The notes beneath the pieces were generated by a model. It saw only the letters and a list, made by a program, of their open reading frames with translations. It was not told the origin of the DNA and ran no database searches. Positions 1 through 64,000 of a stretch of DNA of 64,000 nt are shown here, piece after piece. Each line of letters starts with the position of its first letter. Within the stretch, counting starts at the first letter, position 1. The position numbers were made by a program, and so were the translations under genes. Source of the DNA: Escherichia phage UB; sequence record MH383160; one strand, given 5' to 3'.

Positions 1-9643: not shown

Positions 9644-10012
9644 CTAACCTCGTTTACGTTTTTTAATTGTACTGTGCATCTTTTCGAAATAGGGAACCAA
9701 AACATATTGAACAGTTTGCCAGATAACCATTAGATTATGCACTGCACCACCAAGGATACCAAACACTAGAACAATAATTGCCATAATAGGATCACCGTCT
9801 ACCATACCCCATTTAAAGATATGTAAAATCCAAGCAATGACTAGACAAAATAAACTAAGCCAATACGTAATGAAAAATCCGGCTTGTAATTCATAATCAT
9901 CAGCAATTTCATCGTATACCGTTTCTAAAAATGATACACAAAAGAATTTACCAATTATAACCACAGTACTAATAAACAGCATAGCAGTTAAGATAATAAG
10001 AGCAATTTCCAT
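9644..10012 (-). CDS. small membrane protein
   Basis: Hydrophobic 122-aa ORF, tightly packed. Confidence 0.6.
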   Translation of the reverse strand: MEIALIILTAMLFISTVVIIGKFFCVSFLETVYDEIADDYELQAGFFITYWLSLFCLVIAWILHIFKWGMVDGDPIMAIIVLVFGILGGAVHNLMVIWQTVQYVLVPYFEKMHSTIKKRKRG

Positions 10013-10326
10013 TACATCCCTCGTTTACGCTTTTGATTGCGTCTAAATTCAGTTAGTCCACGGCTAATCGGCGGCATCAGACTACATAAAAAAGTAACAG
10101 TTGTTGGTAGTAACATCAAGTCAATCATTGCAGTGTTATCTGGTGGATCAAAAACCAAAAAATACACACAAGAAACACTAATAATGGTTGAACCGATAAA
10201 AGGAATACAAAATTCTTTTATCTGTTTTTCAACATAATCAAACATCTTGAGTACAAATAAAAATCCAACCCAACACATAATGAAATAGAATGAATACAAC
10301 GTGTAAATCAATGTTACGATATCCAT
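10012..10326 (-). CDS. small membrane protein
   Basis: Hydrophobic; start overlaps upstream stop. Confidence 0.6.
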   Translation of the reverse strand: MDIVTLIYTLYSFYFIMCWVGFLFVLKMFDYVEKQIKEFCIPFIGSTIISVSCVYFLVFDPPDNTAMIDLMLLPTTVTFLCSLMPPISRGLTEFRRNQKRKRGM

Positions 10327-10664
10327 TAGTACCTCGCATCAGGAACTTTAGCACGTAATTTATGAACGACTGGGAACAACAACAAACTTACATATGCAAT
10401 AGTTGAACCCCAATAGAATACTAATACAATTGGTTCACCATTAGAACGGAAACCTCTACTAATCATTGAGTAGTGAATAATAGGCATAATCATCGCCATA
10501 CCAAACCATGCGTGTAATTTTAATTGCAGCATGTTATCAGCGATGAATACTGAAATTGGTCGTTTAAAGAACCACATCAGAAAGTAGAATCCAGCACTAA
10601 TAATATAGTACAAAGTACTAACTTTCATATACCACGGCAGTAAATCAATAAAGTACTCCATCAT
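10326..10664 (-). CDS. small membrane protein
   Basis: Hydrophobic 112-aa ORF. Confidence 0.6.
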   Translation of the reverse strand: MMEYFIDLLPWYMKVSTLYYIISAGFYFLMWFFKRPISVFIADNMLQLKLHAWFGMAMIMPIIHYSMISRGFRSNGEPIVLVFYWGSTIAYVSLLLFPVVHKLRAKVPDARY

Positions 10665-11008
10665 TCCTCCGGTATCTTATTTCGAAGTTCAATCATAACA
10701 CAACAAATTTTAATGGTCAATATAAAAGTTAAACATATCATCCCAAGTGTGCCGTAAACTGCGGAAAAAGCTGGTAGTACCTTTCCTGTGAGTGTTGCTA
10801 CAATACATGCAATCAATGTTGATGCAAACAACGATTGATTAATGGCAGAATTCATAAAATCTTCACCATTACGTTTATAGAATTGTCGTTTAAAATACCA
10901 TCCTAGAAACATAACTACCCAAAATGATACATAAGTTGTTAGAATAATCCCTGCAAGTGAATGTGCAACTGAACTACTCCTTAAAAACTCAAGATAAGCT
11001 TCAAACAT
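10661..11008 (-). CDS. small membrane protein
   Basis: Hydrophobic 115-aa ORF. Confidence 0.6.
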   Translation of the reverse strand: MFEAYLEFLRSSSVAHSLAGIILTTYVSFWVVMFLGWYFKRQFYKRNGEDFMNSAINQSLFASTLIACIVATLTGKVLPAFSAVYGTLGMICLTFILTIKICCVMIELRNKIPEE

Positions 11009-11358
11009 TAGAAGTCTCCGCGAATTTTATCTCTACCATGAATAATGAGATGGATTAAGTATACAACTAACCAAATGAACAACCCAAAGAATACAATATA
11101 TTGTGAGATTGAGTTCAAGTGAGGATTAGCACAATAAATTAAGTGTGCCATAAGACCAACAATTGCAAACAAACCTTGAACAAGTGTGTAAAGAACTAGT
11201 GATGAATTCCTCACTGGATACAGTTTAAAAACAATTTTCTTTTTAAAATACCATAGTACTACAACTAGTGCATGATAAAAGAAAAAACCAAAAAGATAAA
11301 TCAAAGTAATACTAATCATTGTATCTGATTTAAAAAATTCTAACATTAGAATCCCCAT
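11008..11358 (-). CDS. small membrane protein, paralog of 11346..11687
   Basis: Shares ITLIYLFGFFFYH..LWYFKKKIVFKLY with neighbour. Confidence 0.65.
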   Translation of the reverse strand: MGILMLEFFKSDTMISITLIYLFGFFFYHALVVVLWYFKKKIVFKLYPVRNSSLVLYTLVQGLFAIVGLMAHLIYCANPHLNSISQYIVFFGLFIWLVVYLIHLIIHGRDKIRGDF

Positions 11359-11687
11359 TTAAAGTTATCACGAGCTTTAATAATAAAATACATAGTACAC
11401 ACCAATAACCAGACGATTAGTCCTGAAAACACAACATATTGTGTAATGTGTGGTGTATTATCAATTTGTAACATGTAAATCACATATGTCATCACACCAA
11501 ATAAAATAAACCCACCTTGTATAATGCTATATACAACTAAGAATACATTATCATACGAATACAATTTAAAAACAACTTTCCTTTTAAAATACCAAAGACT
11601 AATTACAATTGAATGATAAAACAAGAATACAAACATGTATATCAGTGTAATACCAAGCATTATATTAGATTCAAAAAACTCACGCAT
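11346..11687 (-). CDS. small membrane protein, paralog of 11008..11358
   Basis: ITLIYMFVFLFYH..LWYFKRKVVFKLY. Confidence 0.65.
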   Translation of the reverse strand: MREFFESNIMLGITLIYMFVFLFYHSIVISLWYFKRKVVFKLYSYDNVFLVVYSIIQGGFILFGVMTYVIYMLQIDNTPHITQYVVFSGLIVWLLVCTMYFIIKARDNFKWGF

Positions 11688-11752
11688 TGGGTGTCTCCAG
11701 TGATTAAACTTTTGTTATAGTACTACACATTGTTAGTACTGTCAATATGGAA

Positions 11753-12523
11753 TTAAATTTTCTCAAGGAACAAGTTTTCGCACTGTTCTTCCCAATCGTA
11801 TGGGTTGTTGTTATATACTGCCGAAATCAACAGTGGCATACGCAGTGAAGGTGAACGAAGAGAATCTTCGTGCTTCAACATCCAGTTCAGAATTGCTTTA
11901 CTACCATTACGGTTAATACCCTTAGATTCTAAAATGTTAGTCTGATTCATCACGTTCTCAATGTGAATCATGATATCGCTTTTGGTCTGAATCTGTAAGT
12001 CAACGTATACAGAACGAGACATAAGAGCAGCATAGTGAGCAGACATTTTAGTTTTAGCTTTAGCATCTAATGCTAAATCTTTGTTCGTAATGAATACGAT
12101 GCGACCATTAAAATCAAAGCTATTAGGAATACCGTTAGTGGTTAAGTACTTAGAGCTAGTCATATAAGACACAGTACGCTTACCACTATCCAGCACTGCT
12201 TTGAGCAGGTTCATACCGTCTTCTGAATCAAAGATGCTGTCCATATCATCCAGTACTAATACGTTAGTGCTGTGACGATTCTTGTACAGAACTTCGTACA
12301 GAGCAAGAGTAGTCATCTTGCCACTGATAGTAGCTACGTTCCATTCTGCTGCGTCATGAGCTTTCTGGAGGCGTTTAGACAGGGTGTAAGTTTTACCAAC
12401 ACCAGGTGCACCGCTGACAACCATACTTTTTACAGTACTGCTATCGTCGAGCAAACACTCAAGAGCAACCATCATGGAGTTGAAGTTTTTCTGGATTTGA
12501 ATGCTACGTGCTTCTCTGGTCAT
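11753..12523 (-). CDS. P-loop NTPase (AAA-like ATPase)
   Basis: Walker A GAPGVGKT and Walker B VLVLDD. Confidence 0.7.
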   Translation of the reverse strand: MTREARSIQIQKNFNSMMVALECLLDDSSTVKSMVVSGAPGVGKTYTLSKRLQKAHDAAEWNVATISGKMTTLALYEVLYKNRHSTNVLVLDDMDSIFDSEDGMNLLKAVLDSGKRTVSYMTSSKYLTTNGIPNSFDFNGRIVFITNKDLALDAKAKTKMSAHYAALMSRSVYVDLQIQTKSDIMIHIENVMNQTNILESKGINRNGSKAILNWMLKHEDSLRSPSLRMPLLISAVYNNNPYDWEEQCENLFLEKI

Positions 12524-12551
12524 TTCGTTATCCTCATCAGTTGATGAAATA

Positions 12552-12581
12552 ATTATAGCAAAAAGGGTTGACCGAAGTCAA
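12552..12581 (-). promoter_or_regulatory. sigma70-type promoter (TTGACT-N18-TATAAT), -35 inside terminator hairpin
   Basis: Minus strand reads TTGACTTCGGTCAACCCTTTTTGCTATAAT. Confidence 0.5.
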
Positions 12582-12584
12582 CAC
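12560..12584 (-). terminator. UUCG-loop intrinsic terminator (degenerate copy)
   Basis: GTGTTGAC-TTCG-GTCAACCC + TTTTT on minus strand. Confidence 0.5.
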
Positions 12585-12602
12585 TTTTACAAAAAAAACC
12601 AT

Positions 12603-12929
12603 TCAGTACACACAATTACCAATATCAATATTTTTACCATTATAGGTAATTATATATTTTATCTTATTTGGTTTTATAACAAAAACTTTTAATTTTTGAT
12701 TTAATTTATCATTTGAAAAAATAGTATATGAACCACTCCCGTCTTTAAAAACTTCTTGACTTTCGAACATAAATTTCTTTCCATCAATTTTAGCAGCTTT
12801 TGTTGAAACATCCAAATACAGTTGATAAATCTTATCAGATTTTGAAGATTTACAAGTAGTTGATGATTCATTTTTTGCATTCACTGTTGTTGATAAACAC
12901 ATTAACATAACTAACATTAACTTTTTCAT
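12603..12929 (-). CDS. secreted small protein (signal peptide)
   Basis: N-terminal MKKLMLVMLMCLSTTVNA. Confidence 0.6.
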   Translation of the reverse strand: MKKLMLVMLMCLSTTVNAKNESSTTCKSSKSDKIYQLYLDVSTKAAKIDGKKFMFESQEVFKDGSGSYTIFSNDKLNQKLKVFVIKPNKIKYIITYNGKNIDIGNCVY

Positions 12930-12949
12930 TTTAATTAACCTCTTTTATT

Positions 12950-14413
12950 TTATAAAATTACTTCACCAAAAATACCATTAATATCACGTTCAATAATGTA
13001 CTCACCTTCATGTTTGGCTAAGAATTGTTTTATTACTTCAATTACATTTTGACGATGTATGTTGTTGTATGTTTCAGTATAACCATCACCTCTGTTATAA
13101 TAGCCAATATTTTTATGTGGTTTTCCACACAATGCAACAGTATGAACTTGTGTTTCTAACTCCGATGCCAAAAATCCCCCTTCTTCGGTGTGAAAAAAAA
13201 TAACTAATACATTAGTCCAAAAATTATCAACACCATACTCTTCTAAAAAAGATTTGTTAATTTTTTTAAGTCGGGGTTTGATACTGTTACCCTGTTGGGT
13301 TATTCCGAATTTATCCGATTCGTTTGTTTGATCAACGTTCATATATGAACGTGTAGGTTTGTTTTTCTTAAACCCGTACTCATTATACATTGAAAAACCA
13401 TATTCAAAACTGAAAAAATCTGCAATATTAATTTTTTGTTGAATTGAACTATCACTACGAGAATATAAAAACACACTACGGTAATTAGTGTATTCACCGT
13501 CCCAACCAATAAATGTAAACGTCACTTCATCAGTTGAGCGATTACATAATTCTTTTTTAATTTGATATTCACGCTGTTCTTTTGTCCAACGAAACCCGCC
13601 AGTACAGCGACAACTTAAATGCCCCTGTTTGAGTGTGTGCATTTCTTGCTCAAATTCACCAGTACATAAACCATTTTTTGTATATTCATCGTTTGCACAA
13701 ATTGGACATGAGTATACAAGTTTACTAAATCTCCCATAATCATTAACTGTATCACTACGCTTGAACGTGGTCTTTGGATGAAACTTACCAGTATTCATTA
13801 TTTCGTTAATGTGATTTTCCAATCCGTTATTGCTTTCACGATGATACTGTTTCTTTCTTTCATTCCCACATTTAACACATCCATCATTTGTACCATTCGA
13901 TCCAAATAAAATACCATTTATAGTTGCACTGTTCATGAGTTCATCTGGGTGATGTTCACATACAAGAGTTGGTTTATATGTATTACTTTTAATTATACCA
14001 GTTGGAATTGATAATAATTTCTTTCCAGTTTTTGAAATTTTTCTTTCTATTCGAATAATATATTGATAACGAGTCCATTTTGGTATCTCACTACAACCAC
14101 ATGGAATTATTGAATTCAAATATGACGATTGTGCAATAATATACACACCCAAACCATGCAATTGAACATCATTTGCACAAATTTTACAAATTTTAAGATA
14201 GAACTTAGCTTTGGTCTTTGGATTTCGAATTAATCCCAACAGACTTTCATCACATTCTGTATTAGTATCCTGCTCCAATTGATCAAATGAATCAGGAATT
14301 GGCAATTGTGGATGCTTTTCACGAAGAATGAATAACGAAATTCTAAATGCTTCTTCACTTTTTGCCAAGCTTAATGCATTTTCAACTTCAATTGAACGAT
14401 GTACTTTATACAT
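12950..14413 (-). CDS. hypothetical Cys-rich protein (possible zinc-binding / nuclease-like)
   Basis: 487-aa ORF with several CxxC pairs; no confident family assignment. Confidence 0.6.
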   Translation of the reverse strand: MYKVHRSIEVENALSLAKSEEAFRISLFILREKHPQLPIPDSFDQLEQDTNTECDESLLGLIRNPKTKAKFYLKICKICANDVQLHGLGVYIIAQSSYLNSIIPCGCSEIPKWTRYQYIIRIERKISKTGKKLLSIPTGIIKSNTYKPTLVCEHHPDELMNSATINGILFGSNGTNDGCVKCGNERKKQYHRESNNGLENHINEIMNTGKFHPKTTFKRSDTVNDYGRFSKLVYSCPICANDEYTKNGLCTGEFEQEMHTLKQGHLSCRCTGGFRWTKEQREYQIKKELCNRSTDEVTFTFIGWDGEYTNYRSVFLYSRSDSSIQQKINIADFFSFEYGFSMYNEYGFKKNKPTRSYMNVDQTNESDKFGITQQGNSIKPRLKKINKSFLEEYGVDNFWTNVLVIFFHTEEGGFLASELETQVHTVALCGKPHKNIGYYNRGDGYTETYNNIHRQNVIEVIKQFLAKHEGEYIIERDINGIFGEVIL

Positions 14414-14456
14414 TTAAGGTTCCCATTTATTATCATATGATGAATAACAAAAAATT

Positions 14457-14696
14457 TCAAATTGAATTTGATAATATACCTTTCCAGTACTGAACCCGTC
14501 CAGCACCATTAATTTTAGCTTTAATCTTATCTTTTTCGACAAGACCTTCTTTGTAATCAATTGAAGTATTATCACACTTAATTACATCTAAGTCAAGTAC
14601 TTCTTGGGTAGTTAATGATGTATTATCTGCGATTTGTTGTAGAGTAATTACATCAGTACCGAAGTATTCTGCTAAACGTATAAAAGATAGTTTCAT
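14457..14696 (-). CDS. hypothetical protein
   Basis: 79-aa ORF immediately downstream of a terminator-promoter cassette with GAGAGG RBS. Confidence 0.55.
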   Translation of the reverse strand: MKLSFIRLAEYFGTDVITLQQIADNTSLTTQEVLDLDVIKCDNTSIDYKEGLVEKDKIKAKINGAGRVQYWKGILSNSI

Positions 14697-14722
14697 GTAT
14701 TACCTCTCGTTTCGATAAAATA

Positions 14723-14752
14723 ATTATAGCAAAAAGGGCTGACCGAAGTCAA
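14723..14752 (-). promoter_or_regulatory. sigma70-type promoter, -35 TTGACT in terminator arm, -10 TATAAT
   Basis: Minus strand TTGACTTCGGTCAGCCCTTTTTGCTATAAT; leader near-identical to cassette at 16.0 kb. Confidence 0.55.
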
Positions 14753-14755
14753 CCC
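14731..14755 (-). terminator. UUCG-loop intrinsic terminator
   Basis: GGGTTGAC-UUCG-GTCAGCCC + UUUUU on minus strand. Confidence 0.7.
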
Positions 14756-14761
14756 TTTATG

Positions 14762-15121
14762 TTATTCTAAGTCACTCATAGTACTAATAGTTAATCCCAT
14801 TTCTTCTGCAATGTTGCATAGCAAACCAACAGCATTACGAAGAATATCAGTGTTGTCCACCGAGAATGATGAGTTTTCATTTACAGTTGAAGACTCAATG
14901 TAGTACTCAAAATAACGAGAAGTTGAACGCACAACTTTAACACCTTCATACTTCTGTAGTTCAGAGTTGATACGCTCGATTAGTGAATCTTCCAGTACTC
15001 GATAGTCACCATTCATTCCACGTTTCCATCCATCAGCAGGACGGAAATAAAAAGTTTTTGTACGTTGAATTGTTGAGATTGTTAGTGGGTTGTATTCTGC
15101 GATTTCACTTAAAGATGCCAT
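14762..15121 (-). CDS. hypothetical protein
   Basis: ATG with GAGGAA RBS; promoter just upstream. Confidence 0.6.
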   Translation of the reverse strand: MASLSEIAEYNPLTISTIQRTKTFYFRPADGWKRGMNGDYRVLEDSLIERINSELQKYEGVKVVRSTSRYFEYYIESSTVNENSSFSVDNTDILRNAVGLLCNIAEEMGLTISTMSDLE

Positions 15122-15147
15122 GTTGTATTCCTCATTTGGTGATGTAC

Positions 15148-15176
15148 ATAATACAGAAAGATAGAACAGGTGTCAA
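15148..15176 (-). promoter_or_regulatory. sigma70-type promoter TTGACA-N17-TATTAT
   Basis: Minus strand TTGACACCTGTTCTATCTTTCTGTATTAT. Confidence 0.55.
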
Positions 15177-15227
15177 TGTTTATATCTAAAATATCCAAAT
15201 ACTTTGGTGTAGCACATACTACATCAA

Positions 15228-15422
15228 CTAATCCTCGCTGAAGACAACAATAAGGAATGACACGAACAATGCCGCATAACAAGGAGCTATCTTCATGTAC
15301 CACGGGACTTCATAATACCATGTACCCAATTCATCCCACGAAAAGAGTATACTCAAACCGAAGCCGATTAGCGATAGTACAATAAAAGAAATCCAGAAAC
15401 GCTTTGAATATACTAATAACAT
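15228..15422 (-). CDS. small membrane protein
   Basis: ATG with AAAGGAACA RBS; hydrophobic. Confidence 0.5.
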   Translation of the reverse strand: MLLVYSKRFWISFIVLSLIGFGLSILFSWDELGTWYYEVPWYMKIAPCYAALFVSFLIVVFSED

Positions 15423-15460
15423 GTTATGTTCCTTTGTGTAACCGAAGTCAACCCTTTCCT

Positions 15461-15976
15461 TTAATAATTATTCATTTCATCTTTGATTTGTTCTTCAATT
15501 TCGTCGAACATATCAGTACTAGATTCGTTCTTACTACTTACGTTCTGCATATCTTTAACGTACTGTGGACATTCAACATCAGTAAACTTATACCACGTAG
15601 GCTTCATCTGGAGCTTCTCAATCAAACGATCACGAGACATTTTAATCTCTGACTCCGTTGGTACGTAGTCATTACAAAACTCAGCAGGGAAGCCGCTAAT
15701 GTCGTTTACTTCAGTGTTTTGAATCTTCATACCACGACGCAGACATTCGTTGACAATATCAATATGACGCTTCTGTAAGTACAATAACTTGTTGTAGAAG
15801 AATGTTACATGACCTGAACCCAACAGGTAAGTACTGTTAATTTTGAAATCACGAACTCGCTTACGTGCTTGAACGTGTTTTTGTACAGCACCAAATACAC
15901 GTGGGAGTTCACGATATTCAGCCATCAGATGTTGGTCAGCAAGTTCTTTAACGTGTACTAAGTTAATGCGTGTCAT
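15461..15976 (-). CDS. denV: pyrimidine-dimer DNA glycosylase / AP lyase (T4 endonuclease V family)
   Basis: [47 protein letters not shown] matches T4 DenV from memory. Confidence 0.85.
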
Positions 15977-16004
15977 GTATTCATCCTCTCGTTTCGATGA
16001 AATG

Positions 16005-16034
16005 ATTATAGCAAAAAGGGCTGACCGTAGTCAA
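16005..16034 (-). promoter_or_regulatory. sigma70-type promoter in terminator-promoter cassette
   Basis: Minus strand TTGACTACGGTCAGCCCTTTTTGCTATAAT, then conserved leader CATTTCATCGAAACGAGAGG. Confidence 0.55.
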
Positions 16035-16037
16035 CCC
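16013..16037 (-). terminator. intrinsic terminator hairpin (CGUA/UACG loop variant), T-runs both sides
   Basis: GGGCTGAC-CGTA-GTCAACCC flanked by A5 and T6. Confidence 0.7.
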
Positions 16038-16444
16038 TTTTTTCTTTCAATTAAACATAATCTACCAGCATGTACCATGCGATGGTGATTAGAACAAAGA
16101 ATTACACACTTTCGAATTTCATCTTTGATAGATTCTCGACTTTTACTGAACATAGAACTTGGTGTATGTTCTTTGGTATTAGGTTCAAGATGATGAAAGT
16201 CTAAACATTCTGGATACTTCATCATGCAAATACTACAACCATAAAATGATTTAACTCTGGTCATGAAATCTTTATTTTTTCTTTTGATTTCTTCAAGTTT
16301 TTTTACATCAGTTTTTTTATTTCTGGTTTTCTTACTGGTAATATTACTACAACATTTGCATGTATTTCTTTGTTTCCCAGTATCACTTCTTATACCAAAT
16401 TCACTAATGTCTTTTTCAATATTACACGTGATACACTTCTTCAT
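16031..16444 (-). CDS. HNH endonuclease
   Basis: Cys-rich N-terminus plus HNH core ...DFHHLEPNTKEH...ILCSNHHRMVH. Confidence 0.75.
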   Translation of the reverse strand: MKKCITCNIEKDISEFGIRSDTGKQRNTCKCCSNITSKKTRNKKTDVKKLEEIKRKNKDFMTRVKSFYGCSICMMKYPECLDFHHLEPNTKEHTPSSMFSKSRESIKDEIRKCVILCSNHHRMVHAGRLCLIERKKG

Positions 16445-16746
16445 GGTTTAACCCATTTATTCAACAATTCACCCAACTTCACAATCTCATACCCATCCAG
16501 ATAGCCATAGGAACACTCAGGTGTTTCATAAGTTGAACCATCATGGATACCTTGACATTGGCTTTTGGAACGTTCAAGCAATCGTTGCAGTACTGATACG
16601 TCATCAAGAACGTAATACAAGTTAGCATATGGGTCCGTCACAATACAGTACTTAAACATGCCAAATGTATCAATCGATTTTTCAACCTTAGCAAATTGTT
16701 TCTTTTCTTTATTATACAATGCGTACATATTAATCTCCATAATCAA
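16441..16746 (-). CDS. hypothetical protein
   Basis: 101-aa ORF, start overlaps upstream stop. Confidence 0.55.
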   Translation of the reverse strand: MIMEINMYALYNKEKKQFAKVEKSIDTFGMFKYCIVTDPYANLYYVLDDVSVLQRLLERSKSQCQGIHDGSTYETPECSYGYLDGYEIVKLGELLNKWVKP

Positions 16747-17101
16747 GTTTAACTAACTTACCATCCAGATACCCAAAGTTTTCTGGCTTCGCATCTGAAT
16801 AGAAGAAGTCAGTACTTAACTCTGAATTCAATGCTAAAGCACACAACTCCACCCAAAATAAACCCCTATGTTGCACTGGCTTACAACGTTTCTGTACAGT
16901 TACTAGTCCAGTACATGATGACCACAATGTAGGACAGATACTACTATCACTACGATTAGAGTACTGCATCCACGAACGTTCATTGAGGTTAGCTATCATT
17001 CCCGTTAAGAATAACTTCCAGCTTTTGAAGGTTGGAATCTTGATAGCGTATTCCCCAATGAGGATAACAGTTCGGGTTGCACCTTTCAAATCTATATTCA
17101 T
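16730..17101 (-). CDS. hypothetical protein
   Basis: 123-aa ORF. Confidence 0.55.
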   Translation of the reverse strand: MNIDLKGATRTVILIGEYAIKIPTFKSWKLFLTGMIANLNERSWMQYSNRSDSSICPTLWSSCTGLVTVQKRCKPVQHRGLFWVELCALALNSELSTDFFYSDAKPENFGYLDGKLVKLDYGD

Positions 17102-17105
17102 AATA

Positions 17106-17282
17106 TTAGTACGAATCAGATTCCCAGTACTCGATTGCTTCTTTCAGCAATTCTTTAGCACGTTGTTTTGCAATGCGAGCGGGTAACAGATATGTGTACA
17201 TTAACTGACGCTTCACTTCATTCAGTGAAAGCTGTTCATGGTACAGTGCATCCATCAGTCGATTACGAGTACGTAGTTTCAT
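17106..17282 (-). CDS. small hypothetical protein (58 aa, below ORF-track cutoff)
   Basis: ATG preceded by AAGGATAA; fills a 190-bp gap. Confidence 0.45.
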   Translation of the reverse strand: MKLRTRNRLMDALYHEQLSLNEVKRQLMYTYLLPARIAKQRAKELLKEAIEYWESDSY

Positions 17283-17293
17283 ATAAGTTATCC

Positions 17294-17848
17294 TTATTTC
17301 AAAGAATCATAGTAAGCAGTGTCAAAGATTGGAGTCATAATAACATAGTCAATACGGTCAATGTAAGTTGAACTCCACATTTCTGGTTTGTCATATAACT
17401 GACGCTCGCGTTCATTCATACGAGTCAGTACTTCTTCCAATTTACTACGTGAATCCATCAATGTATTACTCGAACCATAAGTGAAGTACTCAGTCCAATG
17501 ATATTCATATTCAGTACTGATAGATTGAATAGTACCATCTTTGAAATGAGCTAAGGCATAACCTTTCTCTACAAAGTTATCAGGTGGAAGAACACCATCT
17601 GGATTAGTTTTCAATGCTTGTGCTAACTTTTCTTTAATTTCAGTTAACGTGCATACTGAACGAATGTTCTTCAGGTTTGATACTTGAAAATCACTGTACT
17701 TTCCAAAGAAAAAGACACGCCAATCTTTAGGTTCATTATCAGATACGGTAGCATCAGGGTGATGGGCGAGTAAACGAAGAAGGCCAGCTTTGTGACCGTT
17801 AATGTAGATTTCATGGATGTGGTTAGCAGTTTTCTTAAAAGTAATCAT
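17294..17848 (-). CDS. hypothetical protein
   Basis: 184-aa ORF with consensus promoter upstream. Confidence 0.6.
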   Translation of the reverse strand: MITFKKTANHIHEIYINGHKAGLLRLLAHHPDATVSDNEPKDWRVFFFGKYSDFQVSNLKNIRSVCTLTEIKEKLAQALKTNPDGVLPPDNFVEKGYALAHFKDGTIQSISTEYEYHWTEYFTYGSSNTLMDSRSKLEEVLTRMNERERQLYDKPEMWSSTYIDRIDYVIMTPIFDTAYYDSLK

Positions 17849-17895
17849 GGTAGATCCTCGATTGTAGGGATGAGAAGTTCATCCCCTTGATAAGC

Positions 17896-17923
17896 ATTAT
17901 ACAGTACTGAATGTGTTTGTCAA
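17896..17923 (-). promoter_or_regulatory. sigma70-type promoter TTGACA-N16-TATAAT with CAGTACTG in spacer
   Basis: Minus strand TTGACAAACACATTCAGTACTGTATAAT. Confidence 0.6.
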
Positions 17924-17924
17924 C

Positions 17925-18320
17925 TCAAAATAAATTCATTTCATGTGCGTATTGTGGTTCAAGATAAGATAAGTTTTTGAAACTGTCTTTCAATTCTGCA
18001 TCATCTACGTACACAGTACCAGGTACATTCCCCATAGTGAAGCCAACCCAAACAGTCATGTTTCCAGTTCCTAAGCGGGGCATTGATAGCGTCCCGTCAG
18101 GTGAAACATCAAACGCTACACTAAAGTCATCCGTTACAACTTCCGAACCATTTTCCAGAATAATACAACCACGTTCTTTAAGCTTCTGAATGTGGATAGC
18201 AGCCTCTACAGCACGTTTAAAGTTATAATAAGACTCTTTATCCTCGAACATTGATTGTTTAACCAGACGCTTGTTTAGCTCGGTTACTTTGTGCATTTGA
18301 CGCATTACTTCAACTCCCAC
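17925..18320 (-). CDS. hypothetical protein
   Basis: 131-aa ORF. Confidence 0.55.
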   Translation of the reverse strand: MGVEVMRQMHKVTELNKRLVKQSMFEDKESYYNFKRAVEAAIHIQKLKERGCIILENGSEVVTDDFSVAFDVSPDGTLSMPRLGTGNMTVWVGFTMGNVPGTVYVDDAELKDSFKNLSYLEPQYAHEMNLF

Positions 18321-18559
18321 AGTTGTAGAATTTCATAAGAGCCTGGTGGTGCTGGATTGATAATCTCAGGGTATTCAGTACTGTTAGGATTACCACCAGC
18401 ATTGAACTCAGCAAGTAATAATTCGAGTTCATTCCTATCATGAACAACAAACACGCAATATCCAGTTCCTTCTTCAAGAACTGTAGTTGATCCCGCACAA
18501 TCCCATACGGTATCAATACATAATAATTCTTTAGTGTTTTTATTACGCAACGCAAACAT
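18305..18559 (-). CDS. hypothetical protein
   Basis: 84-aa ORF; preferred over overlapping 18310..18723. Confidence 0.45.
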   Translation of the reverse strand: MFALRNKNTKELLCIDTVWDCAGSTTVLEEGTGYCVFVVHDRNELELLLAEFNAGGNPNSTEYPEIINPAPPGSYEILQLWELK

Positions 18560-18568
18560 ATATGTCTC

Positions 18569-18937
18569 CTATCGATTCGGCATATTCTTTCGTAGTCGCA
18601 AGAGAAATTCAACCACTGACCATGTTGTAATGAAGGCAATATAAGTTGCAAGGAATCCAGTAAGAATGAATGCAACCAGCGTACTACCATTTGGGGAATC
18701 AGTTTTAATGCCGATGACACCATCGGCTACAGTGAAACATGTAGCCATTAATGTGTAACCTACGTACAACACAAAGAAAAACTCATTCTCCATTGAAGGA
18801 TAGAAACGGTTAAACACTTTATAAAATTTAAAGTACAGTAGGATTATACCAACAAAGGCATAGAATGTAAACAGTGTTGTTATAATATATGAGATTAGGT
18901 TCAAATTATACATATCAACGCTCCGGTAGATTATCAC
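18569..18937 (-). CDS. small membrane protein (FK.YK.LF.R.YP family)
   Basis: Hydrophobic; motif YFKFYKVFNRFYP shared with two neighbours. Confidence 0.6.
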   Translation of the reverse strand: MIIYRSVDMYNLNLISYIITTLFTFYAFVGIILLYFKFYKVFNRFYPSMENEFFFVLYVGYTLMATCFTVADGVIGIKTDSPNGSTLVAFILTGFLATYIAFITTWSVVEFLLRLRKNMPNR

Positions 18938-19262
18938 GTAATGTTTTAATTCGATGATACATTTTCATACCAATATTACCAAAGATACCATATCCAAGTA
19001 CTAAAATGTATGCAATAAGCATAGTAATAATTACTATAGTGCCAAAACTATAATGTACACTACTGATACCCATTGTAGTTTCAACGATTATTTGAGAAAC
19101 TGAAAGAATCAAAAGTACAACTACAATTGGATGATTTGGGTACATTCGGTTGAACAACGTTTTGTACTTAAAGAAGCACAGTACTCCACCGAATAAGAAG
19201 TAAACAATGTAAATGCAAGCAACAGCATAGGCAAACATGTTAGTGTAATAAATCATTACCAA
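18915..19262 (-). CDS. small membrane protein (same family)
   Basis: FFKYKTLFNRMYP. Confidence 0.6.
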   Translation of the reverse strand: MVMIYYTNMFAYAVACIYIVYFLFGGVLCFFKYKTLFNRMYPNHPIVVVLLILSVSQIIVETTMGISSVHYSFGTIVIITMLIAYILVLGYGIFGNIGMKMYHRIKTLRDNLPER

Positions 19263-19265
19263 TCC

Positions 19266-19604
19266 TTACTTTTCAGGGATATTAGAACGCCATATATCAA
19301 TGCGATGAACTAGTCCAAAGAACAACCATACTGGAACGGCAGCTATCATAACAACAAATGAAAACCCAGTCAAGACCGATACCAGATTTAATTCATCAGT
19401 ACTATACCCACATATCAGTACTTCTAATATTCCCCACGTACATGCACAAAACATCAAGAATGAAATTGGGGCATCATAGTAGATACGTTCATATAAAGTA
19501 GTGTATCGGAAGAATGCAATAATGTAGCAAAACATATAATACACCCAAACCAAAGATACTACATAAAATGATACTTTGTTTATTAATTCAAAATATTGTT
19601 CCAT
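19266..19604 (-). CDS. small membrane protein (same family)
   Basis: FFRYTTLYERIYY. Confidence 0.6.
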   Translation of the reverse strand: MEQYFELINKVSFYVVSLVWVYYMFCYIIAFFRYTTLYERIYYDAPISFLMFCACTWGILEVLICGYSTDELNLVSVLTGFSFVVMIAAVPVWLFFGLVHRIDIWRSNIPEK

Positions 19605-19606
19605 TT

Positions 19607-19888
19607 TTACCCCAATATATATTCAGAGAGTAATGTATTAGCTTCATCTTTGTTCTTAAGGTAATACATGTAATATAGATTCGGTTCACCATCTTTAGCA
19701 CTCAAATCGAAGTACTTTAAACTATGTACTTTCATAGTAAAAACAAATAATGACTTAAAACCAATTTCACCGTACTTAATAAACAGTTCATCCAAATGAA
19801 TGTAACTTTTTGATTTGGATAATTCTTTAACGTCTGCATCAATTTCAGATAAAAGATGCTTACCTATTAAGTTTTCAAATGAACGCAT
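19607..19888 (-). CDS. hypothetical protein
   Basis: 93-aa ORF. Confidence 0.5.
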   Translation of the reverse strand: MRSFENLIGKHLLSEIDADVKELSKSKSYIHLDELFIKYGEIGFKSLFVFTMKVHSLKYFDLSAKDGEPNLYYMYYLKNKDEANTLLSEYILG

Positions 19889-19949
19889 GATTTTATCCTT
19901 TACCGCAATTTTTATGGTTTATTAAGAATACACCAGAACATCAGTTCTG

Positions 19950-20591
19950 TCAATAAAAAACTGGATCTTCTTCAGTAATTGGTATTTCTCTACGCACATC
20001 ACACGAAAGAGGATCAGTAATGAATACATTCCCATCTTTATCCATCATCACATTACTTGAATGAATGTCTGGTACAAAACGCCCGTGAAACTCTTTCATG
20101 ATGTTAGCAGCGACCGTTGCAATAGCAATCTCTTCAGAATTTCCACGCATATCATTCACTGAAGTAGCGTACTGACCAGCATGTGCATAAGAATATAAAT
20201 CTCCAATTTTAGTACTAACAAAGTCATCATAATTATTTTTTTGTTTAATTATAGGATAGTACTTGTCCATCTCATACCATCCAAAGTTTCCTTGTTCGTT
20301 TGCACTGTAAATCACTGGAAGAAACTTGGTTCCTGCGTTTTCAATGCAGTACTTTGCATAAGCACGAAAACCATCCCAGCGTGAAGTGGTTACTTTAAAT
20401 GCACGTCCAGGATAGTTTTTATGTTCAACTACTACAGAGTACATCCCCATTCCAAGCAAAGTAAGTCCAGCAGCTTTAACTTGTGGAAAGATTACGCGTT
20501 CAGCATAAGGAATATCAAACTCCATCGCACAACGAGTTTTTGATGGACGCAAAATGTCAATTAAAGTTTTGAATATTTCTTGCTTAGTCAT
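19950..20591 (-). CDS. protein kinase-like fold protein (putative)
   Basis: DIHSSN (D-x4-N catalytic-loop-like) followed by VFITDP; start moved to ATG 20591 with AGAGGA RBS because ATG 20624 lies inside the promoter -10. Confidence 0.5.
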   Translation of the reverse strand: MTKQEIFKTLIDILRPSKTRCAMEFDIPYAERVIFPQVKAAGLTLLGMGMYSVVVEHKNYPGRAFKVTTSRWDGFRAYAKYCIENAGTKFLPVIYSANEQGNFGWYEMDKYYPIIKQKNNYDDFVSTKIGDLYSYAHAGQYATSVNDMRGNSEEIAIATVAANIMKEFHGRFVPDIHSSNVMMDKDGNVFITDPLSCDVRREIPITEEDPVFY

Positions 20592-20619
20592 TACTTTATC
20601 CTCTGTAGTTAATATCAAC

Positions 20620-20649
20620 ATCATAACAAAAAAGGCTGACCGAAGTCAA
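20620..20649 (-). promoter_or_regulatory. promoter in terminator-promoter cassette (TTGACT-N18-TATGAT)
   Basis: Minus strand TTGACTTCGGTCAGCCTTTTTTGTTATGAT. Confidence 0.45.
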
Positions 20650-20652
20650 CCC
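20627..20652 (-). terminator. UUCG-loop intrinsic terminator
   Basis: GGTTGAC-UUCG-GTCAGCC + U-run. Confidence 0.7.
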
Positions 20653-20660
20653 TTTTATTA

Positions 20661-21080
20661 TCATTTACAGTTTTCTATAACTATTGCACGTTTTAGTATT
20701 TTACTTTCATAAACATACTTAAGATGACCTTCTTCACGAATACGATTGAACACATATCCTAGTTTATCTTTTAGTACTGAAGCGGTATCAATGTCAAGAT
20801 TAACTTCAACCCCTCCTGTTAATTTAACTTTATATGTAAAGCTAAAAGCATCACCAGATTCAACCAATGGGACTACTTGTTCATACGTATTCAACATAAC
20901 TCGTTCATCATTAACTAAATTATATATTACTATATCACAAGTTTTTACCCCAATTTCCTCTAATGTAGGAGCATTATCTACTATAACATCTTTTACTGTA
21001 TTTGCAACCTGTTTAGCATCTGCTGCATATACATTAAAACTAAAAAGTACTAAAATAATACTTAAAAAAATCTTTTTCAT
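20661..21080 (-). CDS. secreted protein (signal peptide)
   Basis: MKKIFLSIILVLFSFNVYA. Confidence 0.6.
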   Translation of the reverse strand: MKKIFLSIILVLFSFNVYAADAKQVANTVKDVIVDNAPTLEEIGVKTCDIVIYNLVNDERVMLNTYEQVVPLVESGDAFSFTYKVKLTGGVEVNLDIDTASVLKDKLGYVFNRIREEGHLKYVYESKILKRAIVIENCK

Positions 21081-21089
21081 TATATATCC

Positions 21090-21413
21090 TTATTTTATTT
21101 TACATGTCATATCGGGTTGTGCTTGTTTATTATTTTTAAACGGATTAGGTTTTTTATCTTTCTTTTTATCTTTTAAAGGTTTTTTGTCTTCTTTTTTATC
21201 TTTATCTTTGTCTTTTTTATTTTTATCAGGTTCAGAGGGAGTATTACATTGTGCTGGGGGTTGATTAGTTGGAGTACAGCTATTGTCTGATGGGAGTATT
21301 ACTTCTTTACAATTGTAAAATAGTAAACTTTTATTTGTGGTTAAATTATGAAAACGATAGTTACGTTCATTATTATAATAAATTGTTTTAGTACTTTCAA
21401 TGTCATTGCACAT
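21090..21413 (-). CDS. hypothetical protein with Lys/Asp-rich low-complexity tail
   Basis: KKDKDKDKKEDKKPLKDKKKDKK. Confidence 0.45.
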   Translation of the reverse strand: MCNDIESTKTIYYNNERNYRFHNLTTNKSLLFYNCKEVILPSDNSCTPTNQPPAQCNTPSEPDKNKKDKDKDKKEDKKPLKDKKKDKKPNPFKNNKQAQPDMTCKIK

Positions 21414-21423
21414 TGCTACTGAA

Positions 21424-21675
21424 TCACCGGAACTCTTTTTCTATTCCCATTACATCAGTCTTACGCTCAGATAGTATACCTGAAGTATATGAATCTTTGT
21501 TGTCAAACGCATTAAATCCAATAGTTCTGTCGGTGTCGTGTATTATTCCTTTTGTATATGAGGTAGTATAGAACTCCCCATTTCTGAAATCCTGCCTTGC
21601 TACGGAGCAATGATAATCTGCACCATAAGCAGTACTGGAAAATAATACAATTCCAAATATAATATATTTTTTCAT
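21424..21675 (-). CDS. secreted small protein (signal peptide)
   Basis: Start at internal ATG giving MKKYIIFGIVLFSSTAYG with AGAGGG RBS. Confidence 0.55.
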   Translation of the reverse strand: MKKYIIFGIVLFSSTAYGADYHCSVARQDFRNGEFYTTSYTKGIIHDTDRTIGFNAFDNKDSYTSGILSERKTDVMGIEKEFR

Positions 21676-21704
21676 TGTAATCCCTCTTCTTAATTCCTCT
21701 TTTG

Positions 21705-21733
21705 TATTTACAAAAAAAGGCTGACCGAAGTCA
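21705..21733 (-). promoter_or_regulatory. promoter in terminator-promoter cassette
   Basis: TTGACT in hairpin arm, 17 nt, TAAATA. Confidence 0.4.
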
Positions 21734-21736
21734 ACC
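21712..21736 (-). terminator. UUCG-loop intrinsic terminator
   Basis: GGTTGAC-UUCG-GTCAGCC + U7. Confidence 0.7.
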
Positions 21737-21746
21737 TTTTGTTTTA

Positions 21747-23294
21747 TCATTTACCGTATTTGCTCATGATGTCCTTTTCCCAAGGAGTTACATTTCCATT
21801 TTCGTAATCACGGAAAGAGTCATCAAGTGTAGTCAATGCATAATCATATGCCTCACCGGATTCAACATCAATATCAACAGCACCATTCACTACATCAGTC
21901 CACGCTTTTTGTAGTTTACGAGCGTTGTTACCAACTTTATCTTTAATCCAACTAAGATTTCGGTTTATACTCTTCTTATCAGCACCAGCTTTTTCACCAA
22001 CATCTGCAACCCATTGCATTAATTTCTGTAGTTCGTTATGGGATTTTTCAGTCATTTGGCGGTCTTGTGACAGTTCAGCTTCCATGTCATCAATTTCTTC
22101 GTCTGAATGAACATCTTTCTGTTCAACTGCACCTTCTTCATCTGCACGCTTTAGATAACCATCTGGTGTTACCTTCTCACCATGTTCAGCTTCATACTTT
22201 TTCATAGTGTTGAATGCAGCATCCATAGCTGTTACGAAGCGGCTTTTCTCACCTTGTACATAAGATTTAAGTACGCTGTTAACAGCGTCAGATACGAGCT
22301 TAACCTTATCGTCTTTACCTTCTAAACGGTTTTCAAGTTTAGCTAGTACATTCTTGACTTGCTGTGCATTAGCACGGTCTGCTTTACCAATACTATCAAA
22401 AGTTTTAAGAATACTTTCCAGATTAACATCATCGTGTGAGTGTTCATCAAACTCAATATCATTATTTTCGTCTTCATCCTTGAGCGTTAATCCCATTGAT
22501 GTGAGGTCATCAGCAGCACTTGACATTGACATACGAACTGCACGAGAATCATTTACATCATCTACATTTTCAATTGCCATATCAATAATGTACAGTGCTT
22601 TCTCTAAGTCTGTATATTGTTTAGCTTGATTGATAATATCGTTCACAAACTTAGCACCTAAGTAATCATTTACTTCACGGAATTCGTCTTCAGACATTCT
22701 TCCACTAGGTTTGCTTGGTTGTTGATCGGTCTTTTGTGGTAAGGATTTCTGTTTACCTTCAAGTGCACGCATGATAGTACTGAATACTTCAGTAGGTTCA
22801 GTACTGGTATTTCCACTCATTGCATCAAGTACAGCTTGTGCTTTGACTTTTAATTCTTCTTTAGGTACAGATTGCAATTCTTTCACAATACCTTGGATAA
22901 GTTGTGGTTTATTAGCAAAAATCTTACCTAACTTATCAGACAGTTCTTTGACAGGGTTAACCGCCTTTGGTGCTTCTTGTTTTGGTTCTTCTTTCGCAGG
23001 AGCAGACTTTTCTTTTTCTTCACGTTCCATATCAGCTAGGCGTTGTTTTTGTGTAGCATTAAGAAGTCCCAATGAATTAACATAACGTAGCTTTTCTAGC
23101 TCAGTCATATTGGAAGTATCAGTGCCTTGTGTTGCTACTGTGTTTGCTTTACCAGCTTCACCAGTCCCCATGTTTCTAGAACCTTTAGAACCTTGACCTG
23201 CCATATGTGAATTAGGTCTGCGATTTTTTTCTGACCACTTCTCGCTGTGTCCAGAAATGGTAGCACCATTTTTTGATTTGAAATTATCTGGCAT
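21747..23294 (-). CDS. large acidic hypothetical protein (N-terminal domain paralogous to 24185..24568)
   Basis: 515 aa, Glu/Lys/Asp-rich; YVNSLGLLNATQKQ...KELQSVPKEELK shared with neighbour. Confidence 0.65.
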   Translation of the reverse strand: MPDNFKSKNGATISGHSEKWSEKNRRPNSHMAGQGSKGSRNMGTGEAGKANTVATQGTDTSNMTELEKLRYVNSLGLLNATQKQRLADMEREEKEKSAPAKEEPKQEAPKAVNPVKELSDKLGKIFANKPQLIQGIVKELQSVPKEELKVKAQAVLDAMSGNTSTEPTEVFSTIMRALEGKQKSLPQKTDQQPSKPSGRMSEDEFREVNDYLGAKFVNDIINQAKQYTDLEKALYIIDMAIENVDDVNDSRAVRMSMSSAADDLTSMGLTLKDEDENNDIEFDEHSHDDVNLESILKTFDSIGKADRANAQQVKNVLAKLENRLEGKDDKVKLVSDAVNSVLKSYVQGEKSRFVTAMDAAFNTMKKYEAEHGEKVTPDGYLKRADEEGAVEQKDVHSDEEIDDMEAELSQDRQMTEKSHNELQKLMQWVADVGEKAGADKKSINRNLSWIKDKVGNNARKLQKAWTDVVNGAVDIDVESGEAYDYALTTLDDSFRDYENGNVTPWEKDIMSKYGK

Positions 23295-23333
23295 ATCTAT
23301 TTCTCCATAAAATAATAATACCTATGATTTTAT

Positions 23334-24107
23334 TTATATATTACCATAGATATCCATCCTAGTCAATCTATATTTGTCATTATCAATGATAGTTAATAAT
23401 CTATCTATATCTTTTACGTCTATTGTTTCTGTATAACCACATTTAAACACTGATTTGTTCAAAAACTTACATTTTATTTCTTTTTTAATTATTTTTTCTA
23501 ATTCATTAATTAAATTTCCGTCATTGGAAAAATAACAAATATAAGGAACTGATCGATATTTGTTGGCATTATATTTTCTAAATCTATTTTTACAATTTCC
23601 TGTAATGCCAAATTTATATGATACTAAATTACCAATAGTATCATAAATTTCATTTATATATAAAAATCCAGGTTTGTTGATATCATAACCAGTCTTACTA
23701 CATGATGGACAATTTGTATTAGTATTAATAAAATGATTATAAGAACATTTCCAAGAAGGATGATCAATTATATCACAGTTCAATTCAAGAATAGTGTTTA
23801 TAGAGCCATTAAAAATATATTCTTTACAAGTATATTTTTTCTCTTTACATTTTTGTATAACTCTATCACGGGCAGTTTGTTCTTTGAGAATGTTTCTCCC
23901 ATTACATTCAGGACACCCAGTTCCTTTGTAAATAAACTTTTTAAAAGAACAATTCCATCGTTCGTGTTCTGGATTGGGGCATTTTAAAATTAGTCTTGTG
24001 TTCGTGTTTATATAAACAAATTCTTCACATTTGTAGTTTTTGTCATTGCATATTTTATATACTTTTTCTTCAGCTTCTTTTTGTGTCAATTTAATACCAC
24101 TAGCCAT
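23334..24107 (-). CDS. T5orf172/MUG113-type (GIY-YIG-like) domain protein with Cys-rich zinc-ribbon-like repeats
   Basis: GFLYINEIYD..YKFGITGN..RFRKY core; N-terminal CPNPEH..C, GCPECNG. Confidence 0.6.
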   Translation of the reverse strand: MASGIKLTQKEAEEKVYKICNDKNYKCEEFVYINTNTRLILKCPNPEHERWNCSFKKFIYKGTGCPECNGRNILKEQTARDRVIQKCKEKKYTCKEYIFNGSINTILELNCDIIDHPSWKCSYNHFINTNTNCPSCSKTGYDINKPGFLYINEIYDTIGNLVSYKFGITGNCKNRFRKYNANKYRSVPYICYFSNDGNLINELEKIIKKEIKCKFLNKSVFKCGYTETIDVKDIDRLLTIIDNDKYRLTRMDIYGNI

Positions 24108-24147
24108 GAAATATCATCCTTGAATCTTTGTTATTTCATATATTTAC

Positions 24148-24175
24148 TATATAAAAAAAGGTTGACCTTAGTCAA
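24148..24175 (-). promoter_or_regulatory. promoter in terminator-promoter cassette
   Basis: TTGACT in hairpin arm, ~17 nt, TATATA. Confidence 0.4.
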
Positions 24176-24178
24176 CCC
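24153..24178 (-). terminator. intrinsic terminator hairpin (loop variant), bidirectional
   Basis: GGTTGAC-CTTA-GTCAACC flanked by A7 and T5. Confidence 0.65.
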
Positions 24179-24184
24179 TTTTTA

Positions 24185-24568
24185 TTACTTCTTGAACTTA
24201 TGTTTTTCACTTTCGATTGCATTCACGATTTCATCATGAATTTTACGAAGATTGTGAGTTTTCTTTAGAGATTCATGTAATGCACGGAATGCAGAGTGTA
24301 CAGTTGCTTTAAAGTGCTCTTTAGGAGTTACTTTAAGTTTCTCGATAATATCACGTACATAAATTGGGTGATCTTCAAACACACGATTTAGCTCATGGCC
24401 TAGTGATTCTAGACTGAATGCTTTTTCACGTGAAGGGCGATCATGTGCAAGACTTTGGTCCGGTTTTAGAAGACCTAGTGAATCTAGATACTTGTGCTTA
24501 TGTGCATTGTCTAGACCAGAAATATCAACATCATGTGATGGATCTTTCTTATTCCATTTATCAACCAT
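24185..24568 (-). CDS. hypothetical protein (paralog of N-terminus of 21747..23294)
   Basis: YLDSLGLLKPDQ and KLKVTPKEHFK motifs. Confidence 0.6.
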   Translation of the reverse strand: MVDKWNKKDPSHDVDISGLDNAHKHKYLDSLGLLKPDQSLAHDRPSREKAFSLESLGHELNRVFEDHPIYVRDIIEKLKVTPKEHFKATVHSAFRALHESLKKTHNLRKIHDEIVNAIESEKHKFKK

Positions 24569-24683
24569 TTTTATAACTCCTATAAGAGATAAATTTTACT
24601 ATAATATTTATAGTTCCGTTGTCATTTATATCGAATGACATAAAACATTATATCATAATAAGAATGGTTGTCCCAAAGTTAAA

Positions 24684-25157
24684 TTAGTACTGATCAAGTT
24701 CAGATGTAAAAATGAATGCATCCATGTCTTCCAACGTAAGTTTTAAGTCTGGTACATACTTAAGAATAACGCACTCTGGCTTCTTAATAGCAGCTTGATA
24801 AGCAGCAATGGCAAGGGATTCCAACTGCTGTGCTGTATAATTTTTACGTTCTGCATTAAAAACTTTGTTTTTGATATCACCACCTGGGAGTTTTTCAAAC
24901 TCACGCATAACTGCAGTAAGAACATCGTCAGCAGTGTTACTATATACCCATTGGGGTAATTGCATTACATTATAAATCACACCACTATCATCCATCAAAG
25001 AGATCCATTTGTACCCATCACTAGCACTGAACAAACGCCCTTTTAGTACTGTGTTATTAGTTAAATTTACAAATGCAAAAATATCTTGTTCGTTAAGTTC
25101 AATACTATTAACATTTACCCAACTCATTACGATTCCCCATTCATAAATCACGAACAA
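24684..25157 (-). CDS. hypothetical protein
   Basis: 157-aa ORF. Confidence 0.55.
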   Translation of the reverse strand: MFVIYEWGIVMSWVNVNSIELNEQDIFAFVNLTNNTVLKGRLFSASDGYKWISLMDDSGVIYNVMQLPQWVYSNTADDVLTAVMREFEKLPGGDIKNKVFNAERKNYTAQQLESLAIAAYQAAIKKPECVILKYVPDLKLTLEDMDAFIFTSELDQY

Positions 25158-25737
25158 TATTCATTAAACACAATTTAGGTTTTATAGCATTCAACACCCA
25201 TATGCATTCTTTGTAAGTAGCTATTATATCATCTAAATGCTCAGTTACAATGCTTTCTTGAAAATATTCTTCATCATTGAGCTTTGCTAATTTAGTAACA
25301 TCACACGTAGGCACTATAGGTCTGGATTGTACACCCATTCCATTATTGATATTAGTGAAATGTACAAAATGGTACTTCACAACACCTTTATCTAGATTTA
25401 TTATACATGACAAATTTTCCAACTCAGTTAGTTTTTTATTACAAGTAACATTAATGAAACCAGCATTATAGGCTCTATAATCATCTACTGATATCTCAAA
25501 ATCATTACGTTCAAATATAAGTGAAATGAGTTGGTCCAGTGGTTTGACATTCATATATTTTAATGAATTTACGTATGATACTTCAATCTTAGATGAAATT
25601 ATCTTTTTACTAAGTGCCGTTAAATCTTTGTTAGATTTAACTGTTAAAACAATAGGTTTAAACCTAGAACTTTTGTTCTTTTTTGATACTTTAAAACGAC
25701 CTTTACGATTCATAATTTCCTCAATTAACAATTTCAC
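25141..25737 (-). CDS. hypothetical protein
   Basis: 198-aa ORF. Confidence 0.55.
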   Translation of the reverse strand: MKLLIEEIMNRKGRFKVSKKNKSSRFKPIVLTVKSNKDLTALSKKIISSKIEVSYVNSLKYMNVKPLDQLISLIFERNDFEISVDDYRAYNAGFINVTCNKKLTELENLSCIINLDKGVVKYHFVHFTNINNGMGVQSRPIVPTCDVTKLAKLNDEEYFQESIVTEHLDDIIATYKECIWVLNAIKPKLCLMNIVRDL

Positions 25738-25942
25738 ATTTAACGTGTGGTTTATATAGCATAATTAACCCATTTTTAAGTACAATGATTGTTGCTCTGT
25801 TAGTAATCGAAACGTTTTTAATTATACTTTTTTTATATGTTTCAACATATTTCTCTTCATAATTTATACATTTAACATATTCTTTTTGTTTAGCACTTAC
25901 AACAGTACTGAATAATATCAGTACAAGTACTATATATTTCAT
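25721..25942 (-). CDS. secreted small protein (signal peptide)
   Basis: MKYIVLVLILFSTVVSA. Confidence 0.55.
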   Translation of the reverse strand: MKYIVLVLILFSTVVSAKQKEYVKCINYEEKYVETYKKSIIKNVSITNRATIIVLKNGLIMLYKPHVKCEIVN

Positions 25943-25994
25943 TACTATACCTTATAAACAAAAAGGAATTCATTTAAGAATTCCTATTTTACAA

Positions 25995-26288
25995 TCATTT
26001 ATCTAACATACCATTGTGCAAACGTTCATATACTTCAGTTCGACGCAAATTCACAATATCTTCTGCGTATTTTAATGTAAATGCCCATGCTTTTGGATGT
26101 ACGTTAAGCTTCATACGAATTCGATTTTTCATCAACTCTCCACTTAAACGAATAAATTCGTGTACACCACGACTACCGTATTCAGTAATTAAATCATTAA
26201 TGTACATATCACGAAGAGTTTCATCTGCACATTCTTTAACCATTTCTACGTCAGCGACGATGCTTTCATTAACTGAAGTACTGATCAT
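25995..26288 (-). CDS. hypothetical protein
   Basis: 97-aa ORF. Confidence 0.55.
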   Translation of the reverse strand: MISTSVNESIVADVEMVKECADETLRDMYINDLITEYGSRGVHEFIRLSGELMKNRIRMKLNVHPKAWAFTLKYAEDIVNLRRTEVYERLHNGMLDK

Positions 26289-26300
26289 TTTTAATTTACC

Positions 26301-26567
26301 TTATTTAAATTCGACTGTAATTTTATCACCTTCAACTACGAACTTACAGTTGTAGCGACGTGCCATATCCATGTACATATGCTCAGAGTACCAAGGAACA
26401 TCAATAATCGGATGCTCTGCATATTGTAGAACTTCACGGTCGCCCACTGTAGTAATGATGAAAGGAATGTTCATCTCTCGTAAAAACAGTTCAGCACCAG
26501 GAGAACGATTAATAAATTCAGTATCATTACGTAAAGTAAATCCATTATATTGTAATTTAAGCTTCAT
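26301..26567 (-). CDS. hypothetical protein
   Basis: 88-aa ORF. Confidence 0.55.
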   Translation of the reverse strand: MKLKLQYNGFTLRNDTEFINRSPGAELFLREMNIPFIITTVGDREVLQYAEHPIIDVPWYSEHMYMDMARRYNCKFVVEGDKITVEFK

Positions 26568-26581
26568 ATGTTATCCTCTAT

Positions 26582-26926
26582 TCAATACCATTCTTTAAAA
26601 CCATTAAGTTCGGCTACGTGAGTGATTATAACACATATAACATTCAGGTCAAGTATAATTTGATCATAATTTAATTTTATACGATCATCATTATATGCTC
26701 TAAAAACTACATCGTAATCAAAGAAATTTGCGTTTTCATCATTCATTGAAACGATTCGGTATCTACGTCTTCCATCTGTATTGAATATAGTTAAACACTG
26801 TTGAAACTTTCTCATTAACTGTTTAGATAGGATATTATAATATTCAATATCTTTTTGTGAATTACGTGGGTCATCAGGAAGATAGAATGAAACAAATTTC
26901 TTTAATTCTATTTGAGTTTTATCCAT
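26582..26926 (-). CDS. hypothetical protein
   Basis: 114-aa ORF. Confidence 0.55.
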   Translation of the reverse strand: MDKTQIELKKFVSFYLPDDPRNSQKDIEYYNILSKQLMRKFQQCLTIFNTDGRRRYRIVSMNDENANFFDYDVVFRAYNDDRIKLNYDQIILDLNVICVIITHVAELNGFKEWY

Positions 26927-27359
26927 ATATTACCTCATGTGTTTCTCTTTTACTTTGTCGGAACTCATCCTTTGCTTCCTTAACTGACATGATACGAACT
27001 AATTTAGCACTACCGCAATAGTACTGAACCTGATTACGACCAATGTCTACATGGTGGTCTGGAACTTCATATACAGATATAGCAAACCCAGCACGATGCA
27101 ATTTACCCAAGTCCATAGTGAAGAATCTGAACAAATCTTTCAAACTTTGACAACCAAATACCCATCCACTTTTGATTGAATAGATCCCATCCTCAGTTGG
27201 TTCAGGTTGGAATTGAGAAGGTGTAGTCATAAGCAAACGGTCAAATCCATTTTTAGTACTGTATCTGGTTGAATACCGTGCAAACGGACCTACAGTTCGT
27301 GCAGGATCTAAGTTAGGTTCAATGTAACTAAATTTAAGTTCAAAACGATATACATACAT
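26919..27359 (-). CDS. hypothetical protein
   Basis: 146-aa ORF, first gene after terminator-promoter cassette. Confidence 0.6.
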   Translation of the reverse strand: MYVYRFELKFSYIEPNLDPARTVGPFARYSTRYSTKNGFDRLLMTTPSQFQPEPTEDGIYSIKSGWVFGCQSLKDLFRFFTMDLGKLHRAGFAISVYEVPDHHVDIGRNQVQYYCGSAKLVRIMSVKEAKDEFRQSKRETHEVIYG

Positions 27360-27387
27360 AATTAAAATCCTCTAATTTATTAAGAGA

Positions 27388-27417
27388 ATTATAACAAAAA
27401 AGGCTGACCGAAGTCAA
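27388..27417 (-). promoter_or_regulatory. promoter in terminator-promoter cassette (TTGACT-N18-TATAAT)
   Basis: Minus strand TTGACTTCGGTCAGCCTTTTTTGTTATAAT. Confidence 0.55.
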
Positions 27418-27420
27418 CCT
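27395..27420 (-). terminator. UUCG-loop intrinsic terminator
   Basis: GGTTGAC-UUCG-GTCAGCC + U6. Confidence 0.7.
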
Positions 27421-27605
27421 TTGTTTTGAAGTTCTTGAACTAATTGTCGTACTTCGTTAATATTTTTACACTGCTTTACAGTGAAGTAATCATACTTACG
27501 ACCATAGGTTCTTGGGTCATCACCTTCCATATACTGCTGCACATCAAAGATTTGTAAGTAGGGATGCTGCATAACACGAATATTATCACTTTGATAAATC
27601 AACAT
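27414..27605 (-). CDS. hypothetical small protein
   Basis: Start at internal ATG 27605 with AAGGATTGA RBS, 4 nt after upstream stop. Confidence 0.5.
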   Translation of the reverse strand: MLIYQSDNIRVMQHPYLQIFDVQQYMEGDDPRTYGRKYDYFTVKQCKNINEVRQLVQELQNKG

Positions 27606-27609
27606 AATA

Positions 27610-27960
27610 TCAATCCTTATATTTACACAAGCCACCAAAACTAGTTTCTTTAGCACCACGACGCATCATAACTAATTTAGCATATTGTGTGCCATTACTA
27701 TCTTCATATACATCTACTTCAATAAACGCTAAGAAGTTAGGGTCTGTGTCGTTAGAAAACTCAGTGAAGCTAATGTCGCCTACTGTATGCTCTTTAACAA
27801 ACGTATATGATTGTCCATCAATATATACAATATCTCGATCGTCACTATCACCTTGATAGATATGTTTAATATTACCATCTGTACAAACTAAACCTTCCAA
27901 TGGTTCAGCATATGACAATCCACACATTAACATACATACAAAAAATAAAATAATTTTCAT
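27610..27960 (-). CDS. secreted protein (signal peptide)
   Basis: MKIILFFVCMLMCGLSYA. Confidence 0.6.
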   Translation of the reverse strand: MKIILFFVCMLMCGLSYAEPLEGLVCTDGNIKHIYQGDSDDRDIVYIDGQSYTFVKEHTVGDISFTEFSNDTDPNFLAFIEVDVYEDSNGTQYAKLVMMRRGAKETSFGGLCKYKD

Positions 27961-27962
27961 GA

Positions 27963-28340
27963 TTATTTTCCTCCAACGTTAAGTGATTTCTTGTACTGAT
28001 ATTCTTTATAAGTACTATACCATATATCACCAACGTAAATCAAGTACCACGTAGCAGGATAAAGAGCCAATCCAGTACTGATGTATACGAACTTTTGGTC
28101 AAGGACATCAAATACATACAGAAGGAAAGTTACTCCCATAATGCAAGAACAAATTAACCACAAGTTATAAGCAATCGAATCGCAAGCAAAAATAGAATCA
28201 AGCTTAGAAATTAGGACATATTTGTTTGTTAAAATGAAATGAATTACTGCAACTAAACAATATCCTGCCATAAAAATAGAAATTAAAAAAGACAGAATAA
28301 TTGGAATATTCAACAACAAAAGTAAAATAGTGTTTACCAT
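27963..28340 (-). CDS. small membrane protein
   Basis: Hydrophobic 125-aa ORF. Confidence 0.6.
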   Translation of the reverse strand: MVNTILLLLLNIPIILSFLISIFMAGYCLVAVIHFILTNKYVLISKLDSIFACDSIAYNLWLICSCIMGVTFLLYVFDVLDQKFVYISTGLALYPATWYLIYVGDIWYSTYKEYQYKKSLNVGGK

Positions 28341-28350
28341 TTTTTAAGTC

Positions 28351-28710
28351 CTATATTTCACAGTGTAAGTTCAATTTATCTATATCTAGGTCACGGCGTA
28401 CCGATGAGTCCAAGTAAATTACTATATAGATATCACCATTACCAGTTCTTGGGTCTACAATTAATATTACGTTTGCTAATGTACCAGAATCATCTCTATA
28501 AGTCGAGATTTTTTTATTACCGATAATACTTTCTACTTTAAAACGATAAATCACACCATCAACAACTATATTTTTACCATTTCTAGGGTCGTTAGTCAAT
28601 ACATGCCACGTTCCCTTAGTACTACGACAATATGTTTCTGCTGCTGCACCATAACTAAAACATGAAAATAATGCACACACAAGTGCTATTAATTTTATAT
28701 AACTCTTCAT
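28351..28710 (-). CDS. secreted protein (signal peptide)
   Basis: MKSYIKLIALVCALFSCFSYGAAAE. Confidence 0.6.
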   Translation of the reverse strand: MKSYIKLIALVCALFSCFSYGAAAETYCRSTKGTWHVLTNDPRNGKNIVVDGVIYRFKVESIIGNKKISTYRDDSGTLANVILIVDPRTGNGDIYIVIYLDSSVRRDLDIDKLNLHCEI

Positions 28711-28788
28711 AACAAACCTCTAACGAGAAATACTTCTGTACATATATATAGTACAGAAGTATTTAATACTATAGAGATATTTTCACTG

Positions 28789-29115
28789 TTACATCTTATT
28801 CGTGAACTTGAATTTGATAATATCAATCCAAATTTTAACATTTCCTGCAAATAGTGCTTTGATTAGCCACATAATTGCAACAAAGTTCTCAACTAAATCC
28901 AAAGTTTTAACTACTGCACCGAGTGGGAAGATAAAACTCAAAACCCATACAATTACTGAAACCACAACGACTGCATAGAAAATACGCACAATCGGTGAAT
29001 CAAGCATAAACAACTCAGAGAACTCTTTTTTATCATTATCATCAGTAATGAAGCATTCGTAAACCAGAAGCCAAATCAGAATTAAAGACGGAATTGAAAT
29101 TAGTACTGATAGCAT
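28789..29115 (-). CDS. small membrane protein
   Basis: Hydrophobic. Confidence 0.6.
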   Translation of the reverse strand: MLSVLISIPSLILIWLLVYECFITDDNDKKEFSELFMLDSPIVRIFYAVVVVSVIVWVLSFIFPLGAVVKTLDLVENFVAIMWLIKALFAGNVKIWIDIIKFKFTNKM

Positions 29116-29172
29116 ATTTTTTACCTCAAGTTTAAGTGTTAAGTTTCAGACTACAGGAACCATTATACAGTA

Positions 29173-29415
29173 CTACGAACGTTTGTCAACATTTGTTTCT
29201 TCAATAAGCATAAGATAACTTAACACGAAGAGTAATACCGAAATAATATCAATAACTGTAAAGCTCACTGGAATGATAATAGACACCAGTACTAATGCCA
29301 CGTTTAGCAAGAATACAGTAGTGAGATCTACCATCGTTCGTCTAGTTGCTAATGCCACTAGTGTAGGATAGAACATAAACAATAGTGCAACAACAAAACT
29401 TAGTACTAGATACAT
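29173..29415 (-). CDS. small membrane protein
   Basis: Hydrophobic 80-aa ORF. Confidence 0.55.
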   Translation of the reverse strand: MYLVLSFVVALLFMFYPTLVALATRRTMVDLTTVFLLNVALVLVSIIIPVSFTVIDIISVLLFVLSYLMLIEETNVDKRS

Positions 29416-30086
29416 TTCTTTTTCACCTTAATAAAATTATAACACAAAACCACATCAACATCTGGCTCATCATACAAGTACTCAAAACGTTCTTTACTTC
29501 GTTTAGTACCGATATACTCACCATTCTTATGCCAACGCCATCCACCATCCTTTGGTTGTTCAGACTTCAGTACTGGGTGATAGCACAGGACAATTTCTTC
29601 TGGACCTTCAATTAGGTTCTTGTACTTATTCATAATCTGTTCAAGCGTATCTGCTACACCATAAGATGGATGCATAAGATAAGACTCAGGACGTGGACGT
29701 CCACTTGGTAGAATATCATCAGTACTATTAAAGATAGCACGGAAGTCTTCAGATGTGTATAGACTTCCATCTTCATGGATCATTGGGTATTCATCCACGA
29801 CATCGTAATCAGTGAAGTGTTCAATTGCATGTGCAGGTCGATAACCTGCAAGGATACCTGCATGTTTAGTCTGGACAATAGTCATAACAGATGTATTGTT
29901 GTTTACATTTGGATCATGAATTTCAGCCCAAAACGGATGATTTGGATCAAAAGTTGCATTTACCAATGTACACTCACCAATGTAGTCAAACATAGTTTCC
30001 TTGAAGTTTAAAGAAACTCCACGTAATGCCCAGTCAGGTGAAGTGATGAAATTAAGATTAACTAACATAAGTATCCTCAGATGCAA
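29406..30086 (-). CDS. hypothetical protein
   Basis: 226-aa ORF; no motif I can assign. Confidence 0.6.
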   Translation of the reverse strand: MHLRILMLVNLNFITSPDWALRGVSLNFKETMFDYIGECTLVNATFDPNHPFWAEIHDPNVNNNTSVMTIVQTKHAGILAGYRPAHAIEHFTDYDVVDEYPMIHEDGSLYTSEDFRAIFNSTDDILPSGRPRPESYLMHPSYGVADTLEQIMNKYKNLIEGPEEIVLCYHPVLKSEQPKDGGWRWHKNGEYIGTKRSKERFEYLYDEPDVDVVLCYNFIKVKKKCI

Positions 30087-30100
30087 TTTTTTTGATGTGG

Positions 30101-30316
30101 TTATTGTATCAAAGATGTATCGATTTGTACAACATTTATTGTAACTATTTCGTACATATAGTCAGGTGCATTGAACTCAGCATACCACTCAATGATCTCA
30201 CAAGCAGCATCAACTTGGTTGTTCGCATTAACACGTCTTGCATAGGTACTAGACATTTTATATCTACCATTTACATACACGTTATATACACCATGACACC
30301 ACCACATCTTAGTCAT
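30101..30316 (-). CDS. hypothetical protein
   Basis: 71-aa ORF colinear with block; preferred over opposite-strand 30092..30325. Confidence 0.45.
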   Translation of the reverse strand: MTKMWWCHGVYNVYVNGRYKMSSTYARRVNANNQVDAACEIIEWYAEFNAPDYMYEIVTINVVQIDTSLIQ

Positions 30317-30527
30317 TTATACTAGGCCATACTTTGTATTGTAAGTTCTGGTATTGAAATTTACCAATTTCATTTTTCTTACGGAATGATTCATCTACTT
30401 GAATTTCCGCATCGTACTGACCATCAGCCTGTACAACGTACTTAAATTCTTCTACGTGTGAAAAACGTTGACCTTCACCTTCTGGTTTATAGACTTGTAC
30501 TAAACCTTCAACTAGATATAAATTCAT
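30309..30527 (-). CDS. hypothetical protein
   Basis: 72-aa ORF. Confidence 0.5.
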   Translation of the reverse strand: MNLYLVEGLVQVYKPEGEGQRFSHVEEFKYVVQADGQYDAEIQVDESFRKKNEIGKFQYQNLQYKVWPSIND

Positions 30528-30530
30528 TTA

Positions 30531-30752
30531 TCATTCCTCATCACTTTCAGTTAGTATAATGCTATGTACAGCTTCCACATAGCGGTGTGTTTTGGGTGTG
30601 TTATACTTTGTAATTTCATCAAACAATTTAAACAGTGCATCTACTTCACTAAGAGCACGAATGAATACATCCATCTTGGTGACTACTCTGGAAAACCCGC
30701 GTATGTTATTAAATTCAGAGACGTGTTCATACACAACATAGTATCTATTCAT
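30531..30752 (-). CDS. hypothetical protein
   Basis: 73-aa ORF. Confidence 0.5.
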   Translation of the reverse strand: MNRYYVVYEHVSEFNNIRGFSRVVTKMDVFIRALSEVDALFKLFDEITKYNTPKTHRYVEAVHSIILTESDEE

Positions 30753-31267
30753 ATATTAAAAAGTTCCATGAATTCATTGAATAAAGAAGTTCTAATGCAC
30801 ATAACAAATTCAAAATCAACATCGATGGTGTCAAGTAGTTTGAACAACTTTGGTACTAATGGGTCATTCACCTCAAAGTTATGAATCAAACTTTGTTGAA
30901 ACACATTTTCTTCAGTACTATAATCAATAACAAAATATTCAGCAATACCAGGTGGTGTGTAAACATCATATAAAATATGGCGGTGATGATTTGTTTTAGA
31001 ACTAGGGGAATATATAAGTTCTATTTCATAAGATTTATCAGCACTGCGTGCGTAACAAACAATATCAGTACTCGTTATTTCTGAACCATCACTTCTCTCT
31101 GAAAAACAAACATCAGCATAGCGTTTTCCAGAGAGATTCAAAAGGTCATGAGTTGTTTTACCATAACAGAAATCAGTTTCAATGCGTATCACATCTTGAT
31201 ATTCAATTGGTCTTGTATCGCGGCGTTCACGATTAAACACTAATTTCAACAACTCATTAATATCCAT
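30749..31267 (-). CDS. hypothetical protein
   Basis: 172-aa ORF. Confidence 0.6.
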   Translation of the reverse strand: MDINELLKLVFNRERRDTRPIEYQDVIRIETDFCYGKTTHDLLNLSGKRYADVCFSERSDGSEITSTDIVCYARSADKSYEIELIYSPSSKTNHHRHILYDVYTPPGIAEYFVIDYSTEENVFQQSLIHNFEVNDPLVPKLFKLLDTIDVDFEFVMCIRTSLFNEFMELFNI

Positions 31268-31467
31268 TACTTAGTCTCAATAACCTTTAGATTTACAAAG
31301 TCACCTTTAACCTTCATACATTTGTATTCAGTGCGAGATTCATCACCAGCATCACGAGGCCAATGAGTTGCAGAGTAACACTGATCAGGTGTTTTATATA
31401 CACCTTCACCAACGGTGCGAGTGATTTCACCATTAGTTAGTACTACTGCAAGATATAAAGTAAACAT
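31267..31467 (-). CDS. hypothetical protein
   Basis: 66-aa ORF. Confidence 0.5.
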   Translation of the reverse strand: MFTLYLAVVLTNGEITRTVGEGVYKTPDQCYSATHWPRDAGDESRTEYKCMKVKGDFVNLKVIETK

Positions 31468-31618
31468 ATTAGTCCTTAGAATAATTTATTAATAATAATA
31501 GCACCCAACGCAAGAACTGCAATAATTACAGATACCCACATTACTGCATTCACTGTACCAGTAAGTTCTTTATCAAACTCCCTGCACTTCTTGCGGTAAT
31601 CTTCCCACTCTTTGTTAT

Positions 31619-31834
31619 TCACACTGCCACTCCTAATAGGTCGGTAGCTTTCTTGAGTACTACGTCAATGGTTTCCAGTACTGCACCTTTGTGTTCAATT
31701 GATACAATATTATTATAAGTATCAAGGTCCAAGTACTCCATATATTCAGTTTTGAATACACGAACATCAGTACTAGTGATTTTAATATCACAACCTTTAT
31801 CCCAAATAACCTGCATCATTTCATTGGTAGTCAT
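31619..31834 (-). CDS. hypothetical protein
   Basis: 71-aa ORF. Confidence 0.5.
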   Translation of the reverse strand: MTTNEMMQVIWDKGCDIKITSTDVRVFKTEYMEYLDLDTYNNIVSIEHKGAVLETIDVVLKKATDLLGVAV

Positions 31835-31837
31835 TAT

Positions 31838-32110
31838 TCAACCTTTATCATAAACAAGTTTGTGTGTGCTTAGTACTTTGTTGTGATGTCCAGGGCATTC
31901 ATATACATACAATCGCTCCTGTCGTTTTTCCCAACCACCACAGATACGGCCTGATTGTGTACATACCTCATACTCGTTAATAAAAGACTTACCTGTGAAT
32001 GTACAATCCTGACGAACTAAGTCTTTTGCACTAAACCTGCCGTCATCATTACATGCTGTAAGAAACATTGTACTGCACACAATGATTCCAGTCAAGAGTT
32101 TTTTAATCAT
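31838..32110 (-). CDS. putative lipoprotein
   Basis: Signal peptide with lipobox-like LTAC (MIKKLLTGIIVCSTMFLTACNDDG). Confidence 0.6.
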   Translation of the reverse strand: MIKKLLTGIIVCSTMFLTACNDDGRFSAKDLVRQDCTFTGKSFINEYEVCTQSGRICGGWEKRQERLYVYECPGHHNKVLSTHKLVYDKG

Positions 32111-32475
32111 TTAACATCACCCCAACGGAATCCATTCATATAATTCAAATTCACCTCAACGAGTTCATTTGTTTTTGTACACCAAATTGATAGAGTTTTT
32201 GTAACATCACCAGGTGAACTTTCATACTTCACACAATACCCTTCAATGCGAAGAGTTTTGTTAGTCCAATGTTGCCACTCAATCCAAATTTCATTAGGAT
32301 AATAAACCATATCTTCCTTGAACCTATGGTATTGATCCATCGGTAAGTGACCTTCAACTTCAATTACTTCAGCACTTCGAACAAGTTTGTCAAGCTTGTA
32401 CTTTATCTCAGCAAGATATTCTTCATCATTCAGACGAGTTAATAAATCTGCTGCACGTGTTGTATCAAGGCTCAT
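32107..32475 (-). CDS. hypothetical protein
   Basis: 122-aa ORF. Confidence 0.55.
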   Translation of the reverse strand: MSLDTTRAADLLTRLNDEEYLAEIKYKLDKLVRSAEVIEVEGHLPMDQYHRFKEDMVYYPNEIWIEWQHWTNKTLRIEGYCVKYESSPGDVTKTLSIWCTKTNELVEVNLNYMNGFRWGDVK

Positions 32476-32477
32476 TG

Positions 32478-32723
32478 TTATTCTCCATGAATTACGGAAG
32501 TGTTGATTCGTGTTTTACCGCTAGTGTATCCAGTACTGGTATTTGCATTAGGGCAATAAACTGTATACAAGGTTACGCCAGCACCATCCTTTTGCATACG
32601 ATAAATCTTACATCCTGCTTCTTGTAATTCAATAGGGAGAATAAAATCACTTGTGCGTTCTTTGGTTGAAGCATCACATGCAGTGAGTAAAAATGCGACG
32701 AGTACTGCTACAATGTATTTCAT
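32478..32723 (-). CDS. putative lipoprotein
   Basis: MKYIVAVLVAFLLTACDAS (lipobox LTAC). Confidence 0.6.
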   Translation of the reverse strand: MKYIVAVLVAFLLTACDASTKERTSDFILPIELQEAGCKIYRMQKDGAGVTLYTVYCPNANTSTGYTSGKTRINTSVIHGE

Positions 32724-33031
32724 TAACGAACCTCCACTTCTTGAGAAAGAGCATGAGTCAGTGCATTTGAATTCGAACTATTCATTTCACGCTGACATAC
32801 AAACATAATGGCATCTTGTACTGAACCTGCGATTTCATACTCACGACCTTCTGGATCAGTTACCAGATGTTCAACGATACAACCACCACGCAGTACAGAA
32901 GCACCAGTACTTACACTAATTCTGTAACCTAAGAAATCAAACTGCATACATGCGTCAGTAGGTTTCATCCAATAACCGCTGTTTTGATTCAAATCGATGA
33001 TTACAAAACCTTGAGTGTTAGTTTGAAACAT
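32723..33031 (-). CDS. hypothetical protein
   Basis: 102-aa ORF. Confidence 0.55.
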   Translation of the reverse strand: MFQTNTQGFVIIDLNQNSGYWMKPTDACMQFDFLGYRISVSTGASVLRGGCIVEHLVTDPEGREYEIAGSVQDAIMFVCQREMNSSNSNALTHALSQEVEVR

Positions 33032-33125
33032 AGTTAATTCCTCATTTAATTTAAAAGGGCGGGAACGCAGTGACGAGTACGATTATGCTGTCTTTCCTTT
33101 CACTGCATTCCCTTTTATATAAAAC

Positions 33126-33154
33126 ATAATACTGCTATTATTCAGTACTGTCAA
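33126..33154 (-). promoter_or_regulatory. sigma70-type promoter TTGACA-N17-TATTAT with GTACTG element
   Basis: Minus strand TTGACAGTACTGAATAATAGCAGTATTAT. Confidence 0.55.
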
Positions 33155-33444
33155 TCGATATAAGTACCTTTTTTAACATCACAGACTTCTTCCATCCAAT
33201 GTGGATTTTCGTTTTTATCAGTGAAGATTTGTTCTGCTTCTTCTTTTGTTTCAGCTAGGACAATACGATCCCCTTCATCCAAATCACGGATACGATACAC
33301 TTTCAGTTCTTGTTTCTTCTCAAGAATATTACACAGTTCACGTGCTTTTTCTTCATCGCACTTCCCTTCATTAGCATAAAACCAAATTGCTTTTTTAATA
33401 AGGTCACGTTCTTCTTTAGAAAAAGACATAATATTTCCTATCAT
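33151..33444 (-). CDS. hypothetical protein
   Basis: 97-aa ORF. Confidence 0.55.
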   Translation of the reverse strand: MIGNIMSFSKEERDLIKKAIWFYANEGKCDEEKARELCNILEKKQELKVYRIRDLDEGDRIVLAETKEEAEQIFTDKNENPHWMEEVCDVKKGTYID

Positions 33445-33474
33445 TTGTTAAAGTGGATTTCGTTTGATATAAAC

Positions 33475-33502
33475 ATTATACAGTACTGATATCTTATGTC
33501 AA
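33475..33502 (-). promoter_or_regulatory. sigma70-type promoter TTGACA-N16-TATAAT with CAGTACTG in spacer
   Basis: Minus strand TTGACATAAGATATCAGTACTGTATAAT. Confidence 0.6.
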
Positions 33503-33598
33503 GTATTAATCACCAAAAACCATCAGATACCCAAACCAACCCACACAGACGACTAAGCTAACAATACCAAAGACAATCTCTAAAGTCATGTTGTATCC

Positions 33599-33817
33599 TT
33601 AATCAATGATTTTATATTCACGATGACCATAGAATCCAGCCTCAAGGATGCGATTACCATCAGCATCTTCCAAATCCCACCCACGGGATGTTTCGGCAAT
33701 AATAGTCATGATGTGACCTCTTGGGAAAATTCCACTCATGGTGGATACATCTTCAAGTAATTGAACTTTCTTACCAACATTGGAATTCGGTTTAAACATT
33801 TTATGGCCCTTATTCAT
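33599..33817 (-). CDS. hypothetical protein
   Basis: 72-aa ORF. Confidence 0.5.
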   Translation of the reverse strand: MNKGHKMFKPNSNVGKKVQLLEDVSTMSGIFPRGHIMTIIAETSRGWDLEDADGNRILEAGFYGHREYKIID

Positions 33818-33992
33818 TGATCACATCAAGTACTTTATCCAGCTTTTTACCAATGCTTTCCTTTGGTTTCTCACCATTCTGGAATACATTAGTACTGCAA
33901 TATTCAGGACGCGTATTAGGAAACTTCTCGTTCATCCATGAGTGACCATAAACACCCAACATGATACCAACGATAAGAATGATGATTTGCAT
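33810..33992 (-). CDS. small membrane-anchored protein
   Basis: N-terminal hydrophobic segment. Confidence 0.5.
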   Translation of the reverse strand: MQIIILIVGIMLGVYGHSWMNEKFPNTRPEYCSTNVFQNGEKPKESIGKKLDKVLDVINE

Positions 33993-34007
33993 GATAATTT
34001 CCTCTGA

Positions 34008-34796
34008 TTAAATGTTAGTAGTATAGTACTTGATTTCGTGTTGAATTGCAAGTTCTATTTGTTTATTGAAAAGAATTCCAAACTCTTTGATTGATTCACA
34101 ATCGAATTCAATAGAAAAAGTATACTCTGGTACACGTAGATTGTCAATCCCCAAATACTCTTTTATGTAAATTTTAATGAGTTTACATAGTGCAGTACTA
34201 AGACATTGAATTTCAAAATGTTTTGCACCTTTGTCAAAATACTTGAATGCATCAATATCACCTACAATAAAACTATTCTTTAATGTAGTGAATAGGTTCT
34301 CAGGAAACACGGTAATAGGTGACATTGATTTAAGAATGTATGTATCTTTGGCATTCTTAATGTACTCAATGAAGCAGTAGTTAACGTCAGGCTCGATTGA
34401 ACGATCCGCGTTATGATACCAGTGTTTAAACTCACTGTATTCAGCAAACTTATGCTGGCGTAATGCGTTACATTCTTCACACAGTGCAGTCATGTTCTCT
34501 TTATCATTACCGCCCTGAAGACAGTCCAGTACATTATGGTCTAACGTCATGCGTACAAGGCGTTTCCCTTTAAGTACATAAGGTCTGAATTTATAACGAT
34601 CTTTAGTACTGTGCTTGTGTAAAGTGAATACTACATTTGATTCACCACAACAATCACATTTAAAGCCATCACGTGACATTACATGAATGAGTTTGCGTGT
34701 GTTCGGTCCAAACTCAGATTTAGTAATGTTATCCACAATTTCTGATGGTTGGTAATATTTTGAATTCCGTTGAATCAGTTCATCGATAGTGCCCAT
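34008..34796 (-). CDS. HNH endonuclease
   Basis: HNH core TLDHNVLDCLQGGNDKENMTALCEECNALRQ. Confidence 0.75.
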   Translation of the reverse strand: MGTIDELIQRNSKYYQPSEIVDNITKSEFGPNTRKLIHVMSRDGFKCDCCGESNVVFTLHKHSTKDRYKFRPYVLKGKRLVRMTLDHNVLDCLQGGNDKENMTALCEECNALRQHKFAEYSEFKHWYHNADRSIEPDVNYCFIEYIKNAKDTYILKSMSPITVFPENLFTTLKNSFIVGDIDAFKYFDKGAKHFEIQCLSTALCKLIKIYIKEYLGIDNLRVPEYTFSIEFDCESIKEFGILFNKQIELAIQHEIKYYTTNI

Positions 34797-35027
34797 TTAC
34801 ATTATTCCTTCTATGCAACAACCAAGAATTACTTTTTTAACTTCAACAACTCGTACCAAATAGAATCCATTTGAAAAGTTAAAACTATACATTTGTACTA
34901 AGGCATCTGCTTCAGATTTCGCACGTATACATGATAGATAAATTTCACGTATATCACCATCTAACGATACTTGTTTCTCTGCATCAATGACAATAGAACG
35001 AATCTCAAAACGAACACCATAACTCAT
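34797..35027 (-). CDS. hypothetical protein
   Basis: 76-aa ORF. Confidence 0.5.
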   Translation of the reverse strand: MSYGVRFEIRSIVIDAEKQVSLDGDIREIYLSCIRAKSEADALVQMYSFNFSNGFYLVRVVEVKKVILGCCIEGIM

Positions 35028-35233
35028 TGAGTTTGTCCTACAATAAGCTTTGTGTTAGTATTACTATTGTAACACCACATTTGTTCTTTATTAACTGTAA
35101 TCCAAATATCTTTGTTTACTTGTTCGTATGTACTATCACGTACTGCTATACATTGATTCATGGAATTCATTGGGGTTATTTGTACACCGGAATTAACAGA
35201 AAAAGCTATTACTAAAAAGATTACTGAATTCAT
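35024..35233 (-). CDS. secreted small protein (signal peptide)
   Basis: MNSVIFLVIAFSVNSGVQ. Confidence 0.5.
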   Translation of the reverse strand: MNSVIFLVIAFSVNSGVQITPMNSMNQCIAVRDSTYEQVNKDIWITVNKEQMWCYNSNTNTKLIVGQTQ

Positions 35234-35297
35234 TGGATATTCCTTAATGGTTAATCATCCATCTCTTCGAGATGTCTGTTCGCTTCTAATACTACGT

Positions 35298-35326
35298 ATT
35301 CTACGCGAATGATTAATAACTGTCAA
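35298..35326 (-). promoter_or_regulatory. sigma70-type promoter TTGACA-N17-TAGAAT
   Basis: Minus strand TTGACAGTTATTAATCATTCGCGTAGAAT. Confidence 0.5.
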
Positions 35327-35339
35327 GGACTTTTAATAT

Positions 35340-35820
35340 TGACGGGATTTGAGGAAGGGATTTTTCTTCCCCCCACAAGGAGGGAAATTTGACGCTGATG
35401 GTATCAGAGCTATTGCATTGAAGATTACTCATAAAGAGTGCGAAAGCGGGTCATCCTGTTTCTCTCTACTTCAGTTTCATATGACGGTCTACACTTTTAA
35501 ACATAGTGTATCTTCATTAAGTATCTATGCAATCAAATACTTAATGTGAGTACTCAAATTTTGGACGCAACTTTCCTGTACAAAATTCGATAACTCTCCC
35601 TTAGATAATTCGTAAGGTGTTATCCTTATATGTCTATCAAGGAACCACCAGCTATCCTAACGTGGTTCTTTATACAGCCGCATTGCCGTGAGGGGTTCAA
35701 ACTATGCCCACATCTAACGGGTTTCTTTTGCTGTTCGCACTGTCGGACTGCTCAACTGCCCTCTACGTTTTCGAGTGGATCAGGTACATAAATATCATGC
35801 CAACAGAATTGTACAAGATA
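35340..35820 (-). ncRNA. candidate structured non-coding RNA (unclassified); strand inferred from promoter
   Basis: ~480 bp with no credible ORF, visibly G+C-richer than surrounding DNA, bracketed by an extended -10 promoter and the next gene's promoter. Confidence 0.3.
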
Positions 35821-35850
35821 ATTATATCACAAACTTTTACTTCATCCCAT
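35821..35850 (-). promoter_or_regulatory. extended -10 promoter (TGATATAAT) reading into the ORF-free block
   Basis: Minus strand TTTGTGATATAAT immediately after the sigma-gene terminator. Confidence 0.4.
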
Positions 35851-35876
35851 AAAAAAAGGTTGGCATAAGCCAACCC
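35851..35876 (-). terminator. intrinsic terminator hairpin, bidirectional
   Basis: GGTTGGC-ATAA-GCCAACC flanked by A7 and T5. Confidence 0.65.
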
Positions 35877-35883
35877 TTTTTCT

Positions 35884-36849
35884 TTAGAAATCTTCGTATT
35901 CGTACCCTTTTGCAAGTACTAGCTTCTTAAGCTTTTGCATAGCTTCACTGTACTTTCGATGTATTGATGAACGGGATTTAACATATTTTCCATTATCATC
36001 AACAAAACCATTATCAGCAATCTCACGAAGCGTTTCAGGTTCATATTCACCTAGACCATGAACACGCTGGATAATCTCACGTTCTTTAGTACTCAATTCG
36101 TTAGTCAGTTCATTGATAGCATAACGTAAAGGTGCACGAATACTATCAACATTGAGGTTAAAATCAGAAGCAGGTGAATGAATAATGTCACCTAGTGTAC
36201 CATCGGTAACACCGTCTAATGGTGCATCCAGCGAAGTGTATTCGCTTTGAAATAACAAACAGTTATTAACATGCTGAATCTCAATCCCAGTACCCTCTGA
36301 GATTATTTCAGGAGTTGGGCGAACACCATGTTTACGCATATATTCCTGACAGAATCTTTTTACTTTGATCTTATGAACACTCATATAACGTGGGAAGTGT
36401 ACCATATAGTTAGCGTCAGAACTTTCGTTATAGACTGTCATGTAAATACTAGAAGAAGCATAGGTAATGAACTTAACATTCTTATTAAGATCAAAGGTTT
36501 TTAGTGCTCTCATGAACCCCTCAACACCATATGAAATCTTATCTTCAAATGGGATATAACAAGTACATTTACTTGCTACATCAATAATCAGTCCATAATT
36601 GTAACGAACTAACAGTTCAGTGTTTTTCTTTACATTGATACCAGCTTGAATATCACGAATTAGATCTTCATTGGAAACATTTGGTGGTCGCTTAAGTGTA
36701 ATATTATATTTGAAACTGCTTTGTACTTTACCTTCATTTTCATCTTTATCTTCAACGAAATCTAAGGCTTCTAGTGTGTTGACTTCTTCATTAGCAAAAC
36801 ATTCATCCAGTACTTCTTCGGCAATTGTATTTAAATCAAGCTTTTTCAC
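35884..36849 (-). CDS. sigma-70 family RNA polymerase sigma factor (phage-encoded)
   Basis: Region-2-like ISYGVEGFMRALKTFDLNKNVKFITYASSSIYMTV and region-4-like KEREIIQRVHGLGEYEPETLREIADN; GTG start with TAGGAGATG RBS. Confidence 0.8.
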   Translation of the reverse strand: MKKLDLNTIAEEVLDECFANEEVNTLEALDFVEDKDENEGKVQSSFKYNITLKRPPNVSNEDLIRDIQAGINVKKNTELLVRYNYGLIIDVASKCTCYIPFEDKISYGVEGFMRALKTFDLNKNVKFITYASSSIYMTVYNESSDANYMVHFPRYMSVHKIKVKRFCQEYMRKHGVRPTPEIISEGTGIEIQHVNNCLLFQSEYTSLDAPLDGVTDGTLGDIIHSPASDFNLNVDSIRAPLRYAINELTNELSTKEREIIQRVHGLGEYEPETLREIADNGFVDDNGKYVKSRSSIHRKYSEAMQKLKKLVLAKGYEYEDF

Positions 36850-36870
36850 TTACATCTCCTAATGACGAAA

Positions 36871-37368
36871 TCAAAATCGATATACATTAATATTATCATC
36901 TGTGAAGCAATCATGGTTGTGCACATCCATGAAAGTACTAAACACTTTATCATATAAAGTTGTATGTTCTTCATGAATAGCAGCATCTAGCATGTATTCT
37001 CCACCACTTCCCATAAAGAAAGTGTAGTCTTCATGTAGATATTCAAGTTTTTTAATAAACTTTCCTTTAGTTAAAATCATATGAATAACATAATCTTTAG
37101 AAAGAAGCACACAATGGCAACTTAACTTTCTGTCAGGTATAACTGGTACTTTATTAATTAACCAATCCAGTACTTTATCAATTTCACTTACTACCCCACT
37201 AGCACTGAATAAACGGTCATGTACATATAAAGTTTTTTGATTAACAACTCCATATTGATATTTTGGTCTTAGTGGGAAAAAACCAAATAAGTTTCGTGGT
37301 ATAGTTGACGTAACTCTAGAATCGGTAATCAATAAATTTAATCGTTTATCAATATAAACAGTTGTCAT
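36871..37368 (-). CDS. hypothetical protein
   Basis: 165-aa ORF. Confidence 0.6.
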   Translation of the reverse strand: MTTVYIDKRLNLLITDSRVTSTIPRNLFGFFPLRPKYQYGVVNQKTLYVHDRLFSASGVVSEIDKVLDWLINKVPVIPDRKLSCHCVLLSKDYVIHMILTKGKFIKKLEYLHEDYTFFMGSGGEYMLDAAIHEEHTTLYDKVFSTFMDVHNHDCFTDDNINVYRF

Positions 37369-37369
37369 A

Positions 37370-37789
37370 TTAAACCTTATCTAAGAATTTATCGTATATA
37401 TAAAATTCTTTATCGGTGAATACATTAATTCTAGTATCGAATCTTTGCATTGTGTTCATATACAATGAACTTTTTAAATAAAAATACAAAGCAACAAATT
37501 CTGATATATGCATATTCTTTTTATTGTTACATAAATTCTTAAGCATTTTGATGCTATCAAATTCTTTTTCATCAAATCTGTATTGGTAAAAATTGTATCT
37601 ATTGGAACGGCACTCATAGATACGAAGTGCCATTATATCAATACATGCTTTAGATTTACAGTACTTATTCAATACGTCATAATCACCCGTACATAATGCT
37701 ACAAAGATTCTATGTGCGAGTGTAGCTTTGCCTTCAATCGTATAATAGCCAAAAAATTTAATGATTAAGTACTGAATGAATGTAATCAT
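37370..37789 (-). CDS. hypothetical protein
   Basis: 139-aa ORF. Confidence 0.6.
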   Translation of the reverse strand: MITFIQYLIIKFFGYYTIEGKATLAHRIFVALCTGDYDVLNKYCKSKACIDIMALRIYECRSNRYNFYQYRFDEKEFDSIKMLKNLCNNKKNMHISEFVALYFYLKSSLYMNTMQRFDTRINVFTDKEFYIYDKFLDKV

Positions 37790-37794
37790 TTGAT

Positions 37795-38055
37795 TTAGAA
37801 TTTCTCCGAAATTACTAGAGTGTCATCATAATCTTCTGCAATATCATGAAGAACTTTTAAGTTACTTTCACCAGAAACGCTTTTTACTTCGTTCAAAAGA
37901 TAGTTTAGATCAACTTTAGTTACTTTTTCTGAATCAAACACACAGAAAGTTAATTCAGCGTTTGGACAGATCTTCTTCAGATTATCAGCAACAACTTGTT
38001 TGAAGTTGAAAGATGGGGAAGCAACCAGGTTAACTGCAACGAGAATAGATTTCAT
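37795..38055 (-). CDS. hypothetical protein
   Basis: 86-aa ORF. Confidence 0.55.
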   Translation of the reverse strand: MKSILVAVNLVASPSFNFKQVVADNLKKICPNAELTFCVFDSEKVTKVDLNYLLNEVKSVSGESNLKVLHDIAEDYDDTLVISEKF

Positions 38056-38129
38056 AATGTTTTCCTTTTTAGCTGATAATTAAATTAGGAGCACATTGTA
38101 CTCCATATTATTTGTTATGTCAAATACTT

Positions 38130-38381
38130 TTAGATACCAAGTGCAGTAGATAACTCTTTACGTTTGTTATATGAATCAGATTCAATCTTACTTTTCTTGT
38201 TGAAAAGGGATTCGATATCCTTATAGATTGCTTCGATAGATTTAGTTACTACCCATTCTGATTCTTGAAGCATACCTTGGAGTCGTGCGTACTCAACTTT
38301 GATAGTACTGCGAAGTTCTTCACAAACTTCTTCATTCTTAATTAGTGCAGCACTAAGTTCTTTGACCTTATCGATGTTCAT
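38130..38381 (-). CDS. hypothetical protein (predicted helical)
   Basis: 83-aa ORF. Confidence 0.55.
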   Translation of the reverse strand: MNIDKVKELSAALIKNEEVCEELRSTIKVEYARLQGMLQESEWVVTKSIEAIYKDIESLFNKKSKIESDSYNKRKELSTALGI

Positions 38382-38440
38382 AAGTTCCTTACTCTAATTT
38401 GTTTTTAACAAAATAATTATATATAACATACTAAATTATG

Positions 38441-38866
38441 TCAAGTATTTTTAGTACCTTCTTCTGCCATTTTTGTGATATACCAATTAAGTATTGATTT
38501 GTGTACCATAAAAAATGTGAATGCAAATATAGCAATAGCTGCTGATGTAACACTATTAGATAATGACCCAAGTTGGATGTTAGTACCTAAAATAACAATA
38601 AATGGATACAACACAATCAATCTACTGTAAGGTTCGTCTCCAGTATCACGGAGAAATCCAAGCCTTTCATGATCAGTATCCATAGTGACAATTGGACAGA
38701 ACATAAGTGCAGACATAAGAGCAATACCAATTTGTGCTACATTGGAAATTGTAAACCACAAAGGATTTAAACCATATGAAATATTATTTTCTGTACAGTA
38801 GTAACCAAACGAATTGAATGCACAAACTAAAAATACAAAAATACAAATCTTATTATAGCCTCTCAT
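38441..38866 (-). CDS. multi-pass membrane protein
   Basis: Hydrophobic 141-aa ORF. Confidence 0.6.
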   Translation of the reverse strand: MRGYNKICIFVFLVCAFNSFGYYCTENNISYGLNPLWFTISNVAQIGIALMSALMFCPIVTMDTDHERLGFLRDTGDEPYSRLIVLYPFIVILGTNIQLGSLSNSVTSAAIAIFAFTFFMVHKSILNWYITKMAEEGTKNT

Positions 38867-39285
38867 TTGTTTAGCTCCGTTAATTTTCGTTTAACTTCTA
38901 GATCATGAAACTCATCGGCATATGAGTTTTGAACAGTTCTGATGTATTCCAACATAACAAACATAGTTCCACATACCCATAGATATGTATAGTAATCAAA
39001 TACAAATGCATATAACATACACGGTACTAAAATGAAAGTGTAAACAAAACTATATCGTGTAGTTCCAAATACTTTCAGATATAACAAACGTCGATAATCA
39101 CGGGCAAATGTATTGATGCACACTGAAAATGTAATTAATGTATACCATGAAATACCCTGAATTAAACCTGAAACATTTAAAAGTTTATGTTCATCGGAAA
39201 ACCCCAGTGCATTTAGCACTGGAGCCATAACCCAACCAATAATACTAATAAGAAAAAGATATTTTGCATTACTTAGTGTGAACAT
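38863..39285 (-). CDS. multi-pass membrane protein
   Basis: Hydrophobic 140-aa ORF. Confidence 0.6.
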   Translation of the reverse strand: MFTLSNAKYLFLISIIGWVMAPVLNALGFSDEHKLLNVSGLIQGISWYTLITFSVCINTFARDYRRLLYLKVFGTTRYSFVYTFILVPCMLYAFVFDYYTYLWVCGTMFVMLEYIRTVQNSYADEFHDLEVKRKLTELNK

Positions 39286-39286
39286 A

Positions 39287-39745
39287 TTACTTTAGTCCCC
39301 ATGCTTTTTTGATTGCATCAACAGAGTTTTGGTCCACTACTTCCTTTTTTTCTGATGTAGTTTGAAGTTTATTAATTACATATTCCTTTGCATCTTTTTC
39401 TATCATAAATTTACCATCAACCAACACACCAAAAACTTTAGAATTTCGGGCTGGATATGGATTAATTTCATCAAGAGTACGGACTTTCTTATCAACTATA
39501 ATGGCTTTGATGTAACCAGTTTCAAGTACTGTTGTAATCACAGTCATTTCAATTGCAACTGGTGAATCTTCCCAATACGCAATCCATTTAGTAAAGCTAC
39601 GATCAGGTGAATCTTTTGTGCATTTTAATTTAATTGCACTATTAAAAATGTATTGTTTAAAATTGTCATCGACAACTTCACTAATACTAAAATAACCTTC
39701 ACGCTCTTCAACATTACGTTTGAAATTTGTAGCTAATACATCCAT
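39287..39745 (-). CDS. hypothetical protein
   Basis: 152-aa ORF. Confidence 0.6.
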   Translation of the reverse strand: MDVLATNFKRNVEEREGYFSISEVVDDNFKQYIFNSAIKLKCTKDSPDRSFTKWIAYWEDSPVAIEMTVITTVLETGYIKAIIVDKKVRTLDEINPYPARNSKVFGVLVDGKFMIEKDAKEYVINKLQTTSEKKEVVDQNSVDAIKKAWGLK

Positions 39746-39786
39746 TTTCCATCCCCCTTGGGTTACTTGGTGTGTTAATTATAATA

Positions 39787-40263
39787 CTAAGAATCTTTGT
39801 TGTCAAACTTTTCCCTCAAATATTTTTCTATTAATCTAATTTGTGTTGGTGGTAAGATAAAGTAATCGTACATAGATTTACTACCATGTATCGAACAACC
39901 TACACTAATACTATAATCATATGGATATAAGTATATTGGATCTTGTATATCAGGTATGAAAACTATTCTTGATATATTACCATTTCCTATTCTTACTTGG
40001 ACGTTATCATTATTATTAATATAATTTCTTATACAGTACTCAATTATACCATTTACTTTAGAATCATAACCATAATTTTTATATTCAGGAAAAATGAAAT
40101 AGCGTTCATGGTATAGATATGAGCATAGTAATGCTGGGAAAAAATTCCAAAAACCTTCATGCTTTGCAATTGTTTGTGCATATTTAAAATGATTAGCATT
40201 ACTAAAAATATTATACAGCACAAAATACACAAATGGACTTACCAACAACACTATTGTTAACAT
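39787..40263 (-). CDS. membrane-anchored hypothetical protein
   Basis: N-terminal hydrophobic segment. Confidence 0.55.
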   Translation of the reverse strand: MLTIVLLVSPFVYFVLYNIFSNANHFKYAQTIAKHEGFWNFFPALLCSYLYHERYFIFPEYKNYGYDSKVNGIIEYCIRNYINNNDNVQVRIGNGNISRIVFIPDIQDPIYLYPYDYSISVGCSIHGSKSMYDYFILPPTQIRLIEKYLREKFDNKDS

Positions 40264-40724
40264 CAGAAGCCTCTGTATTTTTCATACACTTCAACGCATT
40301 CCATGATTTTGTCATCGTCCATCATATCATAGCCTTGTAGAAATTCTTCTTTATCAACCTTCCCTGCCATCATATCTGTGTCAGAAATTCTGGAGTCATA
40401 GAAGTAATACATATCTTTATAGTACTGGTTTTTGTGCTGCTCAATCTTTACTTTAGCATATCCAGCACAAAATGAAGGAGATTTAACAACTTCCCATTTA
40501 TGCTTCTTGATGGGTTTATCATTAGCATGTTTTTCCCTGTATGTCTGACGATAACGTTCACGCATTTCAGGCATGTATTCTTCAGCAGTACGTTTAGGGG
40601 GAGTTTTACCAGTCCCAATAGTTTTAATAGTTTGACGTTGTTCTTCTGCGTGTACTGGGTAAATAAAACATGATGTACCAAACAGTACTGCTACGATAAC
40701 CATAAAATTCTTAAACATAATCAA
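40263..40724 (-). CDS. secreted protein (signal peptide)
   Basis: MIMFKNFMVIVAVLFGTSCFIYPVHA. Confidence 0.6.
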   Translation of the reverse strand: MIMFKNFMVIVAVLFGTSCFIYPVHAEEQRQTIKTIGTGKTPPKRTAEEYMPEMRERYRQTYREKHANDKPIKKHKWEVVKSPSFCAGYAKVKIEQHKNQYYKDMYYFYDSRISDTDMMAGKVDKEEFLQGYDMMDDDKIMECVEVYEKYRGF

Positions 40725-40948
40725 ACCTCTTTTACAATAATATCGATTGATACTGGAATTGCAATTTCACTATTACATGAATATACATCAGCACAGTACT
40801 CAATATCTAGTACTTTAAAATATTTCTCAAAACCACAAATGGTAAGATTCAACGTTGACCCAACTGCTGGGAGTACAGGAAATGATAAGAACGCAATTTT
40901 AGAATGAAATTCTTCATTGATATCTTGATATACAGTTGCAGTAATCAC
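40721..40948 (-). CDS. hypothetical protein
   Basis: 75-aa ORF. Confidence 0.5.
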   Translation of the reverse strand: MITATVYQDINEEFHSKIAFLSFPVLPAVGSTLNLTICGFEKYFKVLDIEYCADVYSCNSEIAIPVSIDIIVKEV

Positions 40949-41529
40949 AATGGTAACTCCTGTAGTGGTTTCATAATACCGAGTACTGGGTGATTTTCAA
41001 TCATTGGTCGCCCTGGTACACCAGTGAGGATAACTGGGATAGAACTAATATCTTTTACATAGTTGAATCCCTCAAACGTGAACTCTTGTTTTTTCTCATT
41101 ATACAATACCCATAGTATTACGTCAGCTTTTTTCTGGATATTTTTTAACTGTCGAGTACTAACACATGGTCCAAAGTCAGTCCATGATTTATACTTGATA
41201 CCTTTTACTTCAATACGAAGGTTGTTTACCTTAATATCACATTCACCGTCACGTGCTTCATTTTGGAATGCTGGATCGATATTAAGTTTAATACCAGTAT
41301 TGTTTTCAATTTCATTAAAAAGTACTAAAGATGCGTGCTCACACACCATACCAACAAAATGACTATGTGCATGATTAAAACCATATGGCGATTTACTTGC
41401 TGGAGCCAAAAGTTTATATCGTTCTGATTTTTCAATCGCTTTTGCCATAAAAGAATCAGCTTCATCTTTATATAACTTAACAGTCATTTTTCCATTTTTC
41501 AGTACTAATCTATTATCAATAACATTCAT
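40945..41529 (-). CDS. hypothetical protein
   Basis: 194-aa ORF; consensus promoter upstream. Confidence 0.6.
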   Translation of the reverse strand: MNVIDNRLVLKNGKMTVKLYKDEADSFMAKAIEKSERYKLLAPASKSPYGFNHAHSHFVGMVCEHASLVLFNEIENNTGIKLNIDPAFQNEARDGECDIKVNNLRIEVKGIKYKSWTDFGPCVSTRQLKNIQKKADVILWVLYNEKKQEFTFEGFNYVKDISSIPVILTGVPGRPMIENHPVLGIMKPLQELPL

Positions 41530-41556
41530 AAAAACACCTCATTATTCATTCACTAC

Positions 41557-41585
41557 ATGATAACACCAAATCATACACCAGTCAA
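41557..41585 (-). promoter_or_regulatory. sigma70-type promoter TTGACT-N17-TATCAT (divergent pair)
   Basis: Minus strand TTGACTGGTGTATGATTTGGTGTTATCAT. Confidence 0.5.
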
Positions 41586-41594
41586 GCTCATTTT

Positions 41595-41623
41595 TTGGAT
41601 ATGCATAATAAATACGTTATAAT
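41595..41623 (+). promoter_or_regulatory. sigma70-type promoter TTGGAT-N17-TATAAT for the lone plus-strand gene
   Basis: Plus strand TTGGATATGCATAATAAATACGTTATAAT then AATGGAGGG RBS. Confidence 0.5.
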
Positions 41624-41645
41624 AATTATACCAATGGAGGGATAA

Positions 41646-42800
41646 ATGTCAAGGTCAATTGCTGCGGCTGGACGCTATAAGTTTGGTGAATGTGGTTATG
41701 TTGTTGATGGTGCAATCCTCAATGATGGAACTAGACTAAAAAATATTAGAATCTATCGCCAAAGAAGCCATAGATTATATGATTTAGTTGATCCAAGAAC
41801 TAATATAATATATCGTAAAGTACAAATAACAACTAAAGATAATAAAGGTTATCTATTAAATTACAATAAAACTAATGACCAACTATTAAGTGAAATTAAT
41901 AAAAATTGTTTCTTTGTTCGTGGATATTCTGAAGAGCCACAAGAAACTGATACTGGATTTGTATATAAATTCATGCTACATAAAACAATTTTAGGTAGTT
42001 CACAAACCTTGTATCATATGTATACACCTGAATGTGGTATTATAGATCGTGATATAGATAATATTCTCATTTCACCAGTATTTGTTGGTAATGACTCAAT
42101 TAGTGGTAAATTATTCAACACTGGTTCAGAAATTGATACTAACGGTATGGTAATAACAATCGTATTACCAGACGGGACAGAATACTTTACTACCCAATTT
42201 GTTAATGATGCATTTACAATTCCAGTTGATGTTATCACACAATCAGGGAAAGGTACTGCTACACTCACTTCTCCATATTATAACACTAAAGTGGTGGAAT
42301 TTGATGTTCTTGAAAGTGGTGAGGATATTGATTTTGTTACATCAGTTCTTCTATCCCAATTTGAACCTGTTTCGGAAGGTGTATTTTCTGCGGTTGTTCC
42401 ATTTGATGTTCATGATCGTGGACAGTACTTAGCACTTCAAGCATACAGTGGTGACTTATATCAAGTTGGTGTAGATCTTTCTGTAGACGCAGAAGGTAAT
42501 ATTACTGTGTATCAAACTGACAATTTACCTGTTTCTTTGAGTATAATCGGAAAAACACTGCATACTACTCCTTTCCATAAAGAATATACTTTAAGTGAGT
42601 GGGTTCTCGGTGAAGACTCTATGTACTCTATCTCAGTTCCAGTAACTGAACATGGTAAAGCACTACCACAAGTTCAATTATATTCTTCAGACAATCATGT
42701 AGTTCATAGTGAAATACAAGTGGATGAAGATGATAATGTAATTCTTAAAGTAGTAGAACCGCTTGACTGCTCAGTCGTAATAGTTGGTTACAACGCATAA
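41646..42800 (+). CDS. hypothetical protein (only plus-strand gene inside the minus block)
   Basis: 384-aa ORF with own promoter, strong RBS and terminator. Confidence 0.75.
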   Translation: MSRSIAAAGRYKFGECGYVVDGAILNDGTRLKNIRIYRQRSHRLYDLVDPRTNIIYRKVQITTKDNKGYLLNYNKTNDQLLSEINKNCFFVRGYSEEPQETDTGFVYKFMLHKTILGSSQTLYHMYTPECGIIDRDIDNILISPVFVGNDSISGKLFNTGSEIDTNGMVITIVLPDGTEYFTTQFVNDAFTIPVDVITQSGKGTATLTSPYYNTKVVEFDVLESGEDIDFVTSVLLSQFEPVSEGVFSAVVPFDVHDRGQYLALQAYSGDLYQVGVDLSVDAEGNITVYQTDNLPVSLSIIGKTLHTTPFHKEYTLSEWVLGEDSMYSISVPVTEHGKALPQVQLYSSDNHVVHSEIQVDEDDNVILKVVEPLDCSVVIVGYNA

Positions 42801-42807
42801 TAAAAAA

Positions 42808-42836
42808 AGCCACTACAATGTAGTGGCTTTAATTTT
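42808..42836. terminator. bidirectional intrinsic terminator between convergent genes
   Basis: AGCCACTACAATGTAGTGGCT flanked by A7 and TTTAATTTT. Confidence 0.7.
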
Positions 42837-42842
42837 ATCTAA

Positions 42843-43655
42843 TTATTTGAAATTGTCACGTAGAACTTCTTCAAGTGTTTTATCTGGATTGCTAATGGCT
42901 ACATTATAAATCAATTCTTTAAATGCAGTTAGTGCCTGCTCAGTTGCTTCTGGACCAAAGTTCTCACTAATGCTTTTAAACATACTTTGTGCACGTTCTG
43001 ATTTGATACAACTAGTTACAAACTTGTCAATTTCATTACGAAGCTGCTTAGTTGTCATGTCACCAATGAGCATCTCACTAATTTCTTTTGGTTCATCTGC
43101 ACTTGTTCGGACATTCGTAAAACCAAACACATCATCACCTGAGCCAAAGCTACGTTTTTCTTTTTTAGTTTCTTTTACTGGTTCTTCTTCAACTTCTTGT
43201 TCGTATTCTTTAGTAAAGAGATGAGATAGTACATCATCAAGATTTTTAACCATACCGTCAATACGAGATTCAGCATTCTTGGATACATGTTTGAATGCTT
43301 GCTCTAGTGCTTTTTCTTGAATCTGGTCACGAACATTATTAACTACATTACGAAGTTTTTCATTACAGTTGTCTAAAATTTCTAATACTTCACCAGTTTT
43401 GATTTTTTCCAAAAGTACATCTAAATCAGATTTTACATGTTGTTTTTGACTTACTTCACCATTAAGAATTGAATTCAATTCTTTAGCACCTTCAACTGCT
43501 TCTTCATGTGTTTTAAATTCAACTGGTACGTCAACACCATCCAGTACAATATTAAGCACTTTACCATCAACGTAGGCGTAGGAGTAAGATGCTTTTTTGA
43601 AAGAAATAGTTTTGAAGAAAATGTTGCTCATATTGATATACTCCTTAATGCCCAC
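42843..43655 (-). CDS. hypothetical acidic protein
   Basis: 270-aa ORF. Confidence 0.65.
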   Translation of the reverse strand: MGIKEYINMSNIFFKTISFKKASYSYAYVDGKVLNIVLDGVDVPVEFKTHEEAVEGAKELNSILNGEVSQKQHVKSDLDVLLEKIKTGEVLEILDNCNEKLRNVVNNVRDQIQEKALEQAFKHVSKNAESRIDGMVKNLDDVLSHLFTKEYEQEVEEEPVKETKKEKRSFGSGDDVFGFTNVRTSADEPKEISEMLIGDMTTKQLRNEIDKFVTSCIKSERAQSMFKSISENFGPEATEQALTAFKELIYNVAISNPDKTLEEVLRDNFK

Positions 43656-43986
43656 TAGCTGGGAAGGTTTTAAACATATAGTGACATTGTACTAAATCAT
43701 CGAACTTCAAGCCGAAGTCTTTAGTACCCATCAGTGTGTGGTAAAAATAATGCGAAATTGTATTAGTTTCAGCGTCTTTAATATAGATACCAAATTCGGT
43801 ACAGCAAAACTGAACAACTTCATTATAACTTTCTAACTTGGAAATTACAAGTACTTGATCATAAGAATTTTTATCAAATCCAATGATGTACATTTCCTCT
43901 GTTTCTGGGTGTACAATCATCCCACCGCGAGAAATAATTTTCTCGAAGTTACTGCTCAAGTACTGAATTGTTGAACTTAAGTTCAT
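43645..43986 (-). CDS. hypothetical protein
   Basis: 113-aa ORF. Confidence 0.55.
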   Translation of the reverse strand: MNLSSTIQYLSSNFEKIISRGGMIVHPETEEMYIIGFDKNSYDQVLVISKLESYNEVVQFCCTEFGIYIKDAETNTISHYFYHTLMGTKDFGLKFDDLVQCHYMFKTFPASGH

Positions 43987-44199
43987 TTACAACTCCTTAC
44001 GTATTACTCGTCCGGTAAGATGTTCATCTGTACAGAACTTCATTATAAATGCTTTTAGATGGAAGTCTTCTAAAATTCTATATGCTTGCTTTTTCATAAC
44101 GACTTCCTTCTTCTCCACATCAACAATTATATCATGTTTCTCGTGAAGTTCCTGGATCATTTGATATGAATTCAAACTTAGTACGCTCATAACCACCAA
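43987..44199 (-). CDS. hypothetical protein
   Basis: 70-aa ORF; 5' end overlaps neighbour so start uncertain. Confidence 0.4.
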   Translation of the reverse strand: MVVMSVLSLNSYQMIQELHEKHDIIVDVEKKEVVMKKQAYRILEDFHLKAFIMKFCTDEHLTGRVIRKEL

Positions 44200-44506
44200 T
44201 GTCCTCCATCTCCCACAAAATTTGAACTGCCACTTCTAATTCGTGGTGAATTTGAAAATAACCATTACTTGCAGTATAGATGTAGCCATTTTTAGTAATT
44301 GCATAACCCCACTTTTTACTTTGAGAATGCATCTCACGTTTCAACCCATAAGGTGATGGTGGCTTCTTGACTGGTTCTGGTTCTCGGTTTTCGTTGTAAA
44401 TCTCTTGTTCGATTCGCAACGCTTTATGATATGAGTATACATGAATCAGGCGACAAAGTACAATAGTAATGCAACAAATAATTGTAAATGTTATCAAGCT
44501 CATCAA
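44132..44506 (-). CDS. membrane-anchored hypothetical protein
   Basis: N-terminal hydrophobic helix. Confidence 0.55.
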   Translation of the reverse strand: MMSLITFTIICCITIVLCRLIHVYSYHKALRIEQEIYNENREPEPVKKPPSPYGLKREMHSQSKKWGYAITKNGYIYTASNGYFQIHHELEVAVQILWEMEDIGGYERTKFEFISNDPGTSRET

Positions 44507-44922
44507 TTTGCCCTCTGCCTAGATACATATTCATTAATTGCATCTTCCAAATCATACCCTGACATTTTTACATTATCAATTGAAACATGATATTTTTTCA
44601 GCACTTTTTGTCCAGCAGTGTTCTCCCATATAGACCCATCAGGCTCAATATGAACTTTATGGTTCAGGATGAAATCGAACATTTCTTCTTTTGATAAGTT
44701 TGCTTTACGGGTTTCAATGTGATTAGTATTAAGTAATTCACGAGTATGTTTAATGCCATATTCAGTGTACTCACCAATACTACGATGCAAAACTTTTAAC
44801 TGCTCGGCAGCAGTCTCTTCATCATAAACATGAATAGTTTCAGTACTGTACAAAATATCCTGAATATTACCAGTACTCACTTCTGTCCATGTGTCTTTGA
44901 AATGCACTTTGATTGTTTTCAT
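44503..44922 (-). CDS. hypothetical protein
   Basis: 139-aa ORF. Confidence 0.6.
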   Translation of the reverse strand: MKTIKVHFKDTWTEVSTGNIQDILYSTETIHVYDEETAAEQLKVLHRSIGEYTEYGIKHTRELLNTNHIETRKANLSKEEMFDFILNHKVHIEPDGSIWENTAGQKVLKKYHVSIDNVKMSGYDLEDAINEYVSRQRAN

Positions 44923-44933
44923 GGAAGCTCGTA

Positions 44934-45380
44934 TTAGTTATATGCTGTGAATAGGTCAATGTTTTTATCATCTACACTGATTAATTTACCAGTTGAACTA
45001 ACAAACACAATATTACCACCAGGGGTGATTTGAACACGCTGGTTTACTGAATATTGATCACTAAGGTTATAATTAGCCCATTCAACTACATAACGCTGTT
45101 CAACACCGTTAGTATCATATAGATAAACGTGTGTAACGTCACGCATTTTTAAACGGTCTAACAGTGTAGAGTTGTCCATGAAATCCGATGGTGTATTGCT
45201 GCGTAATGCAATACCGAACTCACCGATAACAGTACTAATTGTCAGTCCGTTTGAAAAACGGCTACAAAGAGTTTTCTCATCAGCAATATGCATCCATAAA
45301 ACATTCTTTACATCAATATCAACAAATTCACAGTTTTCAAAAACCAAACCTACTTTGGAAACTTTACCATTAAATTGCAT
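44934..45380 (-). CDS. hypothetical protein
   Basis: 148-aa ORF. Confidence 0.6.
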   Translation of the reverse strand: MQFNGKVSKVGLVFENCEFVDIDVKNVLWMHIADEKTLCSRFSNGLTISTVIGEFGIALRSNTPSDFMDNSTLLDRLKMRDVTHVYLYDTNGVEQRYVVEWANYNLSDQYSVNQRVQITPGGNIVFVSSTGKLISVDDKNIDLFTAYN

Positions 45381-45389
45381 TAGTAACTC

Positions 45390-45824
45390 CTATTTTTTAT
45401 ATTTTAAAATTAAATCACTCACGGCTTTCATTAGCTTATATGGAATAGCTAATTCTTGAACAGTACTTTCCATAAAATGTTCTTCTTCTGTATCATAAAA
45501 TGTTGAACTAAAGTGTTCACAATCATCTATACTATCATAAAAAGAAGACGTAAGTTTATCAACAATGACAGTGATTTGTTTGTCAGTTTTGGCACATCCT
45601 ACCTGAACGGTTAATCCAATATCATCAGCCTCTACACGAATTATAAACGAATTATTAGTATAGTTCAGCCAACAATCTTCACCAAAGTATACAACACTGT
45701 GTTTCTTCTGAAATGAAGTTGCGGTGTTAAGAACACCAATAACAACATCAACTGTTTTTTCATTTAAAATATTAGACATTTTTATTCCTGCTTCGTATGT
45801 TTCGTGAAATCTCAAATATTCCAT
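45390..45824 (-). CDS. hypothetical protein (weak member of C-terminal FQ-x-S motif family)
   Basis: 144-aa ORF. Confidence 0.55.
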   Translation of the reverse strand: MEYLRFHETYEAGIKMSNILNEKTVDVVIGVLNTATSFQKKHSVVYFGEDCWLNYTNNSFIIRVEADDIGLTVQVGCAKTDKQITVIVDKLTSSFYDSIDDCEHFSSTFYDTEEEHFMESTVQELAIPYKLMKAVSDLILKYKK

Positions 45825-46200
45825 TCAACTGCTCAACAGTTAAACCCTGTAAATCGTAAACTGTTGATAGTTGAAAGAACATCTCTGAATCTATAGTATC
45901 ATGTTCAATTGGAAGACTCAAGAGGTCTTTATTAATAAAATAATCATATGTTCGAATTGTCAAAGAATCACCAAAGATATCAATGTAAAATTTCGGAACA
46001 TTATGTAACGAAACATCTATTAATATGTTTTCAGCATATCTACAAGAAATTTTAGAATTATTTTTATAAGATTGGTATGAAAAATTATAAGGTTCATCGA
46101 CCGATGTGTATGATGAGGTATCACCTTCGGAAAATATTACACCACATTCAATAAGATGTGTTAACGACTTAGGTGGAATTTTTAACATTTCACTTCCCAT
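45772..46200 (-). CDS. paralog-family protein (C-terminal FFQLSTVYDLQGLTVEQL motif)
   Basis: C-terminal motif shared with 46190, 47329, 47687, 53805, 60085, 60908, 61360. Confidence 0.6.
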   Translation of the reverse strand: MGSEMLKIPPKSLTHLIECGVIFSEGDTSSYTSVDEPYNFSYQSYKNNSKISCRYAENILIDVSLHNVPKFYIDIFGDSLTIRTYDYFINKDLLSLPIEHDTIDSEMFFQLSTVYDLQGLTVEQLNGIFEISRNIRSRNKNV

Positions 46201-46609
46201 GCTTACTCATATTACTACGGATCACCCCACTAAGAAAACATATTTTCCTTAATGTATCATAACTGATATTTGTAAGATCATGTACAAAATTCAACTGCAA
46301 GTACATTTCTTCAGTTAATTGATTAAATGTATCATCAACATGAATGTTAGTATGTTCCGTTATATCTATTTCTATATTATTTTCCCAAATATCAATGCTA
46401 ACAGCATAGTCTGATGTATGTCTGGATTGAACTGAAATAAAAATATTATTACTGTTGTATAATGTCTCTGTGTATCCATTCAAAAATGATCCAACGACAA
46501 CATCAAAAATGCCATCTCTAATTGGGTTTTTTGTTTCAAACGTATCACTACAAACTTGACGGTATACAATGTCAACATACTTATCAATTAAAGTAAACAA
46601 ATAACTCAT
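46190..46609 (-). CDS. paralog-family protein (LQLNFVHDLTNISYDTL motif)
   Basis: Start set to ATG 46609 with AGGTGA RBS; listed 46618 start is GTG. Confidence 0.6.
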   Translation of the reverse strand: MSYLFTLIDKYVDIVYRQVCSDTFETKNPIRDGIFDVVVGSFLNGYTETLYNSNNIFISVQSRHTSDYAVSIDIWENNIEIDITEHTNIHVDDTFNQLTEEMYLQLNFVHDLTNISYDTLRKICFLSGVIRSNMSKHGK

Positions 46610-46626
46610 TGCATTCACCTATATAA

Positions 46627-46655
46627 GAAAAAAGGCCGATTCATCGAATCAGCCT
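46627..46655 (-). terminator. intrinsic terminator
   Basis: AGGCTGATTCGATGAATCGGCCT + U-run on minus strand. Confidence 0.55.
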
Positions 46656-46843
46656 TAAGTATAACACAGTAGAAGTTAAAAAGTCAACTTCTAAATTACA
46701 GCATCCAAGAGGAATAAAAAGATACTGTTAGAGGGTAACGAATATAATGAATTTGAGGGTAATATCATTATACGTAAAAAAGTGATAGCTTCTATACATA
46801 AGGAGGAATCAGTACTGACTAGAAGCTATCGGGTTAAACGATT

Positions 46844-47128
46844 TCAGTACTGAGTGTTTAGTTTAGGATGAGTATTTCCATCTTCGATTTGTTTTAGAAT
46901 CGAGTCACGAATTTCTACTGCCCCTTGATAACTATATTTATCTTTTGGGATCACCCATGTATATTCGCCATCAGTGGTTTTAAAATCAATACATGGATTA
47001 TCCCTGTATTCAGATGCAATGATTGCAATAACATGTAATGAATTCAATGAATGATTTGTATAAGGATAATTGTTATTATCTCTGAACGTGAATGTTTTAA
47101 GTTCATCAGGTGCAACAATGAATTCCAT
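46844..47128 (-). CDS. hypothetical protein
   Basis: 94-aa ORF. Confidence 0.55.
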   Translation of the reverse strand: MEFIVAPDELKTFTFRDNNNYPYTNHSLNSLHVIAIIASEYRDNPCIDFKTTDGEYTWVIPKDKYSYQGAVEIRDSILKQIEDGNTHPKLNTQY

Positions 47129-47319
47129 TATTCATCCTCGTACTTCTTGAATGGTGGAACATCTACCTTGAAGTCTTTGCACATCTTAGTTGTACGAACT
47201 TCAGTATTGTTGTGATAATTTTTCTTAAATTCATAAGAAACATAATTACGAATACCAGGTGTATGAATAATAGCAAGAACCAATGTACGACCAAACAAGC
47301 ATAATAAATTCCAGAACAT
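47128..47319 (-). CDS. hypothetical small protein
   Basis: 63-aa ORF. Confidence 0.45.
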   Translation of the reverse strand: MFWNLLCLFGRTLVLAIIHTPGIRNYVSYEFKKNYHNNTEVRTTKMCKDFKVDVPPFKKYEDE

Positions 47320-47328
47320 ATGAATCTC

Positions 47329-47694
47329 CTAATTGTGGGTTTTAACCAAACGTGCGACAGCTAGTATAGCATTAACCTCATCCAATGTCAACCCACCAAT
47401 GTCATTAATCATTGAGTACTGAAATAGTGATTCTTCAGTGTAATTGTAATCATGAGAAGCAATAAAGATTGCTGGTTTAGATGCATCCAAAATTATCTTT
47501 GTCATTGTAGTATATATATCAAATTGATACAATAGATTTTCACCTGTATATGCTACGTAGATATTATTTGAATAGGATGGATGTACCATTGTAAAACCAT
47601 CATAACATAATATTTTTATGTTCGGATCGTCAAAATTGCCTGTATAAAGGTTATTACAAACATCTTGCATTATACGTACTATTAGACTAGTCAT
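47329..47694 (-). CDS. paralog-family protein (FQYSMINDIGGLTLDEVNAIL motif)
   Basis: Shared C-terminal motif. Confidence 0.6.
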   Translation of the reverse strand: MTSLIVRIMQDVCNNLYTGNFDDPNIKILCYDGFTMVHPSYSNNIYVAYTGENLLYQFDIYTTMTKIILDASKPAIFIASHDYNYTEESLFQYSMINDIGGLTLDEVNAILAVARLVKTHN

Positions 47695-48112
47695 TTAAAG
47701 GATTTAGAACCTCTTCTGGAATCAACTTTTGAACTTTAAGTATAGCTTTAATGTCCTCAAATGTTAATCCTAATGTGTCGTTAAGGAGGCAGTACTGGAA
47801 GAATTTTTCTTCAGTATCAATATCGTTAACATTCAATTCAATTGATTCATCATCATAATCATAATCTTCATTATCACATTCATAACTTCTGAATATAACT
47901 TTTTCAAAATACACATCAAATGAATAAAAATGATTATTGAATTCATAACCAAGAAAAATATTAAAACATTTACTCAAATCTGTGGTTTGATTCAAATCTG
48001 GATCATAGCAAAATACTCTAACTTCACCAATATCTTCTAATTGTACATCATGCAGTGACCATGCGTTGTTTTTTAATACATAGTTCACCATTTTAACAAT
48101 GTTGTATGTCAT
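47687..48112 (-). CDS. paralog-family protein (FFQYCLLNDTLGLTFEDIKAIL motif)
   Basis: Shared C-terminal motif. Confidence 0.6.
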   Translation of the reverse strand: MTYNIVKMVNYVLKNNAWSLHDVQLEDIGEVRVFCYDPDLNQTTDLSKCFNIFLGYEFNNHFYSFDVYFEKVIFRSYECDNEDYDYDDESIELNVNDIDTEEKFFQYCLLNDTLGLTFEDIKAILKVQKLIPEEVLNPLND

Positions 48113-48118
48113 AGTGTA

Positions 48119-48208
<90 letters not shown>

Positions 48209-48229
48209 AGAAGTAAGATAACCAACAAG

Positions 48230-48393
<164 letters not shown>

Positions 48394-48436
48394 ATTGACC
48401 TCTTTAGATTAAAACCCCCAGTTTTCTTCTTGAACC

Positions 48437-48534
<98 letters not shown>

Positions 48535-48553
48535 GCATACTCGAAGTACCTCT

Positions 48554-48668
<115 letters not shown>

Positions 48669-48703
48669 ATAAGCTACTGAATCGGGAATCACAACCTCCC
48701 CTC

Positions 48704-48955
<252 letters not shown>

Positions 48956-48967
48956 TTATAATACCTG

Positions 48968-49643
<676 letters not shown>

Positions 49644-49656
49644 TATATCATGTGAA

Positions 49657-49903
<247 letters not shown>

Positions 49904-49904
49904 A

Positions 49905-50421
<517 letters not shown>

Positions 50422-50439
50422 ATACCCAACTTTAATTAA

Positions 50440-50765
50440 AAAAATGGATGGTGACGCTTTTAAACGCCGCTGTTAATTCAGCTTTATAACCATCCGTTTT
50501 AACTTGCCTTTCGGCTACCTTGACGTGGGGCGTACAGGCTGCTAAAAGCAACTTCTGTAAACATATTTCCACGCCTTACCCTTTTAAATAAAAGTCCATC
50601 CGGTTTTCCAGTTTGGTGAAGGACTGTCACCTCTAGTTTCAACCTGCTAGTCAAGTAATAATTGCCTATCGTCCAATTATCAAACCCGTCTAGGTTAACA
50701 TTCACCACTTCCTAGAGTACCAGAGATCTTGTTCTGGATAGCATCGACGTAACTTACACCATATA
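50440..50765 (-). ncRNA. candidate structured non-coding RNA (unclassified)
   Basis: G+C-enriched ~330-bp block with many short inverted repeats; only ORF has an alternative start, no RBS and atypical codons; promoter directly upstream. Confidence 0.3.
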
Positions 50766-50774
50766 CGTCTGATT

Positions 50775-50803
50775 GTGGAATTCATTATATCAGTACTGAA
50801 CTA
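50775..50803 (-). promoter_or_regulatory. extended -10 promoter (TTCAGTACTGATATAAT)
   Basis: TGATATAAT with conserved palindrome in spacer; weak -35. Confidence 0.45.
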
Positions 50804-50992
50804 TTCATCAGTGCTCAAATAAATTGTATCAGTTTTACATTTATACTGAATACGATGATCAATAAACGTACCTTGTTTATAAAGATCTGCATTTTTTACA
50901 TCAGTAATGATTTCAACACCAACATATTGTTTAAAAAGAACTTCTGCTTCTGGATATTGTTTAAGAATTTTAATCAAATCTTTAGCTTTCAT
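50801..50992 (-). CDS. small protein, MKAKDLIK-family
   Basis: N-terminus MKAKDLIKILKQYPEA. Confidence 0.55.
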   Translation of the reverse strand: MKAKDLIKILKQYPEAEVLFKQYVGVEIITDVKNADLYKQGTFIDHRIQYKCKTDTIYLSTDE

Positions 50993-51022
50993 TTAATCCC
51001 ACTCGTTTATGTGTTAAGATAC

Positions 51023-51055
<33 letters not shown>

Positions 51056-51063
51056 CTTTTTTT

Positions 51064-51225
<162 letters not shown>

Positions 51226-51229
<4 letters not shown>

Positions 51230-51390
51230 GTTCGTACCATTATTTCAATAAAGAACCACGGATACGCTTCATGGTTTATAAGTTTATCGTATTCTGCTGG
51301 GTCTGACATGATTTCCCAATGATACTTTCTCCAGTTACCGAAACCTGCATATCTAAAATTAATGTCATTCATCCATTCTTCATGCGTCAT
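51226..51390 (-). CDS. small MTHEEW-family protein (54 aa)
   Basis: N-terminus MTHEEWMNDI. Confidence 0.5.
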
Positions 51391-51441
51391 GGTTTTAACC
51401 TTTAATTAAAATTATCATAGGCATAAATTTAATTACTATCA

Positions 51442-51984
<543 letters not shown>

Positions 51985-51998
51985 AATATTATATTTTA

Positions 51999-52070
51999 TA
52001 AAGGGCCGGAGAATCGAACTCCGATTGGATTCTTAGAAGGAATCTGTTTTATCCATTAAACTAGCCCCTC
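51999..52070 (-). tRNA. tRNA-Arg (anticodon UCU)
   Basis: Acceptor GAGGGGC/GCCCUUU with G-U pairs, D-arm GUUUAAUGGAUAAAAC, anticodon stem GAUUC/GAAUC loop CUUCUAA, T-arm CGGAGUUCGAUUCUCCG. Confidence 0.7.
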
Positions 52071-52113
52071 AGTACTAATAATTATATCACATCTTTATGT
52101 GATGTCCAATTAT

Positions 52114-52386
52114 TTATGATTCGGTTTCGGGATTAAATTTTATAAATTCATCTTTATATTCATCTTCAATCGCAATATCTTCTACTTCTTCAGGCCAAAT
52201 CGTAGTGTCTCCTTGATAAAAGCGATAATTATCAAATACTGCACTACGCGTTCTTCCCTGTTCCCAGCCAATCGTACAGTCATGATATACATCCCCACTA
52301 CTTGTACGAATACTAATGGTGTCTTGAGTTTCATAAAGAACTTCAATGCGTGTGTTACGATTTACGTTGAATTTTTCAAAATGCAT
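52114..52386 (-). CDS. hypothetical protein
   Basis: 90-aa ORF. Confidence 0.55.
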   Translation of the reverse strand: MHFEKFNVNRNTRIEVLYETQDTISIRTSSGDVYHDCTIGWEQGRTRSAVFDNYRFYQGDTTIWPEEVEDIAIEDEYKDEFIKFNPETES

Positions 52387-52439
52387 AATATTATCCTCAT
52401 CTAGAACCAGTGATAATCATTATATAATGAATTAATGAT

Positions 52440-52658
52440 TTATGCAAGTGTTTTAGATACACCGACACCAATAATTCCAGTGATATCGATATGGATATTG
52501 GCAAGTTGATTACTATCATATGGGTTTGTTTCTGTAATAACCAATGTTGTATCATTGACTAAAACCACAGTACCTTTTACACGATAACCATGTAGTAGTA
52601 CTTGAACCTCATCTTCAGGTTTTAATGATTGAATAACTTCAAATAAAGTTGTTTCCAT
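52440..52658 (-). CDS. hypothetical protein
   Basis: 72-aa ORF. Confidence 0.5.
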   Translation of the reverse strand: METTLFEVIQSLKPEDEVQVLLHGYRVKGTVVLVNDTTLVITETNPYDSNQLANIHIDITGIIGVGVSKTLA

Positions 52659-52673
52659 TTTTGTATTCCTTGT

Positions 52674-52856
52674 TTAGTTTTGATTATTTGACTTTCTAAA
52701 TGCCAGTTCGCATATAAACCAGGGTTTTCTGGTATCCAAAACATATGACCTGAAAAGATTTTCATCTCTTAATATATCATAATGTACCTGACGAATGCCA
52801 TTCCCAAAGCAGTCATGTTCTTTATGCTGTTTGGACATCCATTCTTCGTGTGTCAT
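52674..52856 (-). CDS. small MTHEEW-family protein
   Basis: Start set to ATG 52856 (MTHEEWMSKQ); listed 52874 start is TTG. Confidence 0.5.
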   Translation of the reverse strand: MTHEEWMSKQHKEHDCFGNGIRQVHYDILRDENLFRSYVLDTRKPWFICELAFRKSNNQN

Positions 52857-52857
52857 T

Positions 52858-53073
52858 TTATGTATCCAGTACAATTAAGTGCTGCATCTCTTCTTTTGTA
52901 AAGAAAGCACTGTCATGAACAATAGAACCAGTCTTATCAACTACATAGTACAGGTTTCCATATTGTTGAACATCAATTCCGTCAATTTCAATTCGTGGAA
53001 AATTTTGGACAATACAGTCTGCACCGAAAACCTCACCAAAAAAGTTTCCTGCTGGATTGATAATGACTTTCAT
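52858..53073 (-). CDS. hypothetical protein
   Basis: 71-aa ORF. Confidence 0.5.
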   Translation of the reverse strand: MKVIINPAGNFFGEVFGADCIVQNFPRIEIDGIDVQQYGNLYYVVDKTGSIVHDSAFFTKEEMQHLIVLDT

Positions 53074-53091
53074 ATTAAATCACCTTTATTG

Positions 53092-53193
<102 letters not shown>

Positions 53194-53198
53194 TCTTA

Positions 53199-53375
53199 CT
53201 ATTTTTTGTCTCTAATAGCAAGCTCGTAGATGAACCAGTGGTTGGAATCTTCGTCCAAAACCAATGATTCGAACGTTTTTTTATCGTTCAAAACATCATA
53301 ATGGCCTTGGCGTATACCAAATCCAAAATGATCATGTTTATATTTTAGTGACTCTATCCATTCTTCATGTGTCAT
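53199..53375 (-). CDS. small MTHEEW-family protein
   Basis: Start set to ATG 53375 (MTHEEWIESL); listed start is TTG. Confidence 0.5.
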   Translation of the reverse strand: MTHEEWIESLKYKHDHFGFGIRQGHYDVLNDKKTFESLVLDEDSNHWFIYELAIRDKK

Positions 53376-53453
53376 TTTATGTATCCAGTTCAATTAAGTG
53401 TTTCATTTATTCTTCTGTAAAGAAAGCATTGCAATGGACAATGGAAAAGGTTA

Positions 53454-53633
53454 TTATATTTTTTTGTCTCTAACCGCAAGCTCATAGATGAACCAACGAT
53501 TTCCATTCTCATCTAGTACATATGATTCGAACTTATATTTGTCTCGTAAAATATCGAAATGACCATCAATAAATCCATTTCCAAACTGGTCATAACGTTT
53601 TTTCATCATTGCCATCCATTCTTCATGTGTCAT
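53454..53633 (-). CDS. small MTHEEW-family protein (59 aa)
   Basis: MTHEEWMAMMKKRYDQFGNGF...; ATGA overlap with upstream stop. Confidence 0.5.
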   Translation of the reverse strand: MTHEEWMAMMKKRYDQFGNGFIDGHFDILRDKYKFESYVLDENGNRWFIYELAVRDKKI

Positions 53634-53815
53634 CTCTTAATATCCATAACGGCTATACTAAAATATGTACCAAAATCATCACAATTGATAATGTTGTTAT
53701 AGTACTCAATTGGGTTACGCAATGATATATACAATTCAAGCTTAAAATAGTATATATCTGCTGCATTTATATTATAGTGTAGATTAAACCACTCATCAAA
53801 TGTCTTAGGCTGCAT
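53630..53815 (-). CDS. hypothetical small protein
   Basis: 61-aa ORF. Confidence 0.45.
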   Translation of the reverse strand: MQPKTFDEWFNLHYNINAADIYYFKLELYISLRNPIEYYNNIINCDDFGTYFSIAVMDIKR

Positions 53816-54209
53816 TATATTTATCTTTATAAAAATCCATGATTTTAGTCAACAGTACTGCAATCGTATAATCTAAATCAGGATAAAGTAAATTGTACTG
53901 AAATTCTTCCTCAACACTATAGTTAGTGGTACAGTACTGGTAATCTTTATAACCTATTGAAAAATAATTCGGATACAATGTACAACGAAAGCGATAAGCT
54001 TCATCTGTCATATAATCATTGTATTCAACACAGAAGTATAGTGATTTTGAATTTAATTCGATAAGCTCAACGAATCCATCAGGTAATGAATGGTTATAAA
54101 TTACTGAATCTTCATTAAACCATTCATAGTATTTTTCCAAAAAATCACTAATGGATACATCCAGACTTTGTATAGGTGGAGTTATGATAATTTGAACTTC
54201 TTTATTCAT
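53805..54209 (-). CDS. hypothetical protein (C-terminal EFQYNLLYPDLDYT family-like)
   Basis: 134-aa ORF. Confidence 0.55.
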   Translation of the reverse strand: MNKEVQIIITPPIQSLDVSISDFLEKYYEWFNEDSVIYNHSLPDGFVELIELNSKSLYFCVEYNDYMTDEAYRFRCTLYPNYFSIGYKDYQYCTTNYSVEEEFQYNLLYPDLDYTIAVLLTKIMDFYKDKYNAA

Positions 54210-54709
54210 TTCGACCCCTTACTATATTTCACGTATGGGCTATCATACAGATCATAACTTTTTTGTGCACGTTCTTTTCGGCGTTCATACATGATTCTAT
54301 CATACTCTTTAGCTTTCTGATTTGCTTCATTATACAATTTTAAAATTAGCAAAAATGCATCAAGATCGGGATAGTTTACTGGATTGATAGTACTCAGCAT
54401 AAATCGTTCTTCTTCAGTTCTAGCTAAGTCAAATTCATACTTAATAGTTTTATACCCACTCCATTTATATATATGCGTTACTTTATTAGTAAGTACATTA
54501 TATTCAACGAAGTCAGTACTACCATCAAGTACACGAGTAATCTTAATAGATGTACCAATGACAATCTGCACAGAACTCATTTCTGAAGTTTTAAAGTAAT
54601 AAATGTTATTACGGCGAAGATTAACTTCTCGATCTCCAATGCGAACATGCTTAATAACTTCCATTAATGGTTCTGGGACACCACGAATCGGCATGTTAGT
54701 ATTCCTCAA
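54206..54709 (-). CDS. hypothetical protein
   Basis: 167-aa ORF. Confidence 0.6.
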   Translation of the reverse strand: MRNTNMPIRGVPEPLMEVIKHVRIGDREVNLRRNNIYYFKTSEMSSVQIVIGTSIKITRVLDGSTDFVEYNVLTNKVTHIYKWSGYKTIKYEFDLARTEEERFMLSTINPVNYPDLDAFLLILKLYNEANQKAKEYDRIMYERRKERAQKSYDLYDSPYVKYSKGSK

Positions 54710-55265
54710 TAACGGTTAGGAATCTATCCCAACCAGTATAAGTGAAATGATCAAAGTATTGTTTTTCGCCACCTACCATATATACTTCAATTAAACCGTG
54801 GTCGAAATAATTTTTTGGTTTTTTAACTTCAGTTACGATTGCTTTATGTCTGAAACCATTATAATCAGTATATGTTACAATATCGTGAATTTTGATATTA
54901 TCAGGTGTATAAGTGTTGGCGTTATTATTGAGAACATGAAGATGATGGTCTACGATTTCTTTACTGGAAATTACTCCAAATATGTTACCAGAAAATACTT
55001 TATTACCATTACAGGTCAATGCCCAGCCATCACCAACTTCAATAGATTCAAATACATAATGTGTGCAAATTTTAGATACATCTGACGTATCCCAGTAATC
55101 ACCATCAAGATTGGTGAATTTATAAACAGTTTTGAGTTTTTCGCCATCAAATGAAAGCAATGATACTCCGATAACAACCGTTCCGTCTTTAAGAATAATA
55201 TTAAATTTATTATTTGTATTAAAGTATGCTTCTGACTCATATGTGTTGAATTTAATAAAGTTCAT
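54696..55265 (-). CDS. hypothetical protein
   Basis: 189-aa ORF. Confidence 0.6.
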   Translation of the reverse strand: MNFIKFNTYESEAYFNTNNKFNIILKDGTVVIGVSLLSFDGEKLKTVYKFTNLDGDYWDTSDVSKICTHYVFESIEVGDGWALTCNGNKVFSGNIFGVISSKEIVDHHLHVLNNNANTYTPDNIKIHDIVTYTDYNGFRHKAIVTEVKKPKNYFDHGLIEVYMVGGEKQYFDHFTYTGWDRFLTVIEEY

Positions 55266-55312
55266 ATGTTCTCCTTAGTAAGTCATAGTATTATATCAGA
55301 GTTTCATTGCAC

Positions 55313-55705
55313 TTACCAGCATGTTTTCATAACTTCTGTGATGTAAATCATTTTATCTTTTAGTGTGTAAGGGATGCAAATTTCACCTGGGCTTAACGTT
55401 GTGTTCTTTTGAAACTCATCTTCTTCGGAATCAGCCAGGTAAAATGGGTGTGTCACAAAGGTATCATCAACTGGACGATTATGTGGTTTCATTAATGCAT
55501 CATGATTGACAAAATAATAAGCATCAATATCAGGACGGAAATACAAACAATCAACCTTAATGCACGGGTGTAACCATAAGGACAAAGAATATGTTATTTG
55601 GTTACCAATTTGTCTTGGGCCTGATGCAATTGCATTGATGTTATTTTTATCTTGTACCATTTCATAAATGAAATCTATCATTTCGTGTAGTTCTGATTCA
55701 GTCAT
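55313..55705 (-). CDS. hypothetical protein
   Basis: 130-aa ORF. Confidence 0.6.
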   Translation of the reverse strand: MTESELHEMIDFIYEMVQDKNNINAIASGPRQIGNQITYSLSLWLHPCIKVDCLYFRPDIDAYYFVNHDALMKPHNRPVDDTFVTHPFYLADSEEDEFQKNTTLSPGEICIPYTLKDKMIYITEVMKTCW

Positions 55706-55716
55706 TTTATTTCCTT

Positions 55717-55743
55717 AAAAAAATACCCAGTACTTGACTGGGT
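55717..55743 (-). terminator. intrinsic terminator (ACCCAGU-ACUUG-ACUGGGU + U7)
   Basis: Hairpin carrying the CAGTACTTGACTG motif, followed by U-run on minus strand. Confidence 0.6.
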
Positions 55744-55759
55744 ATTTACAAAGTAACGT

Positions 55760-55909
55760 TTAATCAGATTTCTTTTCGTAATCTGTAAAAACAGTCAGGA
55801 TTGTTGCACATAGTGAATCAACTACTGATGCACGTGTGTTATCAAGGTCTTTAGCTAGTGCTTGAATCTCTTGAAGTTTTACTACTAAGTCGATTTTTTG
55901 ATTACTCAT
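55760..55909 (-). CDS. small hypothetical protein (49 aa)
   Basis: ATG with AGGAGAAG RBS; terminator immediately downstream. Confidence 0.45.
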   Translation of the reverse strand: MSNQKIDLVVKLQEIQALAKDLDNTRASVVDSLCATILTVFTDYEKKSD

Positions 55910-55931
55910 TACTTCTCCTATTGGATGTTTT

Positions 55932-56222
55932 TTAGATATTAATTTTTATACCACTAAGGTCTAGAACTTTTTTATTAGATACTGTTTCTGATTCTAATTT
56001 AGTTTCTTTTACCTCAGTGTTAATATTTACGTCATCTTTGAGAATATCAGGGATAATACCATGTTGAATATCATCGTACATAGAAACAACGGTTTCGGCA
56101 CAAGATAACATTTCACGAACTTTGTACTGATAACCCTGTGGTAACTCATTGATGATTTCCATAATATCTAGTAATTTAGTTTGGACATCAATAAGAATTT
56201 TTCTTGATTTTTCTGGTTCCAT
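55932..56222 (-). CDS. hypothetical protein
   Basis: 96-aa ORF. Confidence 0.55.
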   Translation of the reverse strand: MEPEKSRKILIDVQTKLLDIMEIINELPQGYQYKVREMLSCAETVVSMYDDIQHGIIPDILKDDVNINTEVKETKLESETVSNKKVLDLSGIKINI

Positions 56223-56728
56223 TACTCCAACTCCACAACATTACTTTTTTTGGATTTAATCACTGATGGTGGCTCATTAACGCTTGTTTGACCACGAAGT
56301 GATTTTTCCAACGCAATGATGCGTTTTAAAGTTTTTATTGATGGTCGCTTCTTCGTCAACTCAGCTTTTGCTTCTGAATAATATTTTCTTACATATCCAT
56401 AGGCATAATATTTTGAACCAATGAAAATTTCAGCAACTACTGGATTTGAGTATTGTGTATCAATTCCATCTAGATCCGTGTCTACCGAGTAGAATGAAAT
56501 ATTTGTATCACATGCTGAAATTTTAGCCACCAAAAGATTTGCATCGAACTTATCTAAAATTAGAGAAATTGTTTTTTCGGCATCAGCACTATATGGCATA
56601 GCAGACATTAAAAGTTGGAATGTCTTAAAGTACTTACTTCCACTAATCATGGTATTGAAAATCAATCCAATGGTGATTAATGCAAGTGTACCAATACACA
56701 CAAACAAAAACCAATATTCAACACTCAT
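56222..56728 (-). CDS. membrane-anchored hypothetical protein
   Basis: N-terminal TM helix MSVEYWFLFVCIGTLALITIGLIF. Confidence 0.6.
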   Translation of the reverse strand: MSVEYWFLFVCIGTLALITIGLIFNTMISGSKYFKTFQLLMSAMPYSADAEKTISLILDKFDANLLVAKISACDTNISFYSVDTDLDGIDTQYSNPVVAEIFIGSKYYAYGYVRKYYSEAKAELTKKRPSIKTLKRIIALEKSLRGQTSVNEPPSVIKSKKSNVVELE

Positions 56729-56793
56729 TTATAAATCCTCTTACTTTATATGATTAAAATGCCCCATCAAAAATGATGAGGCGGTAAGATAAA

Positions 56794-57003
56794 TTACTTA
56801 CGATTTGCTTTACGCAGTTCAGATAGTTCTTCTTGAAGACTTTTCTTCCATGCAATCAAGTGAGCAAAACGGATTGGCCTTGCACCAGTACCGTGGAATA
56901 CTGCTAGAGCTTCTTCTGCTTGATGAATCTGGAATTGAATGTAGTTCACAGTGCGGTCGAAGTCGGTGATATCTAGTACTTGTGCGTTAGTTTCTTTAGC
57001 CAT
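56794..57003 (-). CDS. hypothetical small protein
   Basis: 69-aa ORF. Confidence 0.5.
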   Translation of the reverse strand: MAKETNAQVLDITDFDRTVNYIQFQIHQAEEALAVFHGTGARPIRFAHLIAWKKSLQEELSELRKANRK

Positions 57004-57118
57004 TTTAATACCCTTTTATTTCTTTTTTATGAAAAACCCTCATCATTGAGGAATGGTTTGCATTTTAATATCTGCCGATAACAAACATTATATCACAATA
57101 TCTGTTCTTGTCCAATTT

Positions 57119-57415
57119 TTAATTATTAGAAAGAACAATTTTTGAAACTGGTAAATCTGTATCATTTACACGTTGTTCATTATATCCATTCTGTACAAGA
57201 ATGTCAATAACTTTAGACTTATCAATTGTAAATGATTCTAACATATCATATCGGTAATAACCAATAGTCTGACTGAACTCATATTTTCCTGGCTGTTGAC
57301 GACAACACGTATTTGTTTCAGCCATAATCTTATTGATTAGGTAATATGTTTCAGTACTATCAATATTTGGAATATAGATCTTATCATCAAAATGAATTAC
57401 TTCATGTTTATTCAT
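57119..57415 (-). CDS. hypothetical protein
   Basis: Start set to internal ATG 57415 (MNKHEVIHF) with GGAGATTGA RBS. Confidence 0.5.
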   Translation of the reverse strand: MNKHEVIHFDDKIYIPNIDSTETYYLINKIMAETNTCCRQQPGKYEFSQTIGYYRYDMLESFTIDKSKVIDILVQNGYNEQRVNDTDLPVSKIVLSNN

Positions 57416-57677
57416 AGAGTGATTCAATCTCCGCTTTAAGAATGGAAATGATCTCTTTCTGAAGGCCAGTAATTTCACTGTTCAAAGATGATAGTCGCTT
57501 CGATAATGCCATGAATTGCTTTGCATCTTCTTTAGAACGGTCATTTCGTACTTTATCAGAACTCCAGTTAGCATATGATTGCTCATCTTTCCTGTTAAGG
57601 ATATCCCAGTCTAAACGTACTAGTTTACGTTCTTTCTTCAGTTCGCTTAAGCGAGATTTCATTTCGTCTTTAGTCAT
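57408..57677 (-). CDS. hypothetical coiled-coil-like protein
   Basis: 89-aa ORF, Lys/Glu-rich. Confidence 0.55.
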   Translation of the reverse strand: MTKDEMKSRLSELKKERKLVRLDWDILNRKDEQSYANWSSDKVRNDRSKEDAKQFMALSKRLSSLNSEITGLQKEIISILKAEIESLYE

Positions 57678-57967
57678 TAGATTGTTCCTTTCATGAAGTC
57701 TGGAATAACGATTACGATAGGAGGATTATACTCTACATAACCATTTTTTGTCAATAGACTTTTAATATCTGAAATCACATTATCATGCTGTTCAATATCT
57801 TTATCACAAAAGATTTCCAATTCTTTCTGAAACGGTTTTTTAACCGAGATGTTTTGAGTCAGTGTTTGGATTCGCTGTAACATATCAATTGGATCTGGAC
57901 TGAACTCATTACCAACATAAAGAGTACCAGATGCATCTTTTTCTAGCAAGACTTCTAAAATTTTCAT
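57677..57967 (-). CDS. hypothetical protein
   Basis: 96-aa ORF. Confidence 0.55.
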   Translation of the reverse strand: MKILEVLLEKDASGTLYVGNEFSPDPIDMLQRIQTLTQNISVKKPFQKELEIFCDKDIEQHDNVISDIKSLLTKNGYVEYNPPIVIVIPDFMKGTI

Positions 57968-58800
57968 TTCGTATCCTTCAATTTACTAAAGTTTTCTCGT
58001 GTAAATCCAGGAACTGGAAAATATACATCACAGTCAACATCAGGATTCATAATTACCATGTCATTACATATTATATCACGAATTTTACTGCCGTCCACGA
58101 TTTTTTGCATTAAATCATTCCATTTTTTACGAGAAATAACGAATGTACTAATTATACATAAATCATGTCCACGTTTTGAAATATATCCTAGTACTTCATT
58201 ATCGTAAACAACACGTATGGTAACTTTTCCAATTGTAACCCCTCTTACTGGATTAATACTAGTATCTTCAAAAATTAATTCTAATTTAAGTTTACCATTC
58301 GAAATAAGTGATGAAGTATATCTAGAAACCATTTTATCAATTTCTTGAGTCAAATCATCTCTATTTAGATATTCAAATACAGAATAAGTTAATTCGTCTG
58401 CACCTAGTTCTTGGATAGTTGGAAGCTGTGCCACCATATCCAAAGATACAGGTTCGATATATATTCTTTCAATATCAGAAGATTGTACAAATAGACAACC
58501 ATCAGGTGTCGTATCTCTAACAATTTCGGCATAATATGTATAAAGATAAAAAACATTAGACTCTGATGAGTCAGTTTCTACCCAAATCTCAGATTGTTTC
58601 ATTTCATCTTTATGAAGAATTCGTTGAGTAAATCCTATGTAAAAACCAAGATATAAATCATCATCAGTTTCAAACGGATTAAACATCAAATACGGATATT
58701 TGTCAAGGTACTCATTGAACTTACGCTGTACATCTCTATCACAATCCATGATATACTTTAGGAATTCAGAAATGATTATTTTTTCTAATGACATAATCAA
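57964..58800 (-). CDS. hypothetical protein
   Basis: 278-aa ORF. Confidence 0.65.
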   Translation of the reverse strand: MIMSLEKIIISEFLKYIMDCDRDVQRKFNEYLDKYPYLMFNPFETDDDLYLGFYIGFTQRILHKDEMKQSEIWVETDSSESNVFYLYTYYAEIVRDTTPDGCLFVQSSDIERIYIEPVSLDMVAQLPTIQELGADELTYSVFEYLNRDDLTQEIDKMVSRYTSSLISNGKLKLELIFEDTSINPVRGVTIGKVTIRVVYDNEVLGYISKRGHDLCIISTFVISRKKWNDLMQKIVDGSKIRDIICNDMVIMNPDVDCDVYFPVPGFTRENFSKLKDTK

Positions 58801-58994
58801 TCCTCAAGATGCATGTAGTACATAAACATCGCCAACCATATAAAAAACCCGAAACAACGAAGTAAAATATCAATTGTTGGATCTGTCCCACCATTAACTT
58901 GGTAAACGATTACTGGGATTAAAGCAATAGTAATAGATACAGCACATAAGATGAATGCAACAAACACCTCAAACATAAACTTAATCGTTTCCAT
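58797..58994 (-). CDS. small membrane protein
   Basis: Hydrophobic 65-aa ORF. Confidence 0.5.
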   Translation of the reverse strand: METIKFMFEVFVAFILCAVSITIALIPVIVYQVNGGTDPTIDILLRCFGFFIWLAMFMYYMHLED

Positions 58995-59553
58995 TATTAT
59001 CCTTCAATGTGTAGTGTAGTACATCTAAAAAGTTATACATTGATTCATTACGCACAACCTTGATTGTTAAATTACGACAACCCAACATACGTTTGAGGCG
59101 ACGCTTCACCGCAGTTAAATCATGTGTACTATTCGTATACAGACCATTAACCTGACCTGGAACAGTTGGCACATGAAGAATGTAATCATAATTCATTAGT
59201 AAGCGTTGATTATATTTCTTTAATGCTTGCTTGTATTCTGAAATATTTTCAAAGAATGTACAATAACGGTCGTAACGATTCATTTTATTCAAAATTGAAA
59301 TACGAAAAGCGTTACCACTATTCCAATCATCTTCAGTTGGGTTTGGGTTGATATGTGCCATGTTAGCTGTACTGTACCCACCACTTGTGAAAACTTCAGA
59401 ATATCCATTCTCAAAAACATACAATGTTGCTTTGTGGCCTCTGAATTTTTTACGGTACTTTGACAGTACTTGAATGTGATTACGCTTGGACTTGTACATC
59501 TCGTAACCTTCATAATCTGAACTGAATTCACAAATTTTATCAACACCAGCCAT
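58981..59553 (-). CDS. hypothetical protein
   Basis: 190-aa ORF. Confidence 0.6.
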   Translation of the reverse strand: MAGVDKICEFSSDYEGYEMYKSKRNHIQVLSKYRKKFRGHKATLYVFENGYSEVFTSGGYSTANMAHINPNPTEDDWNSGNAFRISILNKMNRYDRYCTFFENISEYKQALKKYNQRLLMNYDYILHVPTVPGQVNGLYTNSTHDLTAVKRRLKRMLGCRNLTIKVVRNESMYNFLDVLHYTLKDNNGND

Positions 59554-59753
59554 TTCGTATATCCTCGTTTAATTAATATAGGAGTATTATACATACTCCA
59601 TTTTCATGTGTCAAGCTTTATAATACGGAAGACTTTTTACTAAAGATTCAGACGTATTATTTTTTACCCATGTACTACCGTTGTCATTAGATACGTATCC
59701 AGTACCATTAATAAATTTACGCATAATACCAGTAAAAATATTAGTATACACCA

Positions 59754-59951
59754 TTACTCAGTATCCTTTGGTTTAGAATGTAAACCATACTTTTCATCAT
59801 AACGATCATAGGTAGTACCATTAGTACTAGCTTTGATGCTTTCAGTACGATTGATTGGTTCAATCTTAACACCACGATAACCAATCTCTTCTTTAAATTG
59901 TTCCCATGATTCACGTAGACTCATTTTAGCCCCTTTTGTTATTTCATACAC
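59754..59951 (-). CDS. hypothetical small protein
   Basis: 65-aa ORF. Confidence 0.5.
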   Translation of the reverse strand: MYEITKGAKMSLRESWEQFKEEIGYRGVKIEPINRTESIKASTNGTTYDRYDEKYGLHSKPKDTE

Positions 59952-60084
59952 TCACGTAGGTCAATCTTTTCTACTGACCCACCGAGTACTAGATAGTGAA
60001 AATTAGAATCTTTGTTTGCCATATTCAAAAGATCTGCTTTCTGTTGAAGCGTAAAGCGTGAAGTACTGTTACGTACTGGCATAG

Positions 60085-60528
60085 TTACTCCTTAAAGTAG
60101 ATATCACGAATTTGTTTAATCATCTCTAACTCTTGAAGTCCTATCATACCAAAGTCTTCTTGTATTGTCAACTGCTGAAAGTACATTTCTTCTAAATTAT
60201 TGTACGGAATCTCAACAAGATTCAAAGGCTCACTTTCCACACGATAAATTGTATCTTGTACATCATGTTTTTCGATATGAATACTAAATGTATCTTTTTG
60301 AATTCTAAATTTATAAAATGTTTGATTTGTTGTAAACAAACCAACTTTAGGATGGAATCCCATTTGAATACACAAACAATCTTCATCCTTATATTTCAAG
60401 TATATAGCTTTTGACGTTGCTAGTACTTTAGATTTTGGGAAATAAAAATCACCCATCAGCTTCTGACGTTTCCAGTCCTCATATACAACTGGATGCTTAA
60501 CCTTCTTCAATTGGTGCAGTACTGTCAT
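60085..60528 (-). CDS. paralog-family protein (YFQQLTIQEDFGMIGLQEL motif)
   Basis: Shared C-terminal motif. Confidence 0.6.
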   Translation of the reverse strand: MTVLHQLKKVKHPVVYEDWKRQKLMGDFYFPKSKVLATSKAIYLKYKDEDCLCIQMGFHPKVGLFTTNQTFYKFRIQKDTFSIHIEKHDVQDTIYRVESEPLNLVEIPYNNLEEMYFQQLTIQEDFGMIGLQELEMIKQIRDIYFKE

Positions 60529-60908
60529 AGTTTTTTCCAGTCCAATGAATCGAAATCGATTTGTTCAGGATTATCAACAGCGACAACTCGTGCATTATGA
60601 AGAGTTTCAAAGTAGCCGTTCCACGGTGTACGTACTGGAATTTTTTCATCTCCAATTTTTACAAAGAAAGAGAATTCACATGACATTGGATCAAACCATT
60701 CTTTATGTTTGGCTTCATCGATTATTGTCGCACGTTCGTTACTATATGCATCATCGAGTTTCTTAAAGAATACCCAATGCTCTTTCAAAGACTGTAATGC
60801 TACAACTGCCTCATCCTTTGATTCCCATTGAACATCCAATGTATTGGTAACTGAATCTTCAGTTTCAGTGTCCCCTGTAGTGTAATGTACTTCAATGCTG
60901 TATTTCAT
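60525..60908 (-). CDS. hypothetical protein
   Basis: 127-aa ORF. Confidence 0.55.
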   Translation of the reverse strand: MKYSIEVHYTTGDTETEDSVTNTLDVQWESKDEAVVALQSLKEHWVFFKKLDDAYSNERATIIDEAKHKEWFDPMSCEFSFFVKIGDEKIPVRTPWNGYFETLHNARVVAVDNPEQIDFDSLDWKKL

Positions 60909-61363
60909 TAATCATCGCCTTTTAGTAATTTACAAATTTCAATCATATGATAATAACATGTATTCCAAAATTGTCCATTAGTACTTCCAACATCATGCAC
61001 AGTACTTTGTTGGAAAACATATTCATCGTTGAACATCATTTTAATATCATCAATGTAAAATTCTGGTTTTGAATCATTATTGTATTCAATACTCGTTTCA
61101 CCATCTGGATCAAGTGAAATTGATGATATGTCGTGAATTCCTCTCGGATTTGTTGGATAAATTCTCAACGTAAGAGGATAGAAGTCTGGATCGGTTTCAT
61201 AAGTATATTCGATTATGTAATAACCATCACCAGTAATTGATTGATATTTAAATGTAGTTTCAATTGAATTTGAGATGTTAAATCCCAGTTTCTTTATCTC
61301 ATCTACATGAGATAATATTTTATGTAAAGTTCCTAAAACATGAATCAAATTATCAATTTTCAT
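60908..61363 (-). CDS. paralog-family protein (VFQQSTVHDVG motif)
   Basis: Shared C-terminal motif. Confidence 0.6.
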   Translation of the reverse strand: MKIDNLIHVLGTLHKILSHVDEIKKLGFNISNSIETTFKYQSITGDGYYIIEYTYETDPDFYPLTLRIYPTNPRGIHDISSISLDPDGETSIEYNNDSKPEFYIDDIKMMFNDEYVFQQSTVHDVGSTNGQFWNTCYYHMIEICKLLKGDD

Positions 61364-61902
61364 TTACGAACCTTTGAAAAGTTTAGTTTAAAAGATTTAC
61401 CAAATTCCATTGTAGCTTTACCCAGATTGTTAATATTTTCCTTTAACATTTCTTGCATCTTATTCATACTTTCAATCCAAGCTTCTTCTTCGATACGAAG
61501 AATTGGTCGCAATCGTTCCTGAATATCGATAAAACGTGTATTGAGTTCTACTAATGATTCATATGTGAAATCTTTCATGTCGATAATAGTACTTCGTTGA
61601 AAGAATTCTTCTTCGGATAAATTACTTAAAATGATTTTATCACGACCAATAGATAATGTCAATTCATCATCTTTATTTTTTTTAATTACAATACTAACAG
61701 GTGTTTTTAATGTAATGCAAATATCATGATTATTAAATGTTTCAGTTTGGTTTGACATTCTGAATTGAAGTTTCCCAGATAAAGCATGTACTGGTGATGG
61801 TTTCTTTTTACCAGTAATAACATCTTCCCATGAATCGAGAATATTATTAATAATTTTAACATAAGGAATTGGCATATATGCACCTATGAAAAATCCACGC
61901 AA
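61360..61902 (-). CDS. paralog-family protein (EEEFFQRSTIIDMKDFTYESL motif)
   Basis: Shared motif. Confidence 0.6.
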   Translation of the reverse strand: MRGFFIGAYMPIPYVKIINNILDSWEDVITGKKKPSPVHALSGKLQFRMSNQTETFNNHDICITLKTPVSIVIKKNKDDELTLSIGRDKIILSNLSEEEFFQRSTIIDMKDFTYESLVELNTRFIDIQERLRPILRIEEEAWIESMNKMQEMLKENINNLGKATMEFGKSFKLNFSKVRK

Positions 61903-61917
61903 TGCGTGGATTTGTAA

Positions 61918-62448
61918 TTATTCAAGTATAGTAATTTCAATTAAACGAATTTCGATAAACTCGTTTTCAGTTTCCCATGACGTGCCAAATTTCTTTTCAA
62001 GTTCAGATTTCACATCACTTTTAAATTTTCCCATAGTATTAGGAATAATTTGTTTGGTTAATTTGTCGTAACCACAATAAAACATAGGTTTCTCCCTTCG
62101 AGATATTAGCTGAACAAAATCTTTTGGATATGCAGGTATGTTATGCATCACTTCATGAATACACTCAGTACTTGAATCTTGTACTTTGTACATTACATTA
62201 AGTTTACCTCTGAAATTTGCGGTCATATCAACAATAGTTCCTTTACCCGATTTAAGTAAAGTTCCATTCTTTGAATGAGAGCAATAAAATACCTCATCAC
62301 CAATATTAGGATAATACAAATTAAATTCTAATTCAGATTTTACAGCCAGCCGTTTGAAACTTTCTGTACGTTTTATATAAGTTTGGTATTTGTTTATGTT
62401 CAAAAGAATATCTCTCTTAGTAAATGTGATATAACTGGCATAGTCCAT
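61918..62448 (-). CDS. hypothetical protein
   Basis: 176-aa ORF; 5' end overlaps methyltransferase 3' end so start may be downstream. Confidence 0.55.
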   Translation of the reverse strand: MDYASYITFTKRDILLNINKYQTYIKRTESFKRLAVKSELEFNLYYPNIGDEVFYCSHSKNGTLLKSGKGTIVDMTANFRGKLNVMYKVQDSSTECIHEVMHNIPAYPKDFVQLISRREKPMFYCGYDKLTKQIIPNTMGKFKSDVKSELEKKFGTSWETENEFIEIRLIEITILE

Positions 62449-63260
62449 CCATTCCCAAGCATTTTGTATGCTTGTGTCTTACTAGACACTTTAAAGAAAT
62501 CTTCAGGAACACCCTGTAATTTACAACATTCTACTACACTTAAGTGTCTATAGTCAATATTTCTTTTGCCATTCTCTAATAGATATTGACGACTGATCAC
62601 TGGGTCACGAAACACCAATTGTCGTCTGGATTTATTAAAGTACTGGTTACAATCACCACCTTTAAAATAGTTAGCATCTATACAGTACGAAGCGGTTCTG
62701 TCAGTGTACCAACCATCTTCAATAATATCTTGAAGTTTAGGTGCATTGGATAATGCAGGTGGTATAAAAAGCTTATCAGTACTGTACCAGTAATATCTCT
62801 GCCTGAAGTGAGGCGTATAATGCTGGGAGTTTATCAGTACTGGCGTGATTCCTAAAATACTATTAATGTATTCTTTGAAATCTTCTTTCATTTTAACATT
62901 TTCAAACAGAAATTTCAAGTTAGGATTAAGACTTTTGATATGATCAAAAATTTCAACCATTACTAAAAATAACTGCCCACGTATATCATTTAAACCACCC
63001 TGTTTACCTGCAACTGACCAGGCTTGGCATGGGAAACCACCCATTAATAAATCTATTTTGTCCCACTCAATATCCCATTCTCTCCACTTAGTTACATCAC
63101 CCAATTGGATAATATCAGGAAAGTTAGATTGAGATTCAGCTATTGCGTACTTATCAATTTCGGATGAATAATATTTTTCAACTGGGATACCAGCATCTTG
63201 CAATGCCATATATCCCACACTCATTCCATTAAAAAGAGAAAGTACTCGGATAGGTTTCAT
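62400..63260 (-). CDS. DNA (cytosine-5)-methyltransferase
   Basis: Motif I LSLFNGMSVG, motif IV GGFPCQAWSVAG, ENV, RQRYYW, motif X-like KMLGNGWTMPVISHL. Confidence 0.85.
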   Translation of the reverse strand: MKPIRVLSLFNGMSVGYMALQDAGIPVEKYYSSEIDKYAIAESQSNFPDIIQLGDVTKWREWDIEWDKIDLLMGGFPCQAWSVAGKQGGLNDIRGQLFLVMVEIFDHIKSLNPNLKFLFENVKMKEDFKEYINSILGITPVLINSQHYTPHFRQRYYWYSTDKLFIPPALSNAPKLQDIIEDGWYTDRTASYCIDANYFKGGDCNQYFNKSRRQLVFRDPVISRQYLLENGKRNIDYRHLSVVECCKLQGVPEDFFKVSSKTQAYKMLGNGWTMPVISHLLREIFF

Positions 63261-63312
63261 ATAAAATCCTTTTTATATTGTTAAGGTACTATAATATATT
63301 ATAGCATCTTAT

Positions 63313-63603
63313 TTAGAAATCTTCCAAACTTTTTTCATCACACCATCGTGATGTACAGATGATTGCAGATGCCAGAATTGAAGCACTTGCACGTCCTCCA
63401 CCGAGTAAGTACTGGCTAATTACGCCAATCATATTGAACACTTTATCATACTCGGTTAGTTGTTCAAAACCTTTCTTCCAATGCTGATATTCTTCTTCTG
63501 TGACATTAAACTCACCATCAAGTTCCTTTAAAATCTTTTTAAGCACAGCACTATGTTCACTCATCATCATCTCCATATCGTTCGTCATAAAAATCATCAT
63601 CAC
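63313..63603 (-). CDS. hypothetical protein
   Basis: 96-aa ORF. Confidence 0.5.
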   Translation of the reverse strand: MMMIFMTNDMEMMMSEHSAVLKKILKELDGEFNVTEEEYQHWKKGFEQLTEYDKVFNMIGVISQYLLGGGRASASILASAIICTSRWCDEKSLEDF

Positions 63604-63642
63604 GATCTAATGGTTCTTTTGGCTTTTCAGACATATATTTCC

Positions 63643-63903
63643 TCACATGGTAAAGGTATTATCACCATCCATATCTTCATCAGTTGCTTCAGCTAATGTC
63701 TTGATTGTAAGTAATCCACGCTTCACGTACAACATGAAGACCTTTTCATAATTACCAAACATAATCTCAGGTGACATGTAATTCTCTGTTACAATGACGA
63801 TTGGACGGCCCTGTGAAAGCATACGAAACATAGTACGATATTTGTCAAATGTGCGAAATTCATCCATGTTCATCATGTGGCGTTTACGAACTACTTTAGT
63901 CAT
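63643..63903 (-). CDS. hypothetical protein
   Basis: 86-aa ORF. Confidence 0.5.
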   Translation of the reverse strand: MTKVVRKRHMMNMDEFRTFDKYRTMFRMLSQGRPIVIVTENYMSPEIMFGNYEKVFMLYVKRGLLTIKTLAEATDEDMDGDNTFTM

Positions 63904-63917
63904 CTTAATACCTTTAG

Positions 63918-64000
63918 TTAATTGAACTCTACTTCTGGATAATGATTATAGAACATCTCACGAACTGCGTCAAGATGTTCTTGAAATTGTTTTATATCTT
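63918..64000 (-). CDS. 3' end of a minus-strand gene whose start lies beyond the window
   Basis: Open frame from window edge to stop at 63918-63920 (...EMFYNHYPEVEFN*). Confidence 0.4.
   Translation of the reverse strand, partial: DIKQFQEHLDAVREMFYNHYPEVEFN

Follow-up and report, generated by a model that had tools for sequence, protein, structure and literature searches.

The two genes considered here lie in a 64,000-nucleotide stretch of DNA from Escherichia phage UB (sequence record MH383160), which was analyzed as a whole and is hereafter called the window. The DNA is that of an Asteriusvirus jumbo phage, slurp01/121Q being 98% identical to it. Both genes are read from the minus strand. 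LpA (31838..32110) would encode a prolipoprotein of 90 aa belonging to PHROG 31263, as judged from the ORF and its translation, the PHROG match and dN/dS; LpB (32478..32723) would encode a prolipoprotein of 81 aa belonging to PHROG 902, as judged from the ORF, the PHROG match, alignments A3 and A4 and dN/dS. They appear to be part of a translationally coupled operon in which a gene for a 102-aa protein is followed by LpB, a gene for a 122-aa protein, LpA and further genes. The 102-aa gene (32723..33031, minus strand; PHROG 26720) and the 122-aa gene between LpB and LpA (32107..32475, minus strand; PHROG 22236) belong to families of unknown function; neither product has a signal peptide, and the second also lacks a membrane segment. 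The LpB start overlaps the stop of the 102-aa gene (TAATG), the LpA start overlaps the stop of the 122-aa gene (ATGA), and Shine-Dalgarno sequences precede both lipoprotein genes.

An intergenic gap upstream of this gene cluster contains a near-consensus sigma-70 promoter (33126..33154, minus strand; TTGACA-17-TATTAT, matching at 11/12 positions), located 95 nt before the first gene of the operon. With a threshold of at least 11/12, the minus strand of the window carries 31 sigma-70 matches and the plus strand a single one, against an expectation of 2.9 +/- 1.6. A minus-strand block with 31 such promoters where about three are expected makes "early region", the term used for this locus in the preliminary description of the sequence, a reasonable if indirect reading, the more so as one of the promoters lies upstream of the LpA/LpB operon. 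Thus the block looks as though it were transcribed early by the host RNA polymerase. The surrounding genes are small hypothetical ones, along with those for an HNH endonuclease and a sigma factor; there is no tail or receptor-binding gene among the neighbours.

That both ORFs begin with signal peptides ending in LTAC, as had also been claimed, proved correct: the ORFs are present at these positions on the minus strand, and their N-termini obey the lipobox rules. These rules, which define a signal peptidase II substrate, comprise a positive N-terminal region, a hydrophobic stretch of 7-22 residues and a lipobox [LVI][ASTVI][GAS]C with the cysteine at position 15-35. LpA has KK, 12 uncharged residues and LTAC20. 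Its predicted signal peptide spans residues 1-19 (MIKKLLTGIIVCSTMFLTA; 32054..32110, minus strand) and is followed by the presumptive lipidated Cys20 (codon 32051..32053), which is invariant in alignment A2, and then by N-D-D. LpB has K, 10 uncharged residues and LTAC16. Its predicted signal peptide, residues 1-15 (MKYIVAVLVAFLLTA; 32679..32723, minus strand), precedes the presumptive lipidated Cys16 (codon 32676..32678) and Asp17 at the +2 position (C16-DAS).

A rule in the style of PROSITE PS51257 picks out 4 of the 141 likely genes in the window, and a stricter one, L[ASTVI][GAS]C, has LpA and LpB as its only matches. None of 206 off-frame ORFs matches either rule. In residue-shuffled proteins the expected numbers of matches per window are 0.30 and 0.0055, respectively, and the observed counts were reached in 0 of 2000 shuffles. 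The lipobox cysteine is invariant in the alignments of both families (A1, A2 and A4). The two genes carry CDS annotation in relatives, and comparison with phage vB_Ec-M-J gave dN/dS values of 0.21 for LpA and 0.10 for LpB. Thus, LpA and LpB are conserved genes under purifying selection, and their products are very probably exported lipoproteins. It might be argued that they are something else, either uncleaved membrane anchors, chance matches or ORFs that are not expressed, and phAPEC6, where neither gene is annotated, could be cited in favor of such a view. Against it stand the shuffle statistics, the conservation of the lipobox cysteine across hundreds of diverse homologues, the purifying selection, the Shine-Dalgarno sequences and the translational coupling, all of which make this explanation very improbable. 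Since phAPEC6 annotates neither gene, its virion proteome is uninformative on LpA and LpB.

Other ORFs of the window also appear to encode exported proteins. The preliminary description counted at least eight further classical signal peptides; by our heuristic calls six are convincing and two (35024..35233 and 33810..33992) are doubtful. The six, all on the minus strand, are a small ORF at 12603..12929, with a classical signal of the signal peptidase I type (MKKLMLVMLMCLSTTVNA followed by K); small ORFs at 25721..25942 (PHROG 31284; MKYIVLVLILFSTVVSA followed by K) and 27610..27960 (PHROG 27330; MKIILFFVCMLMCGLSYA followed by E), both with classical signal peptides; a small ORF at 28351..28710, whose signal ends in ALFSCFSYGA followed by AAE; an ORF at 38441..38866 with a probable signal peptide (PHROG 22013; MRGYNKICIFVFLVCAFNSFG followed by Y); and an ORF at 40263..40724 with a classical one (PHROG 36332; ending in VAVLFGTSCFIYPVHA followed by EEQ). 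The ORF at 28351..28710 matches the loose lipobox rule yet resembles a signal peptidase I substrate more. At least 12 additional ORFs have N-terminal membrane anchors as opposed to cleavable signals.

LpA matches PHROG 31263 with E=2e-60 over its full length and 2.1e-49 for the mature part alone. The family was found in 41 phage records, all from jumbo phages (Asteriusvirus-like and related). The mature protein, of 70 aa, has four cysteines (C36, C50, C57 and C72), and the C36/C72 pair is invariant, with equivalents in EJP2 and Munch. A paralogous relationship with LpB, hinted at by a shared "LY.V.CP" motif and a weak match of LpA to PHROG 902 (E=0.02), was considered and rejected: BLASTP gave E=0.31 and hhalign on the mature parts a probability of 1.2%. 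By these comparisons LpA and LpB are unrelated to one another. Nor do they form a conserved two-lipoprotein module, for their homologues in EJP2 are encoded about 30 genes apart, which indicates that the two are no obligate pair.

LpB belongs to a much more widespread group. Its match to PHROG 902 has E=4.9e-13 at full length and 4.5e-6 without the signal peptide. The mature protein of 65 aa contains the motifs LPxEL, CKIY and V(V/Y)xCPN, and the motifs that mark PHROG 902 (LPxEL, DCK(I/V)Y, VVxCPNSxT and GK) are found in it. In alignments A3 and A4, C38 and C57 are invariant and P30, P58 and K70 nearly so. The family was found in 579 phage records, with 285 representative clusters at 50% identity, and ranges over Asteriusvirus, Felixounavirus, Vequintavirinae, Vibrio Demerecviridae and phages of Acinetobacter, Yersinia and Aeromonas; these phages are virulent. 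The family is nearly absent from bacterial genomes and plasmids: the one bacterial homologue, at a single locus in Hylemonella, has uninformative neighbours, and a search of plasmids for homologues yielded no real match. A lipobox is present in 145 of 150 representatives, and three of the remaining five have a signal of the signal peptidase I type, so that export is what the family conserves. In five other phage lineages the homologues lie among small early or replication genes. PHROG 902 and PHROG 31263 are both unnamed, no Pfam model covers them, and no function has been assigned to either. The LpB family is a large, conserved, phage-specific family of lipoproteins.

The core motifs of LpB are kept in phages of Escherichia, Salmonella, Vibrio, Acinetobacter, Yersinia and Aeromonas with differing tail types, a pattern easier to reconcile with a conserved target than with a surface receptor that varies. 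An AF2 model of LpB, of moderate confidence (pLDDT 71), places C38 and C57 on either side of a strand pair (39-44/51-56); no match to this model was found among PDB structures, Llp included.

In E. coli, retention of lipoproteins in the inner membrane is specified by Asp at +2 and occasionally at +3 (PMC6469965). The sequence C-D-A is invariant in nine LpB sequences; the corresponding residues are C-N-D-D, C-D-D or C-E in LpA and its relatives. From the Asp of LpB and the N-D-D, D-D or E of the LpA family we infer inner-membrane retention, which is what such signals predict in Enterobacteriaceae; by this rule both proteins would remain at the inner membrane, facing the periplasm, and not reach the outer one. 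Sorting to the outer membrane, which goes with the absence of a Lol-avoidance signal, is not predicted for LpB. The Asn-Asp-Asp of LpA is ambiguous and is not a canonical retention signal. Among 145 representatives of the LpB family the +2 residue is not constant (D in 37, S in 28, E in 23, T in 16 and G in 12), and family members from Felixounavirus, with the same hosts, have Asn at this position. The membrane location may thus not be conserved in the family, or may not matter.

Small phage lipoproteins with periplasmic cysteines bring to mind the o-spanins (Rz1 and the T4 PseT.3 type), and a weak LysC/Rz1-like match in Pfam (E=0.036) was obtained with one member of the family. Were LpA and LpB lysis components, either o-spanins (Rz1-like outer-membrane lipoproteins) or unimolecular spanins, an i-spanin partner or a lysis cassette would be expected. 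Neither is present: no i-spanin gene is adjacent or embedded, the neighbouring products of 102, 122 and 71 aa being devoid of membrane segments, and there is no holin or endolysin gene nearby. The C-termini of both proteins are hydrophilic, with no membrane segment, and the early-promoter context and the +2 Asp of LpB likewise set them apart from o-spanins. The LpB homologues of wV8, W70 and the Vibrio phages are also without a spanin partner. Gene context therefore effectively rules out a spanin identity, which must be regarded as scarcely credible. Searches of LpA and LpB against Pfam, NCBIfam and PADLOC gave nothing above a family cutoff. A resemblance to the TrbK entry-exclusion lipoprotein was dismissed because it scored 14.3 bits against a cutoff of 23 and rested on the signal peptide; nor were we able to reproduce a "PF16225" label that a precomputed Pfam column attached to every LpB match.

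The preliminary description had offered receptor masking, as performed by Llp of phage T5, as a candidate role of the two proteins. According to this explanation, which extends to the Cor proteins of T1 and phi80, LpA and LpB would act at the outer membrane to exclude superinfecting phages. The general class is indeed shared: small, probably early, Cys-containing proteins predicted to be lipidated. Two GenBank records (fEgEco12 and vB_Ec-M-J) bear the labels "Cor" or "lytic conversion lipoprotein", the former being attached to the LpB orthologue of vB_Ec-M-J; the full-length sequence matches the Cor family (PHROG 1119, which includes the small lipoproteins of T1, phi80, N15 and HK022) with E=7.7e-4; full-length hhalign comparisons gave probabilities of 89-93%; and by the simple rule the Asn at +2 of LpA would direct this protein to the outer membrane. 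However, the similarity to Cor and Llp is confined to the signal peptide. The Cor match covers residues 1-50 and is lost once the signal peptide is removed, as is the similarity to Llp; the mature parts of LpA and LpB have no Cor or Llp match at E<=10, and mature-part hhalign probabilities drop to 3% for Llp and 0.2% for Cor. The A4 profile aligned to the Llp structure (8a60_B) over residues 1-18 only, with E=2.9. By these measures LpA and LpB are not relatives of Llp or Cor.

Other features point in the same direction. The LpB model gave no match to Llp, structures of which are in the PDB (8a60_B, 7qjf_A). The +2 residue is an invariant Asp in LpB as opposed to Ser in Cor and in Llp, an outer-membrane protein. 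The llp gene adjoins the receptor-binding gene pb5 and cor is encoded in the tail-fibre region, whereas LpA and LpB sit among small hypothetical genes, none of them for a tail or receptor-binding protein. The Cys11-Cys58 disulfide of Llp joins its termini, unlike the putative one of LpB, which would flank a central hairpin. Moreover, the phages that carry LpB-family genes cannot share one receptor. The literature searched offers no established receptor for Asteriusvirus; flagella have been suggested for SHEFM2K (PMC11895373). Taken together, these data argue against receptor masking and leave it distinctly unlikely. No reliance should be placed on the labels "Cor superinfection exclusion protein" and "lytic conversion lipoprotein", which are gaining ground in Asteriusvirus records and derive from signal-peptide matches.

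We tentatively propose that LpA and LpB are early lipoproteins of the periplasm, anchored in the inner membrane, and that they block secondary infection at a step subsequent to adsorption. Host RNA polymerase would transcribe the two genes soon after infection from the sigma-70 promoter at 33154..33126. After export by the Sec pathway, LpA would be lipidated at Cys20 and LpB at Cys16, signal peptidase II would remove the signal peptides, and the conserved cysteine pairs would presumably form disulfide bonds in the periplasm. From the inner membrane the two proteins might act on a conserved envelope component; by analogy, the block could be exerted during passage of the incoming genome through the periplasm or the inner membrane. 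The exclusion function is itself a guess made by analogy, and the same facts are compatible with many other roles in the periplasm. Annotated homologues are all described as "hypothetical" or "lipoprotein", and the literature searched contains no functional or transcriptomic data on these genes.

Prominent among such roles would be a part in host takeover unconnected with exclusion, the proteins binding and inhibiting, or else redirecting, a conserved protein or structure of the host envelope. Candidate targets include peptidoglycan or division enzymes, components of the Tol-Pal or Lol systems, envelope stress sensors, membrane-anchored defence sensors and regulators of lysis timing. The strong conservation of the LpB motifs in spite of differing hosts and receptors suggests a conserved host target; in six lineages the genes have early or replication genes as neighbours; the window encodes many further secreted and membrane proteins; and neither protein resembles any known exclusion protein. 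On the other hand, no known inhibitor or host-interaction domain was matched in Pfam, NCBIfam, PADLOC or the PDB, and the present evidence does not separate this role from exclusion at the entry step. We regard host takeover as possible, if on the unlikely side. Still more speculative is a broader idea, namely that the LpB family is an unrecognized early effector, shared by many virulent phages, that works in the periplasm and is directed at one conserved gammaproteobacterial envelope target on the inner-membrane side. If this were true, the family would provide a generic block on entry, defence sensing or an envelope response, through a mechanism unlike those of characterized exclusion lipoproteins, and might play a part in the persistent infections (carrier states) that have been reported for Asteriusvirus and Vequintavirinae.

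Jumbo-phage genomes largely lack annotation, and genes that can be assigned to a compartment and a time of expression are therefore useful starting points; LpB is small and easily tested. Should the LpB family block secondary infection or alter the envelope, this would matter for persistent infections and for the design of phage cocktails, because of possible cross-exclusion among therapeutic Felix-O1-like, rV5-like and jumbo phages. Should it do neither, LpA and LpB would be an ordinary pair of hypothetical genes.

Among known systems, Llp is, to our knowledge, the only well-studied early lipoprotein of a virulent coliphage, and it is an exclusion factor. Like the proteins described here, it is small (about 60 aa when mature), early, periplasmic and disulfide-containing. 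The analogy with Llp originally drawn for LpA and LpB thus holds for the class of protein, an exported lipoprotein from an early-looking block, and fails for the masking of a receptor. T4 Imm and Sp, which had been cited alongside Llp as receptor maskers, are neither of them such: Imm is a membrane-spanning protein whose site of action is the inner membrane, and Sp, which is soluble and a substrate of signal peptidase I, inhibits the tail lysozyme. No match of LpA or LpB to the Imm or Sp families was found in PHROG, Pfam or NCBIfam at E<=0.1-1. Ltp of the Streptococcus phage TP-J34 is a lipoprotein and, like HK97 gp15, comes from a temperate phage. Ltp, Imm, Sp and gp15 have no sequence similarity to LpA or LpB, as judged from the lack of PHROG matches; what they would have in common with them is the proposed mode of action, in which genome entry is blocked after adsorption by a protein at the outer face of the cytoplasmic membrane or in the periplasm. 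Exclusion at such a step is possible for LpA and LpB, which would then operate in the manner of T4 Imm and Sp, HK97 gp15 and the Gram-positive lipoprotein Ltp, and unlike the outer-membrane receptor jammers Llp and Cor.

The two predicted lipoprotein genes of the preliminary description were found at the claimed positions. LpA, 90 aa, is translated from 31838..32110 (minus strand) with an N-terminus reading MIKKLLTGIIVCSTMFLTA followed by C-NDD; LpB, 81 aa, is translated from 32478..32723 (minus strand) and begins with MKYIVAVLVAFLLTA followed by C-DAS. A PROSITE-style lipoprotein rule selected 4 of the 141 likely genes of the window, and the strict rule L[ASTVI][GAS]C selected LpA and LpB alone; among 206 off-frame ORFs neither rule found a match. 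After shuffling, the proteins gave 0.30 (PROSITE-style) and 0.0055 (strict) matches per window, the observed counts being reached in 0 of 2000 shuffles. Both genes are preceded by Shine-Dalgarno sequences, overlap the preceding stop codons (TAATG, ATGA) and are annotated as CDS in relatives. Comparison with phage vB_Ec-M-J yielded dN/dS ratios indicative of purifying selection (0.21 for LpA, 0.10 for LpB), and the lipobox cysteine is invariant in all alignments made for the two families. That the lipoprotein signals are an artefact is close to excluded; for both proteins, export, signals for lipidation and a periplasmic domain with many disulfide-forming cysteines are well supported. In phAPEC6 (MK817115.1) both genes lie unannotated, at 36656..36926 and 37296..37542, in the gaps gp057c/gp058c and gp058c/gp059c, and for this reason the published virion proteome of that phage was unable to detect either product.

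The segment 30000..36000 is 96-98% identical to the Asteriusvirus jumbo phages slurp01, SP27, 121Q, PBECO4, phAPEC6 and G17. Seven tandem RCC1-repeat/beta-propeller paralogues of 267-401 aa occupy 33..8222 on the plus strand (PHROG 4219; Pfam RCC1, WD40_RLD), two of them with a weak additional match to a "tail protein" PHROG. Beyond about 8.2 kb, and as far as 64 kb, almost every gene is small and on the minus strand. A 487-aa CapR homology domain protein is encoded at 12950..14413 (minus strand; PF21817, E=2.2e-23; PHROG 681, "endonuclease"). Two genes within the otherwise early-looking block match "virion structural protein" PHROGs: 21747..23294 (minus strand; PHROG 20398) and 41646..42800 (plus strand; PHROG 10468), the latter being the sole sizeable plus-strand gene inside the minus-strand run. 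The adjacent minus-strand pairs 11008..11358/11346..11687 and 18915..19262/19266..19604, whose small products resemble each other and have membrane segments at the N-terminus, look like tandem membrane-protein duplications, and numerous further ORFs carry N-terminal membrane anchors. The claim of at least eight other classical signal peptides held approximately: our heuristic identified six convincing cases (ORFs at 12603, 25721, 27610, 28351, 38441 and 40263) and two doubtful ones (35024 and 33810).

Within 12500..64000, sigma-70 promoter matches of at least 11/12 number 31 on the minus strand, ten of them perfect (12/12), as against a single one on the plus strand and 2.9 +/- 1.6 expected from a Markov control. 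The majority lie 27-100 nt upstream of minus-strand starts, while intergenic DNA makes up just 10% of the window; thus, the 50-kb block looks like a set of early units transcribed by host polymerase. One match, TTGACA-17-TATTAT (33154..33126, minus strand), falls in the intergenic gap ahead of the gene starting at 33031. This gene, encoding 102 aa, heads a packed run in which it is followed by LpB, then a gene of 122 aa, LpA, a gene of 71 aa and others. The promoter excess and the position of this match therefore make early transcription of the LpA/LpB operon by host polymerase a reasonable inference, which lends the "early region" of the preliminary description indirect support; a literature search for a transcriptome from the genus Asteriusvirus found none. 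A terminator-like hairpin (27399..27422, minus strand; 10-bp stem, then a T-run) overlapping an 11/12 promoter (27417..27388) may mark a transcription-unit boundary.

No detectable relationship links LpA to LpB, and neither is covered by a family in Pfam, NCBIfam or PADLOC. Both already figure in databases as uncharacterised PHROG families, and early phage lipoproteins are a known kind. LpB belongs to PHROG 902 (E=4.9e-13) and was found by tblastn in 579 phage records, spanning Asteriusvirus, Felixounavirus, Vequintavirinae-type, Vibrio Demerecviridae, Acinetobacter, Yersinia and Aeromonas phages; an exhaustive profile search gave 285 representative clusters, small proteins throughout. A lipobox is present in 145 of the best 150 representatives, and 3 of the remaining 5 have an ordinary signal peptide instead. 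The mature consensus, LPxEL..DCK(I/V)Y…L.VV.CPNS.T.T…GK, includes two invariant cysteines; the domain predicted by AF2 from a 95-sequence alignment (pLDDT 71) is small and consists mostly of beta structure, with C38 and C57 on either side of the strand pair 39-44/51-56. A precomputed Pfam column tags each family match "PF16225.11"; direct hmmscan against Pfam-A did not find PF16225 in 60 members (E<=1) or in LpB and cluster P0008 (E<=10). One cluster of the family, P0001, carries the name "Uncharacterised protein [Escherichia coli]" and derives from a 351.6-kb contig.

The family is essentially phage-borne. Plasmids gave no real match, and a stringent motif scan of bacterial genomes (185,579 species) returned 1 locus, LAGC followed by D…VVRCPNSST, in Hylemonella gracilis ATCC 19624 (NZ_AEGR01000062.1; L014:5001-5249); since a repressor-like gene lies nearby, this may be a prophage or mobile element. 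In E. coli assemblies, genomes of persistent "virulent" phages most often belong to the clusters Vequintavirinae and Asteriusvirus (preprint 10.1101/2024.12.31.630880); both have LpB-family genes, which is only a loose correlation. LpB defines a large, testable, phage-specific lipoprotein family.

LpA has a narrower range, with PHROG 31263 as its sole PHROG match (E=2e-60) and 41 phage records by tblastn, all Asteriusvirus-like or related Salmonella/Klebsiella jumbo phages. In the distant LpA homologues of EJP2 and Munch, the lipobox, an "AK.L....C.YTG.SF" stretch and a "YVY.C" motif are retained and the middle cysteine pair is missing. Linkage to LpB is not kept in EJP2, a divergent Asteriusvirus, whose syntenic block carries a third, unrelated 81-aa lipoprotein (L010:4356-4601; MKFISAIILSMTLLVGC followed by S…, with Ser at +2), suggesting turnover of lipoprotein genes in the region.

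The residues after the lipobox cysteine bear on location. LpB reads C-D-A, with Asp invariant in the 9 sequences compared, and LpA relatives read C-N-D-D, C-D-D or C-E; we infer tethering at the inner membrane from these signals. Family-wide the +2 residue of the 145 LpB lipobox representatives varies (D 37, S 28, E 23, T 16, G 12), and Felixounavirus members, from the same hosts, have Asn. Among early lipoproteins of virulent coliphages, only Llp of T5 has been studied well; Ltp, Imm, Sp and HK97 gp15 exert their effect after adsorption. On these precedents we favor, tentatively, a model in which LpA and LpB would sit on the periplasmic side of the inner membrane and block secondary infection at a step after adsorption. 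A part in taking over the host envelope, with no link to exclusion, is possible and nearly as likely as the post-adsorption block; a spanin function is close to excluded.

Receptor masking at the outer membrane, proposed by analogy with T5 Llp, is unlikely. In its favor, phage fEgEco12 labels both orthologues "lytic conversion lipoprotein", vB_Ec-M-J has "Cor superinfection exclusion protein" for its LpB orthologue, full-length LpB weakly matches the Cor PHROG (E=7.7e-4, residues 1-50), and full-length hhalign comparisons with T1 Cor and T5 Llp reach 89-93% probability, in alignments dominated by the signal peptide. Once signal peptides were removed, no Cor PHROG match was left and the hhalign probability fell to 0.2% (Cor) and 3% (Llp), and homology to Cor and Llp was rejected. 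Llp (8a60_B, 7qjf_A), present in the searched PDB copy, was retrieved by neither sequence-profile nor fold searches. As judged from these comparisons, both labels are signal-peptide artefacts, and an annotation error spreading across Asteriusvirus records is hereby corrected.

LpA and LpB differ from characterised early phage lipoproteins in fold (as modelled for LpB), predicted membrane location and genomic context. The sorting residues of Llp (C-S-T) and Cor (C-S-S) are as expected for the outer membrane, whereas LpB has C-D-A. The llp gene adjoins pb5, the cor gene is part of the tail-fibre region, and in small siphoviruses proteins of this type are encoded alongside the receptor-binding proteins; LpA and LpB, in contrast, are surrounded by small hypothetical genes, with an HNH endonuclease and the phage sigma factor nearby. 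Neighbors of LpB homologues in wV8, W70, a Vibrio T5-like phage and Yersinia phage Yen9-04 encode DNA polymerase, ligase, origin-binding protein, ATPase or kinase/phosphatase; in Acinetobacter phage 3098 no neighbor could be assigned a function. The Llp disulfide joins the protein's own termini, whereas that predicted for LpB is central. Finally, unlike Llp and Cor, a single conserved LpB domain is found across phages unable to share a surface receptor.

Follow-up and report, generated by a model that had tools for sequence, protein, structure and literature searches.

Genomic context of the element

The DNA analyzed here (hereafter the window) is a 64,000-nt stretch of the genome of Escherichia phage UB (MH383160). 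Between a sigma factor gene, which carries the annotation RNA polymerase sigma factor in 121Q, PBECO4, G17, and slurp01 (all near-identical phages), and a gene for a 69-aa protein lies an intergenic gap of 650 nt (35234–35883) that contains no conserved ORF (Table 1). A reading made from the nucleotide letters alone (the sequence-only reading) had singled out 35340–35820 as a G+C-enriched block without a credible ORF, bracketed by the sigma-gene terminator and an extended −10 promoter on one side and by the promoter of the next gene on the other, and had proposed that it encodes a large structured RNA. The lack of coding potential, the base composition, and both brackets were borne out.

The ORFs in the gap are all short: on the plus strand, one of 66 aa with a TTG start (35349–35549) and two of 53 and 54 aa; on the minus strand, one of 39 aa and one of 50 aa. 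A conserved open frame was sought in 28 homologous copies, and all six frames were interrupted; the longest stop-free stretch per copy, within an element of 480–576 nt, had a median of 75 codons and fell to 50–52 in some, and indels between copies had lengths that were not multiples of three. Several records annotate short ORFs at the element (“hypothetical protein (x5)”). The G+C content in 200-nt windows was 0.405–0.445 in the block versus about 0.32–0.33 in its flanks, and the cumulative GC skew passed smoothly across the locus.

The sigma-gene terminator (stem GGTTGGC/GCCAACC followed by a T run) reads as a terminator on either strand and is marked as such in the annotations of G17 and UE-S1; the terminator part of a sub-threshold Rfam match (PrrB_RsmZ) aligned to it on the minus strand. 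The extended −10 motif beyond it occurs 29 times in the window against 9.1 expected, with 25 of the 29 matches on the gene (minus) strand. From this promoter motif the start of the RNA is inferred, not measured, to lie at ~35812–35814. Its placement is kept in relatives: of 34 distinct sequences upstream of homologous copies, 26 have a perfect TGnTATAAT at the same distance. On the other side, the sigma-70 promoter of the next gene is the downstream limit of the RNA unit. The 69-aa, 76-aa, and HNH-like neighbors that follow are not conserved beside other paralogs.

Table 1. Features of the locus, listed in the direction of the minus strand
Feature	Position in window	Strand	Basis or remarks
Sigma-70-family sigma factor gene, 321 aa	35884–36849	−	ORF list; upstream neighbor of RNA gene
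Intrinsic terminator of sigma gene	35851–35885	−	Hairpin 35858–35875, A and T runs on either side
Extended −10 promoter of RNA gene, TGATATAAT	35821–35829	−	Motif search
RNA core, ~425 nt	35389–35813	−	Helices P1–P17 (about seventeen), three pseudoknots, long invariant joining regions
5′ domain pseudoknot	35737–35806	−	P1 and P4; hairpins P2 and P3 inside
P1	35801–35806 with 35740–35746	−	RNA 5′ end pairs with P4 loop
P4	35749–35751 with 35737–35739	−	3 pairs, 100% paired, 2 covarying
Central domain	35642–35734	−	P5, P6, P7, P8
P5	35730–35734 with 35674–35678	−	100% paired; 4/5 pairs covary
P6	35717–35720 with 35686–35689	−	100% paired; P7 inside
P8	35663–35668 with 35642–35647	−	99.3% paired; 5/6 pairs covary
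P9 and P10 region	35547–35622	−	Per-copy folds
P9, long hairpin	inner helix 35613–35617 with 35599–35603	−	Outer stem GAUAAC/GUUAUC; inner CCUUA/UAAGG
P10 module	within 35547–35622	−	Stem AAUUUUG/CAAAAUU, loop UACAGGAAAGUUGCGUC
3′ domain	35412–35546	−	P11, pseudoknot B, P13–P16; all these helices 97–100% paired
P11	35540–35546 with 35515–35521	−	
Pseudoknot B	35527–35533 with 35412–35418	−	P11 loop with 3′ strand; 7 pairs, 5 covarying
P13	35481–35485 with 35450–35454	−	3/5 pairs covary
P14	35469–35473 with 35419–35423	−	4/5 pairs covary
P15	35462–35466 with 35442–35446	−	Crossed by P13 (H-type pseudoknot)
P16	35437–35439 with 35427–35429	−	3/3 pairs covary
P17, 3′ hairpin	35389–35411	−	CUGAU/AUCAG; its end is direct repeat 1
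Direct repeat 1 (DR1), GCGUCAA	35389–35395	−	
G-rich hairpin, UUCCCUCC-UUGU-GGGGGGAA	35367–35386	−	Conserved
Direct repeat 2 (DR2), CCGUCAA	35339–35345	−	Inside conserved CAAAUCCCGUCAAUAU
Sigma-70 promoter of next gene, TTGACA-17-TAGAAT	35326–35298	−	11/12 matches
Next gene, 69 aa	35024–35233	−	ORF list; no function assigned
76-aa ORF, then 262-aa HNH-endonuclease-like gene	34008–34796 (HNH-like)		After 69-aa gene

Four ancient paralogs in Rak2-like jumbo phages

Phage records with homologs of the element numbered 61 and spanned nine host genera, with four to five places per record and roughly 250 copies in GenBank. An nhmmer search gave one match in the window, 35336–35813(−) (E = 5.6e-112, profile positions 2–487), which agrees with the limits drawn by the sequence-only reading; no second copy was found within the window, only short terminator-like matches. 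By blastn, identity to Serratia phage BF and Erwinia phages was about 70% (query positions 138–585), and paralogs of one genome were 70–72% identical to each other. The four copies of 121Q lie at about 90, 193, 248, and 327 kb, and those of BF, GAP32, CBB, and a Yersinia phage at about 30, 175, 260, and 336 kb. These comparisons show four ancient paralogs (A–D), each retained at syntenic positions, in a family confined to Rak2-like jumbo phages (Asteriusvirus, Eneladusvirus, and the GAP32-, CBB-, and XacN1-like phages). All copies are co-oriented with flanking genes; downstream of copy D of 121Q come a bidirectional terminator and then convergent genes. That the element is multi-copy, ancient, and pseudoknotted, and that it extends into a G-rich hairpin and a direct repeat, had been missed by the sequence-only reading.

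The signature GACCGU-N12–18-UARRRAGA-N9–10-ACCCGCUU was present in all 30 loci with a full copy, and in the window copy it is followed by the G-rich hairpin and a second CGUCAR. A protein family conserved beside the paralogs, the HNH-like gene included, was not found; downstream proteins clustered separately by paralog group. Seven small metagenome contigs from IMG/VR (L018, L028–L033) and two GTDB contigs (L065, L067) carried motif matches that we attribute to chance, as neither nhmmer nor the covariance model supported them as homologs.

Compensatory changes identify an RNA on the minus strand

In an alignment of 24 diverse copies we scored 66 base pairs, 31 in the 5′ half and 35 in the 3′ half. 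Overall, 98–99% were paired, versus 32–48% in a control with slid partners, and compensatory double changes were seen in 45, which amounts to massive compensatory substitution. In the 5′ half, 97.8% of cells were paired (32–48% with slid partners) and 19 of 31 pairs had changed on both sides; in the 3′ half the corresponding values were 99.2% (36–45%) and 26 of 35. None of 500 shuffles reached the observed values in the 5′ half, and none of 500 in the 3′ half. An independent set of 31 distinct sequences was 97.5% paired, with P13 paired in 100% of 31 distinct sequences though it is absent from the model. Local hairpins formed in all or nearly all copies with differing stem sequences. Because the alignment held 70 G·U cells and only 5 A·C cells, we place the RNA on the minus strand.

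A covariance model (R1) was built from 19 sequences of other genera only, without Asteriusvirus, and covers the 3′ domain (P14–P17). It matched the window at 35389–35490(−) (model positions 1–102; 72.9 bits, E = 2.7e-15). A second R1 match, at 54936–55032 (17.6 bits), lies within a 189-aa ORF and was set aside as noise.

The multiple short helices of the sequence-only reading are thus supported by comparison with homologs; they could not be demonstrated from the window sequence alone, and it is the comparison that supplies the proof. Of the composition and folding check that it had suggested, the raised G+C content held, but single-sequence folding energy was uninformative (z = −1.8 for the minus strand and −2.05 for the plus strand) and was not used as evidence. 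Comparative analysis shows a predicted RNA gene of ~425 nt on the minus strand, together with its structure and its family; for the transcript itself there are no expression data in any phage of the group.

Architecture of the RNA core

Among the sequences conserved in the core are GAAAAYGUA, AGAUGAG, AAGAAACCCG, GGCAAUGCGGC, UAUAAAGAA, GAUAGACAUAUAAGG, AAGGGAG, UUGAUUGYAUAG, CGACCGU, UAGRRAGAAAC, and ACCCGCUU. MAFFT columns were out of register for P3, P7, P10, P12, and P17, and these helices were therefore judged by per-copy folds instead of column counts.

In the 5′ domain, P1 has 8 pairs, 7 of them changed on both sides, and by per-copy folds P2 and P3 form in 24 of 24 copies despite differing stem sequences; the P3 loop reads GAAAACGUA. 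The inner helix of P9 was 98% paired but nearly invariant. The P10 module is missing from its usual site in five copies, in four of which it is placed after CCCGCUUUCGyuCUC instead, and it occupies both sites in copy C and L020. In the 3′ domain, GNRA tetraloops (GAAA, GCAA, GUAA) cap P16 in many copies, and the P17 stem, which is CUGAU/AUCAG in the window copy, is GACGA/UCGUC in most. The window copy has nothing but standard pairs in P4, pseudoknot B, P13, P14, and P15; once its row in the alignment is re-aligned by one base, P1 forms with 7 pairs, of which two are wobbles. Two alternative pairings, UUCCU/AGGGA and GGGAG/CUUUC, were dropped; the competing P8 and P15 covary.

Conserved structures beyond the core

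Directly 3′ of the core, 10 of 24 copies have an intrinsic terminator (a hairpin followed by U6–8); the window copy has none. Such terminators follow the core in groups C and D. The G-rich hairpin occurs in 45 distinct variants, all of which fold, with 405 Watson-Crick and 49 G·U pairs, and GGGGG(G)AUGAA, its 3′ strand, hardly varies. Changes in DR1 and DR2 are linked: the A or G after GUCA agrees between them in 27 of 28 copies, AUC has become ACC in both alike in 3 copies, and the base before CGUCA is the same in DR1 and DR2 in most copies, G/G and A/A variants included, differing between the repeats in Asteriusvirus and L039-type copies. In other genera, the interval from the element to the next start codon contains a conserved block that forms two covarying hairpins; its motif was seen 21 times in 427 kb, and 20 of these sites fall 39–98 nt downstream of an element. 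Immediately past the element, G+C content over 50 nt is 0.26, compared with 0.34 for the genome, and an AACGAAG motif is enriched 5- to 7-fold 20–80 nt downstream of elements. Some of this motif enrichment reflects shared ancestry and is not independent evidence.

Where a copy has a terminator, it precedes the G-rich hairpin, the co-varying repeat, and the further conserved hairpins alike. The conserved downstream structures are not explained by a simple picture of an RNA gene plus its terminator.

Comparison with known RNAs

The classes covered by Rfam 15 include RNase P, tmRNA, 6S, group I and II introns, GOLLD, ROOL, OLE, HEARO, and raiA. In the covariance-model scan, which the sequence-only reading had also proposed, no family reached the gathering threshold anywhere in the window except five tRNAs, all elsewhere; 35100–36000 at E ≤ 10 gave only terminator-type fragments and noise of at most 21 bits, and ten homologous loci at E ≤ 1 gave no match overlapping the element. 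ARAGORN (tRNA/tmRNA) detected nothing at 35 kb and six tRNAs at 48–53 kb in the window; it detected nothing in 35 of 36 homologous loci, and the tRNAs of the remaining one (L021) are 9–13 kb from the element. No description of the RNA was found in the literature searched. The suggestion of a large structured RNA outside the known classes thus stands on compensatory changes and on the lack of an Rfam match, and we regard the RNA as a new family, without an Rfam entry or a published description that we could find.

Bacterial and phage RNAs longer than 400 nt with a complex conserved tertiary structure are, to our knowledge, few, amounting to about a dozen classes. They include the rRNAs, RNase P, tmRNA, group I and II introns, OLE, GOLLD, ROOL, and HEARO, and each such class has exposed catalysis or an unexpected architecture. 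The jumbo-phage RNA adds another, with comparative support that is unusually clean.

GOLLD and ROOL are large ornate RNAs of phages and prophages that form homo-oligomeric RNA-only complexes by cryo-EM (PMC12286853). Like them, the jumbo-phage RNA is a phage-borne, multi-pseudoknotted ncRNA of >400 nt with extensive covariation, its own transcription signals, and no known function. In contrast to them, it is not beside tRNA genes, is present as four diverged paralogs per genome and not as one copy, and is restricted to Rak2-like phages of Gram-negative hosts; with the Rfam models there is no match in sequence or structure.

With RNase P RNA and group I introns it shares a size class, long-range pseudoknots, and invariant joining regions, and by eye we took AGAUGAG, ACAG..ACCCGCUU, AAUGCGGC, and GAUAGACAUAUAAGG to resemble RNase P CR-IV/CR-V and the group I elements P, Q, R, and S. 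These by-eye likenesses (RNase P CR-I, CR-IV, and CR-V; group I P, Q, R, and S) were neither conserved across copies nor backed by a model, and none of the RNase P or intron models of Rfam gave a match in cmscan. The order of helices differs as well, since the jumbo-phage RNA has no P1 joining its 5′ and 3′ termini and no P3/P7 topology; it occurs in four copies per genome, and, being intergenic with its own promoter, it has no exons. A “P4-like” GCGG/CCGC pairing contained mismatches without compensation, a CsrA-binding ACARGGAUG occurred only in the window copy, and k-turn or C/D-box strings and a tetraloop receptor were not conserved across copies and lacked model support.

The related jumbo phage PA5oct has four RNA-seq-defined lncRNAs per genome, ncRNA001–004, of which ncRNA002 has 451 nt and accounts for 1–5% of phage reads (PMC7318152). 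These too are ORF-free regions, in PA5oct actively transcribed. Homology to ncRNA001 or ncRNA002 was rejected: neither nhmmer nor R1 found anything in PA5oct 5–25 kb (L034), and the hallmark motifs are absent from that segment, which holds ncRNA001 and ncRNA002 only and not ncRNA003 or ncRNA004.

A proposed stand-alone RNA, and the alternatives

We favor, at a probability of roughly one half, the reading that 35389–35813(−) is the gene of a stand-alone, trans-acting ncRNA of ~425 nt, working as a ribozyme or at the core of an RNP or RNA-only assembly, its trans action and target being inferred. Host sigma-70 RNA polymerase would start the RNA at TGATATAAT, just past the sigma-gene terminator, and the unit would stop ahead of the next gene’s own promoter. 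The product would act in trans, as RNA; its invariant joining regions may form a binding or catalytic core, and each paralog may be tuned by its variable peripheral hairpins (P2, P9, P16, the P7 insert, and the P10 module). Beyond the core, the G-rich hairpin and the CGUCAR repeat could define or protect the 3′ end. The independent strong promoter of the next gene in the window counts for such a unit. Counting against it, the start site and 3′ end rest on motifs, no partner or activity has been identified, and syntenic retention and co-orientation are equally explained by a position-dependent role in cis.

Such a cis role would be that of a giant leader or switch, the RNA making up the 5′ segment of a longer transcript and controlling downstream events, which we consider unlikely. 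Control might be exerted by termination in groups C and D, by processive antitermination, or by access to downstream hairpins or the start codon; alternative pairings would go through the two CGUCAR copies. Co-orientation of each copy with local genes would suit a leader, as would the conserved RNA-type structure (the G-rich hairpin with its G·U pairs) that follows where a terminator stands right after the core, and the covarying-hairpin block that other genera keep ahead of the next start codon; co-variation of DR1 and DR2 at several positions is expected if one partner pairs with either. However, the downstream genes are unrelated between paralog groups, the 11/12 sigma-70 promoter intervenes between element and next gene in the window, 14 of 24 copies have no terminator, and no antiterminator pairing was found. 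The criteria for a riboswitch or leader are also unmet, with no shared downstream gene family or pathway and no competing expression platform identified. Copy D of 121Q cannot be a leader, because a bidirectional terminator and convergent genes follow it. HK022 put and EAR are likewise promoter-proximal structured RNAs upstream of terminators and co-oriented genes, but known leader and antiterminator RNAs are far simpler (put about 70 nt, EAR about 120, T-box about 250). Against the two or three hairpins and 70–120 nt of put and EAR, the jumbo-phage RNA has 425 nt and three pseudoknots, independent promoters downstream, and one paralog without co-oriented downstream genes.

Less probable again, in our estimate, is that each locus is one of four or five replication origins of the 350-kb genome, where a structured transcript, a G-run hairpin, and CGUCAR repeats would give a persistent hybrid or primer in an A+T-rich stretch, as in the T4 origins of promoter plus unwinding element or ColE1 RNA II. 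The dispersal of four to five copies at syntenic positions, their constant orientation with the genes, the enriched AACGAAG, and the order of promoter, structured transcript, G6 hairpin, direct repeat, and A+T-rich spacer would fit an origin, and the identity of DR1 and DR2 would, by inference, let the RNA 3′ end anneal downstream. The likeness extends to ColE1 RNA II and T4 oriF and oriG, which are promoter-driven structured transcripts of several hundred nucleotides beside G-rich and A+T-rich sequence, in T4 at several sites per genome. There are no replication data, however; the GC skew is smooth through the locus, the motif enrichment is in part shared ancestry, and the terminators of groups C and D would halt the transcript short of the proposed priming site. 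The structure of ColE1 and T4 origin transcripts is limited to simple hairpins or is not conserved, and the T4 origins are mutually non-homologous, whereas the tertiary fold of the jumbo-phage RNA is conserved across genera; we know of no origin transcript conserved as a tertiary structure with pseudoknots and invariant junctions.

That the element is no RNA at all, being a conserved DNA-level element (a protein-binding or structured ssDNA signal) or a decayed or unconventional protein gene, is highly improbable: the conserved stretches are long, DNA hairpins tolerate G·T wobble so that strand bias alone cannot exclude single-stranded DNA, and some annotators call short ORFs here, but 66 pairs, in long-range helices and pseudoknots, are kept by compensatory changes, GNRA tetraloops cap P16, a promoter lies upstream with same-strand intrinsic terminators downstream, and the six frames are broken in relatives.

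Four diverged copies at fixed positions across genera point to a central, unrecognized step of the jumbo-phage life cycle, for which gene expression, host take-over, and replication are candidates. We speculate, quite tentatively, that the paralogs are subunits or isoforms of a new jumbo-phage RNA machine (ribozyme, RNA-only, or RNP, possibly hetero-oligomeric, with loops and CGUCAR as contacts) or else the first structured priming RNA that defines jumbo-phage replication origins. If the RNA-machine reading were true, the activity would be of a kind not yet known for phage RNAs. The family fills regions that annotations now leave empty or label as spurious “hypothetical proteins,” and genetics and biochemistry are possible at once because the RNA is present in the cultivable E. 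coli phages 121Q, PBECO4, phAPEC6, G17, and Sharanji.

An RNA gene downstream of the sigma factor gene

The sequence-only reading had proposed that an ORF-free, G+C-enriched block downstream of the sigma factor gene encodes a large structured RNA. Comparative analysis of sequences, without expression data, supports a putative RNA gene that is conserved, independently bracketed, intricately folded and represented by four ancient paralogues; we assign a probability of roughly 0.9 to the existence, strand and structure of this RNA taken together. The 650-nt gap between the sigma gene and the next gene contains only short ORFs, and no reading frame was found to survive in relatives, in agreement with the proposed lack of coding potential. 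The enrichment was borne out as well, with a G+C content of 0.405–0.445 in the block versus ~0.32–0.33 outside, and the flanking elements that had been claimed (the sigma-gene terminator and an extended -10 promoter on one side, the next gene's promoter on the other) were all located. The minus strand is the coding strand of the genes surrounding the locus.

Features of the RNA locus in the window
Feature	Position	Strand	Remarks
Sigma-70-family sigma factor gene	35884-36849	-	ORF
Sigma-gene terminator hairpin	35858-35875		Upstream bracket of gap
Extended -10, TGATATAAT	35821-35829	-	Upstream bracket of gap
RNA core	35389-35813	-	~425 nt
(N)CGUCAR repeat, first (CGUCAA)	35389-35395		End of core
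Conserved G-rich hairpin	35367-35386		Continues from RNA core
(N)CGUCAR repeat, second (CGUCAA)	35339-35345		After G-rich hairpin
Sigma-70 promoter	35326..35298	-	11/12 matches; downstream bracket
Next gene after RNA	35024-35233	-	ORF

Across the window, TGNTATAAT occurs 29 times against 9.1 expected, with 25 of the 29 on the minus (gene) strand, and seems to serve as the phage's standard promoter for the host polymerase. A 262-aa gene annotated in relatives as an HNH endonuclease lies 0.5 kb downstream of the RNA (window 34008-34796, minus strand), and a 218-aa homologue lies upstream of the group C paralogue in locus L006 (L-numbers denote the loci and contigs compared); no association of this gene type with other paralogues or with the RNA in other genera was found. 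Rfam identifies five tRNAs in the window and ARAGORN six, the latter placing a tRNA-Ser with anticodon ACT at 49911-50002 (minus strand) within a cluster at 48–53 kb. An A34 anticodon, if unmodified, would be unusual.

Homologues and copy number

A blastn search with window 35200-35900 matched 61 phage records, which name Escherichia, Salmonella, Erwinia, Yersinia, Serratia, Pectobacterium, Cronobacter, Xanthomonas and Klebsiella as hosts. The Asteriusvirus jumbo phages slurp01, JP4, 121Q, PBECO4, phAPEC6 and G17, with genomes of ~350 kb, are 98–99% identical to the window region; more distant genera match at ~70% identity over exactly query 138–585 (window 35337-35784), in regions without annotation. 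The RNA is present in cultivable coliphages. Each matching record was hit in 4–5 separate places. The slurp01 paralogues (72% and 70% identity) occupy intergenic gaps of 680–690 nt and are co-oriented with their flanking genes. BF, GAP32, CBB and a Yersinia phage carry copies at ~30, 175, 260 and 336 kb; in 121Q they are at 90, 193, 248 and 327 kb. These positions are syntenic across genera. Clusters of the flanking genes separate the copies into four orthologous paralogue groups, A–D, with the window copy in group A. Using nhmmer, we confirmed 59 copies in the loci compared and exactly one in the window (35336-35813, minus strand). A 2.2-kb unannotated gap among densely packed small genes elsewhere in slurp01, outside the window (LT603033.1 76123-78315; L004:11124-13316), contains no copy of the RNA.

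Motif scans of IMG/VR returned 27, 15 and 48 stretches; the true matches were exclusively jumbo-phage contigs of 15–378 kb, mostly from ~350–380-kb genomes, with 3–4 copies per complete genome. Among 100,044 GTDB genomes there were five matches, three real and two due to chance. The true copies are on contigs filed as bacterial: Silvania hatchlandensis NZ_JAMGZK010000045.1 (L066, 185 kb), Enterobacteriaceae RIT714 WJYB01000004.1 (L069, 299 kb) and a 2.8-kb contig of the 'Clostridium sp.' UBA10317 MAG (L068). All three are probably jumbo-phage contigs, present through a carrier state or contamination; one of them probably represents a mis-binned fragment.

Folded structure

The multiple helices inferred from the window alone found support only through comparison with homologues. 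Single-sequence folding energy was undistinctive (minus strand, z = -1.8; plus strand, z = -2.05). We scanned all column pairs of a 24-sequence alignment without bias and then applied formal tests; the scan picked out stacked, covarying helices, including long-range ones. The compensatory substitutions that the sequence-only reading had suggested seeking in related phages are present in both halves of the RNA. In the 5' half (alignment A2), the 31 pairs are 97.8% paired, compared with 32–48% when partners are slid, and 19 of them change on both sides; in the 3' half (alignment A3), the 35 pairs are 99.2% paired, compared with 36–45%, and 26 change on both sides. The observed values were reached by 0/500 shuffles in either half, whether pairing or covariation was scored in the 5' half. 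Because the tested pairs include 70 G.U cells and only 5 A.C cells, the functional strand is the window minus strand, as for the genes.

Three pseudoknots complete the fold: in P1 the RNA 5' end pairs with the P4 loop, 7 pairs, of which 5 covary, join the P11 loop to a strand ~115 nt further downstream, and helices P13 and P15 cross. Hairpins P2, P3, P7, P9, P10, P12 and P17 were out of register in the MAFFT columns and fold in all or nearly all copies despite differing stem sequences; GNRA tetraloops cap P16 in many copies. When a covariance model for the 3' domain was built from non-Asteriusvirus sequences only, it found one strong site in the window (35389-35490, minus strand; 72.9 bits, E = 2.7e-15) as well as 37 more matches at other loci. 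P13, though absent from the model, is 100% paired in these matches, with three covarying pairs.

P10 (window 35547-35590) consists of an AAUUUUG/CAAAAUU stem and a ~17-nt conserved loop, UACAAUAUAGAUCCGUC, and its site varies by paralogue. Most copies carry it between P9 and P11; in group C it takes the place of the P16 tip (P16-position occurrences in L006, L013, L020, L021, L026 and L036), and 121Q copy C and L020 have it at both sites. The appearance is that of a transposable structural module.

Relation to known RNAs

The sequence-only reading had been unable to match the block by eye to tmRNA, RNase P, 6S or group I intron cores. In our searches no Rfam 15 family matches, and a tRNA or tmRNA is ruled out. 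The RNA has no homology to ncRNA001 and ncRNA002, RNA-seq-defined lncRNAs of PA5oct, a related phage. GOLLD and ROOL often adjoin tRNA genes, whereas the jumbo-phage RNA does not, and no protein family is common to the neighbourhoods of all paralogues. We found no description of the RNA in the literature, including the Sharanji genome paper and a 2026 jumbo-phage review; nor is it described in a viral structured-RNA catalogue, whose IMG/VR entries reach at most 151 nt. This RNA family is without a relative in the libraries searched, and by sequence, structure and literature we could not find a description of this class of large structured RNA. Since its function is unknown, it may still be a functional analogue of something known.

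Transcription unit and mode of action

A perfect TGnTATAAT is found in 26/34 distinct upstream regions, ~8–25 nt before the conserved 5' end. In group B, a terminator-like hairpin with U6-8 stands between the TATAAT promoter and the RNA 5' end (L005:20347-20400; L014, L016, L042, L047, L053, L055, L061); it might stabilise the 5' end or act as an attenuator.

At the other end, a terminator (hairpin plus U6-8) directly follows ...AUCAUCGUCAG in 10 of 24 copies (groups C and D); the window copy has none after its core and continues into the G-rich hairpin. All 45 distinct variants of this hairpin fold; 49 of their pairs are G.U, and the 3' strand is almost invariant. The second (N)CGUCAR repeat lies 47–86 nt downstream of the first in all copies, and the two change together: they agree in A/G in 27/28 copies, and AUC becomes ACC in both repeats of three copies. 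The base before CGUCA also agrees in most copies, G/G and A/A variants included, and disagrees in Asteriusvirus and L039-type copies. Such co-varying direct repeats suggest a common pairing partner, re-annealing or a common protein site. Groups C and D likewise have the hairpin and second repeat, placed after the terminator, where a plain model of a gene plus its terminator leaves them unexplained.

We infer, with about even confidence, that the RNA would act in trans, as RNA. This inference is made because the RNA has its own, motif-based promoter, because some members of the family have a terminator after the core, and because an independent promoter serves the next gene in the window. The genes downstream of the paralogues are unrelated, and those ahead of one paralogue, 121Q copy D, are convergent, which likewise argues for trans action, as does the combination of invariant junctions and variable peripheral hairpins, a pattern typical of ribozymes and of the cores of RNPs or RNA assemblies. 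An unlikely but open alternative, a cis-acting leader or switch, draws support from syntenic retention and co-orientation with genes, from the post-terminator hairpin and co-varying repeats, from the A+T-rich spacer (G+C 0.26), and from a further conserved block 40–100 nt downstream in other genera. The same features would suit a replication-origin transcript, which we likewise consider unlikely but open.

At 121Q paralogue D, a bidirectional terminator and convergent genes come after an A+T-rich stretch of ~150 nt that contains ACGAA/ACGTA repeats (L011:2380-2440); the 'ORFs' conserved beyond group D copies are those convergent genes read in antisense.

A further conserved block in other genera

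In non-Asteriusvirus genera, an additional conserved block lies 40–100 nt after each element (L013, L021, L025, L026, L035-L037, L039-L041, L043, L045, L046, L049, L050, L054, L057, L063, L064). It begins with TGAATTGAG, followed by a hairpin with covarying stems and the conserved loop AACGAAGTGA, and ends in an inverted repeat, AACGAAAATTCTT-TGACATTCG-AA-GAATGGCA-AATC, in which changes are compensatory and an A.G mismatch is conserved; this repeat doubles as a -35 TTGACA. We leave undecided whether the block works as a hairpin in the RNA, as an operator or as a special promoter. Of 21 occurrences of the block's motif AAT[TC]CTT[TA]GAC in 427 kb, 20 share a strand with an element and lie 39–98 nt downstream of it.

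What the first reader, a model, noticed from the sequence alone, without database searches (positions are those of the whole stretch)
35884..36849. Phage-encoded sigma-70 family sigma factor
Clear region-2 and region-4 signatures in a 321-aa protein with an N-terminal acidic extension. This implies a programmed switch of host RNA polymerase specificity; the promoter class it recognises is not the consensus sigma70-type promoters seen across this window and may lie elsewhere in the genome.
Basis: partly seen in the sequence, partly recalled or inferred. Interest (0 to 1): 0.5.

Follow-up and report, generated by a model that had tools for sequence, protein, structure and literature searches.

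The report
Jumbo-phage sigma factor, probable middle-gene switch
The gene is a real sigma-70-family sigma factor of a PBECO4/121Q-type jumbo coliphage, already annotated in public records, and comparative promoter analysis points to a genus-specific 'G[GA]GACA–16 nt–TGnTATAAT' promoter class in front of replication genes and the late-sigma gene as its likely target.

Summary
Window 35884-36849 (minus strand) encodes a 321-aa sigma-70-family protein. Pfam region 3 passes its cutoff, and regions 2 and 4 miss theirs by about 1 bit. PHROG_351 scores E=3e-60, PDB RpoD/SigA chains score E~1e-17, and the fold search returns only sigma factors.

The protein is not new. An identical sequence is already annotated as a sigma factor in PBECO4/121Q-type (Asteriusvirus) jumbo phages, and reviews call it a hallmark of this phage group. 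I found no experimental study of it.

It is an early gene, lying in an operon behind consensus sigma70 promoters. The window has 32 such promoters on the coding strand and 1 on the other.

The promoter-reading parts are diverged. The W433/W434 equivalents are lost, and the region 4.2 helix-turn-helix carries a family-specific 8-aa insertion with changed recognition residues.

The close relative 121Q has three promoter classes:
- early: TTGACA
- a second class: G[GA]GACA-N16-TGnTATAAT, 20 sites, all on the coding strand, placed before ssb, primase, topoisomerase, DNA polymerase and the gp55-like late sigma gene
- late: T4-like TAAATA

At orthologous positions in other genera the -35-like box changes together with the sigma's recognition helix. 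No MotA or AsiA homologue was found.

My best reading is a middle-gene sigma in a three-sigma cascade. This is inferred, not shown.

The parts
35884..36849 (-). Coding sequence of the 321-aa sigma-70-family sigma factor (GTG start, TAA stop)
   Evidence: ORF list. Profile and structure hits. 100% identical to cluster P0001, which its sources name 'sigma-70 family RNA polymerase sigma factor'.
36703..36849 (-). N-terminal acidic extension, residues 1-49 (net charge -9). It holds the conserved motif MKKLDLNxIxxEVLDECF followed by a variable acidic linker.
   Evidence: Charge count. pLDDT below 50 with a helix at 6-18. Conservation of K2, L6 and F18 across genera. No Pfam Sigma70_r1_1 or r1_2 hit.
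36409..36684 (-). Sigma2 domain (regions 2.1-2.4), residues ~56-147. The equivalents of F419, K426, F427, T429, Y430 and A431 are kept. Those of Y425, W433, W434, Q437, T440 and R441 are replaced by V, S, S, M, Y and N.
   Evidence: Pfam r2, residues 80-140. HMMER alignments to RpoD/SigB chains ('kfstyatwwirqaitr' against 'kfityasssiymtvyn'). Family alignment.
36235..36408 (-). Sigma3 domain (regions 3.0-3.1), residues ~148-205. The H455 equivalent is Y here (H in RaK2 and Mimasvirus), and the E458 equivalent is V.
   Evidence: Pfam Sigma70_r3, 37.8 bits over residues 162-226. Alignment.
35911..36135 (-). Sigma4 domain (regions 4.1-4.2), residues ~239-313
   Evidence: Pfam r4, residues 251-279. 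AF2 helices 234-249, 254-264, 274-280 and 293-313.
35977..36000 (-). Family-specific 8-aa insertion (residues 284-291, DDNGKYVK) in the turn of the region 4.2 helix-turn-helix. It is predicted to form a small beta-hairpin.
   Evidence: Present in every phage family member and absent from E. coli sigma70 and from all the nearest cellular sigmas, which read ...TRERIRQ. AF2 strands at 281-282 and 288-289.
35929..35976 (-). Region 4.2 recognition helix SRSSIHRKYSEAMQKL. R584 is kept, while E585, R586, R588 and Q589 become S, S, H and R.
   Evidence: Alignments. These residues co-vary with the -35-like box across genera.
36856..36860 (-). Shine-Dalgarno AGGAG, 6 nt before the GTG start
   Evidence: Sequence.
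35851..35880 (-). Intrinsic terminator directly after the stop codon (stem GGTTGGC/GCCAACC, loop TTAT, T7 tail)
   Evidence: Sequence. The scan found the same hairpin. It is annotated as a terminator in phage G17.
38095..38123 (-). Nearest upstream sigma70-type promoter (TTGACA-17-TACAAT, 11/12). It heads the four-gene operon 37795-38055, 37370-37789, 36871-37368 and the sigma gene.
   Evidence: The genes are tightly packed with no terminator between them.
38416..38444 (-). Second upstream sigma70 consensus promoter (TTGACA-17-TATAAT, 12/12)
24647..24674 (-). Class-2 candidate target promoter inside the window: GGGACAACCATTCTTATTATGATATAAT
   Evidence: It corresponds to 121Q site 101440.
53184..53212 (-). 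Class-2 candidate target promoter inside the window: GAGACAAAAAATAGTAAGATAAATATAAT (spacer 17)
   Evidence: It corresponds to 121Q site 72641.
35821..35848 (-). Near-match to class 2 just downstream of the sigma gene's terminator: GGGATG-N16-(TG)ATATAAT
   Evidence: Sequence. It is a 4/6 match to GGGACA, so its status is uncertain.

Best explanation
The gene encodes a virus-specific member of the sigma-70 family with sigma2, sigma3 and sigma4 domains. It has no region 1.1/1.2 and no non-conserved region. It belongs to a PBECO4/121Q-type jumbo myovirus that has no RNA polymerase of its own.

Proposed mechanism, step by step:
1. Shown by sequence context: the gene is transcribed early by host sigma70 holoenzyme, as the last gene of a four-gene operon behind consensus TTGACA/TATAAT promoters and ahead of a strong terminator.
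2. Inferred from homology: the protein binds host core RNA polymerase in place of sigma70.
3. Inferred from comparative genomics: the new holoenzyme reads a second promoter class, A-rich upstream tract, then G[GA]GACA(A), then 16 nt, then (TG)nTATAAT. In this class only the -35 hexamer differs from host-type promoters.
4. This class sits in front of ssb (a tandem pair), primase, exonuclease, topoisomerase II, DNA polymerase and the gp55-like late sigma gene. The result would be a three-step cascade: host sigma70, then the RpoD-like phage sigma (middle genes), then the gp55-like sigma (late genes, TAAATA promoters).
5. The altered region 4.2 (recognition helix SRSSIHRKY plus an 8-aa insertion in the HTH turn) would supply the new -35 specificity. 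The conserved sigma2/sigma3 part would read the conserved extended -10.

Functionally this replaces what MotA/AsiA sigma appropriation does in T4.

My confidence that the protein is a functional sigma factor using host core is about 0.9. My confidence that class 2 is its cognate promoter class is about 0.55-0.6.
For: Family membership is shown.

Early expression context:
- The window has 32 coding-strand matches of at least 11/12 to the sigma70 consensus, against 1 on the other strand and about 3 per strand in shuffles.
- Promoters lie at 38123 and 38444, and a terminator at 35851-35880.
- In 121Q, sigma70-type sites cluster at 50-160 kb, around the sigma gene.

A distinct second class exists in 121Q:
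- Among NNGACA-N16-18-TAnAAT sites on the coding strand, NN is TT 44 times, GG 12 times and GA 8 times. Every other dinucleotide occurs 3 times or fewer.
- The pattern G[GA]GACA-N16,17-TA[TC]AAT gives 20 sites on the coding strand and 0 on the other, against a shuffle mean of 0.5.
- 17 of the 20 sites have a spacer of exactly 16.
- GGGACA is the most enriched hexamer (26-fold) at 15-19 nt upstream of -10 elements.
- The sites precede ssb, primase, exonuclease, topoisomerase II, the gp55-like sigma gene and DNA polymerase. For CBB, the literature likewise places the gp55-like gene behind a 'divergent RpoD-like' promoter (PMC5259590).

Co-variation at orthologous promoters (hexamer at the 16-nt register, then the sigma's helix):
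- 121Q: G[GA]GACA, helix SRSSIHRKY.
- TH47: GAGACA or AGGACA, helix ARSSLHRKY. Its sigma is only 59% identical overall.
- EJP2: GAGACA, helix NRCTIHRRY. Its sigma is only 36% identical overall.
- RaK2-like: TGAAC[AG], helix VRGTLHYKF. It has 25 sites on the coding strand and 3 on the other, and zero G[GA]GACA sites.
- CBB: (T)GAAAC[GA], helix SKATLSRRY.

In every genus the extended -10 TGnTATAAT and the TTGACA early class stay the same. All the hosts are Enterobacterales. By my own knowledge their sigma70 region 4.2 is conserved, so a phage-encoded reader is required.

Primase identity to 121Q is about 64-66% for EJP2, CBB and RaK2 alike. The promoter box therefore follows the helix residues rather than overall distance.

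A G at the first box position coincides with Arg at the Q589-equivalent residue in four taxa. T coincides with Tyr in RaK2 and with Gln in sigma70.

The box sits at the canonical -35 spacing, and an A-rich UP-like tract lies upstream.

No T4 AsiA or MotA homologue is found in six-frame ORFs of the 121Q and RaK2-like genomes (phmmer, E<=10).

Only three promoter classes emerge, and two of them already have assigned sigmas: host sigma70, and the gp55-like protein (PHROG 'late sigma').
Against: - There is no experimental evidence for core binding, timing of expression or promoter use, either for this protein or for any homologue found in the searchable literature.
- The class-2 -10 element is a perfect sigma70 extended -10. 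Yet the phage sigma has lost residues that sigma70 uses there: W433/W434 become S/S, Q437 becomes M, T440 becomes Y, E458 becomes V, and the region 1.2 core is not detectable. Host sigma70 reading the -10 while another phage protein reads the box therefore remains possible.
- The co-variation rests on five taxa, which amount to about three independent states. The base-to-residue assignments come from my recollection of sigma70/-35 structures, not from a model of this protein on DNA.
- The third box position does not track the R588-equivalent residue cleanly. RaK2 has H with A, while 121Q has H with G.
- The whole-genome promoter analysis was done on relatives (121Q and others), not on the genome the window comes from, and it used my own crude ORF calls.
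- The MotA/AsiA search was at sequence level only.
Confidence: 0.6

Rival explanations
1. Sigma-appropriation-like mechanism. Class-2 promoters are read by host sigma70, which recognises the extended -10. An unidentified, genus-specific phage DNA-binding activator binds the -35-like box, as MotA/AsiA do in T4. The RpoD-like sigma would then serve some other promoter set that I did not detect.
For: The class-2 -10 is an ideal sigma70 extended -10 (TGnTATAAT) in all genera. The phage sigma lacks W433/W434, Q437 and T440. The genomes encode hundreds of uncharacterised small early proteins. In Mimasvirus a small HTH regulator gene lies just upstream of the sigma gene. [quoted passage not shown]
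Against: No AsiA or MotA homologue is found in 121Q or the RaK2-like genome. The box sits at the canonical -35 distance of 16-17 nt, not at the -30 MotA-box position. The box varies in step with the sigma's recognition-helix residues, including the EJP2 and TH47 controls. This rival would leave the conserved sigma without any detectable promoter class.
Confidence: 0.2
2. General sigma70 substitute. The phage sigma replaces an inactivated host sigma70 and reads all TATAAT-type phage promoters, both TTGACA early and class 2, so there is no separate 'middle' specificity.
For: Both classes share the same extended -10 and an A-rich upstream tract. The window also encodes a T7 gp0.7-like kinase family protein, annotated as an inhibitor of host transcription (phrog_15752, E=1e-98).
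Against: The -35 hexamer distribution is sharply bimodal (TT against G[GA]) and the two classes have different genomic distributions. The recognition helix differs from sigma70 at four of the five base-contacting positions. TTGACA is invariant across genera while the second box is not.
Confidence: 0.1
3. Not an initiating sigma at all. It would be a decoy or competitor that occupies host core polymerase to shut off host transcription, or a degenerate remnant.
For: Core-binding region 2.2 is altered (DLIQEG becomes DKISYG) and the Trp dyad used in melting is lost. Pfam r2 and r4 fall just below their cutoffs.
Against: All three DNA- and core-binding domains are retained. The full-length protein is conserved over at least four genera down to 31-36% identity, including the HTH and its insertion. 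That is purifying selection on the DNA-reading parts. Many group 3 sigmas also lack the Trp dyad (my own knowledge).
Confidence: 0.05

Closest known systems
RpoD-like sigma factor of RaK2-like ('group 2.2') jumbo phages (PBECO4, 121Q gp167, phAPEC6, Sharanji RpoD, RaK2 ORF244, GAP32_490, CBB_513)
   Same: It is the same gene: 99-100% amino-acid identity to PBECO4, phAPEC6, 121Q and G17. It is an orthologue at 31-45% identity in RaK2, Munch, GAP32, CBB and XbC2. The genomic setting is the same, among small early genes.
   Different: Nothing differs at the level of the object. The published records only annotate it (PMC11895373, PMC7247149, PMC13070987, PMC7824862, PMC5259590). No function, target promoter or structure has been reported in the literature I could search.
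Bacterial group 1/2 sigma factors (E. coli sigma70 RpoD, sigmaS)
   Same: These are the best sequence and fold matches. The order sigma2-sigma3-sigma4 is the same, and the helix cores of regions 2.1-2.2, the F419 and Y430 equivalents, the region 3 fold and the region 4 HTH are conserved.
   Different: Scores fall far below the equivalog cutoffs (88 bits against 354 for RpoD_Cterm). There is no region 1.1, no detectable region 1.2 and no NCR. W433/W434, Y425, Q437, T440, E458, E585, R586, R588 and Q589 are replaced. There is an 8-aa insertion in the HTH turn. A clear score gap (118 to 88 bits) separates the phage family from all cellular sigmas.
T4 middle-promoter system (AsiA + MotA sigma appropriation)
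   Same: The logic of the promoters is the same: keep a sigma70-type -10 and exchange the -35 for a phage-specific box in front of replication genes. Both belong to T4-related myoviruses that also use a gp55-type late sigma.
   Different: No AsiA or MotA homologues are found. The box lies at the canonical -35 spacing rather than at -30. A complete extra sigma is encoded instead.
Bacillus phage SPO1 gp28 and coliphage phiEco32 gp36 (phage-encoded sigmas that redirect host core polymerase to middle/late genes)
   Same: The strategy is the same: an early-expressed phage sigma replaces the host primary sigma on host core (SPO1: PMC13401047 abstract; phiEco32: PMC12276001 and PMC8948821 abstracts).
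   Different: These are unrelated or very distant sigma lineages (small, group 4-like or highly diverged), and their promoters differ from the host consensus in both elements. Here only the -35 box differs, and the protein is RpoD-like with a sigma3 domain.
'Divergent RpoD-like promoters' of CBB and GAP32 (TGAAACG + TATA)
   Same: This is the same promoter class as my class 2. It lies upstream of DNA-synthesis genes and the gp55-like gene (PMC5259590), and I confirmed it at orthologous sites.
   Different: The box sequence differs by genus. The paper did not attribute the class to the phage sigma or compare genera.

Membership tests
Sigma-70 family (Pfam Sigma70_r2/r3/r4; NCBIfam TIGR02937) | Sigma2 domain (regions 2.1-2.4) homologous to the family | tested here: met
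   Pfam r2 E=7e-5, 23.0 bits, 1 bit under the gathering cutoff of 24. HMMER alignments to more than 50 PDB sigma chains cover this region at E down to 5e-17. AF2 and Foldseek agree.
Sigma-70 family (Pfam Sigma70_r2/r3/r4; NCBIfam TIGR02937) | Sigma4 helix-turn-helix domain (regions 4.1-4.2) | tested here: met
   Pfam r4 E=3e-5, 23.8 bits against a cutoff of 24.1. The match covers only residues 251-279 because of the HTH insertion. The recognition helix aligns after the 8-aa insertion. AF2 shows helices at 274-280 and 293-313.
Sigma-70 family (Pfam Sigma70_r2/r3/r4; NCBIfam TIGR02937) | Whole-protein score above a curated family threshold | tested here: met
   TIGR02937 44.7 bits against 42.9. 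Sigma70_r3 37.8 bits against 25.3.
Sigma-70 family (Pfam Sigma70_r2/r3/r4; NCBIfam TIGR02937) | Binds core RNA polymerase and confers promoter-specific initiation | not testable with these tools
   This needs reconstitution or a pull-down. No published experiment was found.
Group 1 primary sigma (RpoD equivalog) | Score above the RpoD equivalog cutoffs, and presence of regions 1.1 and 1.2 | tested here: not met
   RpoD_Cterm 88 bits against 354. PRK05658 64 bits against 555. There is no Pfam Sigma70_r1_1 or r1_2 hit.
Group 1 primary sigma (RpoD equivalog) | Conserved promoter-reading residues (W433/W434, Q437, T440 and the TRERIRQ recognition helix) | tested here: not met
   These are S/S, M, Y and SRSSIHR respectively. 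The roles of these residues come from the established sigma70 literature (my own knowledge).
Group 4 (ECF) sigma | Two-domain architecture (sigma2 + sigma4 only, no sigma3) | tested here: not met
   A significant Sigma70_r3 domain is present.
T4 gp55-type late sigma | Homology to gp55 (PHROG 'late sigma transcription factor') | tested here: not met
   The window protein hits only phrog_351. The gp55-like protein is a separate gene elsewhere in the genome (121Q gene 591; phrog_12791 and phrog_234).
RaK2-like jumbo-phage RpoD-like sigma clade (phrog_351 subset) | Orthology with the annotated sigma of PBECO4, 121Q, RaK2 and GAP32, including the family-specific N-terminal motif and the HTH insertion | tested here: met
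   100% identity to P0001. 99-100% to PBECO4, phAPEC6 and 121Q. Full-length alignment with RaK2, Munch, GAP32, CBB and XbC2, with shared MKKL(D/N)L...ECF and G[FY]xDxxGK motifs. It forms a separate cluster of about 18 representatives.

The most novel reading that the evidence does not exclude
The RpoD-like sigma of RaK2-like jumbo phages is the middle-gene specificity factor of a three-sigma cascade (host sigma70, then the phage RpoD-like sigma, then the gp55-like sigma). It reads promoters that keep the host-type extended -10 but carry a -35 hexamer that has been re-coded genus by genus (GGGACA, TGAACA, GAAACG) together with the sigma's own recognition helix and a unique HTH-turn insertion. 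That would make it a natural series of orthogonal sigma4/-35 pairs working on E. coli-type core polymerase, and a sigma-replacement alternative to T4's MotA/AsiA appropriation within the same broad phage lineage.
Probability: 0.55. Interest if true: 0.55.

Novelty: already known. Interest (0 to 1): 0.35.

Why it matters
The existence of this sigma factor is already recorded, so the finding as written adds little. What is still unknown is what the protein does.

RaK2-like jumbo phages have no RNA polymerase of their own, and nobody has shown how they order the expression of about 600 genes. The comparative analysis here gives a concrete, cheap-to-test prediction: a defined promoter class, defined target genes that include the late sigma gene, and defined residues.

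If the prediction is right, two things follow:
- These phages would have a full sigma cascade on host core polymerase.
- They would supply several naturally orthogonal sigma4/-35 pairs that work in enterobacteria. Those are useful for synthetic gene circuits and for understanding how -35 readout evolves.

Tried and rejected
- I searched the window for the CBB-type box (TGAAACG/GAAACG) and found no enrichment. The two 'ATCGAAACG' copies next to promoters are 5'-UTR sequence.
- The word-indexed protein search missed the RaK2 and GAP32 orthologues. I recovered them by tblastn against phage records.
I repeated the test with the true T4 AsiA and MotA sequences by phmmer on six-frame ORFs of two genomes and got no hits. 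This is sequence-level only, so structural analogues are not excluded.
- Host alternative sigmas (sigma32, sigmaE, sigma28, sigma54) were considered as readers of class 2 and rejected. Their -10 elements do not match TGnTATAAT, and the box changes between phages of hosts with the same sigma repertoire (my own knowledge).
- The 'CTTGCA' hexamer enriched in 121Q turned out to be 16 near-identical early promoters (TTGCAA-N16-TATAAT with an A-tract) at 137-155 kb. They are not a separate specificity class.
- Rfam and RNA-folding checks of the ORF-free gap downstream of the gene gave nothing significant.
- Pfam and PHROG scans of the operon neighbours gave only unknown-function families.
- Literature searches for experiments on this sigma, or for transcriptomics of Asteriusvirus, found none.
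Full report
**What is at the coordinates.** Window 35884-36849 is an ORF on the minus strand: 321 aa, GTG start. An AGGAG Shine-Dalgarno sequence lies 6 nt upstream. A textbook intrinsic terminator (GGTTGGC-TTAT-GCCAACC-T7, 35851-35880) follows the stop codon directly.

Profile searches place the protein in the sigma-70 family:
- Pfam Sigma70_r3: 37.8 bits, above its 25.3 cutoff.
- Pfam Sigma70_r4: 23.8 bits against 24.1.
- Pfam Sigma70_r2: 23.0 bits against 24.0.
- NCBIfam TIGR02937: 44.7 bits against 42.9. The best-scoring model is RpoD_Cterm at 88 bits, far below its 354-bit equivalog cutoff.
- PHROG_351 'RNA polymerase sigma factor': E=2.6e-60.
- More than 50 solved RpoD/SigA/SigB/RpoS chains: E down to 5e-17.

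An AlphaFold2 model gives confident sigma2 (~60-147), sigma3 (~154-200) and sigma4 (~234-313) domains. Residues 1-49 and the 3.2 linker are disordered (mean pLDDT 72). Its 50 best PDB fold matches are all sigma factors. The N-terminal 49 residues carry 14 acidic and 5 basic residues.

**Where it comes from, and whether it is known.** A 3-kb stretch around the gene is 98.5-99.5% identical to Asteriusvirus jumbo coliphages (BAU.Micro_ELP-22, JP4, PBECO4, G17, 121Q, phAPEC6, Sharanji). Nearly all of them annotate this ORF as an RNA polymerase sigma factor.

The protein is 100% identical to a public cluster named 'sigma-70 family RNA polymerase sigma factor'. Full-length orthologues exist in RaK2 and K64-1 (44%), Munch, EJP2 and Hallingskeid (36%), GAP32, CBB and BF (35%), and XbC2 (31%). 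An exhaustive search shows a compact family of about 18 representatives at 50% identity. A score gap (118 to 88 bits) separates it from the roughly 19,000 cellular sigma hits.

[quoted passage not shown] These lack their own RNA polymerase and are presumed to redirect host core enzyme (PMC7824862; PMC7598289; PMC11895373; PMC7247149 and PMC13070987). I found no experiment on this protein or its orthologues and no Asteriusvirus transcriptome. As an object it is already known. Its function is unproven.

**Anatomy of the protein.** I aligned the family with E. coli sigma70. HMMER alignments to PDB RpoD/SigB chains confirm region 2, and the nearest cellular homologues confirm region 4. The roles of the sigma70 residues named here come from the established sigma70 literature, that is, my own knowledge.

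In regions 2.3/2.4, the equivalents of F419, K426, F427, T429, Y430 and A431 are kept. The Trp dyad W433/W434 is replaced by small residues in every family member (SS, TT, AA, SA). Y425, Q437, T440 and R441 are V, M, Y and N here, although Q437 is retained in Mimasvirus and Munch. In region 3.0, the H455 equivalent is Y (H in RaK2 and Mimasvirus) and the E458 equivalent is V.

In region 4.2, the cellular 'TRERIRQ' recognition helix reads 'SRSSIHR'. R584 is kept, while E585, R586, R588 and Q589 are changed. All family members, and none of the nearest cellular sigmas, carry an 8-aa insertion (G[FY]xDxxGKxV context) in the HTH turn. AF2 predicts it to be a small beta-hairpin.

There is no region 1.1 or 1.2 profile hit. 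However, the first ~20 residues (MKKLDLNxIxxEVLDECF) are conserved across genera. The protein is thus RpoD-like in overall sequence but carries its own promoter-reading surfaces.

**Genomic context.** The window from 8.2 to 64 kb is a run of small minus-strand genes. It holds 32 coding-strand matches of at least 11/12 to the sigma70 consensus, against 1 on the other strand and about 3 per strand in shuffles. This is an early region read by host sigma70 holoenzyme.

The sigma gene is the last of four tightly packed genes behind promoters at 38123 (11/12) and 38444 (12/12). Its neighbours belong to unknown-function PHROGs. The window also encodes a member of the T7 gp0.7-like kinase family, annotated as an 'inhibitor of host transcription', at 19950-20624 (phrog_15752, E=1e-98).

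**Which promoters might it read?** The window shows no alternative motif enrichment. I therefore assembled the genome of the close relative 121Q (348.5 kb).

Sigma70-type sites number 107 on the coding strand and 14 on the other, and they cluster at 50-160 kb. K-mer enrichment in upstream regions also revealed a T4-late-like [ACT]TAAATA element: 24 observed against 1.9 expected. It lies 25-35 nt before capsid, portal, tail and baseplate genes and before the RCC1-like paralogues. This matches a separate gp55-like sigma gene, 121Q gene 591 (phrog_12791 and phrog_234).

A third class appeared in front of replication genes:
- Among NNGACA-N16-18-TAnAAT sites on the coding strand, NN is TT 44 times, GG 12 times and GA 8 times. 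Every other dinucleotide occurs 3 times or fewer, and the opposite strand has 4 sites in total.
- The pattern G[GA]GACA-N16,17-TA[TC]AAT occurs 20 times on the coding strand and never on the other, against a shuffle mean of 0.5.
- 17 of the 20 sites have a spacer of exactly 16.
- The consensus is an A-tract, then tGgGACAAa, then N, then gTGaTATAAT.
- GGGACA is the most enriched hexamer at the -35 position of -10 elements, at 26-fold.
- The sites precede ssb (a tandem pair), primase, an exonuclease, topoisomerase II, DNA polymerase, the gp55-like late sigma gene and others, and they are spread across the genome rather than sitting in the early cluster.

Two full copies (24674, 53212) and one near-copy just after the sigma gene's terminator (35848-35821) lie in the window.

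**Co-variation test.** If a phage factor reads the box, the box should change with that factor.

| Phage | Sigma identity to the window protein | Recognition helix | -35-like hexamer (16-nt register) |
|---|---|---|---|
| 121Q | ~99% | SRSSIHRKY | G[GA]GACA |
| TH47 (Asteriusvirus) | 59% | ARSSLHRKY | GAGACA / AGGACA |
| EJP2 | 36% | NRCTIHRRY | GAGACA |
| RaK2-like (OU509535.1) | 44% (RaK2) | VRGTLHYKF | TGAAC[AG] |
| CBB (Mimasvirus) | 35% | SKATLSRRY | GAAAC[GA] |

- **RaK2-like genome.** It has the same TTGACA early class (33 to 40 sites, depending on the pattern used) but no G[GA]GACA sites. Instead it has tTGAAC[AG]AA-N-TGATATAAT, with 25 sites on the coding strand and 3 on the other, against a shuffle mean of 2.3. 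The same pattern in 121Q is at chance level. These sites occupy the same positions as in 121Q: a tandem pair before ssb, and single sites before the exonuclease, the nudix gene, g565 and the DNA polymerase operon.
- **CBB.** The orthologous sites read (A)TGAAAC[GA]-N13-TG[GA]TATAAT, again with a tandem pair before ssb. This agrees with the 'divergent RpoD-like promoter' reported for CBB and GAP32, one copy of which precedes the gp55-like gene (PMC5259590).
- **Two controls.** TH47 and EJP2 have sigmas that are only 59% and 36% identical overall, but they keep R584, H588 and R589 in the recognition helix, and both keep the GAGACA-type box.

Primase identity to 121Q is about 64-66% for EJP2, CBB and RaK2 alike. 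The box therefore follows the recognition-helix residues, not general divergence. The extended -10 and the early TTGACA class are constant throughout. All the hosts are Enterobacterales, and by my own knowledge their sigma70 region 4.2 is conserved, so a phage-encoded reader is needed. T4 AsiA and MotA have no detectable homologue in 121Q or the RaK2-like genome.

**Interpretation and its limits.** The most economical reading is a three-sigma cascade:
1. Host sigma70 transcribes the early region, including this gene.
2. The RpoD-like sigma joins host core and reads class-2 promoters through its re-coded sigma4. This switches on replication genes and the gp55-like sigma gene.
3. The gp55-like sigma reads the late TAAATA promoters.

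Shown here are family membership, the early-type context, the existence and strand specificity of the three classes, their gene associations, and the cross-genus co-variation. Inferred are core binding, timing, and the assignment of class 2 to this protein.

The main weakness concerns the -10 element. The class-2 -10 is an ideal sigma70 extended -10, yet this sigma lacks several residues that sigma70 uses there. Host sigma70 together with an unidentified box-binding phage protein therefore remains a serious rival; I give it about 0.2. The whole-genome analysis used relatives and crude ORF calls, and the co-variation amounts to about three independent states.

**Verdict.** The gene itself is already annotated and discussed, so its novelty as an object is nil and its interest is moderate to low (0.35). 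The added value is a specific, testable assignment of a promoter class and of recognition residues.

Noticed in passing
window minus strand, -35 hexamers at 12581, 14752, 16034, 27417: There are four near-identical copies of GGGTTGACTTCGGTCAGCCCTTTTTGCTATAAT. Each is a GC hairpin plus T-run (terminator-like) whose stem contains a TTGACT -35, followed 18 nt later by TATAAT. They appear to be compact terminator/promoter fusions. The same k-mers (GACTTCGG, GGTTGACT) are the most enriched in 121Q upstream regions.
   Followed up: partly
window minus strand promoters at 17923, 29189, 33502, 50041, 51054; also 121Q and RaK2-like genomes: Many early TTGACA promoters share the spacer sequence (tt)CAGTACTGTATAAT. 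The palindromic AGTACT core is conserved in the promoter consensus of both 121Q and the RaK2-like phage. It may be an operator for shutting off early transcription, or a modification site.
   Followed up: no
window 1-8222, plus strand (ORFs 908-2083, 2093-3280, 4552-5721, 5793-6998 and others): This is an array of paralogous ~390-aa genes, annotated as RCC1-like 'chromosome condensation' proteins in 121Q. Each gene is preceded by a GCCAGTACT...AGTACTGGC hairpin with a T-run and then TTAAATATAGTATAAT, a late-type promoter.
   Followed up: partly
window 35234-35883: About 650 nt downstream of the sigma gene's terminator have no credible ORF on the coding strand. GC rises to 48% (35625-35774) against a background of ~32%, and the RNA fold z-score is -2.06. 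There is no Rfam match at E<=0.01. The stretch is also unannotated in 121Q. It could be a non-coding RNA or a remnant linked to the adjacent HNH endonuclease gene at 34008-34796.
   Followed up: partly
window 48130-52070, minus strand: Rfam calls a cluster of five tRNA genes inside the early region. 121Q annotates eight tRNA genes across the corresponding region.
   Followed up: no
window 19950-20624, minus strand: This 224-aa protein belongs to phrog_15752 (E=1e-98), whose description is 'protein kinase; inhibitor of host transcription' (T7 gp0.7-like). It is a second candidate host-transcription takeover function in the same early region.
   Followed up: partly
window 41646-42800, plus strand, with ATAAATAC at 41608: A lone opposite-strand gene sits inside the early region. 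It is annotated in 121Q as a virion structural protein with an Ig domain, and it has its own late-type promoter about 30 nt upstream of the start.
   Followed up: no
121Q (L009/L010) 137.5-155 kb, outside the window: There are about 14 near-identical promoters, aaaaagtaCTTGCAA-N-GCGTATAATgttttacatc, in front of tiny genes separated by unusually long spacers. They are probably an immediate-early promoter repeat family.
   Followed up: partly
L007 5189+5264; RaK2-like 261370+261450; L021 ~9745+9832; L026 ~643+739: A tandem pair of class-2 promoters about 75-90 nt apart lies upstream of the ssb gene. The pair is conserved in four genera even though the box sequence itself differs.
   Followed up: yes
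Literature: PMC13070987: The fEgEco12 paper lists its sigma factor Gp519 as 'completely absent' from Ecwhy_1. However, tblastn finds a full-length 59%-identical sigma gene in Ecwhy_1 (1665-2630). This suggests either an annotation or threshold artefact, or a second sigma copy in fEgEco12.
   Followed up: no

Follow-up and report, generated by a model that had tools for sequence, protein, structure and literature searches.

A multigene family of small, mostly acidic proteins with a conserved C-terminal motif in RaK2-like jumbo phages

In T4-type phages, small early 'host-takeover' genes are transcribed from strong sigma-70 promoters. Large eukaryotic DNA viruses carry multigene families, e.g. 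MGF110/360/505 of ASFV and the poxvirus ankyrin-PRANC proteins, and the immunity proteins of polymorphic toxins (SUKH/SMI1-KNR4 type) are small alpha+beta proteins encoded in tandem arrays of diverged paralogues. MAM33/p32 is a strongly acidic protein of the mitochondrial matrix, a doughnut-shaped homotrimer whose fold combines a single helix, an antiparallel sheet of seven strands and a pair of C-terminal helices. Here we analysed a window of 64,000 nucleotides (the whole stretch of DNA studied) from Escherichia phage UB (MH383160), an Asteriusvirus jumbo phage with about 99% identity to PBECO4 over this stretch. On the minus strand, small genes and tRNA genes form a long block, with homing endonucleases also among its small ORFs; it contains tandem and dispersed copies of one gene family. 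For related phages it has been remarked that paralogues make up about 10% of RaK2 genes and that 22 CBB ORFs are paralogous; the literature search returned generic remarks of this kind and no description of the family.

A sequence-only reading of this DNA had listed eight main proteins with a shared C-terminal motif (45772, 46190, 47329, 47687, 53805, 60085, 60908 and 61360) and two weaker ones (45390 and 55313), and had proposed all-against-all comparison and HMM building as the check. Both were carried out, and the family holds up under decoys. All-against-all BLAST linked only 47329, 47687 and 45772, and HMM iteration restricted to the window stopped at six members. The set was extended beyond the BLAST trio by iterative HMM searches controlled with reversed and shuffled decoys, and the larger member set needed relatives from Salmonella phage Munch and Erwinia phage Hallingskeid. 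For the strictest test, an HMM was trained on 88 sequences, a set that excluded the window's own proteins and any sequence with ≥40% identity to one of them, and scored against all window ORFs and 10 decoys of each (about 2,100 decoys). Real members scored 15–55 bits, while decoys reached at most 9.2 bits. The members, named by their first coordinate, are as follows, with E values of the strictest HMM and, where given, of the leave-one-out (LOO) test.

8203..8865, minus strand: tentative member, 220 aa, basic N-terminal extension; full-length at decoy level (E 0.016)
25141..25737, minus strand: member with basic N-terminal extension; likely start 25713 (190 aa); E 3.4e-4, LOO E 1.2e-4
30749..31267, minus strand: member, 172 aa; E 1e-6, LOO E 1.2e-4
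45390..45824, minus strand: member; likely start ATG at 45779 (129 aa), PHROG match from residue 16; E 1.8e-11, LOO E 8e-9
45772..46200, minus strand: member; likely start ATG at 46188 (138 aa), orthologues P0018 and P0061 being 138 aa; E 1.2e-16
46190..46618, minus strand: member; likely start ATG at 46609 (139 aa), on the basis of orthologue P0121 and an upstream AGGTGA; E 5.7e-15
47329..47694, minus strand: member, 121 aa, the modelled protein; E 1.3e-15
47687..48112, minus strand: member, 141 aa, net charge −19; E 2.6e-14, LOO E 1.6e-10
50032..50421, minus strand: tentative member, 129 aa; E 1.4e-3
53805..54209, minus strand: weakly supported member, 134 aa; E 6.4e-4
54206..54709, minus strand: member with basic C-terminal tail; likely start 54694 (162 aa); E 2.5e-10, LOO E 6e-8
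60085..60528, minus strand: member, 147 aa; E 3.9e-13, LOO E 7e-14
60908..61363, minus strand: member, 151 aa; E 3e-10, LOO E 2e-5
61360..61902, minus strand: member with C-terminal helical extension; likely start 61875 (171 aa), orthologue P0130 being 171 aa; E 8e-12
63918..64000, minus strand: 3' end of a further member (last 26 codons and stop), cut by the window end

At E ≤ 1e-6 the strictest HMM recovered 45772, 46190, 47329, 47687, 60085, 60908, 61360, 45390, 54206 and 30749, and recovery was weaker for 25141, 53805 and 50032. Seven of the eight main proteins are thus solid; 53805 is weak, since in the leave-one-out test, which otherwise agreed with the strictest HMM, it scored 4.5 bits, below the decoy maximum of 9.1. 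The supposedly weaker 45390 proved to be solid, whereas 55313 (E 0.02) is unsupported, being level, like 8203, with the best decoy (E 0.019). Three clear members, 54206, 30749 and 25141, were absent from the earlier list. The tentative 50032 has a G17 orthologue scoring E 2e-4, and the fragment at the window end is 100% identical to the C-terminus of a G17 protein (L001 36120-36560, E 1.4e-11). At least 11 solid copies are present in the 64-kb window.

When the parts were scored separately, C-terminal parts alone gave 18–48 bits against at most 9.7 bits for shuffles, while no N-terminal part scored above its own shuffles with the sole exception of 46190. Nearly all detectable similarity lies in the C-terminal 36–45 residues, so the description of a constant C-terminus behind N-terminal two-thirds diverged beyond detection stands. 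The C-terminal parts of 25141, 53805 and 8203 scored 18 bits (7.9 for shuffles), 10.8 bits (6.3 for decoys) and 10.1 bits (5.8 for shuffles), respectively. These results confirm that the family of diverged small proteins is real.

The F-Q-x-S motif of the earlier reading was recovered and extended to [ST]-E-E-E-[FY]-F-Q-x-S-T-[VI]-x-D...[LI]-[TSD]-x-[ED]. In the modelled copy it is located as follows.

47377..47439, minus strand: motif of the 47329 protein, residues 86-106, TEESLFQYSMINDIGGLTLDE, translation checked

Across 80 members, the motif columns are conserved as T/S 82%, E 86%, E 86%, F 97%, Q 86%, S 89%, V/I/L 98% and D 85%, and the polar residues E87, E88, Q92, S94 and D98 at 85–89%. 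Conserved positions in the N-terminal part are Y31, aromatic in 97% of members, I58 and D63. Between copies, the DNA of the motif is only 55% identical and the conserved Ser is encoded by TCA in some and by AGT/AGC in others, which argues that the motif is neither a DNA repeat nor low complexity. The low-complexity explanation, which the earlier reading had named as a possible refutation, is thereby ruled out; the motif is conserved at the protein level. A broader reading, in which the family is a chance resemblance, a low-complexity artefact or a set of non-coding ORFs, could draw on the Glu run that opens the motif and on the N-terminal parts, which alone lack detectable similarity. It is already refuted by the separation of members from decoys together with a confident structural model, purifying selection, the Ser codon-family switch and orthologues across genera, and its probability is practically nil. 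The motif also resembles a potyvirus/3C-type protease site (E-x-x-Y-F-Q|S). This resemblance was set aside because the motif is part of a predicted helix within a folded domain; such a site is further disfavoured by the residue after Q, which is Q/Y/L and not G/S, and we know of no 3C-like protease in RaK2-like jumbo phages.

AlphaFold was run on one paralogue (47329) with an 80-sequence alignment (model mab1c9fb39ca8); the result from a 16-sequence alignment (pLDDT 52) was left out of the fold searches. The predicted structure is a single compact alpha/beta domain (pLDDT 93.1, pTM 0.85) with a helix at 4-15, five strands between 26 and 79 and helices at 87-96 and 104-120, that is, a helix at the N-terminus, then an antiparallel sheet of five strands, then a helical hairpin at the C-terminus. 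No significant match was obtained in the PDB, and the model is without a close solved relative. In the model, the motif takes in helix 2 with its N-cap, the loop and the helix 3 N-cap. Hydrophobic residues are conserved at strand positions 45/47/49, 56/58/60 and 65/67, and the alternating positions vary; the former are predicted to face inward, while the outward-facing strand positions and the loops are hypervariable. Judging from this alternation, the two C-terminal helices probably pack on one face of the sheet. Because the model is compact and Y31, I58 and D63 are conserved in the N-terminal part, all copies probably share one fold.

The earlier picture of a variable domain plus a constant module does not agree with this model: because the hairpin is part of one compact domain, the conserved segment looks like scaffold core rather than a separable module. 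The corresponding functional explanation is an adaptor or oligomerisation module, in which the C-terminal hairpin docks one common partner (perhaps a hub of the host, a machine of the phage or fellow members of the family) and the variable remainder recruits targets. It would account for the concentration of almost all detectable conservation at the C-terminus, for polar residues conserved at 85–89% when members are only about 10–30% identical to the modelled copy, and for one G17 member with an exact internal duplication of the conserved segment in which the reading frame is kept. Against it, the hairpin is modelled inside the domain, and the conserved polar pattern is a textbook match to a helix N-capping box (S/T/D N-cap, Glu at N1–N3) with hydrophobic staple, which speaks for a structural function no less than for docking. 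Partial burial is suggested by the substitutions Q->M (14%) and T->L (29%), no domain fusions occur (all 76 representatives have 87–207 aa) and no candidate partner is known. We consider an adaptor module unlikely. The polar residues could still mark a shared functional site rather than pure scaffold, and the near-invariant helix 2 surface E-E-x-[FY]-F-Q-x-S could dock all members to a single machine of the host or phage, a version that we regard as quite doubtful. Protease, RNA polymerase and translation apparatus are candidates for such a partner; the capture of different targets would then fall to the hypervariable sheet face.

The family is unnamed in curated libraries. No Pfam, NCBIfam or PADLOC model exists for it, and the PADLOC-DB defence models gave two isolated matches (E 0.003–0.01) among 80 members. 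Its members are spread over at least 26 PHROGs of unknown function (phrog_17453, 24941, 23322, 24321, 24510, 12674, 35192, 21500, 23719 and others). Full-length matches to phrog_17453 were obtained for 47687 (E 7e-58), 47329 (E 6e-55) and 45772 (E 1e-11), and 45/80 family members match this PHROG, while window members outside this trio each have their own. PHROGs thus contain the window proteins as sequence members, but split one superfamily and are silent on function, motif and structure. In word-indexed protein searches, nearly all matches were Asteriusvirus orthologues (about 100 for 47687), without names or Pfam domains. Searched exhaustively with the profile, 1.84 billion cluster representatives yielded 76 clusters, and nearly all of 69 newly found sequences inspected carry the motif. 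A degenerate DNA pattern of the motif matched in IMG/VR only contigs of 345–366 kb, and tblastn with the consensus matched 59 of 50,697 phage records, of which the 30 listed are all jumbo phages of 310–384 kb. Judged by these searches, the family is confined to RaK2-like jumbo phages of 310–384 kb among the matches listed, with orthologues conserved across genera.

Gene content of the family is flexible between related phages and its genes are in a variable region. The close relative G17 has 19 copies in 40 kb, and the copy set of phage A4 differs from that of the window. G17, 121Q and A4 each have a 117-aa member; the site in phage UB corresponding to that of G17 is occupied by unrelated DNA (50424-51013).

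Between 8200 and 64000, 31 near-consensus sigma-70 sites (≥11/12 matches) were found on the minus strand and 1 on the plus strand, against an expectation of about 2 per strand. Two elements lie next to family genes.

48437..48465, minus strand: sigma-70-type promoter close to consensus (TTGACA-17-TATTAT); tRNA-Thr and the genes 47687 and 47329 lie downstream
46632..46656, minus strand: intrinsic-terminator-like hairpin, 11-bp stem followed by a T run

The hairpin is located between the 48112-46844 unit and the unit from 46618 downstream, and in the G17 record a terminator is annotated in the matching interval, between the orthologues of 46844 and 46190. The virion proteome of phAPEC6 comprises 62 proteins detected by mass spectrometry (PMC7247149). 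None of the family orthologues gp083c, 084c, 087c, 088c, 120c and 121c is among these 62 proteins, and the whole interval from gp078c to gp149c contributes no virion protein (PMC7247149). Packaging of the proteins in the virion and their injection with the DNA might be expected for small proteins of a jumbo phage with an inner body (PMC7247149), some of them with basic tails, but both absences from the virion make it highly improbable.

The mean net charge of the family is −8.7, compared with +0.25 for neighbouring ORFs; its mean pI is 5.1–5.3, with pI<5.5 in 81% of representatives. Members might act as p32/MAM33-like acidic oligomers, chaperoning basic nucleic-acid-binding proteins or serving as decoys for them (nucleoid or restriction proteins of the host and the phage's own DNA-condensation proteins have been named as targets). 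Because 4 of the 12 window members tabulated for charge, including the tentative 8203, are basic (pI about 9) through appended tails, a uniform 'acidic decoy' picture misfits some copies. Kinship with p32/MAM33 was rejected at the sequence level: MAM33 (Pfam PF02330) matched 0/80 members at E≤1, and hhalign of the family profile against human p32 (approximate sequence) gave a probability of 0.04. We rate a p32-like role as very unlikely. Compared with phage A4, family genes are under purifying selection (dN/dS 0.11–0.57), the median identity is 71% for both family members and neighbouring genes, and the family does not evolve faster (omega 0.27 vs 0.19 for neighbours, p=0.25). Since neither identity nor dN/dS sets the family apart from its neighbours, there is no specific arms-race signature.

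We hold the descriptive account, covering extent, motif and modelled fold, with high confidence: a clade-specific multigene family whose products are small (about 120–200 aa), mostly acidic and non-virion, and belong to RaK2-like jumbo phages. From the model, the motif would be mainly folding core, with capping box and hydrophobic staple clamping the helices onto the sheet, and the exposed sheet face and acidic loops would form a diversified working surface. The proteins may be made early by the host RNA polymerase, and each paralogue may bind a target of its own, a protein of the host or of a competitor, and thereby inhibit or redirect it in the course of takeover or counter-defence. The term 'host-targeting effector' is plausible on the basis of the early-type promoter block, the non-virion status, the acidity and the variable region; we infer diversified early binders of host proteins tentatively, as a reading that may well prove wrong. 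RaK2-like jumbo phages give a visible share of their putative early region to one fold. The profile, diagnostic motif and confident model unify dozens of 'hypothetical proteins' and, for phages under consideration as therapeutics, supply candidates to screen for host takeover or counter-defence. A shared docking site in the conserved helix, if there is one, would amount to a new organising principle for phage effector families and would give the substrate-adaptor multigene families of large eukaryotic viruses a counterpart among phages.

Compared with known systems, the best PDB sequence match of the family profile was 6s0x_v (E 0.25), the C-terminal domain of long HPF, a ribosome hibernation factor. 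It was rejected: the match is limited to the capping-box helix 'SEEAVLQMNLL', and that domain has a strand-helix-three-strand fold where the phage model has a helical hairpin. MAM33/p32 (C1QBP) shares acidity with the phage family, which is mostly acidic with basic exceptions, but has seven strands instead of the five predicted for the modelled copy, and the likeness is below the usual significance level. SUKH/SMI1-KNR4 arrays are likewise small alpha+beta proteins in tandem diverged arrays; SUKH Pfam models matched 1/80 members (SUKH_6, sub-threshold E 0.021), and a Pfam scan of the ten largest ORFs in the 8–44 kb part of the window found no toxin domain. ASFV MGF and poxvirus ankyrin-PRANC proteins similarly show lineage-specific tandem expansions in variable regions with a constant and a variable part. 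This is an analogy without homology: F-box/PRANC-like adaptors have a separable C-terminal docking box, whereas the constant part of the phage family appears structurally integrated in one domain. The T4-type early genes likewise form dense one-strand arrays of small ORFs with tRNA genes, homing endonucleases and sigma-70 promoters, and encode non-virion proteins. No homology of the family to any T4 protein was found, and, unlike the T4-type early genes, the phage UB family represents one fold amplified to more than a dozen diverged copies.

We showed that the diverged small proteins sharing the C-terminal motif [ST]-E-E-E-[FY]-F-Q-x-S-T-[VI]-x-D...[LI]-[TSD]-x-[ED] form a real family, strongly amplified and restricted to a single phage clade. 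All family ORFs concerned (named by their lower coordinate) lie on the minus strand. Pairwise BLAST among the 254 window ORFs of at least 50 aa linked only 47329 with 47687 (E 3e-11) and 45772 with 47329 (E 3e-5). Iterative HMM searching within the window, run against reversed and shuffled decoys, converged at six ORFs (47687, 47329, 45772, 46190, 60085 and 61360), and in a tblastn with the 47687 protein as query, other jumbo phages (~350 kb) matched weakly over the C-terminus. When the window ORFs were pooled with those from 40 kb each of Salmonella phage Munch and of Erwinia phage Hallingskeid, the iteration reached 39 members and the best decoy never fell below E 0.002. Leave-one-out testing supported 11 ORFs of the window (E ≤ 1.2e-4), all of which beat 300 of their own shuffles; 53805 failed. 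For the strictest test, the HMM was built from 88 sequences that came from outside the window and stayed below 40% identity to every window protein; it gave the following scores:

45772, 47329, 46190, 47687, 60085, 61360, 45390, 54206, 60908 and 30749 (-): members, E 1e-16 to 1e-6
25141 (-): weaker, E 3e-4
53805 (-): weaker, E 6e-4
50032 (-): weaker, E 1.4e-3

ORFs 8203 (E 0.016) and 55313 (E 0.02) were level with the best decoy (0.019). By this HMM with decoys, the member list proposed by the sequence-only reading was essentially right, except that 53805 is weak, 55313 is unsupported, and 54206, 30749 and 25141 had been overlooked. The final 26 codons of a further copy were present at 63918-64000, and the close relative G17 had 19 members within 40 kb, seven of them just past the window end.

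The motif consensus was derived from 80 diverse members and numbered on the 47329 protein:

Helix 2 start: hydrophobic residue 85, T/S-86 (82%), E87 (86%), E88 (86%), E89 (50%), F/Y90 (73%)
Motif middle: F91 (97%), Q92 (86%, otherwise M), S94 (89%), T/L95, V/I/L96 (98%), D98 (85%)
Motif end: L/I/F102, T/S/D103, E/D105 (75%), followed by an amphipathic helix

Each protein was cut at the motif start and the two parts were scored separately against shuffles. The C-terminal 33-85 residues alone scored 18-48 bits versus at most 9.7 bits in shuffles, while the N-terminal parts alone, with the exception of 46190, were no better than shuffles; in quantitative terms, the claim of a constant C-terminus behind N-terminal two-thirds that have diverged thus holds. 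A DNA repeat as the source of the motif was rejected, since motif DNA identity between copies was 55% and the serine codon families differed, TCA and AGT/AGC both being used for the conserved serine. As members beat decoys in the HMM tests and the motif DNA is not a repeat, an artefact is essentially excluded. Separately, a 193-aa G17 member (stretch L001, 39421-40002) carried an exact internal tandem duplication of ~59 residues including the whole motif, with 'DENLLNIKVAPSND...FFQQSLVYDFRTVTHSHIKFI' present twice, which looks like a very recent, in-frame event.

When 1.84 billion cluster representatives were searched exhaustively with the profile, 76 clusters emerged at E ≤ 1e-3, all of 87-207 aa; the motif was found in nearly all of the 69 new sequences inspected, which were mostly metagenomic, on contigs of up to 362 kb. 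The model from a 16-sequence alignment was too poor to use (pLDDT 52). With an 80-sequence alignment, the 121-aa 47329 protein was modelled as a single compact domain with pLDDT 93.1 and pTM 0.85 (five of five models 92-93), a confidently predicted fold without close solved relative:

Helices: residues 4-15, 87-96 and 104-120
Main strands (five): residues 26-32, 44-51, 54-61, 64-68 and 76-79

Conserved hydrophobics occupied strand positions 45/47/49, 56/58/60 and 65/67, alternating positions were polar and variable, and residue 31 (Y31) was aromatic in 97% of members. The alternation fits a predicted two-layer sandwich, in which three helices would cover one sheet face and the opposite face would be exposed and hypervariable. 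The motif matched a textbook helix start, with hydrophobic N', S/T/D N-cap, Glu at N1-N3 (capping box) and aromatic N4 (hydrophobic staple), and a further S/T/D N-cap, with acidic residues at N2/N3, opened helix 3. Given this pattern and the single compact predicted domain, the constant segment reads better as the folding core of one domain than as the separable C-terminal module proposed earlier. The adaptor or oligomerisation role suggested with that module seems unlikely, even though the polar motif residues are conserved beyond strict scaffold need. Besides the folding-core reading, a p32-like acidic decoy or chaperone was considered: mean net charge was -8.7 in members versus +0.25 in neighbouring ORFs, and 4 of the 12 tabulated window copies had basic tails. 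We regard this weaker option as improbable.

The coding region of the family was shown to be early-type, non-virion and variable. Window 45000-49000 shared 99.1% identity with Escherichia phage PBECO4, the figure for further Asteriusvirus jumbo phages such as G17, phAPEC6, Sharanji and 121Q being 94-99%, and all genes concerned are annotated as 'hypothetical protein' in PBECO4/Asteriusvirus records. In 45390-46618, 54206-54709, 61360-61902 and 25141-25737, the start of the longest possible ORF overlaps an upstream gene; judged by the lengths of orthologues and by Shine-Dalgarno-like sequences, translation probably begins at internal ATGs (45779, 46188, 46609, 54694, 61875 and 25713). The small genes among which the family lies form a long block on the minus strand; six tRNA genes are scattered through it, and it also encodes a phage sigma factor, a cytosine methyltransferase and an HNH endonuclease. 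Between 8200 and 64000, sigma-70 promoters close to consensus (≥11 of 12 matches) numbered 31 on the minus (coding) strand, eight of them perfect 12/12, versus one on the plus strand, with ~2 expected per strand. One lies upstream of tRNA-Thr, 47687 and 47329; downstream of 46844 there is a terminator-like hairpin. These predicted sites are a very strong and strand-specific sign that the host polymerase transcribes the whole block, and this bias suggests that the family block is transcribed early by host RNA polymerase. Virion packaging is essentially excluded, as the phAPEC6 orthologues gp083c, 084c, 087c, 088c, 120c and 121c are missing from 62 mass-spectrometry virion proteins, with zero virion proteins between gp078c and gp149c (PMC7247149).

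Compared with the divergent Asteriusvirus A4, the region was mosaic throughout (amino-acid identity 27-100%) and the family genes were no outliers, with a median identity of 71%, the same as their neighbours; dN/dS of 0.11-0.57 indicates purifying selection. Beside 45390, A4 carries a different set of family copies. A 117-aa member was present in each of G17, 121Q and A4; in a replacement cassette, G17 stretch L001 holds it at 23403-23848, and at 50424-51013 the window has unrelated sequence, in which there are two short ORFs (50499-50708, 50801-50992).

Other features of the window were also recorded:

33-836, 908-2083, 2093-3280, 3362-4171, 4552-5721, 5793-6998, 7058-7294 and 7326-8222 (+): second paralogue family within 33-8222, eight ORFs (seven of 267-401 aa and one 78-aa fragment), pairwise identities of 25-38%; their positions and sizes make them probable counterparts of the phAPEC6 virion-associated 'DNA condensation proteins' gp003-gp010
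51065-53633 (-): third family, five very small proteins of 54-66 aa (51065, 51226, 52674, 53199, 53454), mutual identity up to 62%, with tRNA-Arg and tRNA-Gly interleaved
48740-48955 and 50801-50992: small proteins with a common N-terminal 'MKAK(E/D)LIK(V/I)L' (63% identity over 19 residues); with 48968-49369, whose beginning is similar by eye, they may form another small family
11008-11687 (-): small tandem paralogues 11008/11346, 48% identity
18569-19604 (-): small tandem paralogues 18569/18915/19266
12950-14413 (-): 487-aa protein with a CapR homology domain (E 2e-23)
11753-12523 (-): adjoining 256-aa AAA-type ATPase; these two are among the few block ORFs with any Pfam match
49911-50002 (-): tRNA-Ser (ARAGORN) with the unusual anticodon ACT and an unmodified-looking A at position 34, annotated identically in the G17 record

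Among 2.9 million IMG/VR contigs, the back-translated pattern T-E-E-E-[FY]-F-Q-x-S-T was found 11 times, and every contig that carried it measured 345-366 kb. A 42-aa consensus matched 59 of 50,697 phage records, named as Escherichia, Klebsiella, Salmonella, Erwinia, Yersinia and Pectobacterium phages and one Xanthomonas phage; among the matches listed (30 of 59), all were jumbo phages of 310-384 kb. Pfam, NCBIfam and PADLOC matched no member except for isolated sub-threshold hits, PHROGs spread members over at least 26 groups, all of unknown function, and the best profile hit among PDB sequences (E 0.25) was to a helix of a ribosome hibernation factor. BFVD matches were solely uncharacterised proteins of Escherichia phage UB, CBB, RaK2, fHe-Yen9-04, pEa_SNUABM_47 and GAP32.

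Tentatively, and with slightly less than even confidence in the whole, we propose that the conserved hairpin would serve mainly as scaffold, that the exposed sheet face and loops would be the diversified surface, and that the proteins may be made early and bind proteins of the host or of competitors. Nothing observed so far points to an unusual mechanism. A literature search for the family or motif found no description, only generic statements on paralogues, such as about 10% of proteins in RaK2 (PMC3622015) and 22 paralogous ORFs in CBB (PMC5259590). The family merits a database entry, as a genuine protein family that had no name before and is of the same kind as the lineage-specific multigene families of large viruses.
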